Assembly: GCA_951406725.2 (NCBI GenBank)
Contig: OX597816.1
Coordinates: forward strand, 36,890,001-36,954,000
Direction of reading: 5' to 3'
DNA: 64,000 nucleotides
From: Octopus vulgaris
Lineage: Eukaryota
Positions within the stretch are counted from its first letter, which is position 1. Every line of letters starts with the position of its first letter. Shown here one piece after another: positions 1 through 64,000 of the stretch. Under the pieces are notes generated by a model. The model made no database searches, was not told the DNA's origin, and saw only the letters and a program-made list of their open reading frames with translations. The position numbers and the translations under genes were made by a program.

Positions 1-1247
1 ATCCAATGGAAGACATTAGCCAAGTGTAAGCCCTACACCAACGGCGGTGGAAAATGCGGTCTTTGTGATATGTAAAGATGGCTCATCTGGAAAAGCAGCT
101 TAGACCCCGCCACATGTCTAAATTCAAGAACTGAAGTCTTCGGATCATATCCACATGTGGTTATATATTTGTTACGGTTTTGGTCCCCCCGAGATTACAG
201 ATAGGACTTGCTTTTTATATTGTGCCCACATACAAGCTTTCTATATCTCTATACTTTTTACGTATATTTCTTATATTTTTTTAATATATGTTTTTACATA
301 TTTATATAGATATTATTTTATAGTTTTATTGCCCATTTATTTTTTTACACATAATTTTTCTCTATTCTACTTTCCACCCTGCATTTTTCCTGTGCGTATA
401 TAGACGTGTATATAGATTTTTTTGTGCACGCGTGTATATATATATGCGTGTGTGCGGTTATGCGCATGTATAAACGTGTGTGTGTTCGTGCATGCGAGTA
501 TGTGCGTATATAGACGTGTTTTACTCTTATTGCTTATTTTTTACACCTTTTTTACACATTTTTCTGTATTTTGCCTCTAGCCCTGTTTTTCTTGTTCATT
601 TGCGTATATAGACGTGTGTCTGTGTCTGTGTGTGCATATATAGACGTGTGTGAGTATGTGCCTATATTAAACGTGTGTGTGCGTGCATGCGAGTGTGTGC
701 GTATATAAACATGTTTTACTCATATTGCATATTTTTTTACACTTTTTATACATTTTTCTCTATTTTGCCTCTAGCCCTGATTTTTCTTGTGCATGTGCGT
801 ATATAGACGTGTACGTGTACCTTTTTTGTACGCGTGGGTGTGTATGCGAGCGTGGGTGTGTATGCGAGCGTGGGTGTGTATGCGAGCGTGTATGTGGGTA
901 TGGATATATTTTTTGGTGAATGCGTGGGTGAGCTTGTGTGTGTTTCCAGTGAGGGTGGATGAGTATATACATATAGGCGCACGCAGGTGGGTGTGTGGGC
1001 GCGCATGTGTAAGTATGGACGTGCGCTTTTATGCGATTACTTTGAACATTTTTACTCCCTTACCTTTACTCCCTCCCCTTAGTTAGCGGTCATTCTAATA
1101 GATGTTTTGTCTTAATAATGGTCAATCACACAGTAATTTCCCTTTGTTTCAACGGTCATTTTCATAGCATTTTTTTTTATGGCTGGATAACTGAAGAGAT
1201 GGCGGCGTGGGTTTCTACTCCGATATCCGAAACTCGGATGTCGGAGC
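1..1247 (+). mobile_element. 3' part of a Penelope-like element (end of GIY-YIG domain, 3' UTR, partial hammerhead)
   Basis: Frame 1 of 1-160 reads IQWKTLAKCKPYTNGGGKCGLCDM*RWLIWKSSLDPATCLNSRTEVFGSYPH, matching the W..L...PY..CxxC..LNxRxE...PH end also seen in ORF 2832-3515. CTGAAGA at 1191 and GAAAC at 1229; abuts (ATAG)n. Confidence 0.7.
832..885 (+). repeat. 18-bp tandem repeat, 3 copies
   Basis: GCGTGGGTGTGTATGCGA repeated three times. Confidence 0.9.
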
Positions 1248-1248
1248 G

Positions 1249-1456
<208 letters not shown>

Positions 1457-1632
1457 TTCCAAATTTAGGTTAGTTGAAACATGTGACAAACATATTTTCG
1501 ATGTAACGCCGGCATTATTATATTTGCTGCCGACAAAAAACTATGCTTGCACGGTGGATTTGAAAAATTGTAATATATAAGCACGTTGCATATGCTGGAT
1601 TGCCTCGTATTTATATGTTTACTCTTGGCGTA

Positions 1633-1702
1633 CCTGTTGATGAAGACTCCGCCTAGCAACTTATTTTATTTGCTACTATAGAGTCAGAAACCATGGACCA
1701 GG
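1633..1702 (+). ncRNA. Degenerate type I hammerhead ribozyme (PLE terminal remnant)
   Basis: cctg-TTGATGA-a-gactc...gagtc-a-GAAAC-catg-GAC-cagg: stems I and II pair and the stem III loop is palindromic, but two core bases are substituted. Confidence 0.6.
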
Positions 1703-1983
1703 AGATAGATGGTAAATGTTATTATTTTTCATTCCCTTCGTAATTTATCCCTAACAGTGGTTTGGATTTTGGCTATTCCTTCAAGCTTGCCAGGTATCCT
1801 ATGATGGTTACCTCTTATGTGTTTAAAAGTACTCTGTATTTATATAAATAATATATTGACTAATTTTTCTACACTCTAGACCACAAGTAGTAAAATCTTC
1901 AAAAATATGTTCTTAATCTGATATTATTAACATATATATATATATGTGTGTGTGTGTGTATCTGTGTGTATGTATTATGTATG

Positions 1984-2039
<56 letters not shown>

Positions 2040-2040
<1 letters not shown>

Positions 2041-2247
2041 TTTATTTAAAGCAGCAGAAAATTCAACAAAACCTGTTACTCTGAGTTTCCCGTTGCCGTT
2101 CATCGGACAGTTTTTTTACGGCAACGGGAAACTCAGAGTAACAGGTTTTGTTGAATTTTCTGCTGCTTTAAATAGAGCATATTACTCTACCACTGGTATT
2201 TGAGTACTCTTTTTTTCCACCTTGTTTCACATTTATGTGTTTACTCC

Positions 2248-2250
<3 letters not shown>
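2040..2250. mobile_element. Small fold-back PLE-terminal element inside (TA)n
   Basis: 60-bp inverted arms 2040-2099 and 2118-2177 (one mismatch), about 70-bp unpaired tail, (TA)n on both sides. Confidence 0.8.
2073..2110 (-). ncRNA. Minimal type I hammerhead ribozyme (CCGATGA core variant)
   Basis: Minus strand ctgt-CCGATGA-a-cg-GCAA-cg-g-GAAAC-tcaga-GTA-acag. Confidence 0.7.
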
Positions 2251-2313
<63 letters not shown>

Positions 2314-2366
2314 GTGAAGGGAAGAAATGGAGCCGAACGAAGATTCTACAAAATTCCTTTTTATTG

Positions 2367-2450
2367 TTTTCTACACATGTTTCAAAGGCTGCAAATTCCC
2401 AAATTCGGATTGAATAAGGAGACCATTCTGCAGCTTTCTCTTCAGGAAAA
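2367..2450 (-). ncRNA. Type I hammerhead ribozyme, intact core, long stem II
   Basis: ttttc-CTGAAGA-gaaagctgca...tgcagccttt-GAAAC-atgt-GTA-gaaaa. Confidence 0.82.
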
Positions 2451-2831
2451 TCTAGGAATTTAAAATCTCAAAACAAATGCGCAGCAAGCTTTTCGAACAA
2501 AACGCTCCCTAGGAGCCCATGGTAAAAATGGCACAAAACTGTCTCTCAATATGCGCTGACGTCAGAGTAGGTGAAGGCCGACGAAAAAATCCGTTGGAAT
2601 AAACCTAGGTCAAACCACGGTCAAATCAGGTAGGGGAAGAATCACAGAAAACCCAAAGAGTGTGAATATATTCTGTATAACTAGTGTTAATGTTCAAATT
2701 GTTTTAAGAATGACAGCTATCTTATTTGGGTGTGAGGAACTACCTACATGTATGTGTGTGTGTATGCGCCTATGTATGTGTGGCAGTATGTTAGGAAGCA
2801 GCTAGAGAGAAAATATATTGTATTGTAGGCA

Positions 2832-3515
2832 TTGCTGGTCAAGCGGCTGATAAAATTCTGTGTCTGTGTGTTCGTCTATGACCAGTTTATATACATTAAT
2901 GTAGAGAGTCCCAATAACAATTTTAGCAACGGGTTTGACAACAGTAGCATTACGGACATTAGCAATCACAGCGATCTCAGTGGCAGGGAATATATAGGTG
3001 ATATTCCATTAAATAGTATTGATAATGGGGTGTATAATGTCGAAGACAGCCGTAGTTCTCACAATCATAATAGTAATAAGAACGCCGTGTTAATATCGGA
3101 AGCCAATCCCAATAGAATAAGGTTATTATCTAGTAATTCCAAGATTAGAAATGCCATTTACCAATGCAGAGTTTATACTGGATCGGATGTCTACTCGTAT
3201 ATCGGAGCGTCATCATCAAAATTGGCAGTGAGAATATCGAACCACTTCACAACTTTTCGCGATTTTAGAAAACAACACGCTACCGGACTAAGTAAATTAA
3301 TCTGGCGTTTGAAGAACGCGAATTCAGCATTTAGACTGGAATGGTCGATTTTATCGGTGGCTGTACCGTTTGATAGGGGCAAAAGAATCTGTAATCTCTG
3401 CAACTCTGAACTTTTTCACATTTTGTTCTCACGAGGGCAGCTCGTTAACGGGATTTTGCAACACTCTTTCAGATGTCCCCACTGGAGGCGACTGACATTT
3501 CTTGCATACATTTGA
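2832..3515 (+). CDS. GIY-YIG endonuclease domain of a PLE; open frame without ATG or RT
   Basis: AIY..YIG, R..H, LSKLIW.LK, W.IL, CNLC..E, LVN, CPH motifs. TTG start lies in the inverted arm and there is no internal Met. Confidence 0.8.
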   Translation: MLVKRLIKFCVCVFVYDQFIYINVESPNNNFSNGFDNSSITDISNHSDLSGREYIGDIPLNSIDNGVYNVEDSRSSHNHNSNKNAVLISEANPNRIRLLSSNSKIRNAIYQCRVYTGSDVYSYIGASSSKLAVRISNHFTTFRDFRKQHATGLSKLIWRLKNANSAFRLEWSILSVAVPFDRGKRICNLCNSELFHILFSRGQLVNGILQHSFRCPHWRRLTFLAYI

Positions 3516-4139
3516 AGCCTAAGATAATTAACACCTTGATGTCCTAAGAAAAGAAAAAAATTGCTTGGAAGAAATTTGGGAAAAATTTTGAATTAAATTT
3601 GAAAGGGAAAATTACTCCCCTTTTAGCGTATGTTCTGCTACTCTTTTAGAAACAATATCAGGGATTATACTCCCCTTCTTTTTGACAAGTCATCTGTATA
3701 TAAACTGGTCATAGACGAACACACAGACACAGAATTTTATCAGCCGCTTGACCAGCAATGCCTACAATACAATATATTTTCTCTCTAGCTGCTTCCTAAC
3801 ATACTGCCACACATACATAGGCGCATACACACACACATACATGTAGGTAGTTCCTCACACCCAAATAAGATAGCTGTCATTCTTAAAACAATTTGAGCAT
3901 TAACACTAGTTATACAGAATATATTCACACTCTTTGGGTTTTCTGTGATTCTTCCCCTACCTGATTTGACCGTGGTTTGACCTAGGTTTATTCCAACGGA
4001 TATTTTCGTCGGCCTTCACCCACTCTGACGTCAGCGCATATTGAGAGACAGTTTTGTGCCATTTTTACCATGGGCTCCTAGGGAGCGTTTTGTTCGAAAA
4101 GCTTGCTGCGCATTTGTTTTGAGATTTTAAATTCCTGGA

Positions 4140-4223
4140 TTTTCCTGAAGAGAAAGCTGCAGAATGGTCTCCTTATTCAATCCGAATTTGGGAATTTGCA
4201 GCCTTTGAAATATGTGTAGAAAA
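4140..4223 (+). ncRNA. Type I hammerhead ribozyme, right-arm copy
   Basis: Reverse complement of 2367-2450 with GAAAC changed to GAAAT. Confidence 0.75.
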
Positions 4224-4431
4224 TAATAAAAAGGAATTTTGTAGAATCTTCGTTCGGCTCCATTTCTTCCCTTCACTAAATATATAAAACTTCAATTATC
4301 CGCGCTAAAGCACGGGGCGAAACCCCATGGTGGTAACCTCAACCGTGTCTTTTCTGGTGTGATTTTTGCTACACAGGTATCGGTTAAATTTTGAATAATC
4401 CGTAACAAGATAATTCATTTATACATTTCAT

Positions 4432-4476
<45 letters not shown>

Positions 4477-4579
4477 GTATGTATATGTAAATATATTAAT
4501 GTGTTCACGTATACTATATGACTTTAGGTCGTAAAATTGCAAATTAATAACCCATATTATATATATATGCATATATATA

Positions 4580-4940
4580 GGCGCAGGAGTGGCTGTGTGG
4601 TAAGTAGCTTGCTAACCAACCACACGGTTGCGGGTTCAGTCCCACTCCGTGGCATCTTGGGCAAGTGTCTTCTGCTATAGCCTCGGGCCGACCAATGCCT
4701 TGTGAGTGGATTTGGTAGACGGAAACTGGAAGAAGCCTGTCGTATATATGTATATATATGTATATGTGTGTGTGTTTGTGTGTCTGTGGTTGTCCCCCTA
4801 GCATTGCTTGACAACCGATGCTGGTGTGTTTAGGTCCCCGTCACTTAGCGGTTCGGCAAAAAGAGACCGATAGAATAAGTACTAAAAGGTGGTGCTCCAG
4901 CATGGCCGCAGTCAAATGACTGAAACAAGTAAAAGAGAAA
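4580..4940 (+). mobile_element. tRNA-derived SINE, family A (internal microsatellite, LINE-like 3' end)
   Basis: Box A-like TGGCTGTGTGG, box B-like GGTTCAGTCCC, 3' GGTGCTCCAGCATGGCCGCAGTCAAATGACTGAAAC; several copies in window. Confidence 0.88.
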
Positions 4941-4962
4941 AGAGAAAGAGATATGTATATAG

Positions 4963-5009
<47 letters not shown>

Positions 5010-5034
5010 TAGATAGACAGACAGACAGACGGAC

Positions 5035-5131
<97 letters not shown>

Positions 5132-6436
5132 CAAAATTCAGCTCTGTTTATGCAAGGCGATTATATCGTATTATATTAAATGTTGCTGCCGCTTTTCTTC
5201 TTTAGCTCGGTGGGTAGCGGGAGATAACAGCGCAAACCGATATACATTATAAAATGCCTCATGACATTATTAAACACAGCAGAGATTGGATTGAAGTTGA
5301 CAAGTATTAAGTGAAATCTTCTTAAATTATATACCAAAACTTCCAACTTGGCTGCACTACCTAGCTTGTAGTGCAGCTAGGGTTAATCTACATGGCTCGC
5401 TTAAGTTCGTCTATATTTAGTGATGCAAATATTCTGGTAGGTTAGCTCACGAAGCCTTAAAAGTTTCGCTTCTCGTTGTTCGCTTTCTCTCAGTAATGTT
5501 GAACTTTTGTTGTTATACAGTATGTTTGAGTATTTCACTTCAAAGTCTTCCATGAAATGTGCGAATGAAACCATATAACGTTACAATTTAAATAAACACC
5601 CATTTGATGAGATTTCGTCGTGCATTAAATCAAATATAAGTAGTCTTATATTATCATTTACTGTTGCCACTTTTTAATCATAATCTCTCCACTATTTACG
5701 GCTATATATTTCCATTTAATTTTTTCCTCTAAGACTTCGTACAATGATCGTATATTAAGTTAAAAGGCGATCATTCCTTAGAGGTTATATTATCTTAATC
5801 GTTTAAAGCTTAGAACACGAACAATCGTACATTAGATTGTGTGAGAGCTCATTAAAATTCCATACATTAATCCAAATCCGCATTTAAATTTTCAAATCAT
5901 GGAAACCATCAGTAGTTTTCAAAAACTTCTATGATCTATCCAAAACCACAGAAACGAAAATGGATAATGAAAGGATATTTTACAATCTATGTTAAAGAAA
6001 AATTCAAAATAAGGAATGAAACTACGAATATTTTAAACAGGAAATACAAAGCAAAGTTTAAATACGGTCGTAATAACAACTGAACTCTATAATTATAACA
6101 AAACACTTGAACCGATTTAATCACCAGATTCATGTTATCACTCTGCTGGAAATTTCACAATTCCCGATCAGGGTGAGCCTAAACACTAAATTGTTCTAAT
6201 CTATTTCTCATTCTATGGTGATGGAGTGAATCACAGACGCTAAATATTCTCAAAGAAGTGAAATTCGCTTCTTAAGTGGACAAAGAAAACTAAAACCCAG
6301 CAACGATTATTTTCGACTTCTTAGAAAAGAGTTGATAATTTGACGAGATTACGAGTTTAGACGGGCAATTAAACCGGCTTTGTGCATACGTACATATGTA
6401 TGTGTGTATACGTGCGTATATGTAAGTATCCGTATG

Positions 6437-6478
<42 letters not shown>

Positions 6479-6641
6479 AATTATGTACAGAAATCTAGAT
6501 CTGAGATTATGCAATAATTTTTTGCTAGTTTATTTGTGTATTTGTCTTTTCTCCTGGTGTTGTATGAATACTTGATGTGGTTTTAGAGTCAAAGTTTGAC
6601 TGCTATCATGGTGGTGTCTTTTAGATGCCCTTAATTATACT

Positions 6642-6711
<70 letters not shown>

Positions 6712-6820
6712 TTCTGTCGTGAGAGACTCAATACACCCATAATAGTAACACACGCACAGGTTCAATTTCACTGCTTTATTATTAACCATAACAAATGCAA
6801 AAACGACGTGTACACACATG

Positions 6821-6873
<53 letters not shown>

Positions 6874-7143
6874 GAAGAAAGAAAGAAAAAGAGAGAGAAT
6901 CTAATCTCAATAAACTTACAATTCGCAGAATGAAGTGATGAATAATAGCAACTGCAATCTCCACGTTTTCTTTTAGGATTTTTATTTTATTCTAAATATT
7001 GACCAGTTTGTATTCGTTGCTTTCATTAATTCTGTACAATATTATTAACACATGTGTTTGTAGTGTGTGTGTGTGTATGTTTGTGTGTATGTTCGTGTGT
7101 GTGTCAGTATGTGTCTCTGTGTGTCAGTGTCTGTGCGTGTCTC

Positions 7144-7176
<33 letters not shown>

Positions 7177-7649
7177 GTGTCTGTCTGTCTGTGTGTGTGC
7201 GTGTCTGTGTGTGTACGTGTGTGTGTGTAAACATTACAGTTGAAATTGGGTATAGAGAGAGAACTTGATACTGAAATGTAGGTACCAAAAAGTTTTGTTG
7301 AAATTGAAACTTCAGATTTTGTGAGACCAAGTTACGCCAGCGAGGATTTTAATAGGAATATCCAGATAACAAATGAAGATAAACGCATTTGATTGTCTGT
7401 TTATAAGTTAAAATGAAAGAGATATAATTTTTTAAAGATAATATCAAGAATAATATCATTTGATCTGCGTTGGGTGAAAATCCTCCGAAAACACCGTTTA
7501 TGTTTCGATGCTACAATGTTACAATACTACTGAAGAAAGAAACACAGTAACTAGATAAGAAAAGAAAACATATAATAGTGAGGAATGGAGATTGTAGAAA
7601 AATGGGGTTTTTTCAATAGCTCTCAGACCTCTTCATTTATAGCCTAAAA

Positions 7650-7990
7650 CTGTATAATAATATAAGGAGCACTCCGTCGGTTACGACGATGAGGGTCCCA
7701 GCTGATACGATCAACAGAACAGCCTGCTCGTGAAATTAACGTGCAAGTGGCTGAGCACTCCACAGACACGTGTACCCTTAACGTAGTTCTCAGGGAGATT
7801 CAGCGTGACACACAATGTGACAAGGCTGGCCCTTTGAAATACAGGTACAACTCATTTTTGCCAGCTGAGTGGACTGGATCAACATGAAATAAAGTGTCTT
7901 GCTCAAGGACACAACGTGTCGCTTGGAATCGAACTCACGACCTTACAATCGTGAGCCGAATGCCCTAACCACTAAACCACGCGCCTTCAC
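7650..7990 (-). mobile_element. tRNA-derived SINE, family C
   Basis: Head GGCGCGTGGTTTAGTGGTTAGG..GTTCGATTCC; body matches 63870-64000; (TTA)-type tail. Confidence 0.88.
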
Positions 7991-8369
7991 AATAATATAA
8001 TAAACAACAAGGTATGCTCTTCTTTCCCTGTTCAACAACAAAAGAAAGATAGCGGTAGCTGAAAAACACCAAAAGCAATAATGAGGAGAAGGAAAAAGAA
8101 AATAGAATAATTGAGAGGGTAAGCAAATTCTCATTGAATTTTATGGTGCATCTTATATTTATTCTTCTGTAAATTTTGAAGTATATAACTTGCTTTGCGC
8201 AAACAGTTACAAAGAATATCGTTTCTAGAAACTTTGGAGCATTTGTCGAATGATAAGTTTCTTTTTTAACTGTAGTTGTAAGTAGGCGTGTAATCAAGGG
8301 AAGGTTATGATATATAAATGTATTGTTACAAGTGACCATCTATATTTGAATAAACTAGAAACAACAATT

Positions 8370-8960
8370 TAAAGGCCCAAAATTTTGGGCGAGGGGGACA
8401 GTCGATTAGATCGACTCCAGTACGCAACTGGTACTTAATTTATCAATGCCGAAATGATGAAAGGCAAAGTCGACCTCGGCGCAATTTGAACCCAGAACGT
8501 AAAGACCGACGACATACCGCTAAGAATTCCGCATGCTAACGTTTCTTATTTCTTTATTACCCACAAGGGGCTAAACATAGAGTGGACAAACAAGGACAGA
8601 CATAGGAATTAAGTCGATTACAACGACCCCGGTGCGTAACTGGTACTTAATTTATCGACCCCGAAAGGATGAATAGTAAAGTCAACCTCGGCGGAATTTG
8701 AACTCAGAACGTAACAGCAGACGAAATACCTATTTCTTTATTACCCACAAGGGGTTAAACATAGAGTGGACAAACAAGGACAGACATAGGAATTAAGTCG
8801 ATTACAACGACCCCAGTGCATAACTGGTACTTAATTTATCGATCCCGAAAGGGTGAAAGACAATGTCAACCTCGGTGGAATTTGAACTCACGGCGTAACG
8901 ACAAACGAAATACCGCAAAGCATTTCGCCCGGTGTGCTAACGTTTCTGCCAGCTCGCCGC
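8370..8960 (-). mobile_element. tRNA-derived SINE, family B, three tandem body units
   Basis: Head GGCGAGCTGGCAGAAACGTTAGC, box B GAGTTCAAATTCC, core GACTTTGCCTTTCATCCTTTCGGGGTCGATAAATTAAGTACCAG repeated at about 185 bp. The core resembles the MetaSINE domain from memory. Confidence 0.88.
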
Positions 8961-10098
8961 TTTAATGTGAGTAACATCTTGTCTCAAATAGTTTGTTGTC
9001 GCTCCAACACACAATTTCGGTTGATATCCAAAATTCAGTCCTACCTTGGCACAGTATACCAAAGAACTGTTGAGAGAGTTCCCTCAATCATGCTGTTAGA
9101 AGATTTTATACGATTACGCGTTCGTTCGGTAATTGATCAACGTTGGTTTGACACATGTTTTACTTTAATGAAATTAACAGACTGAATCTTGTATCTATTC
9201 AGGATTTTATATCTATGTACTCTGTAAAATAAAAATCAGGCAGAAATTAGGAAGTCTCTGACTAACATTTGTACAAAAACTCAAACTAAAACTTGCAATG
9301 CGCTTCAAAGATTTCCTACTTCTAATTCTACGACTGGAAAAAATGTTTGGATATGTATTTTATGTTATCTCAAATCCTATTACGCTTAAATGATTCATTA
9401 GTGAATTGGGAATCCTCTCTAAAAGCAGGAACATCGGAATATAAGTCAAAACTTTGGCGACTACATTACAAAGAATATTAGGTGGGAGATTAGAAATTTT
9501 CATTGACACATTTCATGAGGCTTATGATAAGAAACAACCCCCCACCCACACACACACGCACACGCACACACACACACATACGTACACACAACTACACACA
9601 CACACACACACACACACAAATATGCACACACATACACAAGTGGTGCAGTATCTTATATACATCTTGATATGTACAGTGCGCATTTCTAAGGTAAAACGTT
9701 TTCTGAGATATATTTGAATTTACTCGTCACCATGCAGATGAGAAGTGGTTTGATTATTATTATTTTTAAGCATAAAAATATTGTATAGAATTATGCTGGA
9801 ATCTACTAACAAGAGTAAAGGAGAATGGAATCGAAATATCACCTTAAGGAATTTACACTTTATATTTTAAACGCACACACATACACACACATACATACAC
9901 TTACAATCATATACATACACATACATACATACATATACACGCACACACATATGCATACACACACATACTTACACACAAGCGCACGCCCACACATATTTAT
10001 GTTCATCGTAAAAGTTGATATTTCTAGTGCATTATACGTATATATATATATATATATATATATAAATACGTATGCGTGTGTGCGGGTGTGTATATAAT

Positions 10099-10188
<90 letters not shown>

Positions 10189-10209
10189 ATTTGTGTATGT
10201 ATCTATTTA

Positions 10210-10406
10210 TGCCATGATAGATCGTTAGCTCCTACACGTACTTTTTTCCCTCCTTGTCTCTCTCCTGTTTTTTTGTGTGTATCTTTCTGTCGAAGAGCGT
10301 AGGCTTGAAACGTAAAAGACTTTGTCTATTCCTGAGCGTTATACTAATACATTTGTTTGCTTGTACTCCACTGCCTTCGTCTTTTGTTTATTTTCGTAAA
10401 CTTTCC

Positions 10407-10411
<5 letters not shown>
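10210..10411 (+). mobile_element. Probable PLE terminal remnant with hammerhead-like motif, ending at (TA)n
   Basis: tcttt-ctgt-cGAAGA-gcgtaggctt-GAAAC-GTA-aaaga near 10283-10319; non-canonical core. Confidence 0.35.
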
Positions 10412-10451
<40 letters not shown>

Positions 10452-10454
<3 letters not shown>

Positions 10455-10690
10455 AGGCGCGTGACTTAGTGTTTAGGGTGCTGAACTCATGATCGTAAGT
10501 TTGTGGTTTTGATTCCTGGACCGGGTGACTCAATATGTTCTTGAGCATAACACTTCATTTCACGTTTCTTCAATTTATTCAGTTGGCAAAAATGAGTAAT
10601 CCTACGACGAAATATTGTCCCGTTTAGGTGGTGAAAACGGGAAAACGGTCCCACGAGCTTAATGACTCGGGAGGGAACCTCACTTCACAC
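10452..10690 (+). mobile_element. SINE with family C head and different 3' part
   Basis: GAAGGCGCGTGACTTAGTG..GGTTTGATTCC..TTCTTGAGCATAACACTTCATTTCACG. Confidence 0.75.
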
Positions 10691-11544
10691 TGTGACATCT
10701 AGCTAGACGCTCGACCTGCAAGAATAACAATCAAATTTTCACTTCAATTACAACTCACTGCTTAAACAAATCAAAATATATTCGATAATGTTGTCCTAAA
10801 TAATGACAGTGTAAATTTATTTTCAATATTCGTATATGAAATAGAAAGCAGGAAATTGGTTAGTTGTCCATAAATCTTGAATTAATATCATGTTAAGAAT
10901 ATACAGCATCTATATATATTTCAATTCTAAAATATGCATTTATTAATTAACTTTCTAATTATCAATTCAAATCACAGAAGATTGATTGCCAAACTGAATA
11001 TATTACATTACTGGATTATACGATTTAGTTTACTCTGGTATTTTTGCTGGCGAATTTATCCAAATATCAATATATAAAGTATAGTCTATTCTAGATCCTT
11101 AAGATATTATCGACGTCTCGTGTTGAACCTGTATATGATATAAGCTGGTATTGTATTTTTCGCCGAATAAGCATTTCAGTTAAATCGCTGTTATTAACAT
11201 ACGAAAATAATCTGAAATGACAGGACACATTCCACTGTAAACATAATCCAGTTTATAAAACATCAAATGTCAATATTCAATTTTTCACATCAATATATCT
11301 TGAAATAATACAACTAGAGATAATAACCGTCCCACACAAATTCCTACACAGACATGAGGGAATATGCGGGTGTGTAAACGTGCGTGTATGACCGACTGCC
11401 TATACAGCATTCCTGAATTTTCACACATTTTCCCTCCTTCTTCTTTCATACAGAATTACGTTAGGAAGATATTCAGCACTCGAGATTAATCATTCGTTAT
11501 TACAAAAATATTTATACTCAACTTTATTACATATCTGTATATTG

Positions 11545-11690
11545 GTTCAAATTTTGGCACAAGGCTAACAACTTCATGGGTGAGGGTAGATCGGTGACAT
11601 CGATCCCGGTGGAATTTGAACTCAGAACGTAAAGACGGACGAAATGACGGTAAGCATTTCCCCCGACATACGTACGGTTGTGCCAGCTCA
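11545..11690 (-). mobile_element. Degenerate SINE family B
   Basis: GGAATTTGAACTCAGAACGTAAAGACGGACGAAAT on plus strand. Confidence 0.65.
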
Positions 11691-12602
11691 CTATATTATA
11701 CATATATTTTGGTAAAGTAGCTCTTCCCCACATTCTCCTTCATTGCGGACTGGAAAATTGGTTCCCTGCTGAAACAACTTGCTGTCATTTCTTTTTGGGC
11801 TCCCGCATCCACAGAAGACTGCAGTTAGTTTAAGATACCATTTGCAATAGTAATGTTCATAGTTGAATGAAGAAGTTTAAAATAAATGAAGCAGTAGTGA
11901 GGACAAACCGTGCAGCAGAATACTTAAACTGAGACCACAGATGCAAATCGCCAACGAATGAACGAATTCTTTTTCTCGAACAGACGAATCGCAGTCTCTG
12001 AGCTTGATACACCTGATTGTGATCATAAAGCATGGACAAAGATAGCGGAAGGCTCATCTGTTAGAAACGTTTGAAGCTTATGAAGACACTTTTGTCCAAT
12101 AAAATGATGTCACACATCTTCTCCAAGTCCACAGAAGAATCAGCAAGGGTTACAGAAATATCATGAGGAATATTTTGGGGGATGAAAAGTGCGACCATCT
12201 CCTTGATTTTATGGGCAGTGGCCGTGCCATGAAAAGCTAACGGTACACTAGTAAAGTACACTAGACCTCAAGAAATACTTAAACAAGATATTAGAAGAAA
12301 GATTGAACAAGAATCTGAAAACAATTCACCTTCATTATATCAATATACTATGAAGTCATGCTGGTCTATCTTTCCACCGCTCATCCCGGATCCGGCGTCA
12401 TTGACTTCCACCCGCTCCGTTCAATGTGGGTCAATCTTCATTTAGAAAGATTTGATAGCACAAACGAATTGAAAGTGGTTGCAAATACTACAGTAGTGAA
12501 TATAGCAGAATACAGCTAACTTTTATTTCAAAGAGCATTCGAATTCATAAAAATGGTTTCGACGAGGCTTCATATGCTTGTTATGTCGATTATTTTCGGT
12601 TG

Positions 12603-12830
12603 TGAGCAGGCAGAATCGTTAGCACGCTGGACGAAATGCTTCGCAATATTTCGCTCGCAATATTTCGCTCGCAGCTACGTTCTGGGTTCAAATTCCACCA
12701 AGGTTGACTTTGCCTTTCATTGTTTCGGGGTCGATAAACTAAATACCAGCTACATAGTGGGGTCGATCTAATCGACTAGTCCCCTCCCCGAAGATTTCAG
12801 GACTTATGCCTATAGTAGAAAGGATTATTT
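12603..12830 (+). mobile_element. SINE family B, single unit
   Basis: Head, box B, core and tail ..CCTATAGTAGAAAGGATTATT. Confidence 0.8.
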
Positions 12831-12999
12831 GGGGTTGCGCTTCTGTAGAGAAAAACAAATAATCTACCAATTGTATAATTTGAACTACCTTTTTCAGTTA
12901 ATTAAAAAAGACATACTCAATTTTGCTTCCAATTAGAAACGACACCAGTGTGAAAACACACACACATACACACACGCACGCGTACGCATATAAAAAATC

Positions 13000-14290
13000 A
13001 ACGAAGAGAGTTATGGTATCCTTGAATCTTGTGAACCAGTATACTAATAACGCCCCGACTGTACAATAGAAGCAATCAAATTCTGGTTGGAAAACTACCC
13101 CGAAGAAAGACCAGGTCGTATCAACAAAGAATTTATAATTGGAACATTGAAATTTATCCTCCAAAATATTTACTTGATACCAATTGCTACTGCCAAAAAT
13201 TTGGAATTGTGATGGGAAAAAGATAGCACCAGTTCTTGAAAATCCAGGAATGTATGTCAAGAATCACGAAAACCCACTAATGTATATCAAGAGTCGCAAC
13301 AAAAACATGGCAACCCCTTATGCAAATACATAAGAGAGAATTGGAGAAGATATCTAGATGATGATTGTTTAATTATTTGGAATGAAAATATTGTTAAATT
13401 ATCCGGATTTAAAACACTGCTCAATAAATACTAATGCAATGGAATACAGCAAAATAAGTTTAATTTCTAAATATTATGTTAAACGAGATATTAACCATAT
13501 TGAAACAAACATCTGTAATAAATATTATTTAGCAGAAGCCAACCGAGACACGTTAAATGATTTGCGCAACTGTGTTTTATAAAAATACATGAGACCTACG
13601 ACTTCTTGAAATTAAAACCGTGCTCGTCGAGAGGCAATATCGATTTTCTCACTAAAAGATGATGGGATAAAACGTGCTAAGAGAATTAATATCCAGACAC
13701 TAAAAGAAGTAAAATGATATAATAAACCTGATTTTAAAATATTACCCACAGCCCTTGAAACAATGAGGCATATAACACCAAAATATATATAACGACAAAT
13801 CCAATCAATATAACACCAAAATCGATCTATGCTCAATAGTGACTTTAAGGTGAATCAAATTGTCCGCGCACATAAAATTATTTGAAGTAAAAACAACCCA
13901 AATCACTGAAGAGAATAGAAAATCATTCCAAAAACAAGGGAAACAAGATTTTAAAAAATGTAGTCGACTTTAATGTTAAAAATGCCCCCATCTATTGAAA
14001 TTCCATTTTAAATATGGACAAAGATTATAAAATAAGACTGAGTGTGCATGCGCGTCCGAAACCTTAATCTGTTATAACCTGTTCAAGATATGCTCAGAAA
14101 TATATCGGAGAAACTGGAATATATGTTTTAAATTTACATATAACCAGAAAATTGGTAATTACCTCCACTGTTTCAAATAATAACTATTATTGACTACCTT
14201 CCCTAAAATTGATTTAACCTCCTGATTTAATTACAAAGTTACTGTTTTCCTAACAACACGGACAACGTTTTATTTTTCTGTTACCATTTC
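13000..14290 (+). mobile_element. Heavily decayed PLE (Naiad-like RT to GIY-YIG)
   Basis: Fragments EAIKFWLENYP..INKEFIIGTLKFIL, YCQKFGIVMG, WRRYLDD, KQPKSL, C.R..C..CP, ITCSR..KYIGETG; ends at (ATAG)n. Confidence 0.72.
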
Positions 14291-14317
14291 ACTATAGATA
14301 GATAGATAGATAGATAT

Positions 14318-14359
<42 letters not shown>

Positions 14360-14414
14360 GAGTGCCAACGAACGAAACTCAGACCTTAGGTCACTCCGTT
14401 ACTTCTACTAAATG

Positions 14415-14458
<44 letters not shown>

Positions 14459-15599
14459 ATTCAAAAGTCACTATACATAGGAAAACATTTTTTTATATTA
14501 TATTGTGTGTGTGTGTGCGTGCGTGTGTATGTGTGCATAACTGCAGTGACAGATCTTCATTTACGTATTTACTTTAGTAAGTACGTATATGTCAACACAT
14601 TATTAATGCACTGGTGCGCTATTCACCACTCTTCATTGGTGCTTTTGCAATTTAAATACATAATTCTATCTGATCCTGAAAATTATATCATTCATAGAGT
14701 ACCATGTGTGAATAATATTCTTAAGGTCCACACTTTCTCACTCGCGACCACTTCTACTCTTTGTCACTAACTCGGTTTTTAAACAAATTAGATAATGTTT
14801 ACATTTTTAGATTTGTCACATCCTAAGCTATATTTTCAGCTACAAAGTTTGAAATTTTTTTTCAAGTAATATTACTTATTACAGTACTAAGAAGACGAGC
14901 TGGAAGAATCGTTAACAGGCATGGTGAAAGCTTCGTGGCATTTCATCTGTCTCTACATAGTTTTCTATTAGAAAATGAAAGCACTATCATTATACGAGGA
15001 GGCATTTTTATTAAATAAACAAACGCAAAGCATTACAACGATCAAAGTTGTAAGACCTAAAGTTTTAATAAGCTTTTTGTTTGCTTTTAAACTTTAATTC
15101 AGTATTAAGGATTTAAATTATTGTTTCTGAGGATAAATTGACACGATAGTATGATTGGATTTTCAGCATATCAGAATTCAGATTTTTTTTTTATTTTCAG
15201 GCAAGTTGACTACAACAGTAGCTGAATTCCAAGCTTTATTTTCATTTTGCATGAATTTCGACTAACAAGGGCAAGTGGCTTTTCATGCCTTACGGTGGGT
15301 GCGTTAGCTATATTTGCATTTAAAAAAAAATATATTAGGCATGGCTTTACTATTCATCTGATCAGATTCACTTCTTACTATATAGTTGATATATTCTCAT
15401 ACCTCTCTTCTTGCTAGCTAGCTCTTTTTACTAAATATATATATATATATATAGGTAATTTATTTCTTGCTGTTATTAAATTAATATTCTTGTAGAAAAT
15501 AAGTTTTTGGCGCGTTTGTACTATGCACTTTGTTTCAATATAAAAATTTTATATACAGTGAATATATAGGATTTAATATTCTTTACAAATACATTTCTC

Positions 15600-16310
15600 A
15601 TTATCCTAAAAAATTACTTATTTTAAAGGAATTGAATATACAAGCAGTGGGGGGGGGGACCTTCCCTCCAACATTACCTCTAGTTTTACTCCATTGAGTA
15701 GATCTATTGTCTCTGGTATTCCAGAATATTCTACTTGATTGCTCTGAAATATCATCTCCAGCCCGTAACCCCAGTAGTTTATTTGTTGGCTCCGTGTTAT
15801 CTGGATGATTTGAATGTCGTTGCCTCCTCTTCATCTCCTTCTTCAAGAACCGCTGTCATCAGCCATTCGGGTATAATTTCTGGTGGAATCCTGCCTATCA
15901 TGACCCTGACAACGCGTTTGCCTTGGTAGGTAGGCAGGAGAGTTCATTTCTCCGAATATATCGCCAAAGTGGTGTACTTTCTTGCCTCCTCTTCGGAGAC
16001 GAAAGTAACTGTCACTGCCAAATTTTCTTCCTCTCGTGTAAAATGTAATAATGTCCTTGTATCCTTCCAGGCACTTCTCCGCGCGTTGCAATTTCAGTTC
16101 TCTTTCCGCTTCTCGATAATTTTCTATACACTATCTCCCTTTTTCTCATTCTATTGGTTTCTTTGCCTGGGGGCAAATGTCAACTTTATGTTAGACCCTT
16201 CCCTCTTTACCAAGAAATCATCCTCGAATTCCACTGCATGTTGCTCCGGCAAACCTGGATTCACAGCACCCTGTCTTCCAGTTACTGAATCGTAGCTCTT
16301 CGTCTCCATT
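15600..16310 (-). pseudogene. Possible decayed LINE ORF1-like fragment
   Basis: GC-richer block; frameshifted translation with TFVSEEEARKY..LPTYQGKRVVRVMIGRIPPEI, RRM-like; family not identified. Confidence 0.3.
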
Positions 16311-18140
16311 TTGACACCTTCAAAAATAAGAACACAAGCCTGCTAGCAGGCTAAATACAGTAAAATTTCCTTTTGTAAGCAACTCAATAATACTACCAAA
16401 ATAAAAGATGGTGTCATACTCATAGGCAGAATCAAATGATTACGTGTAGTGGAAGAGTTCAAATACTGGGGAATCATAATTATGACTACAACATTGTTCT
16501 AATTCAATTAACTAGTAGAACTAATTTTATACGTTTACAGAAATGTAGAGTGACGTTTATCTCTACAGGAGGGAATCGGGTCTGAAAACGTATTGAACAT
16601 ATTACCGTTATATAATTTAATGATTATATCCCGATTCCTCTACACAGAATGTACCCACATCTGAACCAATACCATGTGGGGGAGCCCTCGTAGTTATAGA
16701 CCATGTCAGGCCGTAAAGCAAGTTACAATCCTGAAGTTTGTTTATAAATGCCGCTAAAGTAGTGGAATTCTTATACTTAGGGTTTGAAAAGGAATTCAGA
16801 TGGGTCCTATATCGCCTTTTGAAGTCTATCGTACCACCTAGATATACCTTGATTTGTTTTGTATCTTGTTCTATTTACTGTTCTTAACCTTGATATCTTG
16901 TATCACTTTTGTCTCATATTTTAGATTATTAGACATTTTAGACGATTTAGGCGGTCTGCCATATTGAAGATTCACGTTTTTATTCCTATATTTCTCAGCC
17001 GTTCATTCGCTTTGTGCCTCCTATGTTAATCACGCATATCTTTTTTACATGTACTCCTTATTTATATATGATTTTATATGTATTTTTATGTATCTTTATA
17101 TGCTTTTATATATCTCCCATATTTTTACGCATGCTTGGTTTTATTATTTATGCCTTTGGAGACTCTTTACGCCTATACATGCACGATTTATGTTGATGTG
17201 TATAAATGTATATGACTCAATTACTTTGATTGAATATATTCCTTTATGTGTTTGGGAATTTGGTTGACTGCCTAGGATTTGCGTTTTCTACTTTGTATGA
17301 AATATGTATGTATGTATGGATGGATGGATGGGTGTATATATATGTATGTATGCATGCATGTATATATGTATGTATATATATGTATATATATATTATATAT
17401 TTCTATATGTATGTATATGTATACATACATACATAGAGTGAATATGAAGGAAGTAATGATGGTCTGTTTATGCAGTACGGTGTATAAAGTGTTGCCTTGA
17501 TCTTGAAGACGAAGAAATGCCCTTTTCGACAATGAATGATGTTTTCTTATGGTGCGAATATGAATATTAAGTTCTTATAATTAATCCTTTGCTCCAGTTA
17601 GTAGAAGGAGAATGTAACTAAAAGATTTCTTCACAATATGTTATTCTTTTAAATTTGAATTCATCTCAGACTTAGTTTTTAAATAACTATAGATGGTGAT
17701 TTAGGAACTAAATTGCTGCTATTTGAAGCAGGTCGCGTTTCAATTAATTAATTCAATTTTTTTTCTTTCAGAATGACTAATAATTGCCGCTAGGATATTT
17801 TTTATGCTGAAAATTTCAATTAATTAACAATTTTTTTGGATAGTTAATTATCGAAATTCACGCCATTTTCCCGTTGGTATTATTTCTACAAGTTCGTCTT
17901 AATTTTAATTATGCAAACTATACTGACCAAAAATTAGCTGTAACGCTGTTCCAACATATAAAAACTTTTTTATCGGTCTGTATTTGAATACGTTGCCGTG
18001 TTTTAACCATAGGTTGGTTTTGGTTGAAAAGGATCGAGATCAAAAGCTTTTCAGTCATGACCACATCGTCTTTTTTCTGTCCTTTGAAAAGGAGTCTGCT
18101 GTCACTTCTAGTATATATATATATACATATACACACACAC

Positions 18141-18188
<48 letters not shown>

Positions 18189-18267
18189 TAATATATATAT
18201 ATATATACACGTATAGCGTATATATATATATATATATAATTTGGATTTATTCCCTAATATTTATTAT

Positions 18268-18353
<86 letters not shown>

Positions 18354-18359
<6 letters not shown>

Positions 18360-18775
18360 TAATAAATATTAGGGAATAAATCCAAATTTACAGGGAAAAA
18401 TCAGATTTAGGATTGAATCCAATTTTATAGTAAAATATTATATAATATTAATTAGAGACAAAACCACTATTATGCAAATCAAACAAAGAAAGACTTAATC
18501 CAATACATAAAAAATTTTATATAAATTAAATAAAATTAAGTTATCCACTACAATTGTTTCTTGTCACTTCTAAGGACATTCAGACCTTCTATTCAATTTT
18601 AAATTATGAATTTAAAATTGAATAGAAGGTCTGAAAACCACCTGATGAATGTCCTTAGAAGTGACAAGAAACAATTGTAGTGGATAACTTAATTTAATTT
18701 AATTTATATAAAATTTTGTATGTATTGGATTAAGTCTTTCTTTGTTTGATTTGCATAATAGTGGTTTTGTCTCTA

Positions 18776-18790
<15 letters not shown>
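18354..18790. mobile_element. Fold-back PLE-terminal element inside (TA)n
   Basis: Tail 18354-18437, inverted arms about 18438-18582 and 18646-18788, nested hairpin 18579-18635. Confidence 0.82.
18638..18683 (+). ncRNA. Type I hammerhead ribozyme, intact core
   Basis: ccac-CTGATGA-a-tgtc-cttagaagt-gaca-a-GAAAC-aatt-GTA-gtgg. Confidence 0.85.
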
Positions 18791-18826
<36 letters not shown>

Positions 18827-18843
18827 GTGTGTATGTATGTATG

Positions 18844-18914
<71 letters not shown>

Positions 18915-19262
18915 CAGACTTTGTTTGGAGGTTTCAGAATGCATCTCAATTTCAAAAAACTTGTAGCCGTTTTTGAATAGATTTATTCAAATACCAAACT
19001 AATTTCAACAACATTTTGACGATCAATGGTACAAATATATATAAAAAGAAGTGAGGTTTTAGAGAGGGTTTTAAATTATCACGTAATAATTGGAGTAACA
19101 TGTTTATACCATCAAGTGTTCAAATTTTGAGAAAAAAGAACTAAACACATCACGAGAGAAATTGTAAAAGAATTTATTTTCTCTATCTCTCTCTTTACAT
19201 TTTGCTCTTACTTCCCCACTTATTTTATAAAAAAAACTCAATATGACTGAACTTTCAATAAT

Positions 19263-19405
19263 GTACTTTACTCTTTTACTTGTTTCAGTCATTTGACTGT
19301 GGCCATGCTGGAGCACCGCTAAGTTACAGGGATGTAAACACACCAGCATCGCTTGTCAAGCGATGTTGTAGGGGGACAAACACAGTCACACAAACACACA
19401 CACAA

Positions 19406-19460
<55 letters not shown>

Positions 19461-19708
19461 TATAATTTCAGTAAAACAATTAAGATTCAAGTGAGTTCCA
19501 ATGAATTCACAAGAATGTGGTACTTAACTTAGATGCACCAGAAATCTTTATGGTATTAGCCATAAAGTAATGTGGGCTGATTATAAACAAGAATAAAAAG
19601 AAACAAGAATGGATTAGTTGTTCAGTATGAAACAATTGTACTGAACAACTAATCCATTCTTGTTGCTTTTTTCTTGTGTGTGTGTATATATATACACACA
19701 CACACACA

Positions 19709-19802
<94 letters not shown>

Positions 19803-19988
19803 TATACATATACATATATACGACGGGCTTCTTTCAGTTTCCGTCTACCAAATCCAATCACAAGGCTTTGGTCGAAGAAGACACTTGCCCGAGTAGAAGA
19901 CACTTGTCCGAGGTGCCACGCAGTGGGACTGGACCCGGAACCATGTCGTTCGTAAGCAAGATACTTACCACACAGCCACTCCTGCGCC
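19263..19988 (-). mobile_element. SINE family A interrupted in its internal microsatellite
   Basis: Head at 19820-19988 and 3' part at 19263-19390 match 4580-4940. Confidence 0.85.
19463..19676. mobile_element. Fold-back PLE-terminal insert with half hammerhead
   Basis: Inverted arms about 19587-19627 and 19639-19676 around tGAAACaattGTA; tail on left. Confidence 0.65.
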
Positions 19989-20009
19989 CATACTTTGTTT
20001 ATGATTTTC

Positions 20010-20480
20010 ACAGAACGTTAACATTTACTATCGATCCCTGTGAAACTCAATGAAATTTATGTGGACATTTGAACATTTGAAGGTTTAAACATATTAGTAA
20101 AACTCCTCGAGGAATGTGAAGACGCATGCTGGAAAGCGGACCATTTTCCAATCGCAGTTGTATGTAGAGGGTTTGTTGGACACAGTGTGAGACGACTGTT
20201 GTTATCGTTAGGCCTAAATCATCGTAAAGTCAATACAACCATGACCGATATCAAAACTACAGTGGAGAAGGCTAGTCACTGGATTGGGTTAAAAAGAGAC
20301 GATGAGCGATGGCTAGAAGAATATTGAGCTTTATTTGATAACCAGTTGATCTAGAAAGCGGGGCCTCATATCAGTGAGGGGTTCCGGTGTGCATTGATGC
20401 CGTCGAGAGGTAGGCCCCGAAACGGCGCGCATTCTCACCTGATGATCCCTTACATTTGCTGGCTTCCGGTATGCGGAGTT
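20010..20480 (+). mobile_element. 3' end of a restriction-like-endonuclease LINE (Hero/NeSL-like)
   Basis: From 20103: LLEECEDACWKADHFPIAVVCRGFVGHSVRRLLLSLG..VEKASHWIGLKRDDERW, matching the EC..W...P.EVGCRGF..AS.WI..KR C-terminus of such elements. Confidence 0.65.
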
Positions 20481-20604
20481 CTTGACTGGTAGCACTTGCA
20501 TATACAAGTTGTTTGCAAGACATCTAGTCCAATCTTCTCATTTTAAACTCTCCTAAAAAAGAGAAAAAAAACTGAGATATATATGTGTATATATATATAT
20601 ATAT

Positions 20605-20805
20605 ATTTATTATATAGAAGGAGCTTCTACAGGACTAGAACTGTTTCATTCAAGAGAAATCATCAGGAAGCTCCTGATGATTTCTCTTGAATGAAACAGT
20701 TCTAGTCCTGTAGAAGCTCCTTCTATATAATAAATTAATTTTACTCTGCTATGTATTGAGTACCTTATTTACTGTGGTTAACCCCGAATCAACCCGGGAC
20801 CTACA
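20605..20805. mobile_element. Fold-back PLE-terminal element inside (TA)n
   Basis: Perfect palindrome 20605-20735 with 3-nt centre, plus about 70-bp tail. Confidence 0.85.
20622..20672 (-). ncRNA. Type I hammerhead ribozyme, intact core
   Basis: agcttc-CTGATGA-t-ttc-tctt-gaa-t-GAAAC-ag-ttctagtc-ct-GTA-gaagct; core repeated on plus strand at 20674-20712. Confidence 0.85.
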
Positions 20806-20838
20806 TATATATATATATATATATATACATACATATCA

Positions 20839-20867
<29 letters not shown>

Positions 20868-20872
<5 letters not shown>

Positions 20873-21035
20873 AATATTAGGGAATAAATCCAAATTTACA
20901 GGGAAAAAATCAGATTTAGGATTAAATCCAATTTTATAGTAAAATATTATATAATATTATTAGAGACAAAACCACTATTTTGCAAAACAAACAAGGAAAG
21001 ACTTAATCAATACATAAAATTTTAATAAAAAGTCA
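20868..21035 (-). mobile_element. Second, truncated copy of the 18354 element tail
   Basis: AATAAATATTAGGGAATAAATCCAAATTTACAGGG..GACTTAATC nearly identical to 18358-18520; abuts (TA)n. Confidence 0.85.
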
Positions 21036-21797
21036 ATATATATATACGCACACATTGACACTATAGGTTTTCTTTTTAATCTATTTTAATTCAAGAAACA
21101 TTCTTTCATAGCGTGCATCAAGTACTTTACTAGCCAATCCACTGCAGTTTGGGTCGAATATGTAGCAACATTAAAGATGTTAATTTTATCGACTTCATAA
21201 TTTACAGACAAAATTTGTAATTTCTTGGTATGAACTGAAATTTCATATTCATTTACTAGTCAGTGTTTGTGTGTTTGCGTGTGTGAGTGTCTGTGTGAGT
21301 GTGTGTGTGAGTGTCTGTGTGAGTGTGTGTGTGCGTATGTTTGTGCGTGTGTGTGTGTATAGGTATGCAAAGTTTTATTTGCAGTATAGAAACCTCATTT
21401 CTTTTCCTTAGAACTATATTTTCTAATCACTTTTACACATATAAATGGTTCAGAAATAGTTGAAATTCCATCCAAGAGAAGTACAATAATAGATTCTATT
21501 GTTTAAGCAAAAGTTTTCCGCAGACTTATGATTAAATTATATTTCGTAAATATAATAAAAATACATTTTTTGAAAATGTTTGTTTGCATATGAGAATTAT
21601 AATTAAATTTACTGTCATGCTTTTTAATTCTAGTGAATAGTGTGCATTTGTGTTATTCTTCTAAAACATCATGTCTGATGCCCTATTAAACAAATCTATG
21701 AACTGAATATGATCACTGTCTTTCACGTTGACAAATATTATAAACATTTGCATGTGTGTATGTGAGTATGCATGTACATATATGTACAGATACATAT

Positions 21798-21845
<48 letters not shown>

Positions 21846-22659
21846 GTATATATATAGATAGATATATAAACATATATATATATATATAAACATTTAAATA
21901 TATATATATATGTATATATATGCATGCATACATATATACATACATGCATGCACACATGCATATATGTGTATTGTGTGGGTGTATATGTATGACTATGTGC
22001 ATCTATGTTATAATGTTTATTGATAGATTTGTTGCCAATGGCGAAATAACCGTATTCTAACCTACACCGAAGATTCCTTCTTTGGAATTTCAACAACATC
22101 TGAAGGATAGCTTTGGATGTATGTCTGTATAAGTGAAAGTATTTGGGTTCGGTGCCTATGCAGATATGTATGCAATGTATTACGTATGTACAGTCATACA
22201 GATACGTCTAAACATGTATTTATGTACTCATTAGATAAACTCTTTACAAATTTTGTCAGTTCCATTAATGGCTTGTGTCTATAATCTTCTAATTAACTGT
22301 CTCCTTTCTGATTTCGAGTATACTAATTCCTCAAGATTGGTGCTGAGAGAGTTATGTTACATATCCTAGTGTACCAATAATAACTGGTATAAATTTGAAC
22401 TTGAGCCGGGGTACAGAAGCTGTAATGCATGGAAGTTTTCAAAATCTGCTTGGACTGCTATTCAGAGATAATTGTTCTGGGGCTAAAAGCAACTGGCATT
22501 TCCGAATTAAAGTTATCTAACCTTAACCGTAACGGTATTCTTACACTACTATACAGCTGCAGGCATACTAGTCAGAAGTACATAGCATCTGTGCGTAATC
22601 AGCCGCATAGACCCAGGTGGGCCCGTCTAAACATCTGCACTTATTTGTAGCCATATTCA

Positions 22660-22972
22660 CTTCGAGGTACAGTGTTAAATGGTTTATTTTGATATATCGC
22701 GATGCTTCTACGTCTTCATTTTAAATTGAAGTCATTTTCTGTAGGCGAGTCGAGAACCTTCTGTAGTTCGCTCTTGATCTCGACAAAGGTGTTAAATGGT
22801 GACATATGAGCTGCATTTTCATCTCGGAGAATAGATGGAAGTCTGCAGGTACAAATCTGTCGAATAGGGCGGATGCGGAAGGGATATCATGTTGTTTTAA
22901 GAAGAAACTCACGAGTGAGGAGAGCTTGGTAACAGGATGCATTGTCGTTGTGAAGAATTCAATTCTTCGCAC
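22660..22972 (-). mobile_element. Mariner transposase C-terminal remnant
   Basis: ILHNDNA..HPPYSTD..PADFHLFSEMKMQL, the HDNA and YSPDLAPxD motifs. Confidence 0.78.
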
Positions 22973-23345
22973 TGATATTGATGATCTGCGTAGTTAAATG
23001 ATTCTTTTAAGCATAGTTTGCATTTACCTATAATGTATTATAATGTTGAGCTTCTTTTATTATGGACTGAGCCAGTGTACATTGTATATTTTATGATTTA
23101 AGATCATGTATGTGTGTGGCTAATGATCCCGAGAATTTGGAGTCTTTCTTAGTGAAAGAATTTAAGTGAGCTTGATATCGACGTCTAAAGTATATGGTAC
23201 TGCCTATATACCTCTTTGCTTGGTGTTTACCTGGTGTTTCTACACGACATTTATAAACCACATTTTTTACGCAGACAAAGGCCCCCAAGCGAGCATATAT
23301 CAGATATTACAGGTTTTCCTTTTTGTTCTACTATTTACATTGGTC
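22973..23345 (-). mobile_element. PLE GIY-YIG fragment, copy of 25464-25840
   Basis: KNVVYKCRV..RYIGST..FRRRYQAH..LATHIHDLK; high DNA similarity to the 25.5-kb copy. Confidence 0.82.
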
Positions 23346-24786
23346 GCTTTTGCCCAATGTTCCTCTTCAAACGCTTCAAAACGTCGAAGTAGAACTTGAA
23401 TTCCCACTTGCGAATTCATAGTCACTTTGATGCAAAGACATCTAATTTATGTTCATTACCGAACATTTATGATTCAAACTATAGGATATCTTTCCATCAA
23501 AGAGCACTTTAATCTAATATATTTCAAGCTGTTCTTCACAGTTGTATTCACTTCGAAATACTCTAGTACAAGTCTTAATTGAATATTTCTGGATTCCTCT
23601 ACATTATTTTGTATTCTAAATGTAAATGCTCATACATACATACATACATACATACATACATACATACATACATACATACATACATACATACATACATACA
23701 TACATAAATATATACATACATATTTGGTTGTTTGGTAATGTTAATCAACTTGTTGAAAACGATAAAACGTTTATTGATGGCGGGATTTAGATTATATACC
23801 AGAGGAAAATACATTGATAATATCGACAGGAAAAAGCTATTGAAGATGGAACTTGAAAATCAAATCAACTTAGTAGTATGTGTGTTAGTGTGTGTGTGAG
23901 TGATTGTGAGTGTATATGTATATGTATGCATATATGTGTGTGTGCTTATCTGGGTTTGTCTTAAGTAATCGGCCTGTGGATCAGTCTAAACAACCTGCTA
24001 AAATCTAATAAGTACGTTTTCTCTAGTTAGATTAAAACGAACGTGTATATATGTGTGTGTGTTAAATACCTATGCAGTGATTTGTGAATTCTCGACAAAA
24101 CGTAATTTAACGAATTTTTTCAAGAATTTAAATTGCCTCCGACTGCATTCTACTATATCTTTAAAAATTAACTATTGTTAATTTGGGAACCTGGAAAGAA
24201 ACTTCCCACAACCACTTATGAACGCAATGCCCAGGGATATACGCGTTATCTGTGCATATTGTCAATTAATGGACTTCATCTCAAGGGATTACGAACTTGG
24301 TTTTATGCATTGATTGTTACTTCCTACACGGTTTTTATTGTGAGGCATTTTCAGAGTGAAACCTTTTGTTTGTTCTAAGAGACATAACCTTTCTTTAGAT
24401 TACTCCAGGAAAACGTGACAGCTCCGATTAACTAGCCTTTGCAAATGGATAATGATATCGCTTATTACTTGTTTGAAATGTGAATAATCATTTGTTGTTG
24501 CGATTCCATTTAAAGTGAATTGGAAATGAATCCTTTAGCTGACATGAAGAAATCTTAACCCTAATATATCAAAGTGCGATATGACTTTTTTCTTTTGCTT
24601 AAATCCAGGCAAATTCAAAGCAAATGACTTAACACCAAGTTCTATAAGCACAAGGAGGCTATATGCAATATTTACAATATATACATATATACATATGGGT
24701 ATGCTTGTTTGTATGTCTGTGTGCATACATGTATATCTGTATATGTATGCATACATAGACACACACACACATACACACACACACAC

Positions 24787-24817
<31 letters not shown>

Positions 24818-24819
<2 letters not shown>

Positions 24820-26190
24820 GTAGAATAAGAATCAAAGTTAGACAAACGGAGTTCACATATACATTTATTCAGCCCTAGACCCAACATGCATGGATTTCTC
24901 TAAAAGTATATTTAATAAATCAAACATATTAAAATTATATAGATATATAAAAACATATAGAGAAATCATTACATTAAATGTATACATATAAAATATATAA
25001 ATATATTGATATATACATTGAAAATATATCGAAAAAATAAATACATATATGAGTCGACTTACAGATTATAAAACGAAATCATAAAAAGAGTTAAGAGTCT
25101 ATAACATAAAATGTGAGGATTTTAATAATCCAGTTAATAATCCTACGACCGTTTCTGGGGGGGGGGAGATTTTCCAGGGATATAAAAGATATTTACATTC
25201 ATTATGGGACACCACCTCCTTCATCAGAGAAAAATAAATTTCTAAATAAGCTCATATGTACTGCCTTTTTCCTAATGGGAATTACCTACTGAGTGTTTTC
25301 GTAGAGCTATATGCAAAAGACCCGGGAGTAGAAGCGTGTTTGAGTGGTTGGAGGAGGGGATGTGTGGAAGCTGGTTCTCAACTCTATCCAGAATCAAAAT
25401 GCATAAATTTTGAGGAGTGAAACCTACGTTTAAGAGAGTAGATGGCGTCGGGAAATGTATTTAATATTGATGAGCTGTGTAGTTTAATGCTTCTTTTAAG
25501 CATAGTTGGCATTCGCCTATAATGTATTATAATGTTGAGCTTCTTTTATTATGGACCAAGCCAGTGTATATTGTATATTTTATGATTTAAGATCATGTGT
25601 GTGTGTGGCTAATAATCCCGAGAATTTGGAGTTGTCTTAGTGAAAGAATTTAAGTGAGCTTGATATCAACATCTAAAGTATATGGTACTGCCTATATACC
25701 TCTTCGCTTGGTGTTTACCTGATGTTTCTACACAACATTTATAAACCACATTTTTACGTAGGCAAATGCCCCCAAGCGGGCATATATCAGATATACAACA
25801 GTTACAGGTTTTCCTTTTTGTTATACTATTTATATTGGTTGCGTTGCTATTTGTTGGACTAATATGGGGTGCTGTATAAGTGTTTGAGTGTGTATTAGTC
25901 TGAAGTCAGATTTTATATATATTAATAGAAGCTGTTATAAATCCTAAGCTTGGTGTGGTGGAGTAAGTCAATGTGACTGATGATTTGTTAAAGATAAAGT
26001 GGTATCTATGATGCTGAGGACAGTTAGATTTCAGAATTTTAAAAAATGGTTTAGGTAAAGATTTAACCTGAAGAGAAAAGGGTAGCGTGTACCATAGGAT
26101 TTCCTGTTTTCTAGTTTAGAATGTGCTGTTACATTGGATTGGTCACGAAGAGGAGATTTATAATTTCTATAAATTCTGGACGGCTTATGG
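24818..26190 (-). mobile_element. 5'-truncated PLE: linker, GIY-YIG, HHR, tail, (TA)n
   Basis: KILWYTLPFSLQVK..HHRYHFIFNKSSVTLTYSTTP, then CNCCISDICPLGGICLRKNVVYKC..YIGST. Confidence 0.85.
25141..25230 (-). ncRNA. Type I hammerhead ribozyme with expanded stem II
   Basis: tct-CTGATGA-aggagg...ctcccc..a-GAAAC-ggtc-GTA-gga, downstream of the GIY-YIG region. Confidence 0.65.
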
Positions 26191-26194
26191 TGTG

Positions 26195-26707
26195 ATTTTA
26201 TGGGTCTGTTTGCACTCCACAGACCCGGTCGCTTTTGCTGAATGTCCTTCCTCAAACGCGTCGAACTCTCGACTGACTGTCTTGCTCGAAATGTCGATGC
26301 ATAATACCACATTTTCGGGGGTAGCGCTCATGGCAGGTCTCCCAGATCGTTCATCGTCTTTGAGAGATTTTCTTCTACTTTTGAAGCGCCCGTGTCACTC
26401 GAAACATTGCGTACGATCCATTGACTCGTCGCTGTAAGCTTACTGAAGTATTCTCAATGTCTCTGTAACATACCTCCCATTCCAAATTTAGTGCAAAAAC
26501 CAAAAGTTGTTGTTTTTTTTGTTACTGTCCATGACAAAATCGCAGACTTCAGCATACACGTTATCACAAAAATGCAAATTTCACAACGTGCGAAGTAAAC
26601 ACAGCGACATCACTCAGCACACTGCCTCATGAGGGCCACTACTAGCTCTCACTGAGCACGCAACCGTGTACTGCCATCTGTCCGGGAACTTTTTGAATCA
26701 CTTCGTA
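26195..26707 (-). mobile_element. Mariner N-terminal remnant with TIR
   Basis: AYSDESMDRTQCFE*HGRFK..SLKDDERSGRP, RLRKDIQQKRPGLW; end TACGAAGTGATTCAAAAAGTTCCCGG. Confidence 0.78.
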
Positions 26708-27784
26708 TTCTCGTATTGCAATCAAGTTAAACTGCAAAGATATACACAAACAAAAACTTAGATTTTAGATTTTGCTCTTTATCACATATTAAAGGAAAGA
26801 TCACAGTTAATATGGCAGTTAATGTGTCCAGTTAATGTGTCCAGACTTAATAGGAGAAAAAAGATGATTTGGAGGAACTACAGTATTGCTCAAACACGAA
26901 AGCATTGAAAAACTTCTATAAAATTTCGGTGATATAACCCAGGGAAAACATACTGCAAATCCTGATTTACAGAAGAGCTTTGACAAGGAGGGTTAAGACA
27001 GAAATAAAGATATTCCATGTGTCGGATCTAATAATCTCAGAAACCTCAATATATATACATTCGGCCAAATGATACCTTACAAATATTACAAATTACAAGC
27101 TTATTAAAGTTACAAAATATTGATTTGAAATTTTAGCGCAAAACCAAATATTTTGGGGGTGAGATAAATCCAGTGCTTAAATGGTACTTAATTTATGAAC
27201 CCCACTTCTTTTCATCCGGGCTGGCTCCCTCAGTCGCTAAACTGATAACAGTGGTGGTCGTAATCAAGCAGTGCTGACCAATATTACCTTTGGCTGTTAC
27301 TCCAACTTTTATTCAACATACTTTTCAAACGAGAGACACTACTCTCTGTTAACTCTGTGTACATTTATGTTCTGTTCTCTCCCAGAAGGGGTGAGATTTT
27401 GCTTATAGACAATGTATGTGAAAATACACCAAAAGGGGTTATGGATGATGGCATCGAATCGGAGGACAGATGTTTGTGTATCGTTAAGATTCATCAGTTA
27501 CAGACACCGAATCCATTTTTCAAAGATTTTATTTTTTTGCAGCATATTAAGAAGGGAAAATTAAAATTAAAATTGTCTTAGTAAGTATGTGTGTGTGTCT
27601 GTGTGGGTCTGTGTGCCTGAGTAAGAATGTGTGGAAATATATAGTTATAATTGTGACTTGTTCATAATTATAATCGCATTTCTTCTTTATATTTTTGATA
27701 ACATGTTTGGCCTTTGGTACATTTATAAATAATCTTAATTATTTATAATATATCGTTCGTAATGTATTTACATTACTCTCTACT

Positions 27785-27862
<78 letters not shown>

Positions 27863-27952
27863 ACTGTTCCGTTATAGAAAGGTCAATAGAAAATGTATAC
27901 CACCTGATAAGAGTTGAATATTATTTATTTAATGGACAGTACATGTCTTTAA

Positions 27953-28007
27953 ATGCTACTAATAGTTTTATATGTTGAAAAATATCTCCCACATATTCAT
28001 CAGGCAT
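27953..28007 (-). ncRNA. Hammerhead ribozyme with one core substitution; tail runs to (TA)n at 27856
   Basis: atgc-CTGATGA-atatgt...acatat-AAAAC-tatta-GTA-gcat. Confidence 0.65.
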
Positions 28008-28054
28008 AAACCACATATCACAACGAGCTATATATATGTACACAGTGTAGGATC

Positions 28055-28270
28055 AGTCATCGCTGTGTGGTAAGAAGTGTGCTCCCCATCCACATAGTTT
28101 CGGGTTTTCTTCCACCGCATTGTAGGGCAAGTCTCTTCTATTATAGCTTCAGGAGGACTAAAGACTTGTAAGTGGTTTTCGTATACGAAAACTGAAAGAA
28201 GCCTGTCCTGCGTGTGTGTGTAAATGTATTTATGTTTACTGCCATTTGACAAGATGTTGGTTCGATACAT
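28055..28270 (+). mobile_element. Degenerate SINE family A
   Basis: GCTGTGTGGTAAGAAG..GGGCAAGTCTCTTCTATTATAGC..AAACTGAAAGAAGCCTGTC. Confidence 0.7.
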
Positions 28271-28661
28271 TTCATAAGTTTCTGTAACATTTTTGTCCAG
28301 TTTAACACAAAATGGTATTGCATAGAATAGCGAGTTTCCAAACTGCACCAATTGTATTCTGTACAAAACAGTGTTCAGTAAGATGTGTTAAAATGCTGGA
28401 AGAGACATTTCCTTCAATCTGGAATTAAAAATTTGTAGTCCAGCTTATTAAATATATAGCAATGATTTACTGAAATTACAATAAACTACGATAATTATAA
28501 CGGCCACTCCTTAAAAAAATTCATATCTGGAATGCACCATGTATGTATGTACGTATGCCTGTATGCATGTAAATATATATGTATATGTGTATAAATATAT
28601 ATATATATATATATATATACATAGAGAGAGAGGGGGAGGGAGGGAGAGAGAGGCGATGATA

Positions 28662-29999
28662 TACCCAACAGTAACCGGATGCGTTCTCTCTGAGAAAAGC
28701 TCGTGTGTAGTTCATGCTTCCGGCGCAAGAAGCCACTTGTTGCAACCCTCAGACGTCAGTATGCCGACCGGCATTGTCCAATGAAGTCCTACTGTCACGT
28801 GTGAATCTTTGTTTTGCTGTGCTTCTCCCAAGTTCGTCGATTTTTCCGATGGCTGAAACAAAGAAAAAGCGTGCTTCCATGAAATTCTATTTTCTGATGA
28901 GTAAAACGGCGACCGAAACTGTTCTTATTAAATGGGGCGAGCTGGCAGAAATGTTAGCACTCCGGGCGAAATGCGTAGCGGTATTTTGTCTGTATTTACG
29001 TTCTGAGTTCAAATACCGCCGAGGTCGACTTTGCCTTTCATCCTTTCGGGGTCGATGAACTAAGTACTAGATACGCACTGGGATCGATGTAATCGACTTA
29101 ATCCGTCTGTCTGTCCTTGTTTGTCCCCTCTGTGTTAAGCCCCTTGTGGGTAGTAAAGAAATAGGTATTTAGTCTGCCGTTACGTTCTAAGTTCAAATTC
29201 CGTCAAGGTCGACTTTGCTTTCATCTTTTCGAGGTTGATAAATTAAGTACCAGTTACACACAGGGCTCGATGTAATCGGCTTAATCCCTTTCTCTGTCCT
29301 TGCTTGTCCCCTCGATGTTTAGTTCCTTGTGGGCAATAAAGAAATACGAAACTCTTCTTATACTTCAAAGCGTTTACAAGAACTCTGCTATGAGCAAACC
29401 ACAAGACTACGAGTGGTTTTCACATTTTAGGAATGGTCACTTATCGCTTGAAGACCAACCTCGTTCAGGTTGTCCGTCAATCTCCCGAACGAATGAAAAC
29501 ATCTTGAAAATTTGTGAACTGATCTTCAAGGACTATCACCGACAATTGGCGAACTTGTTGCTCTGACTAGTGTGTCCTGGAGTTCCTCCGAACGAATTTT
29601 CAGCGAGAAATTTCGAATTAAAAGATTGCAGCAAAATTTACGCCTCGCTTTTTCACGGAAGATCAAAAGCAGTGACGACTGAATGCATGTCGTAAACTGA
29701 AATAACAGCTGGAAATTGATCCGGACTTTTTTTGGGTTTTTTTTCAGAGGCTATCACTGGTGACGAAAGCTGGTGCTATGGAATTTGTAGATATGGAAAG
29801 GGTGAAGAAAAAACGATGGAGGCGTTAAAAGGCATCACATTGCAAGAGTCCCAGCACTACGTCGAACAGTGGAAAACGTGTCTGTTCCCATGCATTGCTT
29901 CAAATGGAGAATACTTTGAAGGCGCTAAAAGCGTAAACATGTAAAAGGGAATAAAATAATATTGAGAAAATTCCGGTTTCTTTTGGGTACCCTCTCGTA
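28662..29999 (+). mobile_element. Internally deleted mariner element, interrupted by a SINE
   Basis: ATG at 28849: MAETK..KTATET..YEWFSHFRNG..LEDQPRSG, ITGDESWCY, CIASNGEYFEG; ends TACCCAACAGTAACCGGA and TCCGGTTTCTTTTGGGTACCCTCTCGTA. Confidence 0.85.
28929..29346 (+). mobile_element. SINE family B (two units) with 15-bp target site duplication
   Basis: TSD CGAAACTGTTCTTAT 28914-28928 and CGAAACTCTTCTTAT 29347-29361. Confidence 0.9.
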
Positions 30000-30116
30000 T
30001 ATATAGATGTGCGCATATCAGTATACTTGTGTGTTTGTATGTGTGACTATATGTGTGTACGTGCGTGTGTGGGCGCGTGTGCTTGTGTGTGTGCGTGTAT
30101 TTGTGCGTGTATGGTT

Positions 30117-30342
30117 CGAGCTGGCAGAAACGTTAGCACACCGGGCGAAATGCGTTGCCGTATTTCGTCTGCCGTTACGTTCCGAGTTCAAATTCCGCCG
30201 AGGTTGACTTTGCCTTTCATCCTTCCGGGGTCGATAAATTAAGTACCAGTTACGCACTGGGGTCGATGTAATCGACTTAATCCCTTTGTCTGTCCTTGTT
30301 TGTCTCCTCTGTGTTTAGCCCCTTGTGGGTAGTAAAGAAATG
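30117..30342 (+). mobile_element. SINE family B, single unit
   Basis: CGAGCTGGCAGAAACGTTAGC..GCCCCTTGTGGGTAGTAAAGAAAT. Confidence 0.9.
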
Positions 30343-32779
30343 TGTATGCTTGTGGGTATACCTATACGATGATTCGTAAATTTTCAACAAACCACTATAC
30401 AAAAGCACTTTTAAGGGATTCCGTTTACCTCCCGCTGCGTTTGGCCGAATCTTTAAGATTAATTGTTAATGTGGTAACAGTGAAATTATTATGAAATAAT
30501 CTTCATAAAACTACTCACAAGCTCAGCGCCTAAAGTCATTCGTGTTCACTGTGCATACTTTCAAGTTAATGGACTTTATCACAATGGACTTTATACAAAC
30601 CTGCCTCTAATCATAAATTGTTATTTCCTCAATGACCTTTTTTTTCACCGTGAGTTATTTTACAATAAATCTTTTGTTTGTTCTAAATACATGACCTTTC
30701 ACTACATTACTTTAGGGAAGTATGACAGCTCCAATACTCTAACCTTCGCATCTGGATAAGAATAATATTTATTAGTTATCTGGAGTTTGAATCATAATTA
30801 TGTTCTTTTGTTACGATTTCATTTAAGGGGATCGAAAATCAAATCTTTTATAATCATGGTAAAAATCTTCACAGTATAATGGATCAAGCTGCGATATAAA
30901 TCTGAGGATCTCGTATGCACTTCTAATATAAAATTTTATTTAAACCCACACAGGTTTCAAAGTAGGTACATTTTCATCAAATTTCAAAAGCAATTAAATA
31001 GATAAATGGATAAGAATCCGTTTAAATATACTGCGTTAAGAAAAATATATGAAGATCTTCAGAAAAATAATTGTATTTTCAAAAGAAAAGAGGAGGGATG
31101 ATAAGACATTTAGAAATATTTATTCACTGATTTACTGCCTTTGATAGTTAAAGCATATTGTTTTAATACCACAGCACATTGAAATGATATTGTGATATAT
31201 GTATACGCATTTTTAATTCATATCAGTAACATTTAGTAAGATAAGCAATATCAATTTACACCTGCATTATTTTAAGAATACATTATGAAAATGTAAAAGT
31301 AACTTCAACTTATGAATACTTTTGCTTTGTCATATAAATCTGAAATTTAGTTATGCTTAAGTATTTTGTTGGTATTTTCTTTTCTGCTTTTTTTTGTTTC
31401 CTTTTGTCAAATAGTTTTAAACTGGAATCATTCTATCCAGAAAGCAATCTACGTCGGCAAATAATAATTACAAAGAGGAATATGTTTTAGCTTCTCTTTA
31501 ATCATATTAGTTAATTATACCTTATGCTACATATAAAGACCTCAGCGGTAGCACTTTAATACATTGATCATGAATATAGCAAAACCACTCACTAACCTAT
31601 TCATTCGATGTTCGATTCCCCAAATACATGTTTTGCTGGAACTGCACAACAAAGAATATGTCTTGGGTTGATTTCTTCGACTAAAACCCTTTAAGGTGGT
31701 ACTCCAGCATGGCCGCTGTCAAATGACCGAAATAAGTAAAAGGACAAAAGAATATAGAAATTAATAACTCGTATTTCGTGATTGGATCTTCGCATTAAAA
31801 ATTATTAATTTTGCAGACTTGCGTCTAAAGGAAATCGTTAAACCAACCAAAGTGTATATTCAATTTATTAAAGGCCTAAACTAAATAATGTATTTATATA
31901 TACCAGTGGGACTCGTGGGTATTCCAAAAAACGAAAAATATTAAGAAAATCTATTTAAGAAAGAAAGGACGATTTGCATTTTTTCGTTTCGAACAAGCTG
32001 ATTATTATATAGACTTCACTGTTCTACCATAAAATCTGAAAGGAATTCAAAATCTGTTTCTTCTTTTTCTTTTCTTCACACGTTGTTAATTACCCACTTG
32101 CTTAACCAGCAATCACAAATAAAATTAATTTCTGCAAGGACCCTAATCGCCACTCGACCAGGAATGTGAAATCCTGAATGGGGATTTATGCAGGATACCT
32201 TATGTTATGTCACTGTAACGATGCTGCAAGTTGGCAGAATCATTAGAGCGTCAAATATTTAAAAAAAAACTGTCTACCAGTAATTCTTCCGAGTTCAAAG
32301 CCTACTGTGGTCAATGTTGCCAGGGATAGTAAAATACAGTACCAATCTAATATACAGTATTAGATTTTACCATCCCTAAAGAGTATTGCATACACATGCG
32401 TGTGCACACGTACACACACGCACACATAATCGGTCAGTTGTTCATAAGTCATCTCACTTTGAACGGTTTCAGTTGAGTCCGAAAAGGCTAGTTTATGTCA
32501 CATAGACGCTCACTAGTTAGTAAGCCCATGCTTTTCAACGCGAATTTTCAATAATGTGGGCACCAACTAAACACCTCAGTTTTTAATTTAAGAGGGCCCC
32601 CACTCCTCGATCAAGCGACTGTTTTAGAATCCTTACTCTCTCCACCAAGCAGAGCTTGCATCGTCTGCTGCCATTGAGGCTGTTCCAGGAGCTTCCATTT
32701 AATTTTGTATGACTTTTAACTCTTCTATTAAATGCCATTTATAGTTGGCGAAAGACATAGCGTTGTGCTTCTCTGGGAT

Positions 32780-33420
32780 CCCTCAATAGGATTTGTACTT
32801 ATCCCGTCACAGCTTAAGAAACCCTCCGTTATCTAACATATATGTATCATTACGATGTTAGTGTTAGTGATGCTGCTGGTTTGCTGCTGCTGCTATTGCC
32901 ACTTTTGCCCCATTGATGTTGTTACTCCCAAGTACCACATCTGATATAGTGGACCACAGCCTCGGAGTTACATCGACCGCCTGTTGGGCACTTACAATTG
33001 GCCCTACACAGTATCCTGCCTCCGTGTTGTATTTAGGAGCGTCCACTAAAATAGTTTTTACGCTGGGCGCACAGCTGAAGGTGACCATTAAGTTTTGTCT
33101 ATTGAATTATCGCACCAACGACGTATGGACGCGTGCACGGAAATATGTTATATAAACAGAAGATACGTTTAAGCTGCGACTAAATAAACACACGTCTCCT
33201 TTTATAATTCCCCAGAAATTCAAAGCTACGTCTTTGGCCAACTGCATATGTTTAAAGAAGAGTGAAACCCATTCAGGATTAAATGCAGGCTCCCAGAGCG
33301 ATTTGAACCACACCCAAACGGAAGCAGACGATGCAAATTTTGTTTGGCTGAGAGGGCAAGGACCCTAAAAAAATTTCTTGGTCCGGGAGACCGTCGTAAC
33401 TTAGAAGACAAAGTGAAGTA
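32780..33420 (+). mobile_element. Decayed PLE GIY-YIG fragment
   Basis: KYVI*TEDTFKLRLNKHTSPF..ATSLAN..PNGSRRCKFCLAER. Confidence 0.62.
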
Positions 33421-34916
33421 TTTAGTTGATACCCTCAGGATAGAAATTTAGCGCTGCCCCAGAATAAAACGACCAGCATAAATAAACTGCTACAATCTAC
33501 CATGGTAATGAATACGTAAGATCCACTGCTCTTTGAAAGGTCTAGTTTTACTTCGACCCATGTCCACTCAACACATTCATTTCTCCAACTTTCATCAGCT
33601 ATATTGTATCTATTCCCCTAAACCATGCTACTATCCTTGTTTTACGTGACGTTTTCTCTTTGAAATTACTTCCCTGTAATGTTTCAAGTAGCTATGAATT
33701 ATATTTCATTTTAACGGTTATATGAACATCTCCTTCCTTCACGTGAATTTAAAAAATTATAATTAATATATATATATATATATCTGTAATAGAAGAATGT
33801 GGCAGCGTATGGTTTTAAAATACAATTACCAGAAACGATTTCGTTTGCCTTTTATAGTTCACTTTGATAAGAGGATTATATGTTCATAGAAATTGTATTG
33901 GGAGGCAATAAGGAAATTAAATGGGCTGTTTAATGTCATTGAAAAATAGAGTGACTTAATTCATTTTGAATTCATCTCGCAAATATCGGAAATGTTGATG
34001 TTCAAAACAGGGAAAATTATACAAATATTACGTTGACATTAATTAGATTCTCAAATTTTTACGCGGCAGATAAATGGAAACGTATCCTAACTGAGACAGT
34101 GGGGTTTCTCAGATGATAATAGTTACTTCGAAAAATAAAAATCGTTTATACTATGCATTTATTCTTCAAATATTCATATCTGTCAAAGCAGGTTAATGTT
34201 TATGTTCAATAAATGACAAGTAAAAATGTGATTTAAGGAAATTATATTTTGAACTTATAAATATGTAAATTATAATCAAATGCCATTTGCAACTCTTAAA
34301 AATCTGAACTAAGCAGGCTAAGGTTTAAGCTCTAGTATAACCGAAAACACGAAGTCTTTGGTAGGAAAAATTTCACTTCATAAACATAACTCATTTATCT
34401 TGGTGAGGTCATGCTGTCATGCTTTATAATTCTTCTTTCTTTCTAATTCTTCTTTCCTTAATCGATCGCTATTCAGACATAATTAGAACTAGATATATTA
34501 GTGAGTATACATTTCTATATGATTGTAAATTTATACTTCTATAGTAAATGTTCCAGTTGGTAATTTAGTGAATGGAAAACATGCGGAAAACTTTTTCACA
34601 ATAATATCAACTAATTCTTCAAAAATACTTTATCCTGTTAAGCATATCAAGAACTTTATAATGCTATATACCTAGATTTAACCCAACAATTAGTGGCGGG
34701 GGGCACATAAACCGATGATCTGCTAAGTATGAGATCATACGGCTGTCTTTTAGGGATACAATGAGATACATATACAAAAAAGAGTAAAACATATTTATAG
34801 CGTAGATAATTTTCATAAAGGAAACGGAAATGAACTAATGAATATAATTTAGAATGGTCAGTAATATATTTTGGGGTAGCAAAGGCAACTAAGAATATCT
34901 AAACACCATATAATAT

Positions 34917-35196
34917 GGATCTTCTCGGTTTGAACGGCAGTTCTTAACATAATCTGTTTCTTAAACGAGGGACATATTCATACGGCACAGAATGTTTTCA
35001 CCTAAAAAAACTGATTGGTTGAAATTGCCGAAATGCAAGAAATTAAAGACCAAATATCTTACAAACTATAGAATTTTCTCAATAAAGCCAAGAGAAAAAT
35101 ATATTTTATAAACACATTCTACCAGTATACGAAGTTTAAAATTTTTTAGTTACCTAGAAATTATGTTAAAAACTGCCGTTCAAACCGAAATGATCC
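34917..35196. mobile_element. MITE with about 37-bp TIRs and 8-bp TSD (Merlin- or hAT-type)
   Basis: TIR GGATCTTCTCGGTTTGAACGGCAGTT..; TSD TATAATAT at 34909-34916 and 35197-35204. Confidence 0.88.
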
Positions 35197-35254
35197 TATA
35201 ATATGAACGATTCATTTACTGTTCCGTAATAACAATATACGAGGGCTTGCTGAA

Positions 35255-35375
35255 AAGAGACCGATGGAATAAGTACTAGGCTTCCTAAGAATAAGTCCTG
35301 AAATCGATTTGCTCAACTAAAGGCGGTGCTCCAGCATGGCCACAGTCAAATGACTGAAAGAAGTAAAAGTAGAAG
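35255..35375 (+). mobile_element. SINE family A 3' fragment
   Basis: GGCGGTGCTCCAGCATGGCCACAGTCAAATGACTGAAA; similar fragments at 31655-31750 and 56200-56245. Confidence 0.8.
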
Positions 35376-35839
35376 TAAATGTTTTCATATCTTATTCAAG
35401 GATGATACTTTCAGCTTAAGCAACGTTGGATATTTCATACTTTAAAAACATTTATATTTTATAGCAGGATCGAATATATAAATTTCATTTGCTTCATTTC
35501 CTCCAAGACTTCTTTACTAATGTAAATGATGCAGTATAATCTACTGATGTACGAGGATGATTGCAATTAAAACATTATTCTTGATTTAAGTGGCATTTAT
35601 TGTTTCAAACCATATTTCTTTAGTTTTATTAATATGTAAGCAAAATTACCTTATGATTTTTGCTCCTCTTAAATCTTTAACGAATTATAAAATTGATTGA
35701 GAAGAACAGCTGAAATATCAAATAAAGGGAAAGTGAAATTGGAAATGAACGAAAAGTGTCTGTCTATAAAATATTGGACTCCTATTTGCTGATATTAAAA
35801 ATCTCAACACGTTGTGTTAGTTACAGCGAACGTAACTCA

Positions 35840-36242
35840 TCTCTCTATATATAATGTTGAAGTTGTCTGTGTGTGTGTGTGGCAAGTTTGGTAGCCCTCA
35901 ACTAACACTATCTCTTCCGAGACCCTACGGCGCAAGTTGACCAAAATTGAGAGTATGATAGAAGAAGGCTTGCTCTTTTTCCGTGGGAGAAAAAATTCAA
36001 AACGAATCATGTTAAGACCAAATATTATTTACATCAAAAAGGTGCTTTTTTTTTTATGACAATCCCTATTTTTTACGATTTTTTGACTGCTGTGTCACCA
36101 TTTCTCGGTGTATTTCAACCAGAAAAATGTTCATTTAAAGAGAATAACAAGCTACATAATGCAAAAGTTTTACTTTTCAAAAATTCTAATTCTAAAGGGT
36201 CGAAACAAACCCGAGCAACGTCGGGCGATACTGAAACTATAG
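35840..36242 (+). mobile_element. Non-autonomous Helitron-like element
   Basis: 5' A^TC start, early (TG)n, subterminal hairpin CCCGA-GCAACG-TCGGG at 36210-36225; terminal CTAG imperfect. Confidence 0.45.
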
Positions 36243-37417
36243 CGATAATATTTTAAGATGGACCGTATGTTCTTTCTATACTGCGTACATTAACTATATG
36301 TTTATACGTCTGTTGTAACTGAAAGTTAAGAAAATTTTAAGATTCTCTAAACAGAGCGTGAGAGTGACTTTACAAGAACAGGTAAGACAAATATTAATAG
36401 GTTACCCAATGACAGAAAGCTGAAAGTATGCTAATGTCCGAATATGTCTCTATGTTGCTGCCTGCTGGACTACCGACTGAGAGACTCAGATGAGCTGTGC
36501 TTGTTGTTCGCGATTTTACATGGTGAATGTAAGGCGGTTGTTGGTATAAAACTCAAACGATTTTTGCCATGGAATTTACGTTTGGGTGTAACAACATGGC
36601 AGTGAATGAGCGAGTGTTTGTGTGTGGGCGTAGGTGTGACTGGGTGTCTGAATTCACAAGTACTGAGTTCTAATCTTGAACAACAACAGATCCGTTCTTT
36701 GTATCATTTCAATTTTATTTATATAGTTGCATTGTTTGAACATAGACTTTGTGAAAAGGTGCTATATGTACAGATAAATTAGACCGAATTTTTCGTTCCT
36801 TTTTTTGAAGATCATAGAATAACGCTTCATTATATCAAACGGATATCGAATAATGACTACTTCAAGAGATTATATTGAAGAATGTAATGTAGGCGGATCA
36901 TTGCACATCGAGTCTTCGTTTTACACATGAAATAATACCAAATTTCGTTTCTTTTGAAAAACCATTATTTTTTGTTTTATATTAAGTGACATATAAAGAG
37001 GTTAAATCCAAGATGTTCTATATTATTGCAGATTCATGAATCCGTATACATAAGACAACAATTATCCTTGATAAAACAAAAGAAATAAATTTCAGCAAGA
37101 GCCCATTAGTGAAACAACTATTTTATTGAAGACGGGGACCAAGTCATCTGATGTGCCAGAACTATTTCTCCGGATATTACTATTCAGTAAGATGCATCAA
37201 TTGATGTCACCCAGTGAGTCAACTTTGACTGTCACCTTACTCCTATTCCTGTCCTGAAAACCTGGAACAAACTAGACTCCGAGCAGTTTTAGTCTGTCCA
37301 TCGCAGGATGATACTGAAGGACAGCAGAGACCTGTCTCAAAAGGTTCCCATTTGTAGGATTACGAACGATTCTTGGAGGAATTTAGATTTTGTTATTGCT
37401 TCCTGCTCCCATTGATA

Positions 37418-37562
37418 GAAGAAGAAGAAGAAGAAGAAGAAGAAGAAGAAGAAGAAGAAGAAGAAGAAGAAGAAGAAGGAGGAGGAGAAGGAGGAGGAGG
37501 AGGAGGAGGAGGAGGAGGAGGAGGAGGAGGAGGAGGAGGAGGAGGAGGAGGAGAAGAAGAAA
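37418..37562 (+). repeat. Compound (GAA)n(GGA)n pure-purine microsatellite
   Basis: Direct reading. Confidence 0.97.
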
Positions 37563-37569
37563 AATTGTT

Positions 37570-38142
37570 AACATTTTGGGGGAGAAGGCCAGTCGATTAC
37601 ATCGATCCCAGACCGCAACTGGTACCCCGAAAGGATGAAAGGTAAAGTCGACCTCGGCAGAATTTGAACTCGGAAGGCAAAGACATACAGAATTTCGCAA
37701 AGCATCTCATCCGGGTTGCTAACGATTTTGATTTCTTTATTGCCCACAAGGGGGCTAACACAGAGGGGCAAACAAGGGTAGACAAAGGGATTAAGTCGAT
37801 TATACCGACCCCAGTGCGTAACTGGTACTTATTTAATCGACCACGAAAGGATGAAAGCCAAAGTCGACCTCGGCGGAATTTGAACTCAAAACGTAGCAGC
37901 AGACGAAATACCTATTTCTTTACTACCCATAAGGGGCAAAACACAGACGGGACAAACGAGGACAGACAAACGGATTACGTCGATTAGATTGACCCCAGTG
38001 CGTAACTGGTACGTATTTAATCGACCCTAAAAGGATGAAAGGCAAAGTCGACCTCGACGGAATTTGAACTCACAACGTAACGCAGACGAAATACCGCTAA
38101 GCATTTCACCCGGCGTGCTAACGTTCCTGCCAGCTCGCCGCC
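37570..38142 (-). mobile_element. SINE family B, three tandem units
   Basis: Same layout as 8370-8960, period about 183 bp. Confidence 0.88.
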
Positions 38143-39284
38143 TTACTTCTTATTCAATATTAAGGGCAAATTTCTTCCGGGTCGAAGGGAACGTACTTAG
38201 AAATATTAGATTATGTACTTTTACGTTGTGCCTTCAAATTCCAATTTTCTTTCTGTCATTTTAGGGTCGATGATAGTATTAGTACAAATAAAATGCTGGG
38301 GTACCACATAATCGACAGCTCATTCCCCGAAGGAAAAATGTCTAGCGTAGTTCCTTTTATATATCAATTAATTATATAAAACCAGTGTGTATAAGGAATA
38401 ATATAGTGCTCTATTGTATACAATTCGATATTTAGTCCTAATTTCATATACGTCTACAGTTGACACCTGCCATGTACAAACAGTTTATTTCTCCTAATGT
38501 TTAATATTTATAAACTTATTAAGATTAATTTCATTTAGTAACATATATTTGAAAAAGCAAAATATTTGAAATATTCTCTCATTACTAACAACATTATTAT
38601 TAATTTACTGATCATCATGACATTAGCAGCTGAATTTAATTTGCAAACACAGTTGTTTGTGGTCTAAGATATTACCGCAAGGTCTAAAATGTGTGGCGCT
38701 GTAGCGTAGATCTCAATTTATTTGAAATAAAATCTCTAAATGGATTTAAATAATTAGATATATATTTCAGAACTGATAATGATTTCTCCTTCAGACGTCA
38801 TACTTCTGTTATTTATGACTTATCACATATTGTAATGTTATTTTGAGATATAATCTATTATAAAAAGGAGCAGCGAAGCATCAGATTCAGTGCCTTGATT
38901 TGTTCCTAGTAATGAATGACCTTTAAGTTCTGTGTTTAATTCTTGTCGAGGCCAACACCATTCATCTTTCTGGGGGTCAGTAAAAGGACTACAAGAATTG
39001 ATTGCATCAATTTTACCCATCCCTCTAAAAATACTTGTTGGAAATCACATTATTAATTTTCCTTTTAGTAGAATGAACACATAGGCTTTTCGAAATCACG
39101 AAATGCAGTAAAGGTTTTCATCATTTTATGGGTTGTATAAACACTTTATTGATGAAACGTCCTTGACAGTGTCAGTAAACACTTAGTCTCTAACAATTTG
39201 TAAATAGGTGCAACAGAAAAGATAGCTCGTAGATGCAAGGATTAAGAACACAACATAGGTTGTAAGTATTTTTAAAAGAAATAA

Positions 39285-39500
39285 GGCAGTGAACTTGAAG
39301 AATCGTAAGCACGCCCGTCAAAGTGCTTAGAGGCATTTGGTCCGTCTATATTTTCTGAGTTCAAATTTCGCCGAGGTTGATTTTACTTTTCATATTTTCG
39401 GGCCGATAAAATAAGTACCTCTTAATTACTAGGGTCGGTGCAATCGGCTAGCACTTTCCCCTGAAATTCTTGGTCTTGTCCAAAAATTTGAAAGCAATAA
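39285..39500 (+). mobile_element. Degenerate SINE family B
   Basis: GAGTTCAAATTTCGCCGAGGTTGATTTTACTTTTCAT..ATAAGTACC; other decayed copies near 55000-55200 and 57085-57280. Confidence 0.7.
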
Positions 39501-39544
39501 CTTTAATATAAATGATGCACTCACATGAACTCAGAAAACGGTAT

Positions 39545-39945
39545 TTAATACTTTCTACTATAGGAACGAGGCCTGAAATTTAGGGGAGGAGGATAATAGG
39601 TTACATAGACCCAAGTGTTTTACTGGGACTTAAGCTATCGACCTCGAAAGGATGAGAGGCAAAGTCGACCTCGACGGAATTTGAACTCACAACTTTGCGG
39701 CAGGCGAAATACCTATTTCGTTACTACCCACAAGGGGCTAAACACAGAGAGAACAAACAAGGGCAGACGAAGGGATTAAGTCGATTACATCGACCCCAGT
39801 GCATAGCTGGTACTTAATTTATCGACCCCAAAAGGATGAAAGGCAAAGTCGACCTCGGCGGAATTTGAACTCAGAACATAACGGCAGGCGAAATACCGGT
39901 AAACATTTCGTCCAGCGTGCTAACAATTCTGCCAGCTCGCCGCCT
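39545..39945 (-). mobile_element. SINE family B, two units
   Basis: Head at 39945, two cores, tail ..CCTATAGTAGAAAG. Confidence 0.88.
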
Positions 39946-40743
39946 ACCGAATTATTTTCGCTCTAAAGGTAGTTGATATCCACGAACTAAATGTCAAACA
40001 AGCTGCAGCAAAAGATGTAAGAACAGGCGCTGTAGATTTAGGAAACATTTAGCGCACTTGGTAGTGACAACAAATTATCGCATTGTATTTCCCATTTATT
40101 ATCAATTAACTCTTTATGTGGTGACATTTGCCTGTCACTCATTGCAGGAACTGTGTTGCTTAAACACCACTATTTAACACCGCTATTTAACTGCTTATCC
40201 AAGGACATCAAATAGAATAAGCTATATCTGCAGAAAATATTTCATTTCATTATAACTTTCTACAATCGGTTTTCAGAGAAGCTTCTAGGTTGCTTTGAAA
40301 AGTTAAATCCTTCAGATATATCTAGCTTTCGAAGCTTTCTTTGGTAAAAGATTCCATTAAAACACCCATCAAAGACATCTGTTAATCTAATTCAAATGGT
40401 GTGATCGACCTTCCAGTGACATATTATGGCTACCATGACAAGATATTGCAGTTTTCTAATTCCGTTTATTCACAAATCTATATATGCTCAAATCGATATA
40501 TATATGTATATATATATATATACCATACAAAAACCTAACACCACAAAAGTCAACAACTCTCGTTGTATTATCGTTTTCTTAAAAATCTTTACTAAAGCGA
40601 AACACAATAGAAATTTCACATACAAACAAAGCAGCTTCACACAACGAAATAACTTTAAACAACCTCCAAAAATCACTACGCTAACGCCCTTTAAATCAAA
40701 GCATAACATTTGTTCAACATCAAATATATATACTTCCAAATAT

Positions 40744-40881
40744 AGGCGTAGGAGTGACTGTGTGGTAAGTAGCTTGCTTACTAACCACATAGTTCTGGGT
40801 TCAGTTTTCTACTATAGCTTCGGGCCGACCAAAGCCTTGTGAGTGGATTTGGTAGAGTGAAACTGAAAGAAGCCCGTCGTA

Positions 40882-40946
<65 letters not shown>

Positions 40947-41180
40947 ATGTATATGTGTGTGTATATGTTTGTGTGTCGGTGTTTGTCCCCCCATCATCGC
41001 TTGACAACCGATGCTGGTGTGTTTACGTCCCCGTAACTTAGCGGTTCGGCAAAAGAGACCGATAGGTTAAGTACTAGGTTTACAAAGAATAAGTGCTGGA
41101 GTCGATTTGCTCAACTAAAGGCGGTGTTCATGCATGGTCACAGTCAAATGACTGAAACAAGTAAAAGAGTAAAAGAGTAA
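40744..41180 (+). mobile_element. SINE family A
   Basis: Matches 4580-4940; tail (GTAAAAGA)n. Confidence 0.88.
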
Positions 41181-41589
41181 ATATAATTATTAGAAACCTC
41201 ACCCAATCGTTTCTATATAATCTTTATCATAATCTTTTACTGCACCAAATAGAATTGGTTGAGCCAAGATTCAACTAATTCGATAGAAGATTTTTTTCTC
41301 AGAATCCTAGAAAATAATGATTAAAATATATATTTGCATTAAGAATAGAATCATTAATGTGACAGCTTTTTGGTATATCACCATAAAATTATATATTTGA
41401 ATTTCTTCATGCAACAAACATTATATTATACATGCACGTGGGCATCCTTCTTCTACACTCTTGCTAAAATTCGAAGGCATATATATGTGTGTGTATGTGT
41501 GTATGCGTGTATACATGTGTAATGTATCATGTATATATATATGTGTGTGTGTGTGTTATATATACATACATATATATAAAAATAAATAA

Positions 41590-43450
41590 AAAATATTTTA
41601 AAATGCACATTAAGTACGGGACATCACCAATGGGTAAAAAATACGTAAACACACGAGAGACAAGTACAGGACAAAAATACCCCCAAAAATGCACAATAAA
41701 TACAGGAATCACTAAGGAGTGAAAAATACGTAAACACATAACGAGAGACAAGTCTAACTCAAAAGAAGTCTAACTCGTAGGTATTTTGTCCTATACTTAT
41801 CTCTCGTGTGTTTACGTATTTTTTACCCGTTGATGATGTCCTCTACTTAATGTGTATTTTTTTTATTTATTGATAATCGAACCCCACACAGCTTTGTCCA
41901 CAGTAAGATCTTACATTTATATATAATTTCTGCGATTCCACACATTGTTTTCTTTCCTTCTCTCTATCTCTCTATATTCCTCTTTATTTTCCGTTTCTAC
42001 CCCCTCCTTCTTCGCTGTCTCCTGTCTTACTTCCACTCTTCTATGTTTCGTTCTTTCTCCCTTCTCCCCACTCCCTTTGTGTCTTTCGTTCATCCTCTCT
42101 CTTGTCCGCCTTCATCTTTGCCTGTTGGTTACACGTGACTACAGGCCATTCTTCTCTCGCCTCTGCCTTTTCTGGACCAGACGTCCACCTAGCTGGACGT
42201 CATTTCTTTTGCCTCCTGACATTTTTCTCTTCTACTATTTTCTTCTCGTCTAGTTATTCTATATTCTTTCAAAATCTCTCCCAGACGTTACCCGTGACAA
42301 TTCGTCTTGGCCCAACGGCCCATAATGTTTGTCTTCGTCGATTGCTTACTCTGTACGTCCACTCTGTTGTTCTTTTTCGCTCAACGACCTAACTCTTCAC
42401 AAATTTTATATTTTTAAAAATTCTGGATGCTGCTGTCTTATCAATTTTCCTATCTTGTCGTTGAAAGCACGAAATAGGGAGTAATAAACAGTCGAAAAGT
42501 GAGGAGGAGTCAGACTTCTTTTGTTATTTTTTCCTGTACTTGTCTCTCGTTATCTTGTTACGTAGTTATTCGTAGTTGGTGATGTCCTGTACTTCTTGTG
42601 CATTTTTTCTTATTTTGTCCTGTACTTATCTCTCGCGTGTTTACGCATTTTTCACCAAATGCTTCTATGGAAGTGAGCATAGGAAGAGTAGTACTCGTAT
42701 GAGTGTTAGTGTGTTTATATATGCGTATAGAGTTGCGCAAGTGAAGAAATATAGTGGAGGTGGTTAGTAGTAGTTGGGTGCTTGTATGTGTGTATTTGTA
42801 TGTGTGTGTAATGATTAGTTTGGGATTCTGAAAGCGTGTAAGCGTAGAGGTGAGAACGTGTGCGAGGGTGGGGGAATAGAGGTTTTCATGAAGCACATGG
42901 AATGGCTAAAAGAAGGTGGAAGATGCTATTGATGTATTTACAAGTGTACAACAAATATATATATATAGGAGTGAGTAAACTTTTTCTTTTGTTTAAACAA
43001 AGAGTGAGGATACAAACTAAAATTTGAAGTTGTTAGAAAAGTTATTGAATTCCGTGAAGAGAAGCAAAATCAAAGAAATTAGTAAAAATTACGCAACAAT
43101 GAAGACAGCTGGAGAATTTGGGAGAGTATCCACAGGAAGAGACGAAACTGGTCACATTTATCAAAGAGTAGAGTCAAGAAGAGAAATTGGACAGTTAATG
43201 TAGTATAAAACAAAATAGAATAGCGGAGGGAAATTTTGTTTTTGTGCAAGAGACGAGTAGGTAAAAAGGGAAGATGAACTAAGAAGTAGCGTACATGACA
43301 GTGATGGCAGGCTAAAGAATGAGTAGCGGTCAAGCAGAGAGGATGGGTGGAAGGTGGAATGAAACATATAGGCCAAAACTTTCAACCATCCAGGGATGGA
43401 TTTAGGTCTGCCTACAGACTTCAGTGAGCCCAAGTGCCAAGGTGTGTGAG
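41590..43450. repeat. Complex repeat with inverted and direct sub-repeats, unclassified (possibly PLE termini)
   Basis: 41600-41680 is inverted at 41779-41865 and recurs at 42520-42650. Confidence 0.5.
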
Positions 43451-45194
43451 TACGTCAACGAAACATGATCGTAGACAGATGGTTGTATATACATATGTGT
43501 CTGTGTACGAAGAGTAGGCATTTGAGTTATATTTGGTTATCCATATGCCTGTGCATGTGCGATAGATATTTAGTGCATTTTAGGAAAAACCTCGTAACAC
43601 CCGTTTAAGAAAGAGCTCCTATGCTTTTGTTTGGCTACCACATATTATATATCAGAGTATATAAGGGTATGCAGAATTCCTTTGTGTTTAGGATTAATAT
43701 AATACTACGAATAATAATATAACAGAGATGAGAGTCAACAGGCTTAAATGGTAGATCACGACGTACGTTTCTGCACCCAACATCAGATTTAATTTGCAAG
43801 GTTCATATTCTTATAGCATCATATATGATTACTCTTAATAATTATTATGTAGTTAATTTTTTTTAAACAACAGGTACATGCGGAAGCGTTAGCGGGCGTG
43901 GTCCGATAAAATATCAGTAAAATCTAGCAGTTATTTATGGGGCTTCACCCGATGAAGAGCCCACATGAAGATTGTTATAATACAACGCCAGCGTCCAGCA
44001 CATTATTTTTTTCGAGGGCCTATCATGCTGGTATTTCAGGCTCCGTCGTTGAATCGAGAAATGTAGATTGATTGTTTTTATCATTTTCTTTACCTTCGTC
44101 GTATCTTGAAACACATTTACAAATAATTGTAGACGTATTTATTTTCCCCGTGATTCATCATTAAGGAAGCAATTAAAATAAAAAGTGAATAATACAAAGA
44201 AGCAAATATAAAAAAAAACAAAGTAAAAATAATTTTCTTTTAAGCGAGAAAATGTTGTATGTTTTCTGAAGGGTATATATCGAAAGCAGTATAGCTATAC
44301 CTATTTAGAAATGAGGTAAGATTATCCACTTGTATGTTTAAGGAACGTTGAACTCCGGAAACTTGTTCAGTTACTCTAAACATTGGGAACATAATGAGAT
44401 ACTTGACACACAATATATCAACTTACTTTCTTGTAAATATATATTCAGAGAAAAGTATGGAAAAGAATAACAGGTCAATCATAGTTTTATGTTGTAAGCC
44501 ATGAAGAGGTCACAAGAACAGACACTAAATGGTTTCCTTTGTTAATTTCTGACGCTTATCTCAGAGGCTAACATTTTGTGTACAAATATCGCTGGAGTTG
44601 TCTTCATTTTCTTCTTTTTTATTCTGTACAAAAACAACACTTCTGTTATATGCAATTCTTACTCTTTACTATATTTTATCAGTTTACGTACATAAAAAAA
44701 AAATTGAAGAATAAACTCCATGCTAAAATATCTTAGAATTTTGAAAAATTTAAATTCTAATTTTGCACACTCTAATATACAAGGCCCAACAAAACGACGC
44801 CTAATACAAGAAAAAAACATAGAGAGACAAACAACAAATAATCACAAAGAAGGAAAAGCGAAGCAGTTTACAGTCATTTATTATCGATAATGGTTATCTC
44901 ATAACAATGTTTTCTCTTTTATTATTATTCTTCTTTCGGTTTGTTTCATTTTCATATTTCTTAAAATAAGTTATAATTATCTCTCTGAATATAGTTACGT
45001 CTTATATGTTCACGTGAGAAACATTGCATGCATGTATACATATCTTTCTAACTGTGTGTGTTTGTAAGTGTGAGAATGTGTAGGTGTGTGAATGTGTGTG
45101 TTTCAACTGCAAATTCTATAGAGACGAACCATTTTCTATACATAAATTTTGAGGAATAGAAGCATAAATGAAATATGAACGGTATATATGGGTG

Positions 45195-45279
<85 letters not shown>

Positions 45280-45283
<4 letters not shown>

Positions 45284-47055
45284 CAATTACATTTTGGAAA
45301 AATTAAAAGAATATTTACATAGTATTCAAATACAAGGGCATTTTGCTTGTTTCTGCCTGTCACTGTCTCTTTTGGTTACTCTTGTGAGTTCGGGGTCGTT
45401 GTGAATTCTTGGCACAGAAGGAGGAGGAGGGGGTGGGGGAGGAGGAGGAAGGGGAAGAGGAGGAAGAGGAGGATAAAAAGAATGCGGGAGTGCCATGATA
45501 CCAGTTGGATGTTAAATGGTCAAGTGCTCTGAAAGTGACTTGTTGTGGATGGTAGCATTGAGTGAATTCTTGAGACATCTCTTTTGAATGTATTGTTTAC
45601 AATATTTGCGTAGGTGTTATTCTAAACAGTAATAGTAGTAAATTAAGGAAGGTGGAGGCGGAGAGGAAGAAGACAAAGAGAAAATAATAAGGGAATGCAG
45701 GTGGTATAATATTAGTAGGATGTTAAAAGGTCAACTGGACTAAAAGTGACTCATTGTTAAAAGCTACATAAGGGACGACCTGGATATGCTCAGTCACCTT
45801 CCTGAAACAATAAACAAAAATACCCTTCTAGTATCCTTCGATGTAGTCAACCTCTATTCCAATATTCCTCACAACCTTAGAATAGCGACAATTCAATTGT
45901 GGCCAGAGATTTACACCTTCATAAAAAGCAAGCGACAACCCAAATCAATGAAAAGTCTCATAACACAAGCCTGAATACGCTCAACAACACAGAAGCCGTC
46001 AGTAAAATATGCGGAAGACCCAACTGTGAGATATGAGTCAATTTAATTGAGGGATCAAAGTTCTCCTTCAAACAGGGACAACGTTTCACAGTGCAAAGCA
46101 GCTTCATATGTGCTTCAGAAAACCTGATATACGCACTAACATGCTCTGGGTGACAAGAGCAATACATAGGCCAAACAAAAAACAGTCTACGTCAAAGGAT
46201 GGGTCTGCACAGATCCCAGACCAAAATTCCTCAAAATAGAAAAATAGCATTCAGCCAACACATCGACATTTGCGCCAATAACAAAAATCCAAGCTTCAGA
46301 ATTTTCCCCCTCTACCAATTCAGGGACGATGCAACCTGTAGCCAACGAATTAATAAAGATACTCTCTTTATTACAAAATACAGACCCCTGCTGAACGCAT
46401 CTACAACAAACGACATATCCACCACGGCCTTAGAATAACACAAACACACGCAAATATAAAAAATGATACATTCAAGAGATATCCAAGAATTCATTAAAAA
46501 ATAGTCCCAATCACTGCTATAATCCACAACGATCCGACTTTAGGTCACTTGACCATTTAACATCCTACTACTATCATACCACCTGCATTCCCTTATTATT
46601 ATCTCTTCTCTTTCTCCTTCTTTTTATTCGTCTTCTTCTTCTCCACCTCCTCCTTCCTTACTTTACTACCTCAAGAATTATTGTCTCAAGAATTCATTCA
46701 CTACTACCACCCACAACAAGTCACTTTCAGTGCACTTTACTATTTAACATCCGACTACTATCATGACACTCACGCATTCCGCATTCTTCTTCTCCTCCGC
46801 TTCCTCCTACGCCTTCTTCTTCTTCGTCACAAGAGTAAACAAGACAGAGTCAAGCAGAAACAAGGAAAATGCCACTTGGATTTGAATGCTATGCAAATAT
46901 TATTTTTAAAGACTTTTCTTTTAATTGTTTTCCATTCTTACAGTTGAAAAAGTCTCAATGACTGAAATCGGTACTGAAATGTTTTTGTTAGAAAAATTTT
47001 TTAGCATTTATTTCTTTCCATATATATAAACTAGTGCATTCCTTTTCAAACTTAT
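45280..47055 (+). mobile_element. Naiad-like PLE, internally deleted, with inverted terminal region
   Basis: SYIRDDLDML..LVSFDVVNLYSNIPH fused to KSKRQPKS..CGRPNCEI*..NLIYALTCSG*QEQYIGQT..R...H..H..LLN. 45290-45755 is an inverted relative of 46430-46935. Degenerate HHR at 46941-46976; ends in (TA)n. Confidence 0.85.
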
Positions 47056-47067
47056 ATATATATATAT

Positions 47068-47400
47068 ATGGCTCAGTGGTTAGAGCGTCGAGCTTACAAT
47101 CGTGAGGTTGTGAGCTCGAATCCCGGACCGGGCTGCGTGTTGTGTTCTTGAGCAAGACATTTTATTTCACGTTGCTCCAGTTCACTCAGCTGTAGAAATG
47201 AGTTGCGACGTCACAGGTGCCAAGCTGTATCGGCCCTTGCCTTTCCCTTGGACAACATCGGTGGCGTGGAGAGGGGAGGCCGGTATGCATGGGCGACTGC
47301 TGGTCTTCCATGAAACAACCTTGCCCAGACTTGTGCCTCAGAGAGTATCTCTCTGGGTGCAAACCCATGGTCAGTGTCTGACCGAAGGGGGTCACTACTA
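47068..47400 (+). mobile_element. SINE with family C head and alternative 3' part
   Basis: TGGCTCAGTGGTTAGAGCG..GCTCGAATCCC..TGTTCTTGAGCAAGACA..; short (CTA)n tail. Confidence 0.85.
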
Positions 47401-47928
47401 TATATATATGTGTGTGTGTATATGTATATTTATATATCTATATATATATATATATGTACGCACACAGGTTTATGTATAAACATGTATATGCATGCCTTTT
47501 TACGTTTTAATAAGTATATATGTATGTATGGGTAAACCACTGTGTATCCGTGCGCGCGCGAGTGCATGTTTGTGTGAGTAGTATCTGGGACTACTTGCAA
47601 ACTGAGTAATTTTAATTTCCAAGAGAAAGGCATTAGTTGTTCGAATGAAGAAGCAAATAATTATTCATTAAGAATCCACTACGATAAGACAGGGAAATTG
47701 CAACTGATTCGCATCCTACACACAAATAGCCACACATACACACACAAACACACAACAGATGTCCGCATTTCTAGTTTGTTGATTAACTGTTATTTGAATT
47801 CTGTATGTGATATGTGTGTATATGATTTTGATTTGATTTTTTGATTTGATTTTGATTTTTCCAGTTTCAGCTTATGAGCTGTGGCCATGCTGGGGCACCG
47901 CCATTTGGTGTTGCTACTTGGTTTCACT

Positions 47929-50921
47929 TCATGAAGGCCTTCTAGCAGCTGCTATTTGGTGCATGAGAGAGTTCGATGCAGCTGCCCTCATCTGCCCCTC
48001 CTGCCGTGAAGTTGGTTCATCTGGGACACCTGACAGGAAGAGATCCAGCTTCATTTTAAAGACATCTGTATCCACCCCATGCAGGTCTCTCAGGTTCTTC
48101 GGGAGGATATTGAAGAGCTGTGGGCCTCGGAAGCCCAGGCTATCACAGAATCTTGTCCTACATCTTGATGGCAAGTTTGGAGTCCTAGGCACCACGCAGT
48201 GGCGCCCAGTTCTGGCATTTGCGTAACTCTCGATGCCAAAGTTCAGGACACTTCCCTCCAGGATCTTCCAGATGTATATTATGGCATATCTTTCCCGCCT
48301 ACGCTCCAGGGAATATAATTTTAATTTCCTGAGTCTTTCCCAGTAGCTTACATTCTGCATATAGGCTATCTTCGTGTAGCTACGTTGGATCGCCTCGAGC
48401 TCTGTGATCAATTTGACACTGGATGGTGACCATAACTGAGAGCAGTAGTCAAAGTGGCTTAGGACAAGTGTCCTCCAGAGGACCATCATGGTTTCTTGTT
48501 CTCTTGTTCTAAAGGTTCTGAGGATCCATCCGGCCAGTCGTCTACATTTCATTGCCAATTTAGCAACATCTACACGAAAGGTCGCGTCATCACTCATGTA
48601 AATACCTAGGTCACGCACTGATTGTGCCTCTGGGATTGCTATTCCTCCGGGTCCAGTGTATTCATTGGGTATTGCATTTAGTTTTGCATGCTGATAGTAT
48701 AGAGCTTGAAACTTTTCAGCATTGAACTGCATGCTATTCTTTTCGGCCCACTTGTATATTTTGTCTAGCTCACATTGCAGGTGTTTAGTGTCCTCAGGGT
48801 TCTGTATTGCCTGTGAAACTTTTGTATCATCTGCATAACTTGTGATCGTGGCTCTCTGCGTGGCTGAGGGCATGTCTGAGAGGGCCATTATGAACAGTAG
48901 TGGTCCCAGAACAGTGCCCTGCGGAACACCGCTCACTATTTGCGTGTTAATGGAAGTGGCCCCATTGGCCACTACCACCTGACTTCTATCTTTCAGAAAG
49001 TCATGAAGCCATTCTCCCAGTTTTCCAACTATGTTGAGATCACGCAGTTTGTGACATATCATTCCATGATCGACTTTATCAAAGGCCTTTGCAAAGTCGA
49101 GATATATCACTTCCACATTTGAGTGGTTGAGCAGCCGTTTCAGCACCTAGTCATAGTGTTGTAGGAGCTGAGTTAAACAGCTTCTCCCTGGTCGGAAACC
49201 ATGTTGGGTGTCGGGCAGCAAGTCATTTTCTTCAAGGAAGGTGATCAGCTTCCTTCTGACTATTCGTTCCATGACCTTGCTGATGTGTGAGGTCAGAGAG
49301 ATAGGTCTATAGTTCTTGGCTTCCGCTCTGCTACCTCCTTTATGAATGGGGCATATTTTACCTTCCTTCAGTTTTCTTGGACGTTTGCCAGCTGCAAGGA
49401 AGCTCTGAAAGAGGAACTGCAGTGGTCTTGCTAGGACTCTCTTACATGCTTTTAGGAGGATTGCCGGGAATCCATCGGGGCCAGTAGCTGAGTCTGTTTT
49501 CATTTCATCTATAGCCTTGATTACATCGTCTTCCTTTATATCGATGTAATCTATCGTCGCCGCCTCTGATTTTATATCTGCAGTGGTAAAAAAGTCAGTT
49601 GGATTAGTGATTTGGAGATGCCCAAGGGGTGGAGTGAAAACACTCTTGAATTGCTCATTCAGTATTTCACTTACCCTCATTGGTTTTCCTGTAAGTGTGC
49701 CATCCTTTTCGAGGAGTGGCCCTATTCTACAGTGCATCGTTGCTGTTTCTTTGGCATACCTGTAGAAAGCTCTGGGGTTAGATTTTATGTTGTCTATAGC
49801 CCAGGCTTCTTTGTCTGCTCTTTCCTTTTCATGGGAGAGTTTCAGACATTTTTCGATTTCCAACAGTTTTATTTTCAGGCGGGACTTTTCACTGCTTTCA
49901 ATCTGTTTGTTTAGGCGATTTGAAAATTTTGTACGCCGTCTCATTAGAATTTTCCTCTCTCTGGGGATTTTGTTCTTGTGTACAGTGGCCTTTCTCTCTG
50001 GGACATATTTGTAGCATATGGCTTGCATTACAGACATGAATTGTTGAAGTTTCACGTCGATGTCTGGCGAGGAGAGACATTTAGGCCAGTTTTGTTTGAG
50101 GATTTCTTTCTCAATTTGTTTCCAGTTTGCCTTATGGTAGTTCAAGCTGGAAAGATTCTGGGGTTTCTTGTAGGCTGCATGTCCGTGCTCTCTTTTGGCC
50201 CGTACATGGTCAGCTCTATCATGTTGTGATCCGAGAGTAGTGTCGGTGTCACTTTCACATTATGGATGAGATCCATGTCATTTGTGAAGCAGAGATCCAG
50301 TGTGTTACCTGCCCTGGTTGGTTGGAGTATTACCTGCTCCATGTACAGGGTGTTGATGAGGTTCAGGAGGGACCTCGCCTGTCCTCGTTCACATCTTGTC
50401 ATTCCTGGGAGAGAAAGGCCCTCGGGCCATCTGACATTTGGCAGATTGAAGTCTCCCATAAGAAGTACACTTATGTGTTGTTCTAATGTGGTTAGAACTT
50501 CTTCTATTTTTATAAGGCAGTCTTCAAACTTGCCCACATGGCTTGGGGCATCTGGAGGGCGGTATGTAGCACACACAACTACATCAAGTTGCCTAATATG
50601 TACAATTAGTGTGTCACACACCGAGTTTGAGTATGACAAGAGGACCTGGGGTGTGAGGTCCTCACGGATGTACATAGCAACACCTCCATGACTCCTTTCT
50701 TTCCTGTCGGTCCGTAGTACAGCATACTGTGGTATGTGTAACTCCGCATCTGCTATATCCGGTTTCAGGTGCGTTTCCGTTAGTGCTATGCATAAGGCTT
50801 GATTGCATGCAACAAAATCTCTCAGGAACGGGATTTTTGTCCTGTTACTGAGTGTTTGCAGTCCTCTGATGTTCAGTAGGAGCATCGAGGTGAGGTGTAC
50901 GTTGTTGCCGGTGGTGTCCAT
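47929..50921 (-). pseudogene. LINE ORF2 (apurinic endonuclease + reverse transcriptase), disrupted
   Basis: NIRGL, LTETHL, GDFN, SDH; YRPISL, QHGFR, YLDFAKAFD, GVPQG, YADD. Frameshift near 50150 and TAG at 49147-49149. Confidence 0.95.
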
Positions 50922-51780
50922 CCTGGGTCTATTTGCTGTGGTGGTGGTCTGGTATATAGTGGGTAGTCCCACCTGCGGGCTTGGGTTTGATGAAGCCAGG
51001 TCAGCTGCTGTACAATCTTTTGTGCCATGCACAAAAAAGATTGTTGCTCAGCAGCTGCCCTTTCGACAACATCATGTTGGCGGTTTGTGGCACGCACAAC
51101 ATCTGCGTACCTCCGCTTTGGGGCAAGTGGTGCGTGGTCCATCCCTTTTCCTTGTGTTGATGGTTTGTCCATCTGCCTTGTGTCTCTGTGGCAGGGTCCC
51201 CGATGTGCAAAGCGGCAGCCTGCACCTTCCTTTCCATGCCAGCAGGAACCTCTCAGGTAGAACCTACACACCTGTGTGCGCTGTCCGTTTCCATCTTTTG
51301 CGGTTCCACTTCTATTCCTGGTTTTTTCACCCTTTGGTCCTGCTTGAGCTTTTCCTTTAGCTCTACCAGCCCTTCTTTTAGTTCTTCCTCCTCCTCTACC
51401 TCTTCACCGGGTTCTCCGTCTCCATGGCCTTTGCTGCCGGTTGGAGAACTTGCACCTGGGTTCACTTCCCGGGCAGGTTTCTCATTCAAAACCTCCTCCC
51501 GGGCATCCACCAGGTGGGGGTGACTTCTTTCATCGTCTCCATTCTTGTCATCTTTGCCTCGCTCGTTCTCAAAGATGGCATCAAGTGCGCCAATGTGCGA
51601 CCGTACAAGCGCATATGAGCGCACGAATTCCCGTCTCTTTCGCTCCATCTGAGCCGCTGTCCTCTTGTAGCCTCTGCTCTTCAGCGCAGCCGCAATCACC
51701 TCGCTAGGGCTATCTCCGCCGGCGCACTCCCATGCTTGTACGAATAAATCCAGCTCGTCAGGTCTCCATGCTCTGGACAT
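50873..51780 (-). pseudogene. LINE ORF1: Myb/SANT-like domain, acidic linker, CCCH zinc finger; one frameshift
   Basis: WRPDELDLFVQAW..IAAALKSRGYKRTAAQMERK; C-x7-C-x8-C-x3-H (CRFYLRGSCWHGKEGAGCRFAH); frame change near 51275. Confidence 0.75.
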
Positions 51781-51837
51781 GCTGGATGATCTGTCTATTT
51801 GTTTATCTATTTAACTATGTTCGAGAGAAGACAAGAA

Positions 51838-52520
51838 GATATTTAATCTTAAGGCTAATTATGGGATAGAGTATTATTAATATTAACAATATTAAAGTTT
51901 GTGGGTAAAAACGTTATTTAATCTTAGGCTAATTAGGAGATAGAGTATCTGAAAATATGTTAACAATATTACAATTATATTAAAGTGTGGGTAATAATCG
52001 TTATTTAATCTTGGGGCTAATTAGAAGGTAGAGTATTCAAAAATATATTAAAGTGTGGGTGAAAAAGTGAAAGTGTGGGTAAAAACGTTATTTAATCTTA
52101 AGGCTAATTAGAGGATAGAGTATCTGAAAATATGTTAACAATATTACAATTATATTAAAGTGTGGGTAATAATCGTTATTTAATCTTGAGGCTAATTAGA
52201 AGGTAGAGCATCCAAAAATATATTAAAGTGTGGGTGAAAAAGTTAAAGTTAAAGTGTGGGTAAAACGTTATTTAATCTTAAGGCTAATTAGAGGATAGAG
52301 TATCTGAAAATATATTAACAAATATTTAAAATGTGGGTAAAAAGGCTAATTAGAAAGATATTAGAGTGTGGGTAAAAAATTAGATGTTAAAGTGTGGGTA
52401 ATAAACGTTGTTTATTCTTAAGGCTAATTAGAAGATAGAGTATCTGAAAAATTATTAACAATAAACAGTATTAAACGTTATTTAATCTTAAGGCTAATTA
52501 GAAGATGGAGTATCTGAAAG
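51838..52520. repeat. AT-rich tandem array at the LINE 5' end
   Basis: 8-9 monomers of about 70-90 bp sharing TTATTTAATCTTAAGGCTAATTAG and AAAGTGTGGGTAA; higher-order 175-180 bp dimer. Confidence 0.9.
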
Positions 52521-55500
52521 AGGTAAGAAAGAGGGGAAAGATTAGTTATCTATATAAAGTTCATGAAAGTTCACGTCCATGCATATATACGCATACATAT
52601 ATACATACACGCACACACACATACATACACGTGCACACACATACACATATACACAGACGGGGAGAGAAGGAAGGTGGAAAAAAAGAAAGAAAATGAGTGA
52701 AAATATATTAAAATATATATATATTTTAAAGTGTGAAGAAAGGGTTATTTAATTTTGAAGCCAATTTCTGCCTTCGAGACAGTTATTGAAATGTAAACAA
52801 ACAAAAAAAAAATAGCGATCGTAAACTTTAACGGAGATGTGGGCTTAGGTTATATAAAATAGGATAATAAACAAAATATGAAATAGAAGATGAAAGGGAT
52901 ACTTAATCCAACGATGTGGTCTGGATTTTTCGTGGGTTTTTTTCGTGGTAATTTTCCAGGAGATGTTTCTTTTTCCTTCTACAGTGGATTTTTTTTCACC
53001 ATGTGCGTTTTCGGTCAAAAGAAAAAAATTTTACTGTGTTTGGCTTCAGGCAAAATATATTACGTTTTTGATTAATATATTTGTAGCCGAAGTGTTGTAG
53101 TGGGCTTTAAGAGTTGAATTTGTGACTTTCAGTAGATTATTTCACCGATTTATGCACACTTTCTGCTTTTTAAACAGAGCAAAGACGATACACGACTCTC
53201 CCTGTCGGAGATATATATATATATATATATATATATACATTTAAAATGTTACGAATTTAATTAAATGGTCATGAGATTTGTAGATTGAGGATATTAATGT
53301 CTTATGAACGGCTTGCAACAATCATTGCTTTAGAGTGTAAGTAGCAGTTCTGTGAAACAAGCTAAAATTACTATATTTTGCTATTGTAAATGGTAAAAAG
53401 CGCAATATCATCTGCCAATTAGCAACATTTTGTCAGAAATCCCGATAAAAATCCGTACAACAAATTGTGGCAAATCTGTTCTCATTCATATCCATCTAAA
53501 CCATATGTAGTATCTTCAAACATGAAAGTTCCATAATTGATTTTGGAACGGTGGATCGGGAAGAATATTATTATTGAAAATAGTGTGTAAATTTTGGCTT
53601 AAAACCTCTTTGGATAGAAATTTCGAAAGCTTGTGGGAAGTGAACCCACATCTCCTGTAAAAATGACAGGCCTTCTGTCATTGGACAAAAGTAATCATAC
53701 GAATGTCTCTATCCAAGAAGAACAGGAAGTTGTTGACGTGTAGAATTTATAAACGATGTCAAATCCATAATTCTTTTTTGAACTCTGCCAATAAAAGTAG
53801 CTGCATTTTAATAATAAGTGTCGTAAGAATTTCCATTTTAGGCACATGGTCATAAATTTCAGGTAAGAATGGATATTCCATTAAAGTGATCCTAGTACTT
53901 GACAATCATGTATTGTATCAACGCTAGAAAGATAAAAAGAAAAGTTGACCTACGGTGAATCGAACTAAGAACTTACAAACCTGAAAAAAGCAAATTTGTG
54001 TTATGTTAAACAAAGGGAAGGAAATATGGATCACTTACTTTATTCCTATGGAAGAACAGGCAATCCGTCCTTCCGCCTACTTGTGGGTATTTCTGCCTAT
54101 GAGTTTTGATATTCCTTTTTTATTGATTGCCAGTGGTTATCTCTGATTCCTGGTCTCGAATTCAGTCAGAAATCTTACCTCAACTGTGTGTTTATGGATG
54201 CTGTTTTTCCTTTCTCGTTAAGCATATTTTAAAATTTTTTCATATCCTGCACCAACAAAGAAATTTTCTCCAGAATTCAAACCGCGTTAGTGAGACTGTT
54301 TATAGCTGGATTGCTGACCTTAGAATTGAAGTTAGTTTTAATGCTGGTGATTATAGTGGTGGTTACGGTGATGATAGTGGCAGTGGTGTTGGAGGTAGTA
54401 TTACTAAATCTTTCGCTGCTGTCATTAATTTTCATGTTTTTCTCGCTCTCATTTTCAGTTTTATTATGACTGTGATTGCTGTTCTTTCCTTTACTTTTGT
54501 CGTCATCATTTTTATTATTTCTGTCGCCACTGAATAATTCAGTGGTGATGTTGCGATCAGAGGTGCCACAGTCACCAGCCGCCGTTTTTGTTCCTGTTGC
54601 CATTGTTATAGTTGTTGTTGCCGTCGCTGCCATCCGATGTGGTGTCATTAGTGGTAGTGTTGATAATGATACGTCGGTTTTCTGTCATTTTTGCCATTTC
54701 GATGAGAAAAGTAGCACCAAAATTATTATTCCAAATACTGTCTTACACGTCCAGGTGCATGTCATAAATATCGACACCATGATTTGATATTTAAAAAGAA
54801 GGTATAAATTTCAGTAAAAATAACAAATTCCGAAAGAAAACCAAAACAAAACGGAACAGAACATTCGTCAGAGTTCTAGTACGTTCGGCAATCAAACAGT
54901 AGAGTGTTTAAAACACAAGTTAACAAAGAACACCTTTACGAAAGATCTAATCTTCCTGTCTGATTTACCATTACAAAGCACCAACTAATGTTAAAGGTTT
55001 GAAATTTTAGTAAAAGGCCAGCAGATTTACTGGGAATGAATCAGTCGATTGCATCAATAGAAATGCTGAACTCGTATTTATTTTATCGACTCGAAAGGCA
55101 ACGTCAATCTCAGCGGTATTTGAACTCAGAGAGTAAATAGCCAGAAGAAATACTAGTAAGCATTTAGTCCTGCGTAGAAGCGATTCTATTTGAGCACCAC
55201 CTTCCACCTACAAATAATAATACTGGAAATAAATCCATCATTTAATACATTTTTTCAGCTTTTTCTCTTCTCTACACTAAATAATATTATCTAACTTCCT
55301 ATTTGTAGATTATTAATACACAACACAGTGTTTTTATTACTAATTGGATGAGAACCACGGATCTATGTTTTCTCTTTAAATCACTGTGGTCAGTATATGT
55401 TGCAAGTGAGGTTGGTTAATAATTTAAAATCTGGTTATGATGACGTCTAGAGAAATATTGTATTTCACGTGGTAACATAAATTTTACCTGTCATACCTAG

Positions 55501-55834
55501 AAATTTTATGGTTTTCTGTACAGTTTAAGTAATAATTTGATCGGCCTGATGGCCACTCTAAATTACACCCCTTTGTTATTGATTACTATATGAACTGGTA
55601 CTCGAGCTTTCTTTGATAGGTACGTGATTCCCAGAATCCACATTTTATACTGCTCGTTTACATATATTTTATTTTATTTAGTTAGTTATATATGTGTGTG
55701 TTTGAGTGTCTGTGTGTGTGCCTGTGTGTCTGTGCCTGTGCGTGCATACAGGTGCGTATATATATATATATATGTATGTATGTATGTATGTATGGATATG
55801 CATACATACATATATATATGTATATGTATGTGTG

Positions 55835-55888
<54 letters not shown>

Positions 55889-55960
55889 ACGTATATAAGT
55901 TTCATGCACGAAATCCTAGGTTCTTTAATCAATTTGTACTTTCTGCTCATTGAAAATACA

Positions 55961-56172
55961 TACGTGGTCTGATCAATAAGTATCCGGACTGTTGCCATAC
56001 TAACGAAGCTAAAGCACAGAGAGTAAAGCCGTTAGATACAGATTGACGTTGAATTCTGGTCTGCATGCGCACTAAAATTTAACGTTCTAGTTCACTTCCG
56101 CTGTTTACAACAGTGCTTGGAAGGAAGGTGTGTAGCGTGTGATTGTCGCATTGACCATGACACAGAGAATTT
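55961..56172 (+). mobile_element. Mariner-type left end fragment
   Basis: TACGTGGTCTGATCAATAAGTATCCGGACT TIR-like start; ends just after a probable transposase ATG. Confidence 0.55.
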
Positions 56173-57336
56173 TGTTATACCAGCTCAGAAACCTACGCAA
56201 AATGTGGTGCTCCAGCATGGCTGCACTCAAATGACTTTTACAAAGAAAAGAAAAAATATATGCCTTTATTAGATAGATAGATATATATACATACATACAT
56301 ACATACATGCATGCATACATACATACATACATACATACATACATACATACATACATACATACATACATACATACATACAGCTGAAGGACAGTGAAAAAGA
56401 AAATACCTACACTGTACTATTGAAAAATCCAATCCATCACCGGAACTGTAAAAAGCTGTAATACTTTCCAGAAGTTTATCATTTAAATATATATGAGCAT
56501 GTCTAGATATGCAACTATGTGCATGAGAATACACACATAAAGCAAAATATACAAATCTGCTCATATACATACATACATACATACATACATACATACATAC
56601 ATACATACATACATACATACATGCATGCATACATACATACATACATGCAGACACATGCAAAAATGCATTTTTTATGTTGAAATTCCAAAGAAGGAGGCTT
56701 GGATCAAGTTAGAAACTGACTTTTTCTCTATTGGCAAGAAATCTTGAAATAAAACTGAACAATGCCATACATTCATACATACATACATACATACATACAT
56801 ACATACATACATACATACATACATACATACATACATACATACATACATACATACATAGGCAAATATATATGAATGAAAGAAAAGTTCCAGCGATAGTCAT
56901 AATAATTTTTTTTAACATTTTTTAAAAATTATAGATTTATCTAAGAATTTGTTGAAAAAACGACGCTAACCTAATTGCTAAGGAATTTTGCGTGTAAGTG
57001 ATTTTACAGTATATTACTTTTGGAAGACATCGTATAAGCCAAAACTTTCTATGTTGTTAATCATACAACTTTAAGTATGTTAAGCTGACAGAGTTGATAG
57101 CGCGCCGAGCAAAATGCATTACATCCGTCTTAACATTTTGAGTTGAAATTTCGCCATGGTCGACTTTGTCTTTCATCTTATCGAGAACGATGAAATAAGT
57201 AACAGTTGAGGACTGGATCGATCTGATCAACTTAATCCATTCCCCGGTATTGCTGGCCTTGAGCTAAAATTTGAAATCAGTATTATGTTTGGTAACGATC
57301 AAAATTACTAAAAACAATTTTACGATCTATATATAT

Positions 57337-57532
57337 ACACGAGTGGATGCTGAAAAATTGCTCGCTTTAATGTGTCGGGAAAGTCCAACCTTCCGAGTTC
57401 TTTTACATGGCTCAGGACTGCTGACAATAGGTGTGTGAATCTGAGAAGGGAATGTGTTGAACCGAATCATAATTAACTGATCCTCCTGTATGTTCTTTTA
57501 CCCAACGCGAGGAACTTTTCAGCACATCATCC
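57337..57532. mobile_element. Mariner-derived MITE
   Basis: Inverted ends TGCTGAAAAATTGCTCGC and GCGAGGAACTTTTCAGCA. Confidence 0.6.
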
Positions 57533-57859
57533 TCTGTGTGTGTTTGTGTGTCTGTGTGCTGAGGAAAATGAAGCAGTCAGAATTTTGGGTAATTCTTTAT
57601 TAGCGCTTTCTGTCGTTAACCGAACTCTTCATGACAAAATTTAAAACCAAAATGATAACAACGGAACGTTTTCTCGTTCTTTTATGTGAATCACATGTTT
57701 TTTGCTTTGTGTAGAAGAGGAGAACATGTTTTTGTCCTTTTCGAGAAAGAAAAGAAGATAAGGAGCAGGACAATCGAGAAGGAAAAGCAAAGTGGGGTAA
57801 AAAGAGGGACAGAGAGAGAGGGGGGTTTCCTTTTGATTTCTAAATTTCCCTGAAGTACC

Positions 57860-58750
57860 CGTAAACGCAAACAGACCTTTCGTAAAGAAGCAAAGGACGC
57901 CATACTAATACTGAAGAATGACAATCCGTCATCCTAAAAGAAGCCGATAATGGAAGGGCGATAGTAATTATGGTCAAAAGCTACTATAAAGATAAAATAT
58001 TGGAACTTCTAACAGACCAAACCTACCACAAGGAAGAACGGAGACACCCGAAAAAGGCATTAATAACTAAAATCAAAGCACTAATTACTGAATACCAAGA
58101 TTCTTTCACAGACAAGGAGAAAGATTATTTATGCAACTGTGTAAACAAAAAGTGCAACTTCTACGGATTACCCAAGACTCAGAAAAGCTACGAAAATACA
58201 GAGAGCCGTAAATGAACAGAGAACCAATACATGATTTATTGACCTCCAATTGAGACCAATTGTTGCTGGACCTCAAACCACAACGCAACAACTGAGTCAT
58301 CTTTTGGATATATTTCTCAAAACTTTGTGCCCATTAATACACAGCTATATACGGGACGGCATGGATTTCCTCTAGCACATTCCGCCCACTATCTCAGAAG
58401 TTATTATATTTACAGGCTTAGATGTCACTAATCTTTATACCAACATACCTCATACTTTGGAAGCCGTCAAACACTGGGTGGGAAAACATAGCGGACGGAT
58501 AAACGAATGCTTCAAAACTGAGTTCATTACCAAAGCCACATGCTTGGTACAAGAAGAAAACGCCTTGAGATTCGAAAATAAAACATATTTAGAGGTAAAG
58601 TGTACGGCTATGGGGACAAGGTTTGCACCTTCATAGGCTAACCTAGTCAGGGGGTACTTGGAAGAAAAGCTTTACGTGGAGGTAGAGAAAGCTTTTAATC
58701 GTGCTTGCAAAAAATACGCCATTAAAAAGTGGAAACGCTTCCTCGATGTG
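57860..58750 (+). pseudogene. PLE reverse transcriptase remnant (Naiad-like)
   Basis: KEADNGRAIVIM, FYGLPK, LRPIVAGP, SYIRD, DVTNLYTNIPH, TAMGTRFAP, WKRFLD; stops and frameshifts. Confidence 0.88.
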
Positions 58751-59844
58751 AGGGCCTACAAACATGTAATAACTTACTCAACACATTATTTACATTTGAT
58801 GGATATTATGATGATGGATGTAGAGAAAGCATTTATATTATGTCACAGTTGTTTCTGAATGCGTTTCCAATGTTAATAACATGATGCTCATCTCTTTTTA
58901 TACCAAGAAAATAAATGGTCAGATATATGGATAACATCGGGGTTTTGACATTTATTGTTCTAATAGACTCACATTACTAACACTTATCCGAAAAAATACC
59001 ACAGCCATTTTACCAGTGATTAGGAAGGGTATCTATTGTCGCTACTTGGCAAAGTAACTCGTATAGAAATTTCTATTTTGAATTATTTTATTCAAGCAAG
59101 AAAAATAAATTCTACAAAATGGTGAAAGATACTCAAAGATATATTTAAGCGGGTCCTACTTTGTTATATAATTTATATCTTATGAACTGCCTTCTAGCTA
59201 AATATACAATATACATGTTATTACAGAACACATTTATGATGTTTTATTAAATATGCATAGAGAATAGATTGAATTATAAACAGTACCGTACATAAATTGT
59301 TTTTCATATTCTGACTTTATTTTCCCAATTTATGAATGATGTACTAATATTTAGTGGTTGTTTGTGCAAAACATGGAGTTACACAGACTATGGAAATTGG
59401 CTCTGCAAATATGAAGGGATGTACATTTCCACTGGATTTTGAACTCGTTTTGTTTTCAAAATTTACCCACATGAGAATCAAAATATTTTTCTTCTACTTT
59501 TTTTCCCACCCTCGTTTCCTAAACTTAACATCTTGAAAGTTGGTGTATAAGAAAATGTTTATTTACAAATATGTTGATAGGTATACAATGAGAAAGGAAA
59601 GAGGAGAAAGAGAAGAGAAAATAGAAAAATGCTTTGTAATGAAATTTCAATGGGATGACCACACAAAATTGAAAGAAGCCTCTCTATATATATTTATTTT
59701 CCACCCCTTTACTTTTCCCATTTTTCCCATGTTCCTGCTCCCCAAAATATTATTTTTGTTTTCTTCTTCCTCTCTTGTCTGCAAAACACAATATAATTGC
59801 TAAGAAACTCCCTTCCCCCTCTCTCTCTCTCTCTCTCTCTCTTC

Positions 59845-59909
<65 letters not shown>

Positions 59910-60250
59910 TGTGTGCGCGTTTGTGTATGTGTGTCTTTTTCCCCTCTTTGCACTTTTTTCTTGGTTTTCCTGCTCCATATCTTTTATTTCTTTCTCCAAA
60001 ATAAAAACATAAAGACAGTATCTCCTCTATTAAACAAAGAAAGAAAGTATCTGATTCATAGAAAAGAACGAGGAAACGTTCTCTTTTTATCATTTTAGTT
60101 TTAATTTTTGTCATGAAGACTTCAATTAACGAACGAAAACGCTAATTATCCAAAATTCAGACTGCCTCTTTTTTCTCAATATACGATATTTGTACACCAT
60201 TTCAAACACTCTCCCTCTCATTCTCTCTCTCTCTCTCTCTTTCTCTCTAC

Positions 60251-60303
<53 letters not shown>

Positions 60304-60361
60304 TCGTTTTATACATGATATATGTTTTAGATATTGTGTATGTGCATGTATGTGTGTATAT

Positions 60362-60735
60362 TTTTATCTTTTCCATTGAATTAGTCATTGGACTGCGGCC
60401 ATGCTGGATCACCGCCTTCAAAGGTTTTAGTTGATTGAATCGGTCCCAGTACTTATTATTTTCAAGCCTGGTACCTATTTCATCGTCCACTTTTGCCGAA
60501 CCGCTTGATTAATGGCTGGTAAACAAACCAATCACTTTTGGGGAGAAACAAAAATACAACACAAATACAAATAGAAATGTGGTGGGCTTCTTTTAGTTTC
60601 CATCTACCAAATCCACTAACAGCGCTTTGGTTGGTCTCTGACTAGAGAAGACATTTGTCTACCGTGCCACACAGTGCAATTGAATCCGAGACTACATGCT
60701 GGCGAAGCGAGCTTCGTAAACACAGGCCTGCGCCT
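60362..60735 (-). mobile_element. Degenerate SINE family A
   Basis: Plus strand AGTCATTGGACTGCGGCCATGCTGG..TCCATCTACCAAATCCACT. Confidence 0.75.
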
Positions 60736-62940
60736 AAATCAGCTTTTAAGCATTGTATCGCATTGATGTATGTCATGATACTTATTTTTCCACTTTGAAT
60801 GTATGTTATGTTATCTGACTTTCATAAAAATTCTTTTTTTTTTTCTGGTTAACGTTTAATTGTTAGCGTAGATATAGGATTCTCTTATGAATGACATTTG
60901 TTTGATTTTTATAGCAGTGTCAATTCATCCGAGTAATTACTAAGAGATTTTGTTAAATACGAATTTGATTTCTCCCTATCTGACACAATTGCCACTTTAT
61001 ATTTATTACTATTATGTAAATTCATGAGTGGCTCATGAGAACTACGTGTAGATGGCTTATTATGCTTTCTTTATGCATTAAACCTCCTTGAGATAGTTTC
61101 TAAATGAAAACTATCCACGTTTTTCAAGGAATCCGTTGAGTAAACCTATGCAACGTTGTATAAATTGAATATTATTTGTATACTTAAAAGATTTCACTGA
61201 ATAATCTTGTCATTTTAAAGAAGGATTTAAGAACAAATTACAAATTGATGTAGAGAAGGACAATAAGTTGACTAGAAAAAATGTAACAGCGAATGAAATT
61301 ATATAGAAGCAAAATAATTGGATGTTGCGTAGGCACATATCCCATTCGAAATATTCATTTCAGTTCCTTAGTTCTGTATAATTGAGGAGATAGTCAATGA
61401 TATGTTCGTAAATGTATACACACTTTGTCAGAAATTAGTAGAAGACACGGGATATGTAAATGTTAACAGCGTCAATAAAATATTACTAAGTTAATCGACT
61501 TTGGAGAATTGTTGTCATAGGTAGACCATTAACTTGATAACATATATTTAAATATGAAAAGATGTGGATCGAATTTTGAATACACGTGATCATGAAATTA
61601 TAAAAAATTATACGTACATCACTGAAATTATCTGTCAAATATTATTTATCGTATAGCCAAGATACAATTTGTCGAGCGGGTTATGGGAATTTATAATCAG
61701 CGTTGATACATCGACCCAACCAACAATATTGTTATTACTAGAGTATACTTTTGGAACTATCTTCTAGCAGCCGAATTATCTAAATATTTAGAGTAACAAG
61801 CTAGAATATCATTCTGTAAAACACATGTAACGAATAATCTTGTATATTCTCCCAAGAAATCCCTTAAATACAAATAAAAATCATTATGTATTTTTAACTT
61901 TGAGAGGTGATGATTCTGAAAATGTGAGTGGGTTTGTTGATATTTAGCTATTTCTTAGATTATATAATCGATATGACAGCAGAAGATTATTGACGGAGAA
62001 CACTAGTCAAAGAAGATATAAAAGTTATATTTATCTTCTTTACTATACGTGATTATAGTTCCTACTAACCGCATTGCTGTGGTCAAGTTATGATCGATGC
62101 GTAATCCCTAGAATAAAACGGAGATCAGTAAGTACAACTCATATCTGTTTACCCATAAAATATCTTGGCAAATGAGTGAAAAATATATAGAAATGTTGCC
62201 AAATCTGGTGTATTCAGAACATGAAGACCACAGTAATTATAAAATATTTGCAAGACTAAACTTAATATAATCTTCAAGGACTGGTTATATTAGAATATGT
62301 ATTTTTGAGTAATCCTCCGTTATATTTCATACCAATACGTTTTCGTTCGGAGACAGAGTACACCACGTCAAAGAAATTTACCAGTGTCAGATAAAAAATA
62401 TCTTTGCTTTTATATGAGCTCAACTTAATATATTGCTAAACTAAAAAAAAGTTTTCACCTGTATTAGAAATAAGCAGACAGTTTGGAAAAGATGAAGTTG
62501 TCGATGTAATTATAGTTGTTTCATGTCTGTGTGCATGTAAATAACTATATTCGATAAGCGTAACACAACTTTCGACATCGTTCAATAAAACATATTATGG
62601 TGTTCAATTTAATGATATAACCGAATGTCCAATATATTGAGTGCAAAAAAATAATCTTCCATCTAAAATGTAGCAAATTATTTGTTAATGATATTTGTGC
62701 AAAAAATAAATATAGTTGTGTTTTACGAGTCGAATGTTTAATAATAATAAAAAGCAAAGGCGCGAACAAATATTTCTCAAATATCATAATATTAAATTGT
62801 TTTATGAAAAAAAGAATTATATGCCATTGTTATTGACGGACTTATAGACGTGAGCTGAACATACACAGAAAGAGATATGTATTCCATTAAAAACAGTGTG
62901 CATGTCACACGTAAACATTATACATACATACATACATACG

Positions 62941-63160
<220 letters not shown>

Positions 63161-63677
63161 ATAAATACATATAATATTTACATGTGTGTGTGTCTGTATA
63201 TGTCAGAGTGTGTGTGTGTGTGCATATATACACACACAGACATAAATATATATATATTCATATACATGTATATGCATGTACGCATATGGTTGTATGTATA
63301 ATCGAACGCCACATTTTGTAAGTGAAACAATGAAGAGTGTAATCAATATTATTTATTTACACTGAATTATTTTTTCCTGTGACTTCAGTTTCACTTCACC
63401 GCGACCACCCTGTCTTATTACAGGATAAAAGTGAGATATGAACGTATCGTTTAAAAACAGAAAGCCCGTTTCTCAACCATAGGGTTTCGTGTTCGAACCT
63501 ACTACTCGGATACTTGAACACGTATCTTCTGCTATAAACGAGGACCGACAAAATGTTTGTGAATGAAAATTGCTAGATAGAAAAATGTACGCAAGCTCGT
63601 CGGTGACAACATTCCAGTTCTTGAGAGACAGGCTGAATCTATCATCGGGTTTTACACTGTTGTTTATATTTGAACCG

Positions 63678-64000
63678 GAGGCGCAATGGCCAAGTGGTTA
63701 GGGCAGCGGACTCGCGGTCATAGGATCGTGGTTTCGATTCCCAGACCGGGCGTTGTGAGTGTTTATTGAGCGAAAACACTTAAAGGCTCCACGAGGCTCC
63801 GGCAGGGGATAGTGGTGATCCCTGCTGTACTCTTTCACCACAACTTTCTCTCACTCTTACTTCCTGTTTCTGTTGTACCTGTATTTCAAAGGGCCGGCCT
63901 TGTCACTCTCTGTGTCACGCTGAATATCCCCGAGAACTACGTTAAGGGTACACGTGTCTGTGGAGTGTTCAGCCACTTACACGTTAATTTCACGAGCAGG
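63678..64000 (+). mobile_element. SINE family C, running off the window
   Basis: tRNA-like head GGCGCAATGGCCAAGTGGTTAGG..TTCGATTCCC; body matches 7725-7850. Confidence 0.88.

What the first reader, a model, noticed from the sequence alone, without database searches (positions are those of the whole stretch)
2040..20805. Recurrent hammerhead fold-back elements targeted to (TA)n microsatellites
Seen: five inserts with no obvious shared arm sequence (2040, 2304, 18354, 19463, 20605) share one plan: microsatellite / inverted arm / turn / arm + unpaired tail / (TA)n. A type I hammerhead, or half of one, lies in the arms. In the four small inserts the turn falls at or inside the ribozyme, and the tail-less arm carries the more complete HHR. 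Established: PLE termini carry minimal type I HHRs and PLEs form inverted ends. Inference: an abundant class of 200-450 bp non-coding ribozyme hairpins, either products of PLE integration or PLE-mobilised retrozyme-like units. The coupling of turn position to the ribozyme looks systematic, and I do not know of a description of it.
Basis: partly seen in the sequence, partly recalled or inferred. Interest (0 to 1): 0.82.

Follow-up and report, generated by a model that had tools for sequence, protein, structure and literature searches.

The report
Penelope retroelement fold-back scars in octopus
These hairpin-shaped inserts in (TA)n repeats are real and carry hammerhead-ribozyme motifs, but they are most likely ordinary short insertion scars of Penelope-like jumping genes in a likely octopus genome, and in the one family checked in other sequencing runs the fold-back point did not follow the ribozyme.

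Summary
All five fold-backs are real, all ten ends touch microsatellite, and four carry a whole type I hammerhead motif (one a half). The 2.1-kb insert holds a Penelope-like GIY-YIG endonuclease 88% identical to an Octopus sinensis protein. The plan (head-to-head inverted 5'-truncated copy, one-sided tail, hammerhead near the 3' end, (TA)n targets) is the published Penelope-like insertion structure, and this scan noted it before in three other genomes. The claimed coupling of turn to ribozyme holds in 3 of 5 inserts only. At 2304 the turn lies about 450 nt away; at 18354 about 30 nt upstream, hidden by a 14-nt deletion. In contigs of four public runs, 0 of 22 arm ends from 11 other fold-backs of the 18354 family fall in the ribozyme, and depth drops about 40-fold before reaching it. 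Copies are simply very short, and in three families the ribozyme lies 25-70 nt from the start site. The hairpin is predicted to trap the ribozyme, and no tandem retrozyme units were seen. Small new points: tails of 69-148 nt (30-40 published), very high copy number, and an endonuclease lacking the linker cysteines.

The parts
2040..2249 (.). Insert 1: tail-less arm 2040-2099 (element sense on -), loop 2100-2117, tail-bearing arm 2118-2177 (+), tail 2178-2249
2073..2110 (-). Type I hammerhead of insert 1, one core mismatch, predicted cut after 2077
   Evidence: alone it does not fold as a hammerhead
2304..4434 (.). Insert 2: 5'-truncated PLE (+, 2896-4434) with head-to-head inverted copy 2304-2895; tail 4287-4434
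2896..3515 (+). 3' end of a PLE ORF: Asn-rich linker and C-terminal GIY-YIG endonuclease; linker cysteines absent
2367..2450 (-). Type I hammerhead with long stem II in the tail-less arm of insert 2, predicted cut after 2372
4140..4223 (+). Same hammerhead in the tail-bearing arm of insert 2, one substitution at the base of stem III
18355..18783 (.). Insert 3: tail 18355-18438, tail-bearing arm 18439-18610 (sense on -, 14-nt deletion over the first hammerhead box), turn about 18607, tail-less arm 18609-18783 (+)
18638..18683 (+). Perfect-core type I hammerhead with palindromic stem III, predicted cut after 18679; compensatory stem III change in other copies
18238..18270 (+). 33-bp inverted copy of the insert 3 tail end, across a (TA)42 run
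   Evidence: read
19455..19677 (.). Insert 4: tail about 19455-19586, tail-bearing arm 19587-19627 (sense on -, starts within 1-2 nt of the cut), tail-less arm 19626-19677 with half hammerhead 19629-19640
20605..20804 (.). Insert 5: tail-less arm 20605-20668 (sense on -), 3-nt loop, tail-bearing arm 20672-20735, tail 20736-20804
20620..20675 (-). Perfect-core type I hammerhead of insert 5, 8-9 bp stem I, predicted cut after 20628; the only one predicted to fold as a three-way junction alone
20870..21036 (-). Solo 5'-truncated copy of the insert 3 family, with tail, no inversion, no hammerhead
27857..28030 (-). Solo hammerhead-bearing 3' end at (TA)n, no inversion (motif 28007-27953, one core mismatch)

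Best explanation
The five inserts are fold-backs in microsatellites that carry hammerhead motifs, and they are likely 5'-truncated insertions of several Penelope-like retrotransposon families, each likely made of two short cDNAs joined head to head. Inferred steps: (1) the GIY-YIG endonuclease nicks both strands of a (TA)n tract; (2) one nick primes reverse transcription at the outer start site (arm plus tail), the other at a fixed inner A/T-rich site 69-148 nt further in (tail-less arm), probably helped by a few bases of likeness to the microsatellite; (3) both cDNAs usually stop after 30-90 nt; (4) their 3' ends are joined over 2-3 nt of microhomology, or one snaps back on itself, which gives the same product; (5) later point changes and deletions decay one arm. 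The hammerhead is a passenger of the terminal repeat. The turn falls in it when it lies 25-70 nt from the inner start (2040, 19463, 20605) and misses it when it lies further in (18354) or the cDNAs are long (2304). Shown here: anatomy, fixed start positions, endonuclease identity, turn positions. Shown in vitro for another PLE: two-strand nicking and two start sites (PMC11167929). Inferred: that these steps made these inserts, and the joining step.
For: Insert 2 joins a PLE endonuclease ORF to hammerhead, inner start and tail: 2088 relatives at E<=0.001; 88% over 60 aa to O. sinensis XP_029632940; XP_036366068 has RT motifs, the Asn-rich linker and the endonuclease, 78% over 119 aa. In 4 of 4 runs (TA)n is joined at exactly 18439 (29, 38, 37, 7 contigs); in 3 of 4 it is also listed at tail ends 18356/18365: fixed inner and outer starts. 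11 fold-back joints of other copies: 0 of 22 arm ends inside the hammerhead (-41 to +4), 7 of 11 wholly downstream of it. Folded depth falls 89-92% between +71..85 and +26..40, only 1.7-2.9% remains at the core, and it is flat across the motif with no step at the cut. Only 1 of 10 arm ends in the window fits the cut site; the nine others lie 12 nt or more upstream of it, so the template was uncut, as in vitro (PMC11167929). Inner starts overlap the flanking microsatellite by about 2-7 nt (read). Published: inverted 5'-truncated copy, one-sided tail, microsatellite bias (PMC8557442); palindromes at the inverted junction and Asn-rich inserts (PMC3846280); paired minimal hammerheads 100-700 bp apart on opposite strands, ascribed to truncated PLEs (PMC4209133).
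Against: Tails are 69-148 nt, not the published 30-40. In 3 of 5 inserts both arm ends do lie in or at the edge of the hammerhead, and in 19463 one arm starts at the cut. The test beyond the window covers one family only; 11 joints is a small, filtered sample, 233 loose ends were not shown, and turns more than about 40 nt upstream of the reference cannot be seen. Depth is no copy number, and its fall may partly be subfamily divergence (indel variants near 18500). No listed contig spans this locus's own turn. Microhomology at the inner start departs from the 'not homologous' start reported in vitro.
Confidence: 0.8

Rival explanations
1. Some families (above all 18354) are copied from a short non-autonomous hammerhead RNA of roughly 280 nt, a SINE-like or retrozyme-monomer passenger of PLE proteins. 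The fold-back would form as in the best explanation; only the template differs.
For: Very many copies (2111, 2244, 2587 contigs laid in the three larger runs; 3 pieces in this window). The 4 of 11 joints that pass the hammerhead, plus this copy, end in a narrow zone at about -53 to -81. A compensatory stem III change at equal depth in 4 of 4 runs and no listed variant in the core boxes or stem I suggest selection on the ribozyme. PLE-derived retrozymes are described (10.64898/2026.07.22.740005).
Against: The zone coincides with the edge of my reference, so it may be a visibility artefact. No head-to-tail joint among 11; listed tail-end loose ends are microsatellite, not a next monomer. Insert 2 shows the same plan on a coding PLE. 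A conserved ribozyme is expected of PLE terminal repeats too.
Confidence: 0.2
2. The turn is set by the ribozyme: self-cleavage or stalling at its stems ends the cDNA, which then folds back.
For: 3 of 5 inserts turn in or at the edge of the motif; 19463 starts within 1-2 nt of the cut; 20605 ends at the 5' edge of stem I. In the metagenome scan one of two distinct hammerhead-plus-inversion loci (L007/L036) has its inverted match starting at the first box, though such loci were selected for having the motif.
Against: 0 of 22 arm ends in the motif, and flat depth across it, in the 18354 family; turns 30 nt and about 450 nt away in 18354 and 2304; offsets from the cut scatter (-1, -12, -22, -33 to -40, -40, -47, -70, -75); solo copies run through or stop short of the motif; ribozyme mutants did not change insertion in vitro (PMC11167929). 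Length alone predicts about 90% of ends within the 45 nt where the motif lies in the three positive families (borrowed from another family and confounded by divergence).
Confidence: 0.1
3. The palindromes are assembly or library artefacts.
For: This locus's own turn is not spanned by any listed contig; such structures trouble short-read assemblies (PMC8557442).
Against: Arms differ by substitutions and indels in 4 of 5 inserts. Fold-back joints of the same family stand in 4 of 4 runs, and 2 of 11 recur in two runs of different studies and species labels. The inner start is fixed across runs.
Confidence: 0.02
4. They are MITE-like or foldback DNA transposons with terminal inverted repeats.
For: Inverted arms and TA flanks.
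Against: One-sided tails, fixed 3' ends with variable 5' ends, solo copies, hammerheads and a PLE endonuclease.
Confidence: 0.02

Closest known systems
Insertion unit of canonical endonuclease-bearing Penelope-like elements (Craig et al. 2021, PMC8557442 fig. 2; Arkhipova et al. 2013, PMC3846280)
   Same: Adjacent inverted 5'-truncated copy, tail on one side only, hammerhead in the terminal repeat, microsatellite targets, palindrome at the inverted junction, Asn-rich stretch between RT and endonuclease.
   Different: Tails 69-148 nt against 30-40; most copies cut down to the last 100-250 nt; the insert 2 endonuclease lacks the CX2-5CxxC linker proposed to guide microsatellite targeting.
Poseidon element of Anolis carolinensis in vitro (Frangieh et al. 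2024, PMC11167929)
   Same: Two start sites bounding the tail, both strands nicked and extended, AT-rich target, uncut RNA as template.
   Different: Start sites here are further apart and the inner start shows 2-7 nt likeness to the target; the paper does not explain the head-to-head joint in the parts read.
Minimal type I hammerheads of metazoan PLEs (Cervera and De la Pena 2014, PMC4209133)
   Same: Core boxes, short stem I, palindromic stem III, family-wise covariation, pairs on opposite strands 100-700 bp apart.
   Different: The G10.1-C11.1 pair is absent in the four whole motifs; 20605 has a long stem I and closed stem III; 2304 has a 55-nt stem II region.
Non-LTR retrozymes (Cervera and de la Pena 2020, PMC7229834; bioRxiv 10.64898/2026.07.22.740005)
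   Same: Small, non-coding, AT-rich, type I hammerhead, linked to PLEs.
   Different: Retrozymes are head-to-tail tandem units expressed as circles; these are head-to-head, variable in length, and predicted to bury the ribozyme in duplex.

Membership tests
EN+ Penelope-like element insertion | RT with C-terminal GIY-YIG endonuclease (insert 2) | tested here: met
   Endonuclease with YIG, R, H and CCHH residues; RT motifs in the 78% identical XP_036366068. Pfam gave no hit; the atlas gave a GIY-YIG lead on 11% of one cluster.
EN+ Penelope-like element insertion | Parent ORF for the four small inserts | not testable with these tools
EN+ Penelope-like element insertion | Head-to-head inverted 5'-truncated copy | tested here: met
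   5 of 5 inserts; 11 further joints.
EN+ Penelope-like element insertion | Tail on one side only, with fixed ends | tested here: met
   5 of 5; fixed junctions at 18439 and 18356/18365. Length (69-148 nt) exceeds the usual 30-40 bp, a described trait rather than a strict criterion.
EN+ Penelope-like element insertion | Type I hammerhead in the terminal repeat | tested here: met
   Whole motif in 4 of 5, half in 1.
EN+ Penelope-like element insertion | Target-site duplication | not testable with these tools
   Flanks are microsatellite.
Neptune clade of PLEs | CX2-5CxxC linker before the GIY-YIG core | tested here: not met
   Absent in insert 2 and XP_036366068, present in 4 of 4 more distant relatives aligned. 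Clade left open; no tree built.
Minimal type I hammerhead of PLEs | Core boxes, stem I, palindromic stem III, covariation | tested here: met
   compensatory 18673/18676 change in 4 of 4 runs.
Minimal type I hammerhead of PLEs | G10.1-C11.1 pair | tested here: not met
   Read from the motifs: 0 of 4.
Minimal type I hammerhead of PLEs | Self-cleavage | not testable with these tools
   Needs an assay; folding z-scores -1.6 to +0.6 for 6 motifs.
Non-LTR retrozyme | Head-to-tail tandem units each with a hammerhead | tested here: not met
   None in the window; 0 of 11 joints. The reference lacks sequence upstream of -70, so the run test is weak.
Non-LTR retrozyme | Linear and circular monomer RNA | not testable with these tools
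   Only contigs; X11 is RNA by guess.
MITE or foldback DNA transposon | Symmetric terminal inverted repeats, fixed unit length | tested here: not met

The most novel reading that the evidence does not exclude
Octopus carries a short non-autonomous hammerhead RNA that PLE proteins have copied tens of thousands of times into (TA)n. Its fold-backs record in vivo two-strand, two-start priming with long tails and target microhomology, and seed the genome with perfect 30-180 bp hairpins that could feed RNA editing or new microRNAs.
Probability: 0.15. Interest if true: 0.55.

Novelty: new member of a known kind. Interest (0 to 1): 0.25.

Why it matters
Mostly ordinary. How PLEs form inverted ends is still called open (PMC8557442), and thousands of young, tiny fold-backs with two fixed start sites are a cheap genomic read-out of it. 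They also warn annotators: such scars look like MITEs or microRNA precursors (weak Rfam precursor matches below gathering score at 2072-2145, 18550-18679 and 19584-19677). Had the turn been set by the ribozyme, it would have given PLE hammerheads a first in-vivo role; the data here do not support that.

Tried and rejected
Rfam scan at E<=5: no hammerhead family among the 150 of 201 rows shown, only microsatellite and hairpin microRNA noise. No genome held, so no genome-wide scan. Pfam found nothing for the endonuclease or 15 of 15 relatives; the word-index protein search found 0 of 113 candidates. Metagenome pattern scan: 120 of about 330 stretches seen, 5 of 120 with stems I and II, mostly chance; 3 loci (2 distinct) had an inverted copy; too few and selected for the motif. 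My first descriptor (stem II up to 40 nt) missed the insert 2 hammerhead and I wrongly noted it as absent until. A hammerhead-like stretch at 3533-3590 was not significantly like the 18354 motif and was dropped. The swapped-order boxes at 20415-20445 do not form a hammerhead by inspection. The uniform-null P of 0.004 for 0 of 16 ends is crude, since ends are paired and filtered, and I do not rely on it. The RNA-by-guess run X11 cannot show expression. Look-ups of earlier findings by place and by sequence were blank. Three inverted pairs (32536-33456, 34907-35205, 41581-41871) were not assigned and are left out of all counts.
Full report
Setting. The window is 35% G+C and rich in microsatellites. 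No genome is held for it. The closest named relatives of its one informative protein are from Octopus sinensis and Argonauta hians, so the host is likely an Octopus species (inference).

Observation. All five inverted-arm inserts exist. Arms are 60, 592, 144 (plus an inner 25), 41 and 64 nt. Four of five pairs differ by substitutions or indels; the 20605 pair matches 64 of 64. Each has a one-sided tail: 72, 148, 84, about 124-132 and 69 nt. A type I hammerhead descriptor with stem II up to 40 nt found 2 perfect-core sites in the whole window, both in these inserts (2 in 10 shuffles together). It found 4 sites with one mismatch, 3 of them in these inserts (7 in 10 shuffles together). Allowing a longer stem II found the motif in the arms of insert 2 and one in another PLE remnant, 3 hits against a mean of 0.04 in 100 shuffles. 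So 4 of 5 inserts have a whole motif and 19463 has the 3' half. Rfam showed no hammerhead among the 150 of 201 rows listed. None of 6 motifs folds better than shuffles; only 20605 is predicted to form the three-way junction alone. In other copies of the 18354 family, stem III shows a compensatory double change (18673 and 18676) at equal depth in 4 of 4 runs, and none of the 25 listed variants hits the core boxes or stem I. That is the best evidence that the motif is under selection.

Identity. The loop of insert 2 holds the end of an ORF. HMMER found 2088 relatives at E<=0.001. The alignment shows a GIY-YIG core with CCHH residues, and RT motifs upstream in the longer relatives. O. sinensis XP_036366068 has RT, the same Asn-rich linker and the endonuclease, 78% identical over 119 aa. 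Pfam names none of them; the atlas gives a GIY-YIG lead on 11% of one cluster. Insert 2 is thus a 5'-truncated PLE whose 3' end reads hammerhead, inner start, tail, (TA)n, with an inverted tail-less copy head to head. The small inserts have the same order without an ORF; their parents could not be reached.

Turn against ribozyme. Arm 5' ends relative to the predicted cut: 2040, -22 and -33 to -40; 19463, -1 to +1 and -12 to -14; 20605, -40 and -47; 18354, -75 and -70; 2304, -523 and about -1320 (the 19463 and 2304 figures worked out by hand from those coordinates). Three of five turn in or at the edge of the motif, and 1 of 10 ends fits the cut. The innermost pair is 18605/18609 with a 3-nt loop, letters in other copies show the inner hairpin is parent sequence (tables 5c and 7), and the tail-bearing arm has lost 14 nt between 3-nt repeats.

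Test in other runs. I laid 18355-18783 on contigs of 4 of the 24 runs listed (three species labels, four studies): 2111, 2244, 2587 and 187 contigs. (TA)n joins at exactly 18439 in 4 of 4 runs and at the tail ends 18356/18365 in 3 of 4, so inner and outer starts are fixed. All 11 joints listed are fold-backs; 0 of their 22 arm ends fall between -41 and +4, 7 of 11 lie wholly downstream of the motif, and 2 of 11 recur in two runs. Depth folded onto the element falls 89-92% between +71..85 and +26..40, is 1.7-2.9% of the peak at the core, and is flat across the motif. Limits: one family; depth is no copy number; indel variants near 18500 add to the fall; 233 loose ends and 7143 pieces were not shown; turns far upstream are invisible; no listed piece spans this locus. 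In the window, 20870-21036 (same family) stops short of the motif without inverting, while 27857-28030 and 24819-26112 run through a motif without turning there.

Mechanism. In vitro, the Anolis Poseidon protein nicks and extends both strands of AT-rich DNA, starts at two sites that bound the tail, and uses uncut RNA (PMC11167929). Applied here (inference): one nick in (TA)n primes at the outer start, the other at the inner start, where the element resembles the microsatellite over about 2-7 nt (read). Both cDNAs stop early, and their ends join over 2-3 nt overlaps or by snap-back, which these data cannot tell apart. In 2040, 19463 and 20605 the cut lies 37, 37 and 23 nt from the inner start, where most cDNAs end; in 18354 it lies 104 nt away and turns miss it. 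In a transcript of the whole insert the antisense arm always comes first, and forcing the hammerhead fold costs 58, 56 and 77 kcal/mol in the 3 inserts computed, against 7 in the solo copy. The hairpins are therefore unlikely to be working ribozyme units.

Literature seen. PMC8557442 (Craig 2021): passages. PMC11167929 (Frangieh 2024): parts 1-2 of 4. PMC3846280 (Arkhipova 2013): passages. PMC4209133 (Cervera 2014): parts 1-2 of 4. PMC7229834: passages. bioRxiv 10.64898/2026.07.22.740005: part 1 of 5 and passages. No supplements were read; Craig's family tables list Octopus elements and may cover these families and their tail lengths. Eight searches found no paper on turn position against the hammerhead or on Octopus fold-backs; the library lacks most subscription papers. 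The HERO and SINE labels, and the link of cephalopods to heavy RNA editing and new microRNAs, are recalled. Three earlier notes of this scan from other genomes read the same pattern as PLE scars; they are unchecked AI notes, and I had stated my reading before seeing them.

Verdict. A real, well-observed feature, best filed as new members of a known kind: short PLE insertion scars. The novel claim, ribozyme-set turning, fails where it could be tested and stays untested in three families. Long tails, high copy number and the missing linker cysteines are modest additions. Interest 0.25.

Noticed in passing
window 2896-3515 (+): The PLE endonuclease lacks the CX2-5CxxC linker (an Asn-rich stretch stands there, as in O. 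sinensis XP_036366068) yet this copy sits in (TA)n; that linker was proposed to guide microsatellite targeting.
   Followed up: partly
window 24819-26112 (-): Decayed PLE 3' end: ORF remnant 25561-26112, hammerhead-like motif 25227-25144 with a 65-nt stem II region, ending at (TA)n; runs through the motif with no fold-back there.
   Followed up: partly
window 45281-46930 and 57560-60178: Two old inserts with decayed inverted ends at microsatellites; translations show PLE-type RT motifs by eye, only a weak tblastn hit for the first and none for the second; no credible hammerhead found.
   Followed up: partly
window 1-189 (+), 16626-16874 (-), 23049-23285 (-): Further PLE endonuclease remnants; the window is dense in PLEs.
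   Followed up: no
window 18238-18270: 33-bp inverted copy of the insert 3 tail end facing the tail across (TA)42; a second tiny insertion or a snap-back within the microsatellite.
   Followed up: no
window 20050-20580 (+): C-terminal end of a non-LTR ORF resembling HERO-type elements (label recalled, not tested); its 3' UTR has both hammerhead boxes in swapped order at 20415-20445.
   Followed up: partly
window 32536-33456, 34907-35205, 41581-41871: Other inverted pairs, the last beside (TA)n with direct sub-repeats out to 42656; not assigned.
   Followed up: no
window 47929-51047 (-): LINE with AP endonuclease and RT, broken by stops or frameshifts.
   Followed up: no
window 8372-8966, 28932-30347, 37570-39945; 4580-4947, 19266-19394, 19823-19995: A dispersed repeat with a 184-bp sub-unit, and two SINE-like repeat families (label recalled).
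   Followed up: no
L007/L036 about 170 nt upstream to 60 nt downstream of the motif; L119: Hammerhead motifs with an inverted upstream copy in metagenome contigs, L007 between (AAT)n tracts: probably the same scars in other animals' DNA.
   Followed up: partly

Follow-up and report, generated by a model that had tools for sequence, protein, structure and literature searches.

In the typical form taken by insertions of Penelope-like retrotransposons (PLEs), as described in Craig et al. (PMC8557442, Craig et al. 2021), an inverted 5'-truncated copy of the element is present and a tail is carried on one side only. The same source gives (TA)n targets and hammerheads as features of the Hydra clade, which includes Hydra-1_Obim of Octopus bimaculoides, and ties the cysteine (Cys) linker to microsatellite targeting; its supplement lists hammerheads on both strands, together with an inverted 5'-truncated copy, for Penelope-13_HM of this clade. 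In Schistosoma, minimal hammerheads have been described on opposite strands, 100-700 bp apart and with an unpaired base before stem II (PMC4209133, Cervera and De la Pena 2014). In rotifers of the genus Adineta, in-frame N-rich inserts lie between the reverse transcriptase (RT) and the endonuclease (EN) of Pen2a, and truncated copies are flanked by inverted pLTRs (PMC3846280, Arkhipova et al. 2013). Finally, retrozymes are presented as non-coding PLE derivatives (bioRxiv 10.64898/2026.07.22.740005).

In this study, we have explored a 64-kb stretch of DNA from Octopus vulgaris (the window) and, within it, an insertion at 2304-4436 that combines a nuclease frame, inverted arms and hammerhead motifs. 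Based on our results, we consider with a probability of roughly 86% that it is a young, dead-on-arrival insertion of an EN+ PLE of a Hydra-derived lineage, truncated and inverted. Taken alone, the locus is unremarkable, since this genome contains many PLE insertions that are likewise truncated and inverted; what can be learned from it, which is modest, concerns the lineage that produced it and the way in which the copy was formed.

Anatomy of the insertion and its hammerhead motifs

The PLE proper occupies 2895-4436 on the plus strand and is a Hydra-like element, 5'-truncated, with an inverted and shorter copy at its 5' end. This inverted copy, on the minus strand at 2304-2895, reproduces the 3' end of the element without the tail, and its counterpart is the right arm, part of the 3' UTR or pLTR, on the plus strand at 3695-4286. 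The two arms are 592 nt each, 99% complementary and separated by 799 nt, and it is in the form of this inverted repeat that a pLTR is present. Aligned with each other the arms show 6 mismatches and 0 indels, in line with the identity of about 99% over 592 bp given by an earlier note on this DNA; 5 of the 6 mismatches are transitions, in both directions, and no editing signature is found among them. From the inversion junction 2895/2896, which cuts the 5' end of the linker, the plus strand reads through an N/S-rich, low-complexity linker of 70 amino acids (2895-3104), a short lineage-specific motif (3114-3143), a Hydra-type GIY-YIG endonuclease domain that is open to its stop (3144-3515) and a portion of the 3' UTR that is absent from the inverted arm and has no other copy in the window (3516-3694).

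Outside the right arm only, the 3' end of the element is extended by a tail of 150 bp (4287-4436, plus strand), of the type discussed in PMC8557442 and PMC11167929. Both this tail and the 3' region of 920 nt exceed the 30-40 bp given as the usual length of a PLE tail, and no Hydra-like ORF start was recognized within 4287-4436. The tail also contains, at 4331-4381, an ATG and then a GT...AG stretch of about 44 nt that resembles a short intron, the removal of which yields a very short frame only. Target microsatellites flank the insertion on both sides, with 30 TA units on the left (2250-2309), which share a TA microhomology with the outermost letters of the left arm and so overlap it, and 18 on the right (4436-4471) as read from the repeat; no target-site duplication can be defined within (TA)n. 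If the arms were identical at insertion, their divergence of 1% and the open frame point to a young event. PLE insertions with inverted parts can be a source of problems in genome assembly (PMC8557442), which brings up a fold-back chimera formed in the assembly or in the library. However, the arms differ at 6 sites, the 799-nt spacer is unique, the arms end at TA sites internal to the element, and the flanks consist of separate (TA)n tracts and non-homologous DNA, so that we give an artefact next to no weight.

As the earlier note had it, each arm contains one outward-facing hammerhead; the cores (CUGAAGA...GAAA...GUA) lie at 4145 on the plus strand and at 2445 on the minus strand. The motif that is sense to the ORF covers 4139-4224, with an unpaired G (4152) before a 54-nt stem II, GAAA at 4207-4210 and a predicted cut after 4218; the motif of the left arm covers 2367-2450, with a 5-bp stem I, a short palindromic stem III and a predicted cut after 2372. 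Overall, stem I is 5-6 bp and stem III, which is palindromic, 2 bp, and a C-to-T change at 4211 makes helix III of the dimer less stable (-3.6 vs -7.4 kcal/mol). Core, stems and the unpaired base before stem II, as read from the sequence, mark both as putative minimal type I hammerheads located in a pLTR. A relaxed descriptor returned 6 cores in 64 kb, while 30 dinucleotide shuffles gave 0.67 on average and never more than 4. Rfam returned 0 matches in the window at the gathering threshold, hence no hammerhead, and 27 weak matches at E<=10 over 1000-4500, none of them a hammerhead; furthermore, the stability of the folds is not above that of shuffles (z -0.69 and -0.84). Because of these results, the ribozyme call rests on the core nucleotides, the stems and the position.

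The earlier note had also proposed that a transcript from either direction would both self-cleave and fold into about 590 bp of dsRNA, which we find doubtful. Whichever strand is read through, the antisense arm would be transcribed before the hammerhead, and pairing between the arms (-1110 kcal/mol) is far stronger than the ribozyme fold (about -14 kcal/mol). As each hammerhead lies within an arm, the duplex should sequester it and block its self-cleavage, making dsRNA and self-cleavage alternatives and not successive steps. In addition, metazoan PLE hammerheads with a short helix III showed no cleavage as monomers in vitro, as reported for the Schistosoma motif (PMC4209133). A host transcript spanning the insertion would thus be expected to form a long hairpin with the ribozyme sequestered. 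RNA editing is heavy in cephalopods, and the 592-bp hairpin, if transcribed in such an animal, could serve as a substrate for ADAR.

Three more inverted, hammerhead-bearing and (TA)n-flanked insertions, of unrelated sequence, are found at 2035-2250, 18355-18794 and 20605-20810. The first is a small inverted PLE end just left of the 2304-4436 element, with a 148-nt hairpin, a tail of about 70 bp, TA-repeat flanks and a minus-strand hammerhead with a CCGAUGA (U4C) core, and it is into its downstream (TA)n that the 2304-4436 element is inserted. The second is an inverted PLE end with an inner palindrome, a tail on the left and a complete hammerhead at 18642 (plus strand), whereas in its other arm a short deletion has removed the core; partial copies of this insertion lie at 18238-18271 and 20867-21038. 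The third consists of a near-perfect hairpin of 131 nt with hammerhead cores on both strands, a tail of about 75 bp and TA-repeat flanks. A CTCT...GTATT(T)GAGTAC-like motif is common to the tails of the first and the third, and can also be seen, by eye, in the 3' end given for Hydra-2_Amil. At the left edge of the window, 1-1255 is the 3' end of another Hydra-type element. It comprises a nuclease C-terminus (1-210), a long 3' UTR within which about 270 bp are duplicated and, near 1190-1250, a degenerate hammerhead, after which comes (GATA)n. Decayed Hydra-type nuclease remnants are located on the minus strand at 26115-25520 (the 25.7-kb copy, the only remnant to reach the RT thumb, which keeps CxCx5C), 23285-23031 and 16874-16626, with weak ones at 33191-33367 and 46109-46216. 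The window also contains a near-full-length LINE (47929-51810, minus strand) with an apurinic endonuclease and an RT in three long overlapping or adjacent frames and, upstream, ORF1-like frames, one of which has a weak Torus/zinc-finger match.

A GIY-YIG nuclease from a lineage without the Cys linker

The nuclease is encoded in a single stop-to-stop frame on the plus strand (2829-3515) of 228 amino acids, in which neither a Met nor an RT is present. As the initial 22 codons consist of left-arm antisense only, the element's own frame is 2895-3512, or 206 amino acids, the first 70 of which are 39% N+S, and it ends at a stop at 3513-3515. Without a borrowed start, this copy cannot produce a nuclease. 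The residues of a GIY-YIG nuclease are kept, namely Y (3159), YIG (3198), R (3231), H (3243), CxxC, E (3408), N (3447) and CxH, the two Cys motifs being CNLC before E and CPH after N; the near-invariant Y, G, R, H, CxxC, E and N of an alignment of 113 rows are all present. The CCHH motif is absent: in the translation, the segment that separates GIY from YIG contains a single Cys.

Pfam found no family in the ORF at E<=1, and a weak GIY-YIG in 2 of 16 homologs. With phmmer over 1.84 billion representatives, 1901 relatives were retrieved at E<=0.001, and the long proteins among the 150 matches listed have the order RT, thumb, linker and EN of the Hydra type. The AlphaFold model of 3075-3512 reached a pLDDT of 85.8 with the 113-row alignment (the model from a 6-row alignment, with 40.7, was uninformative), and the modeled fold matches I-TevI in VIA-align (Z 10.2, rmsd 2.4, 89 aligned), followed by T4 EndoII and UvrC. 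Foldseek with this model gave nothing at E<=0.001, yet ranked the same folds first. A PDB sequence search with the 113-row profile returned one chance match (E 0.84), and none of the 70 pattern matches from a scan of bacterial and archaeal genomes was confirmed. In the protein atlas, the whole frame falls near unnamed clusters and clusters in which 18% of members have GIY-YIG or 17% HTH_animal. The uninterrupted GIY-YIG frame, without RT or ATG and preceded by an N/S-rich linker, therefore stands as first noticed, the family being supported by the phmmer relatives and the I-TevI-like model in spite of the null result of Pfam.

We placed the nuclease in a tree of 56 rows (the window copy, the top 45 matches and 10 chosen longer matches, out of 151) with a midpoint root only. 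The window copy belongs to a clade of nine rows, with P0001-P0005 and three more matches, which has a support of 100/99 and a long stem branch (0.76). The six members of this clade with a readable linker have no CxCx5C, and have in common a R-x-x-(F/L)-L-S-S-x-S-K-like motif instead; in the window copy, the alignment and a Cys census identify it as RIRLLSSNSK, at 3114-3143 on the plus strand. In the same census, the linker contains 0 Cys in the window copy and at most 1 in P0001-P0005, as compared to at least 2 in 80 of the 104 listed matches having at least 24 residues upstream of the nuclease. The other 24, with at most 1 Cys, are P0001-P0005 and 19 others; in many of these 19, what lies upstream seems to be unrelated sequence or to be read in the wrong frame. 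The 25.7-kb element does contain CxCx5C (minus strand, about 25760-25810), and the lack of a CxC..CP motif relative to that element, remarked upon earlier, is thus real. As judged from these alignments, loss of the Cys linker is a property of the whole lineage and not damage to the window copy. N/S-rich linkers also occur in ordinary Hydra-type matches, such as P0118 (89 amino acids, 48% N+S) and the RT-core-bearing P0095 (54 amino acids, 50%).

Among the features that define the Hydra clade, the window copy shows an EN without CCHH, the CxxC/CxH residues and, in one copy, insertion into (TA)n; the CxCX5C linker before the EN is absent, and the clade is further defined by RT signatures (RWK, DKT, no IFD) and by placement in an RT tree. 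Since one Hydra-defining feature is missing, we call the element Hydra-like and not a strict member of Hydra. In a literature that is short on subscription papers and Repbase, no Hydra lineage without the Cys linker was found described, and this nuclease clade, in which CxCx5C is replaced by the R-x-x-(F/L)-L-S-S-x-S-K-like motif, appears from its sequence to be new, if modestly so. A lineage without the Cys linker that is still found in (TA)n, here in one copy, provides a natural setting in which to learn whether target choice depends on the linker or on the core of the nuclease.

Truncation, reverse transcriptase and a possible route of insertion

The best named relative, P0001, is a gene model of Octopus sinensis in which 110 of 134 residues (82%) are identical. 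P0001 matches from the junction codon onward and then continues for 62 amino acids further upstream into more N/S-rich sequence, in which no RT thumb is present. As the relative extends past it, we would say that 2895/2896 is a truncation point rather than the boundary of an element RT-less by design. Between the window copy and P0001, the EN and the residues just before it are conserved at 66 of 72 positions and the linker at 44 of 60 (Fisher p=0.009), and this stronger conservation of the nuclease region suggests selection in the parent lineages, as would be expected of lineages that were once active. In NCBI/UniRef, P0001 bears the name 'probable serine/threonine-protein kinase dyrk1', which we regard as a mislabel due to low complexity, the protein being a fragment of this PLE lineage. 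Its C-terminus leaves the nuclease after HATGL, perhaps in a spliced chimera.

These data also bear on the idea that the whole arm-nuclease-arm unit is the mobile element, either of a fold-back or TIR type of DNA element or as a fixed RT-less cassette. Long, near-identical inverted arms around an intact nuclease frame are what such a unit would look like. Nevertheless, the left arm interrupts its frame, which lacks a start, P0001 extends beyond the junction, the structure is asymmetric with a tail on one side, no second copy of the inverted unit is found in the 64-kb window, and comparable inversions have affected unrelated PLE ends three more times in the first 21 kb; we therefore hold this to be very improbable. 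The homologs that extend past the junction, along with the published PLE layouts, agree instead with the main reading of the earlier note, a 5'-truncated PLE with an inverted end.

A second relative, P0002, informs on what lies upstream. It is 50% identical, belongs to the same EN clade and, ahead of its linker, contains a Hydra RT-thumb motif that shares the frame of the nuclease. This thumb scores 23.9 bits against a profile of 11 thumbs, the best of 1000 shuffles reaching 10.1; ordinary Hydra thumbs score 88-121 bits in 11 of 11 leave-one-out tests, and the second half of the P0002 thumb dissolves into N/S-rich sequence. The RT of P0002 may, on this sequence, have decayed. Its residues 1-80 gave 0.85-0.86 only in the protein atlas, a lead at most. 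The telomerase-related RT that an EN+ PLE has in the same ORF is absent from the truncated window copy. Three RT-core queries found nothing in the window at E<=1, and none of the other Hydra-type EN remnants there, 4 clear (one cut by the window edge and one reaching the thumb) and 2 weak, has an RT core; missing an RT is thus usual for the nuclease remnants of this window, in keeping with a truncation at 2895/2896. An RT core was found in 0 of the 9 clade rows of the tree, no RT-fused longer relative was found among 1961 candidate proteins of 362-2000 amino acids, which is weak evidence, and a near-length profile search retained 3 of 1588 candidates, all already known, with no RT core for the lineage. 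As only 3 of the 150 matches listed have an RT core at all, its lack in this lineage is weak evidence as well.

It is on these grounds that we keep, as unlikely, the reading that the copy is 5'-truncated but comes from a parent lineage whose RT was itself lost or decayed, that is, a non-autonomous nuclease and hammerhead element that would borrow the RT of autonomous Hydra elements, with its Zn-binding linker gone, its GIY-YIG domain under selection and (TA)n still targeted. The far more diverged thumb of P0002, the loss of the Cys linker across a clade with a long stem branch, the retention of the EN catalytic residues, the lack of an RT-bearing member among the proteins searched and the existence of retrozymes as non-coding derivatives of PLEs (10.64898/2026.07.22.740005) would all fit with it. 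However, a thumb motif remains in frame with the nuclease, full PLE ORFs are rare in protein collections, and the 206-amino-acid frame has no start codon. Moreover, outside Terminons no mobile EN-only PLE is described in the literature covered, short on subscription papers, and no cross-mobilization was seen between the Adineta families treated in PMC3846280. If the lineage were truly RT-less, it would represent a mobile nuclease and hammerhead element served by an RT in trans, and would stand, as an intermediate that still codes for protein, between autonomous PLEs and retrozymes. The RT-less nuclease and ribozyme element that the earlier note had envisaged does not find support at this locus, given the extension of P0001 past the junction, the thumb upstream in P0002 and the precedents for the layout.

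We thus return to a truncated and inverted copy of an EN+ PLE, and to how it could have arisen. For a PLE of Anolis, the results in Frangieh et al. (PMC11167929, Frangieh et al. 2024) indicate that the protein cuts AT-rich DNA on both strands, and that reverse transcription starts from two internal RNA sites that bracket the tail, hammerhead cleavage not being needed. By analogy, one possible mechanism would be that the nuclease of a parent with an intact RT cut the (TA)n tract and that reverse transcription of the RNA set out from two internal sites close to the 3' end. One cDNA, begun at the outer of these (4436), would have come to an end within the linker (2896), some 1.54 kb on; the other, begun 150 nt inward of it (4286), would have ended at 3695 with a length of 592 nt; and the two would have been joined head to head in the (TA)n tract. 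Priming from two starts followed by head-to-head joining could account for the inverted arms, a hammerhead on each strand, the one-sided tail and the absence of both an RT and a start codon. This near-intact copy would then record two candidate RT start sites 150 nt apart, which bears on the origin of PLE tails and inversions.

Both outer ends of the element follow TAAAT and run into TA repeats. We also observed that TAAAT stands just before the tail-less arm ends in three inverted insertions and at the tail end of the 2304-4436 element, the fourth insertion ending after TTAAT (TAAAT/TTAAT sites at 4278-4286, 4432-4436, 2170-2175 and 20730-20737). A common preference in RT start or in cutting is possible, in what is a very small sample on an AT-rich background.

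Comparison with known systems

The stand-alone GIY-YIG ORFs of bdelloid Terminons resemble the window copy in having no fused RT and in lying near hammerheads, as described in parts of PMC6431247 and PMC8557442. Those ORFs, however, are complete, keep CX2-5CxxC and CCHH and belong to giant telomeric elements, whereas the window frame is truncated and has neither motif. Non-LTR retrozymes and solo minimal hammerheads have in common with our locus a type I hammerhead derived from PLE pLTRs, and opposite-strand pairs have been ascribed to truncated PLEs (PMC4209133). The retrozymes, as described, are non-coding head-to-tail tandems, while the window locus is arranged head to head and contains a nuclease frame. 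Pen2a of Adineta vaga is similar in its N-rich, in-frame spacer between RT and EN, in the inverted pLTRs of its 5'-truncated members and in its optional tail; it differs as a rotifer family with an insert of about 1.5 kb, for which a full RT is documented.

The closest systems are the EN+ PLEs of the Hydra clade. Like them, the window element has a C-terminal GIY-YIG domain without CCHH, with CxxC and CxH around E and N, a putative minimal hammerhead in its 3' end and a (TA)n target, and it shares with Hydra-1_Obim and other Hydra elements, in the published sequences compared, a CUGAAGA-G core, an unpaired G and a short palindromic helix III. It departs from the clade by the lack of CxCx5C, the long N/S-rich linker, the 54-nt stem II and the 150-bp tail. 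By eye, Hydra-1_Obim, in the sequence available in the source, is not the window element, as it keeps the Cys linker and has another nuclease and another hammerhead. The arrangement of the insertion is nevertheless that listed for Penelope-13_HM, in which a 5'-truncated copy lies inverted and both strands have a hammerhead, and such a layout is ordinary for PLEs.
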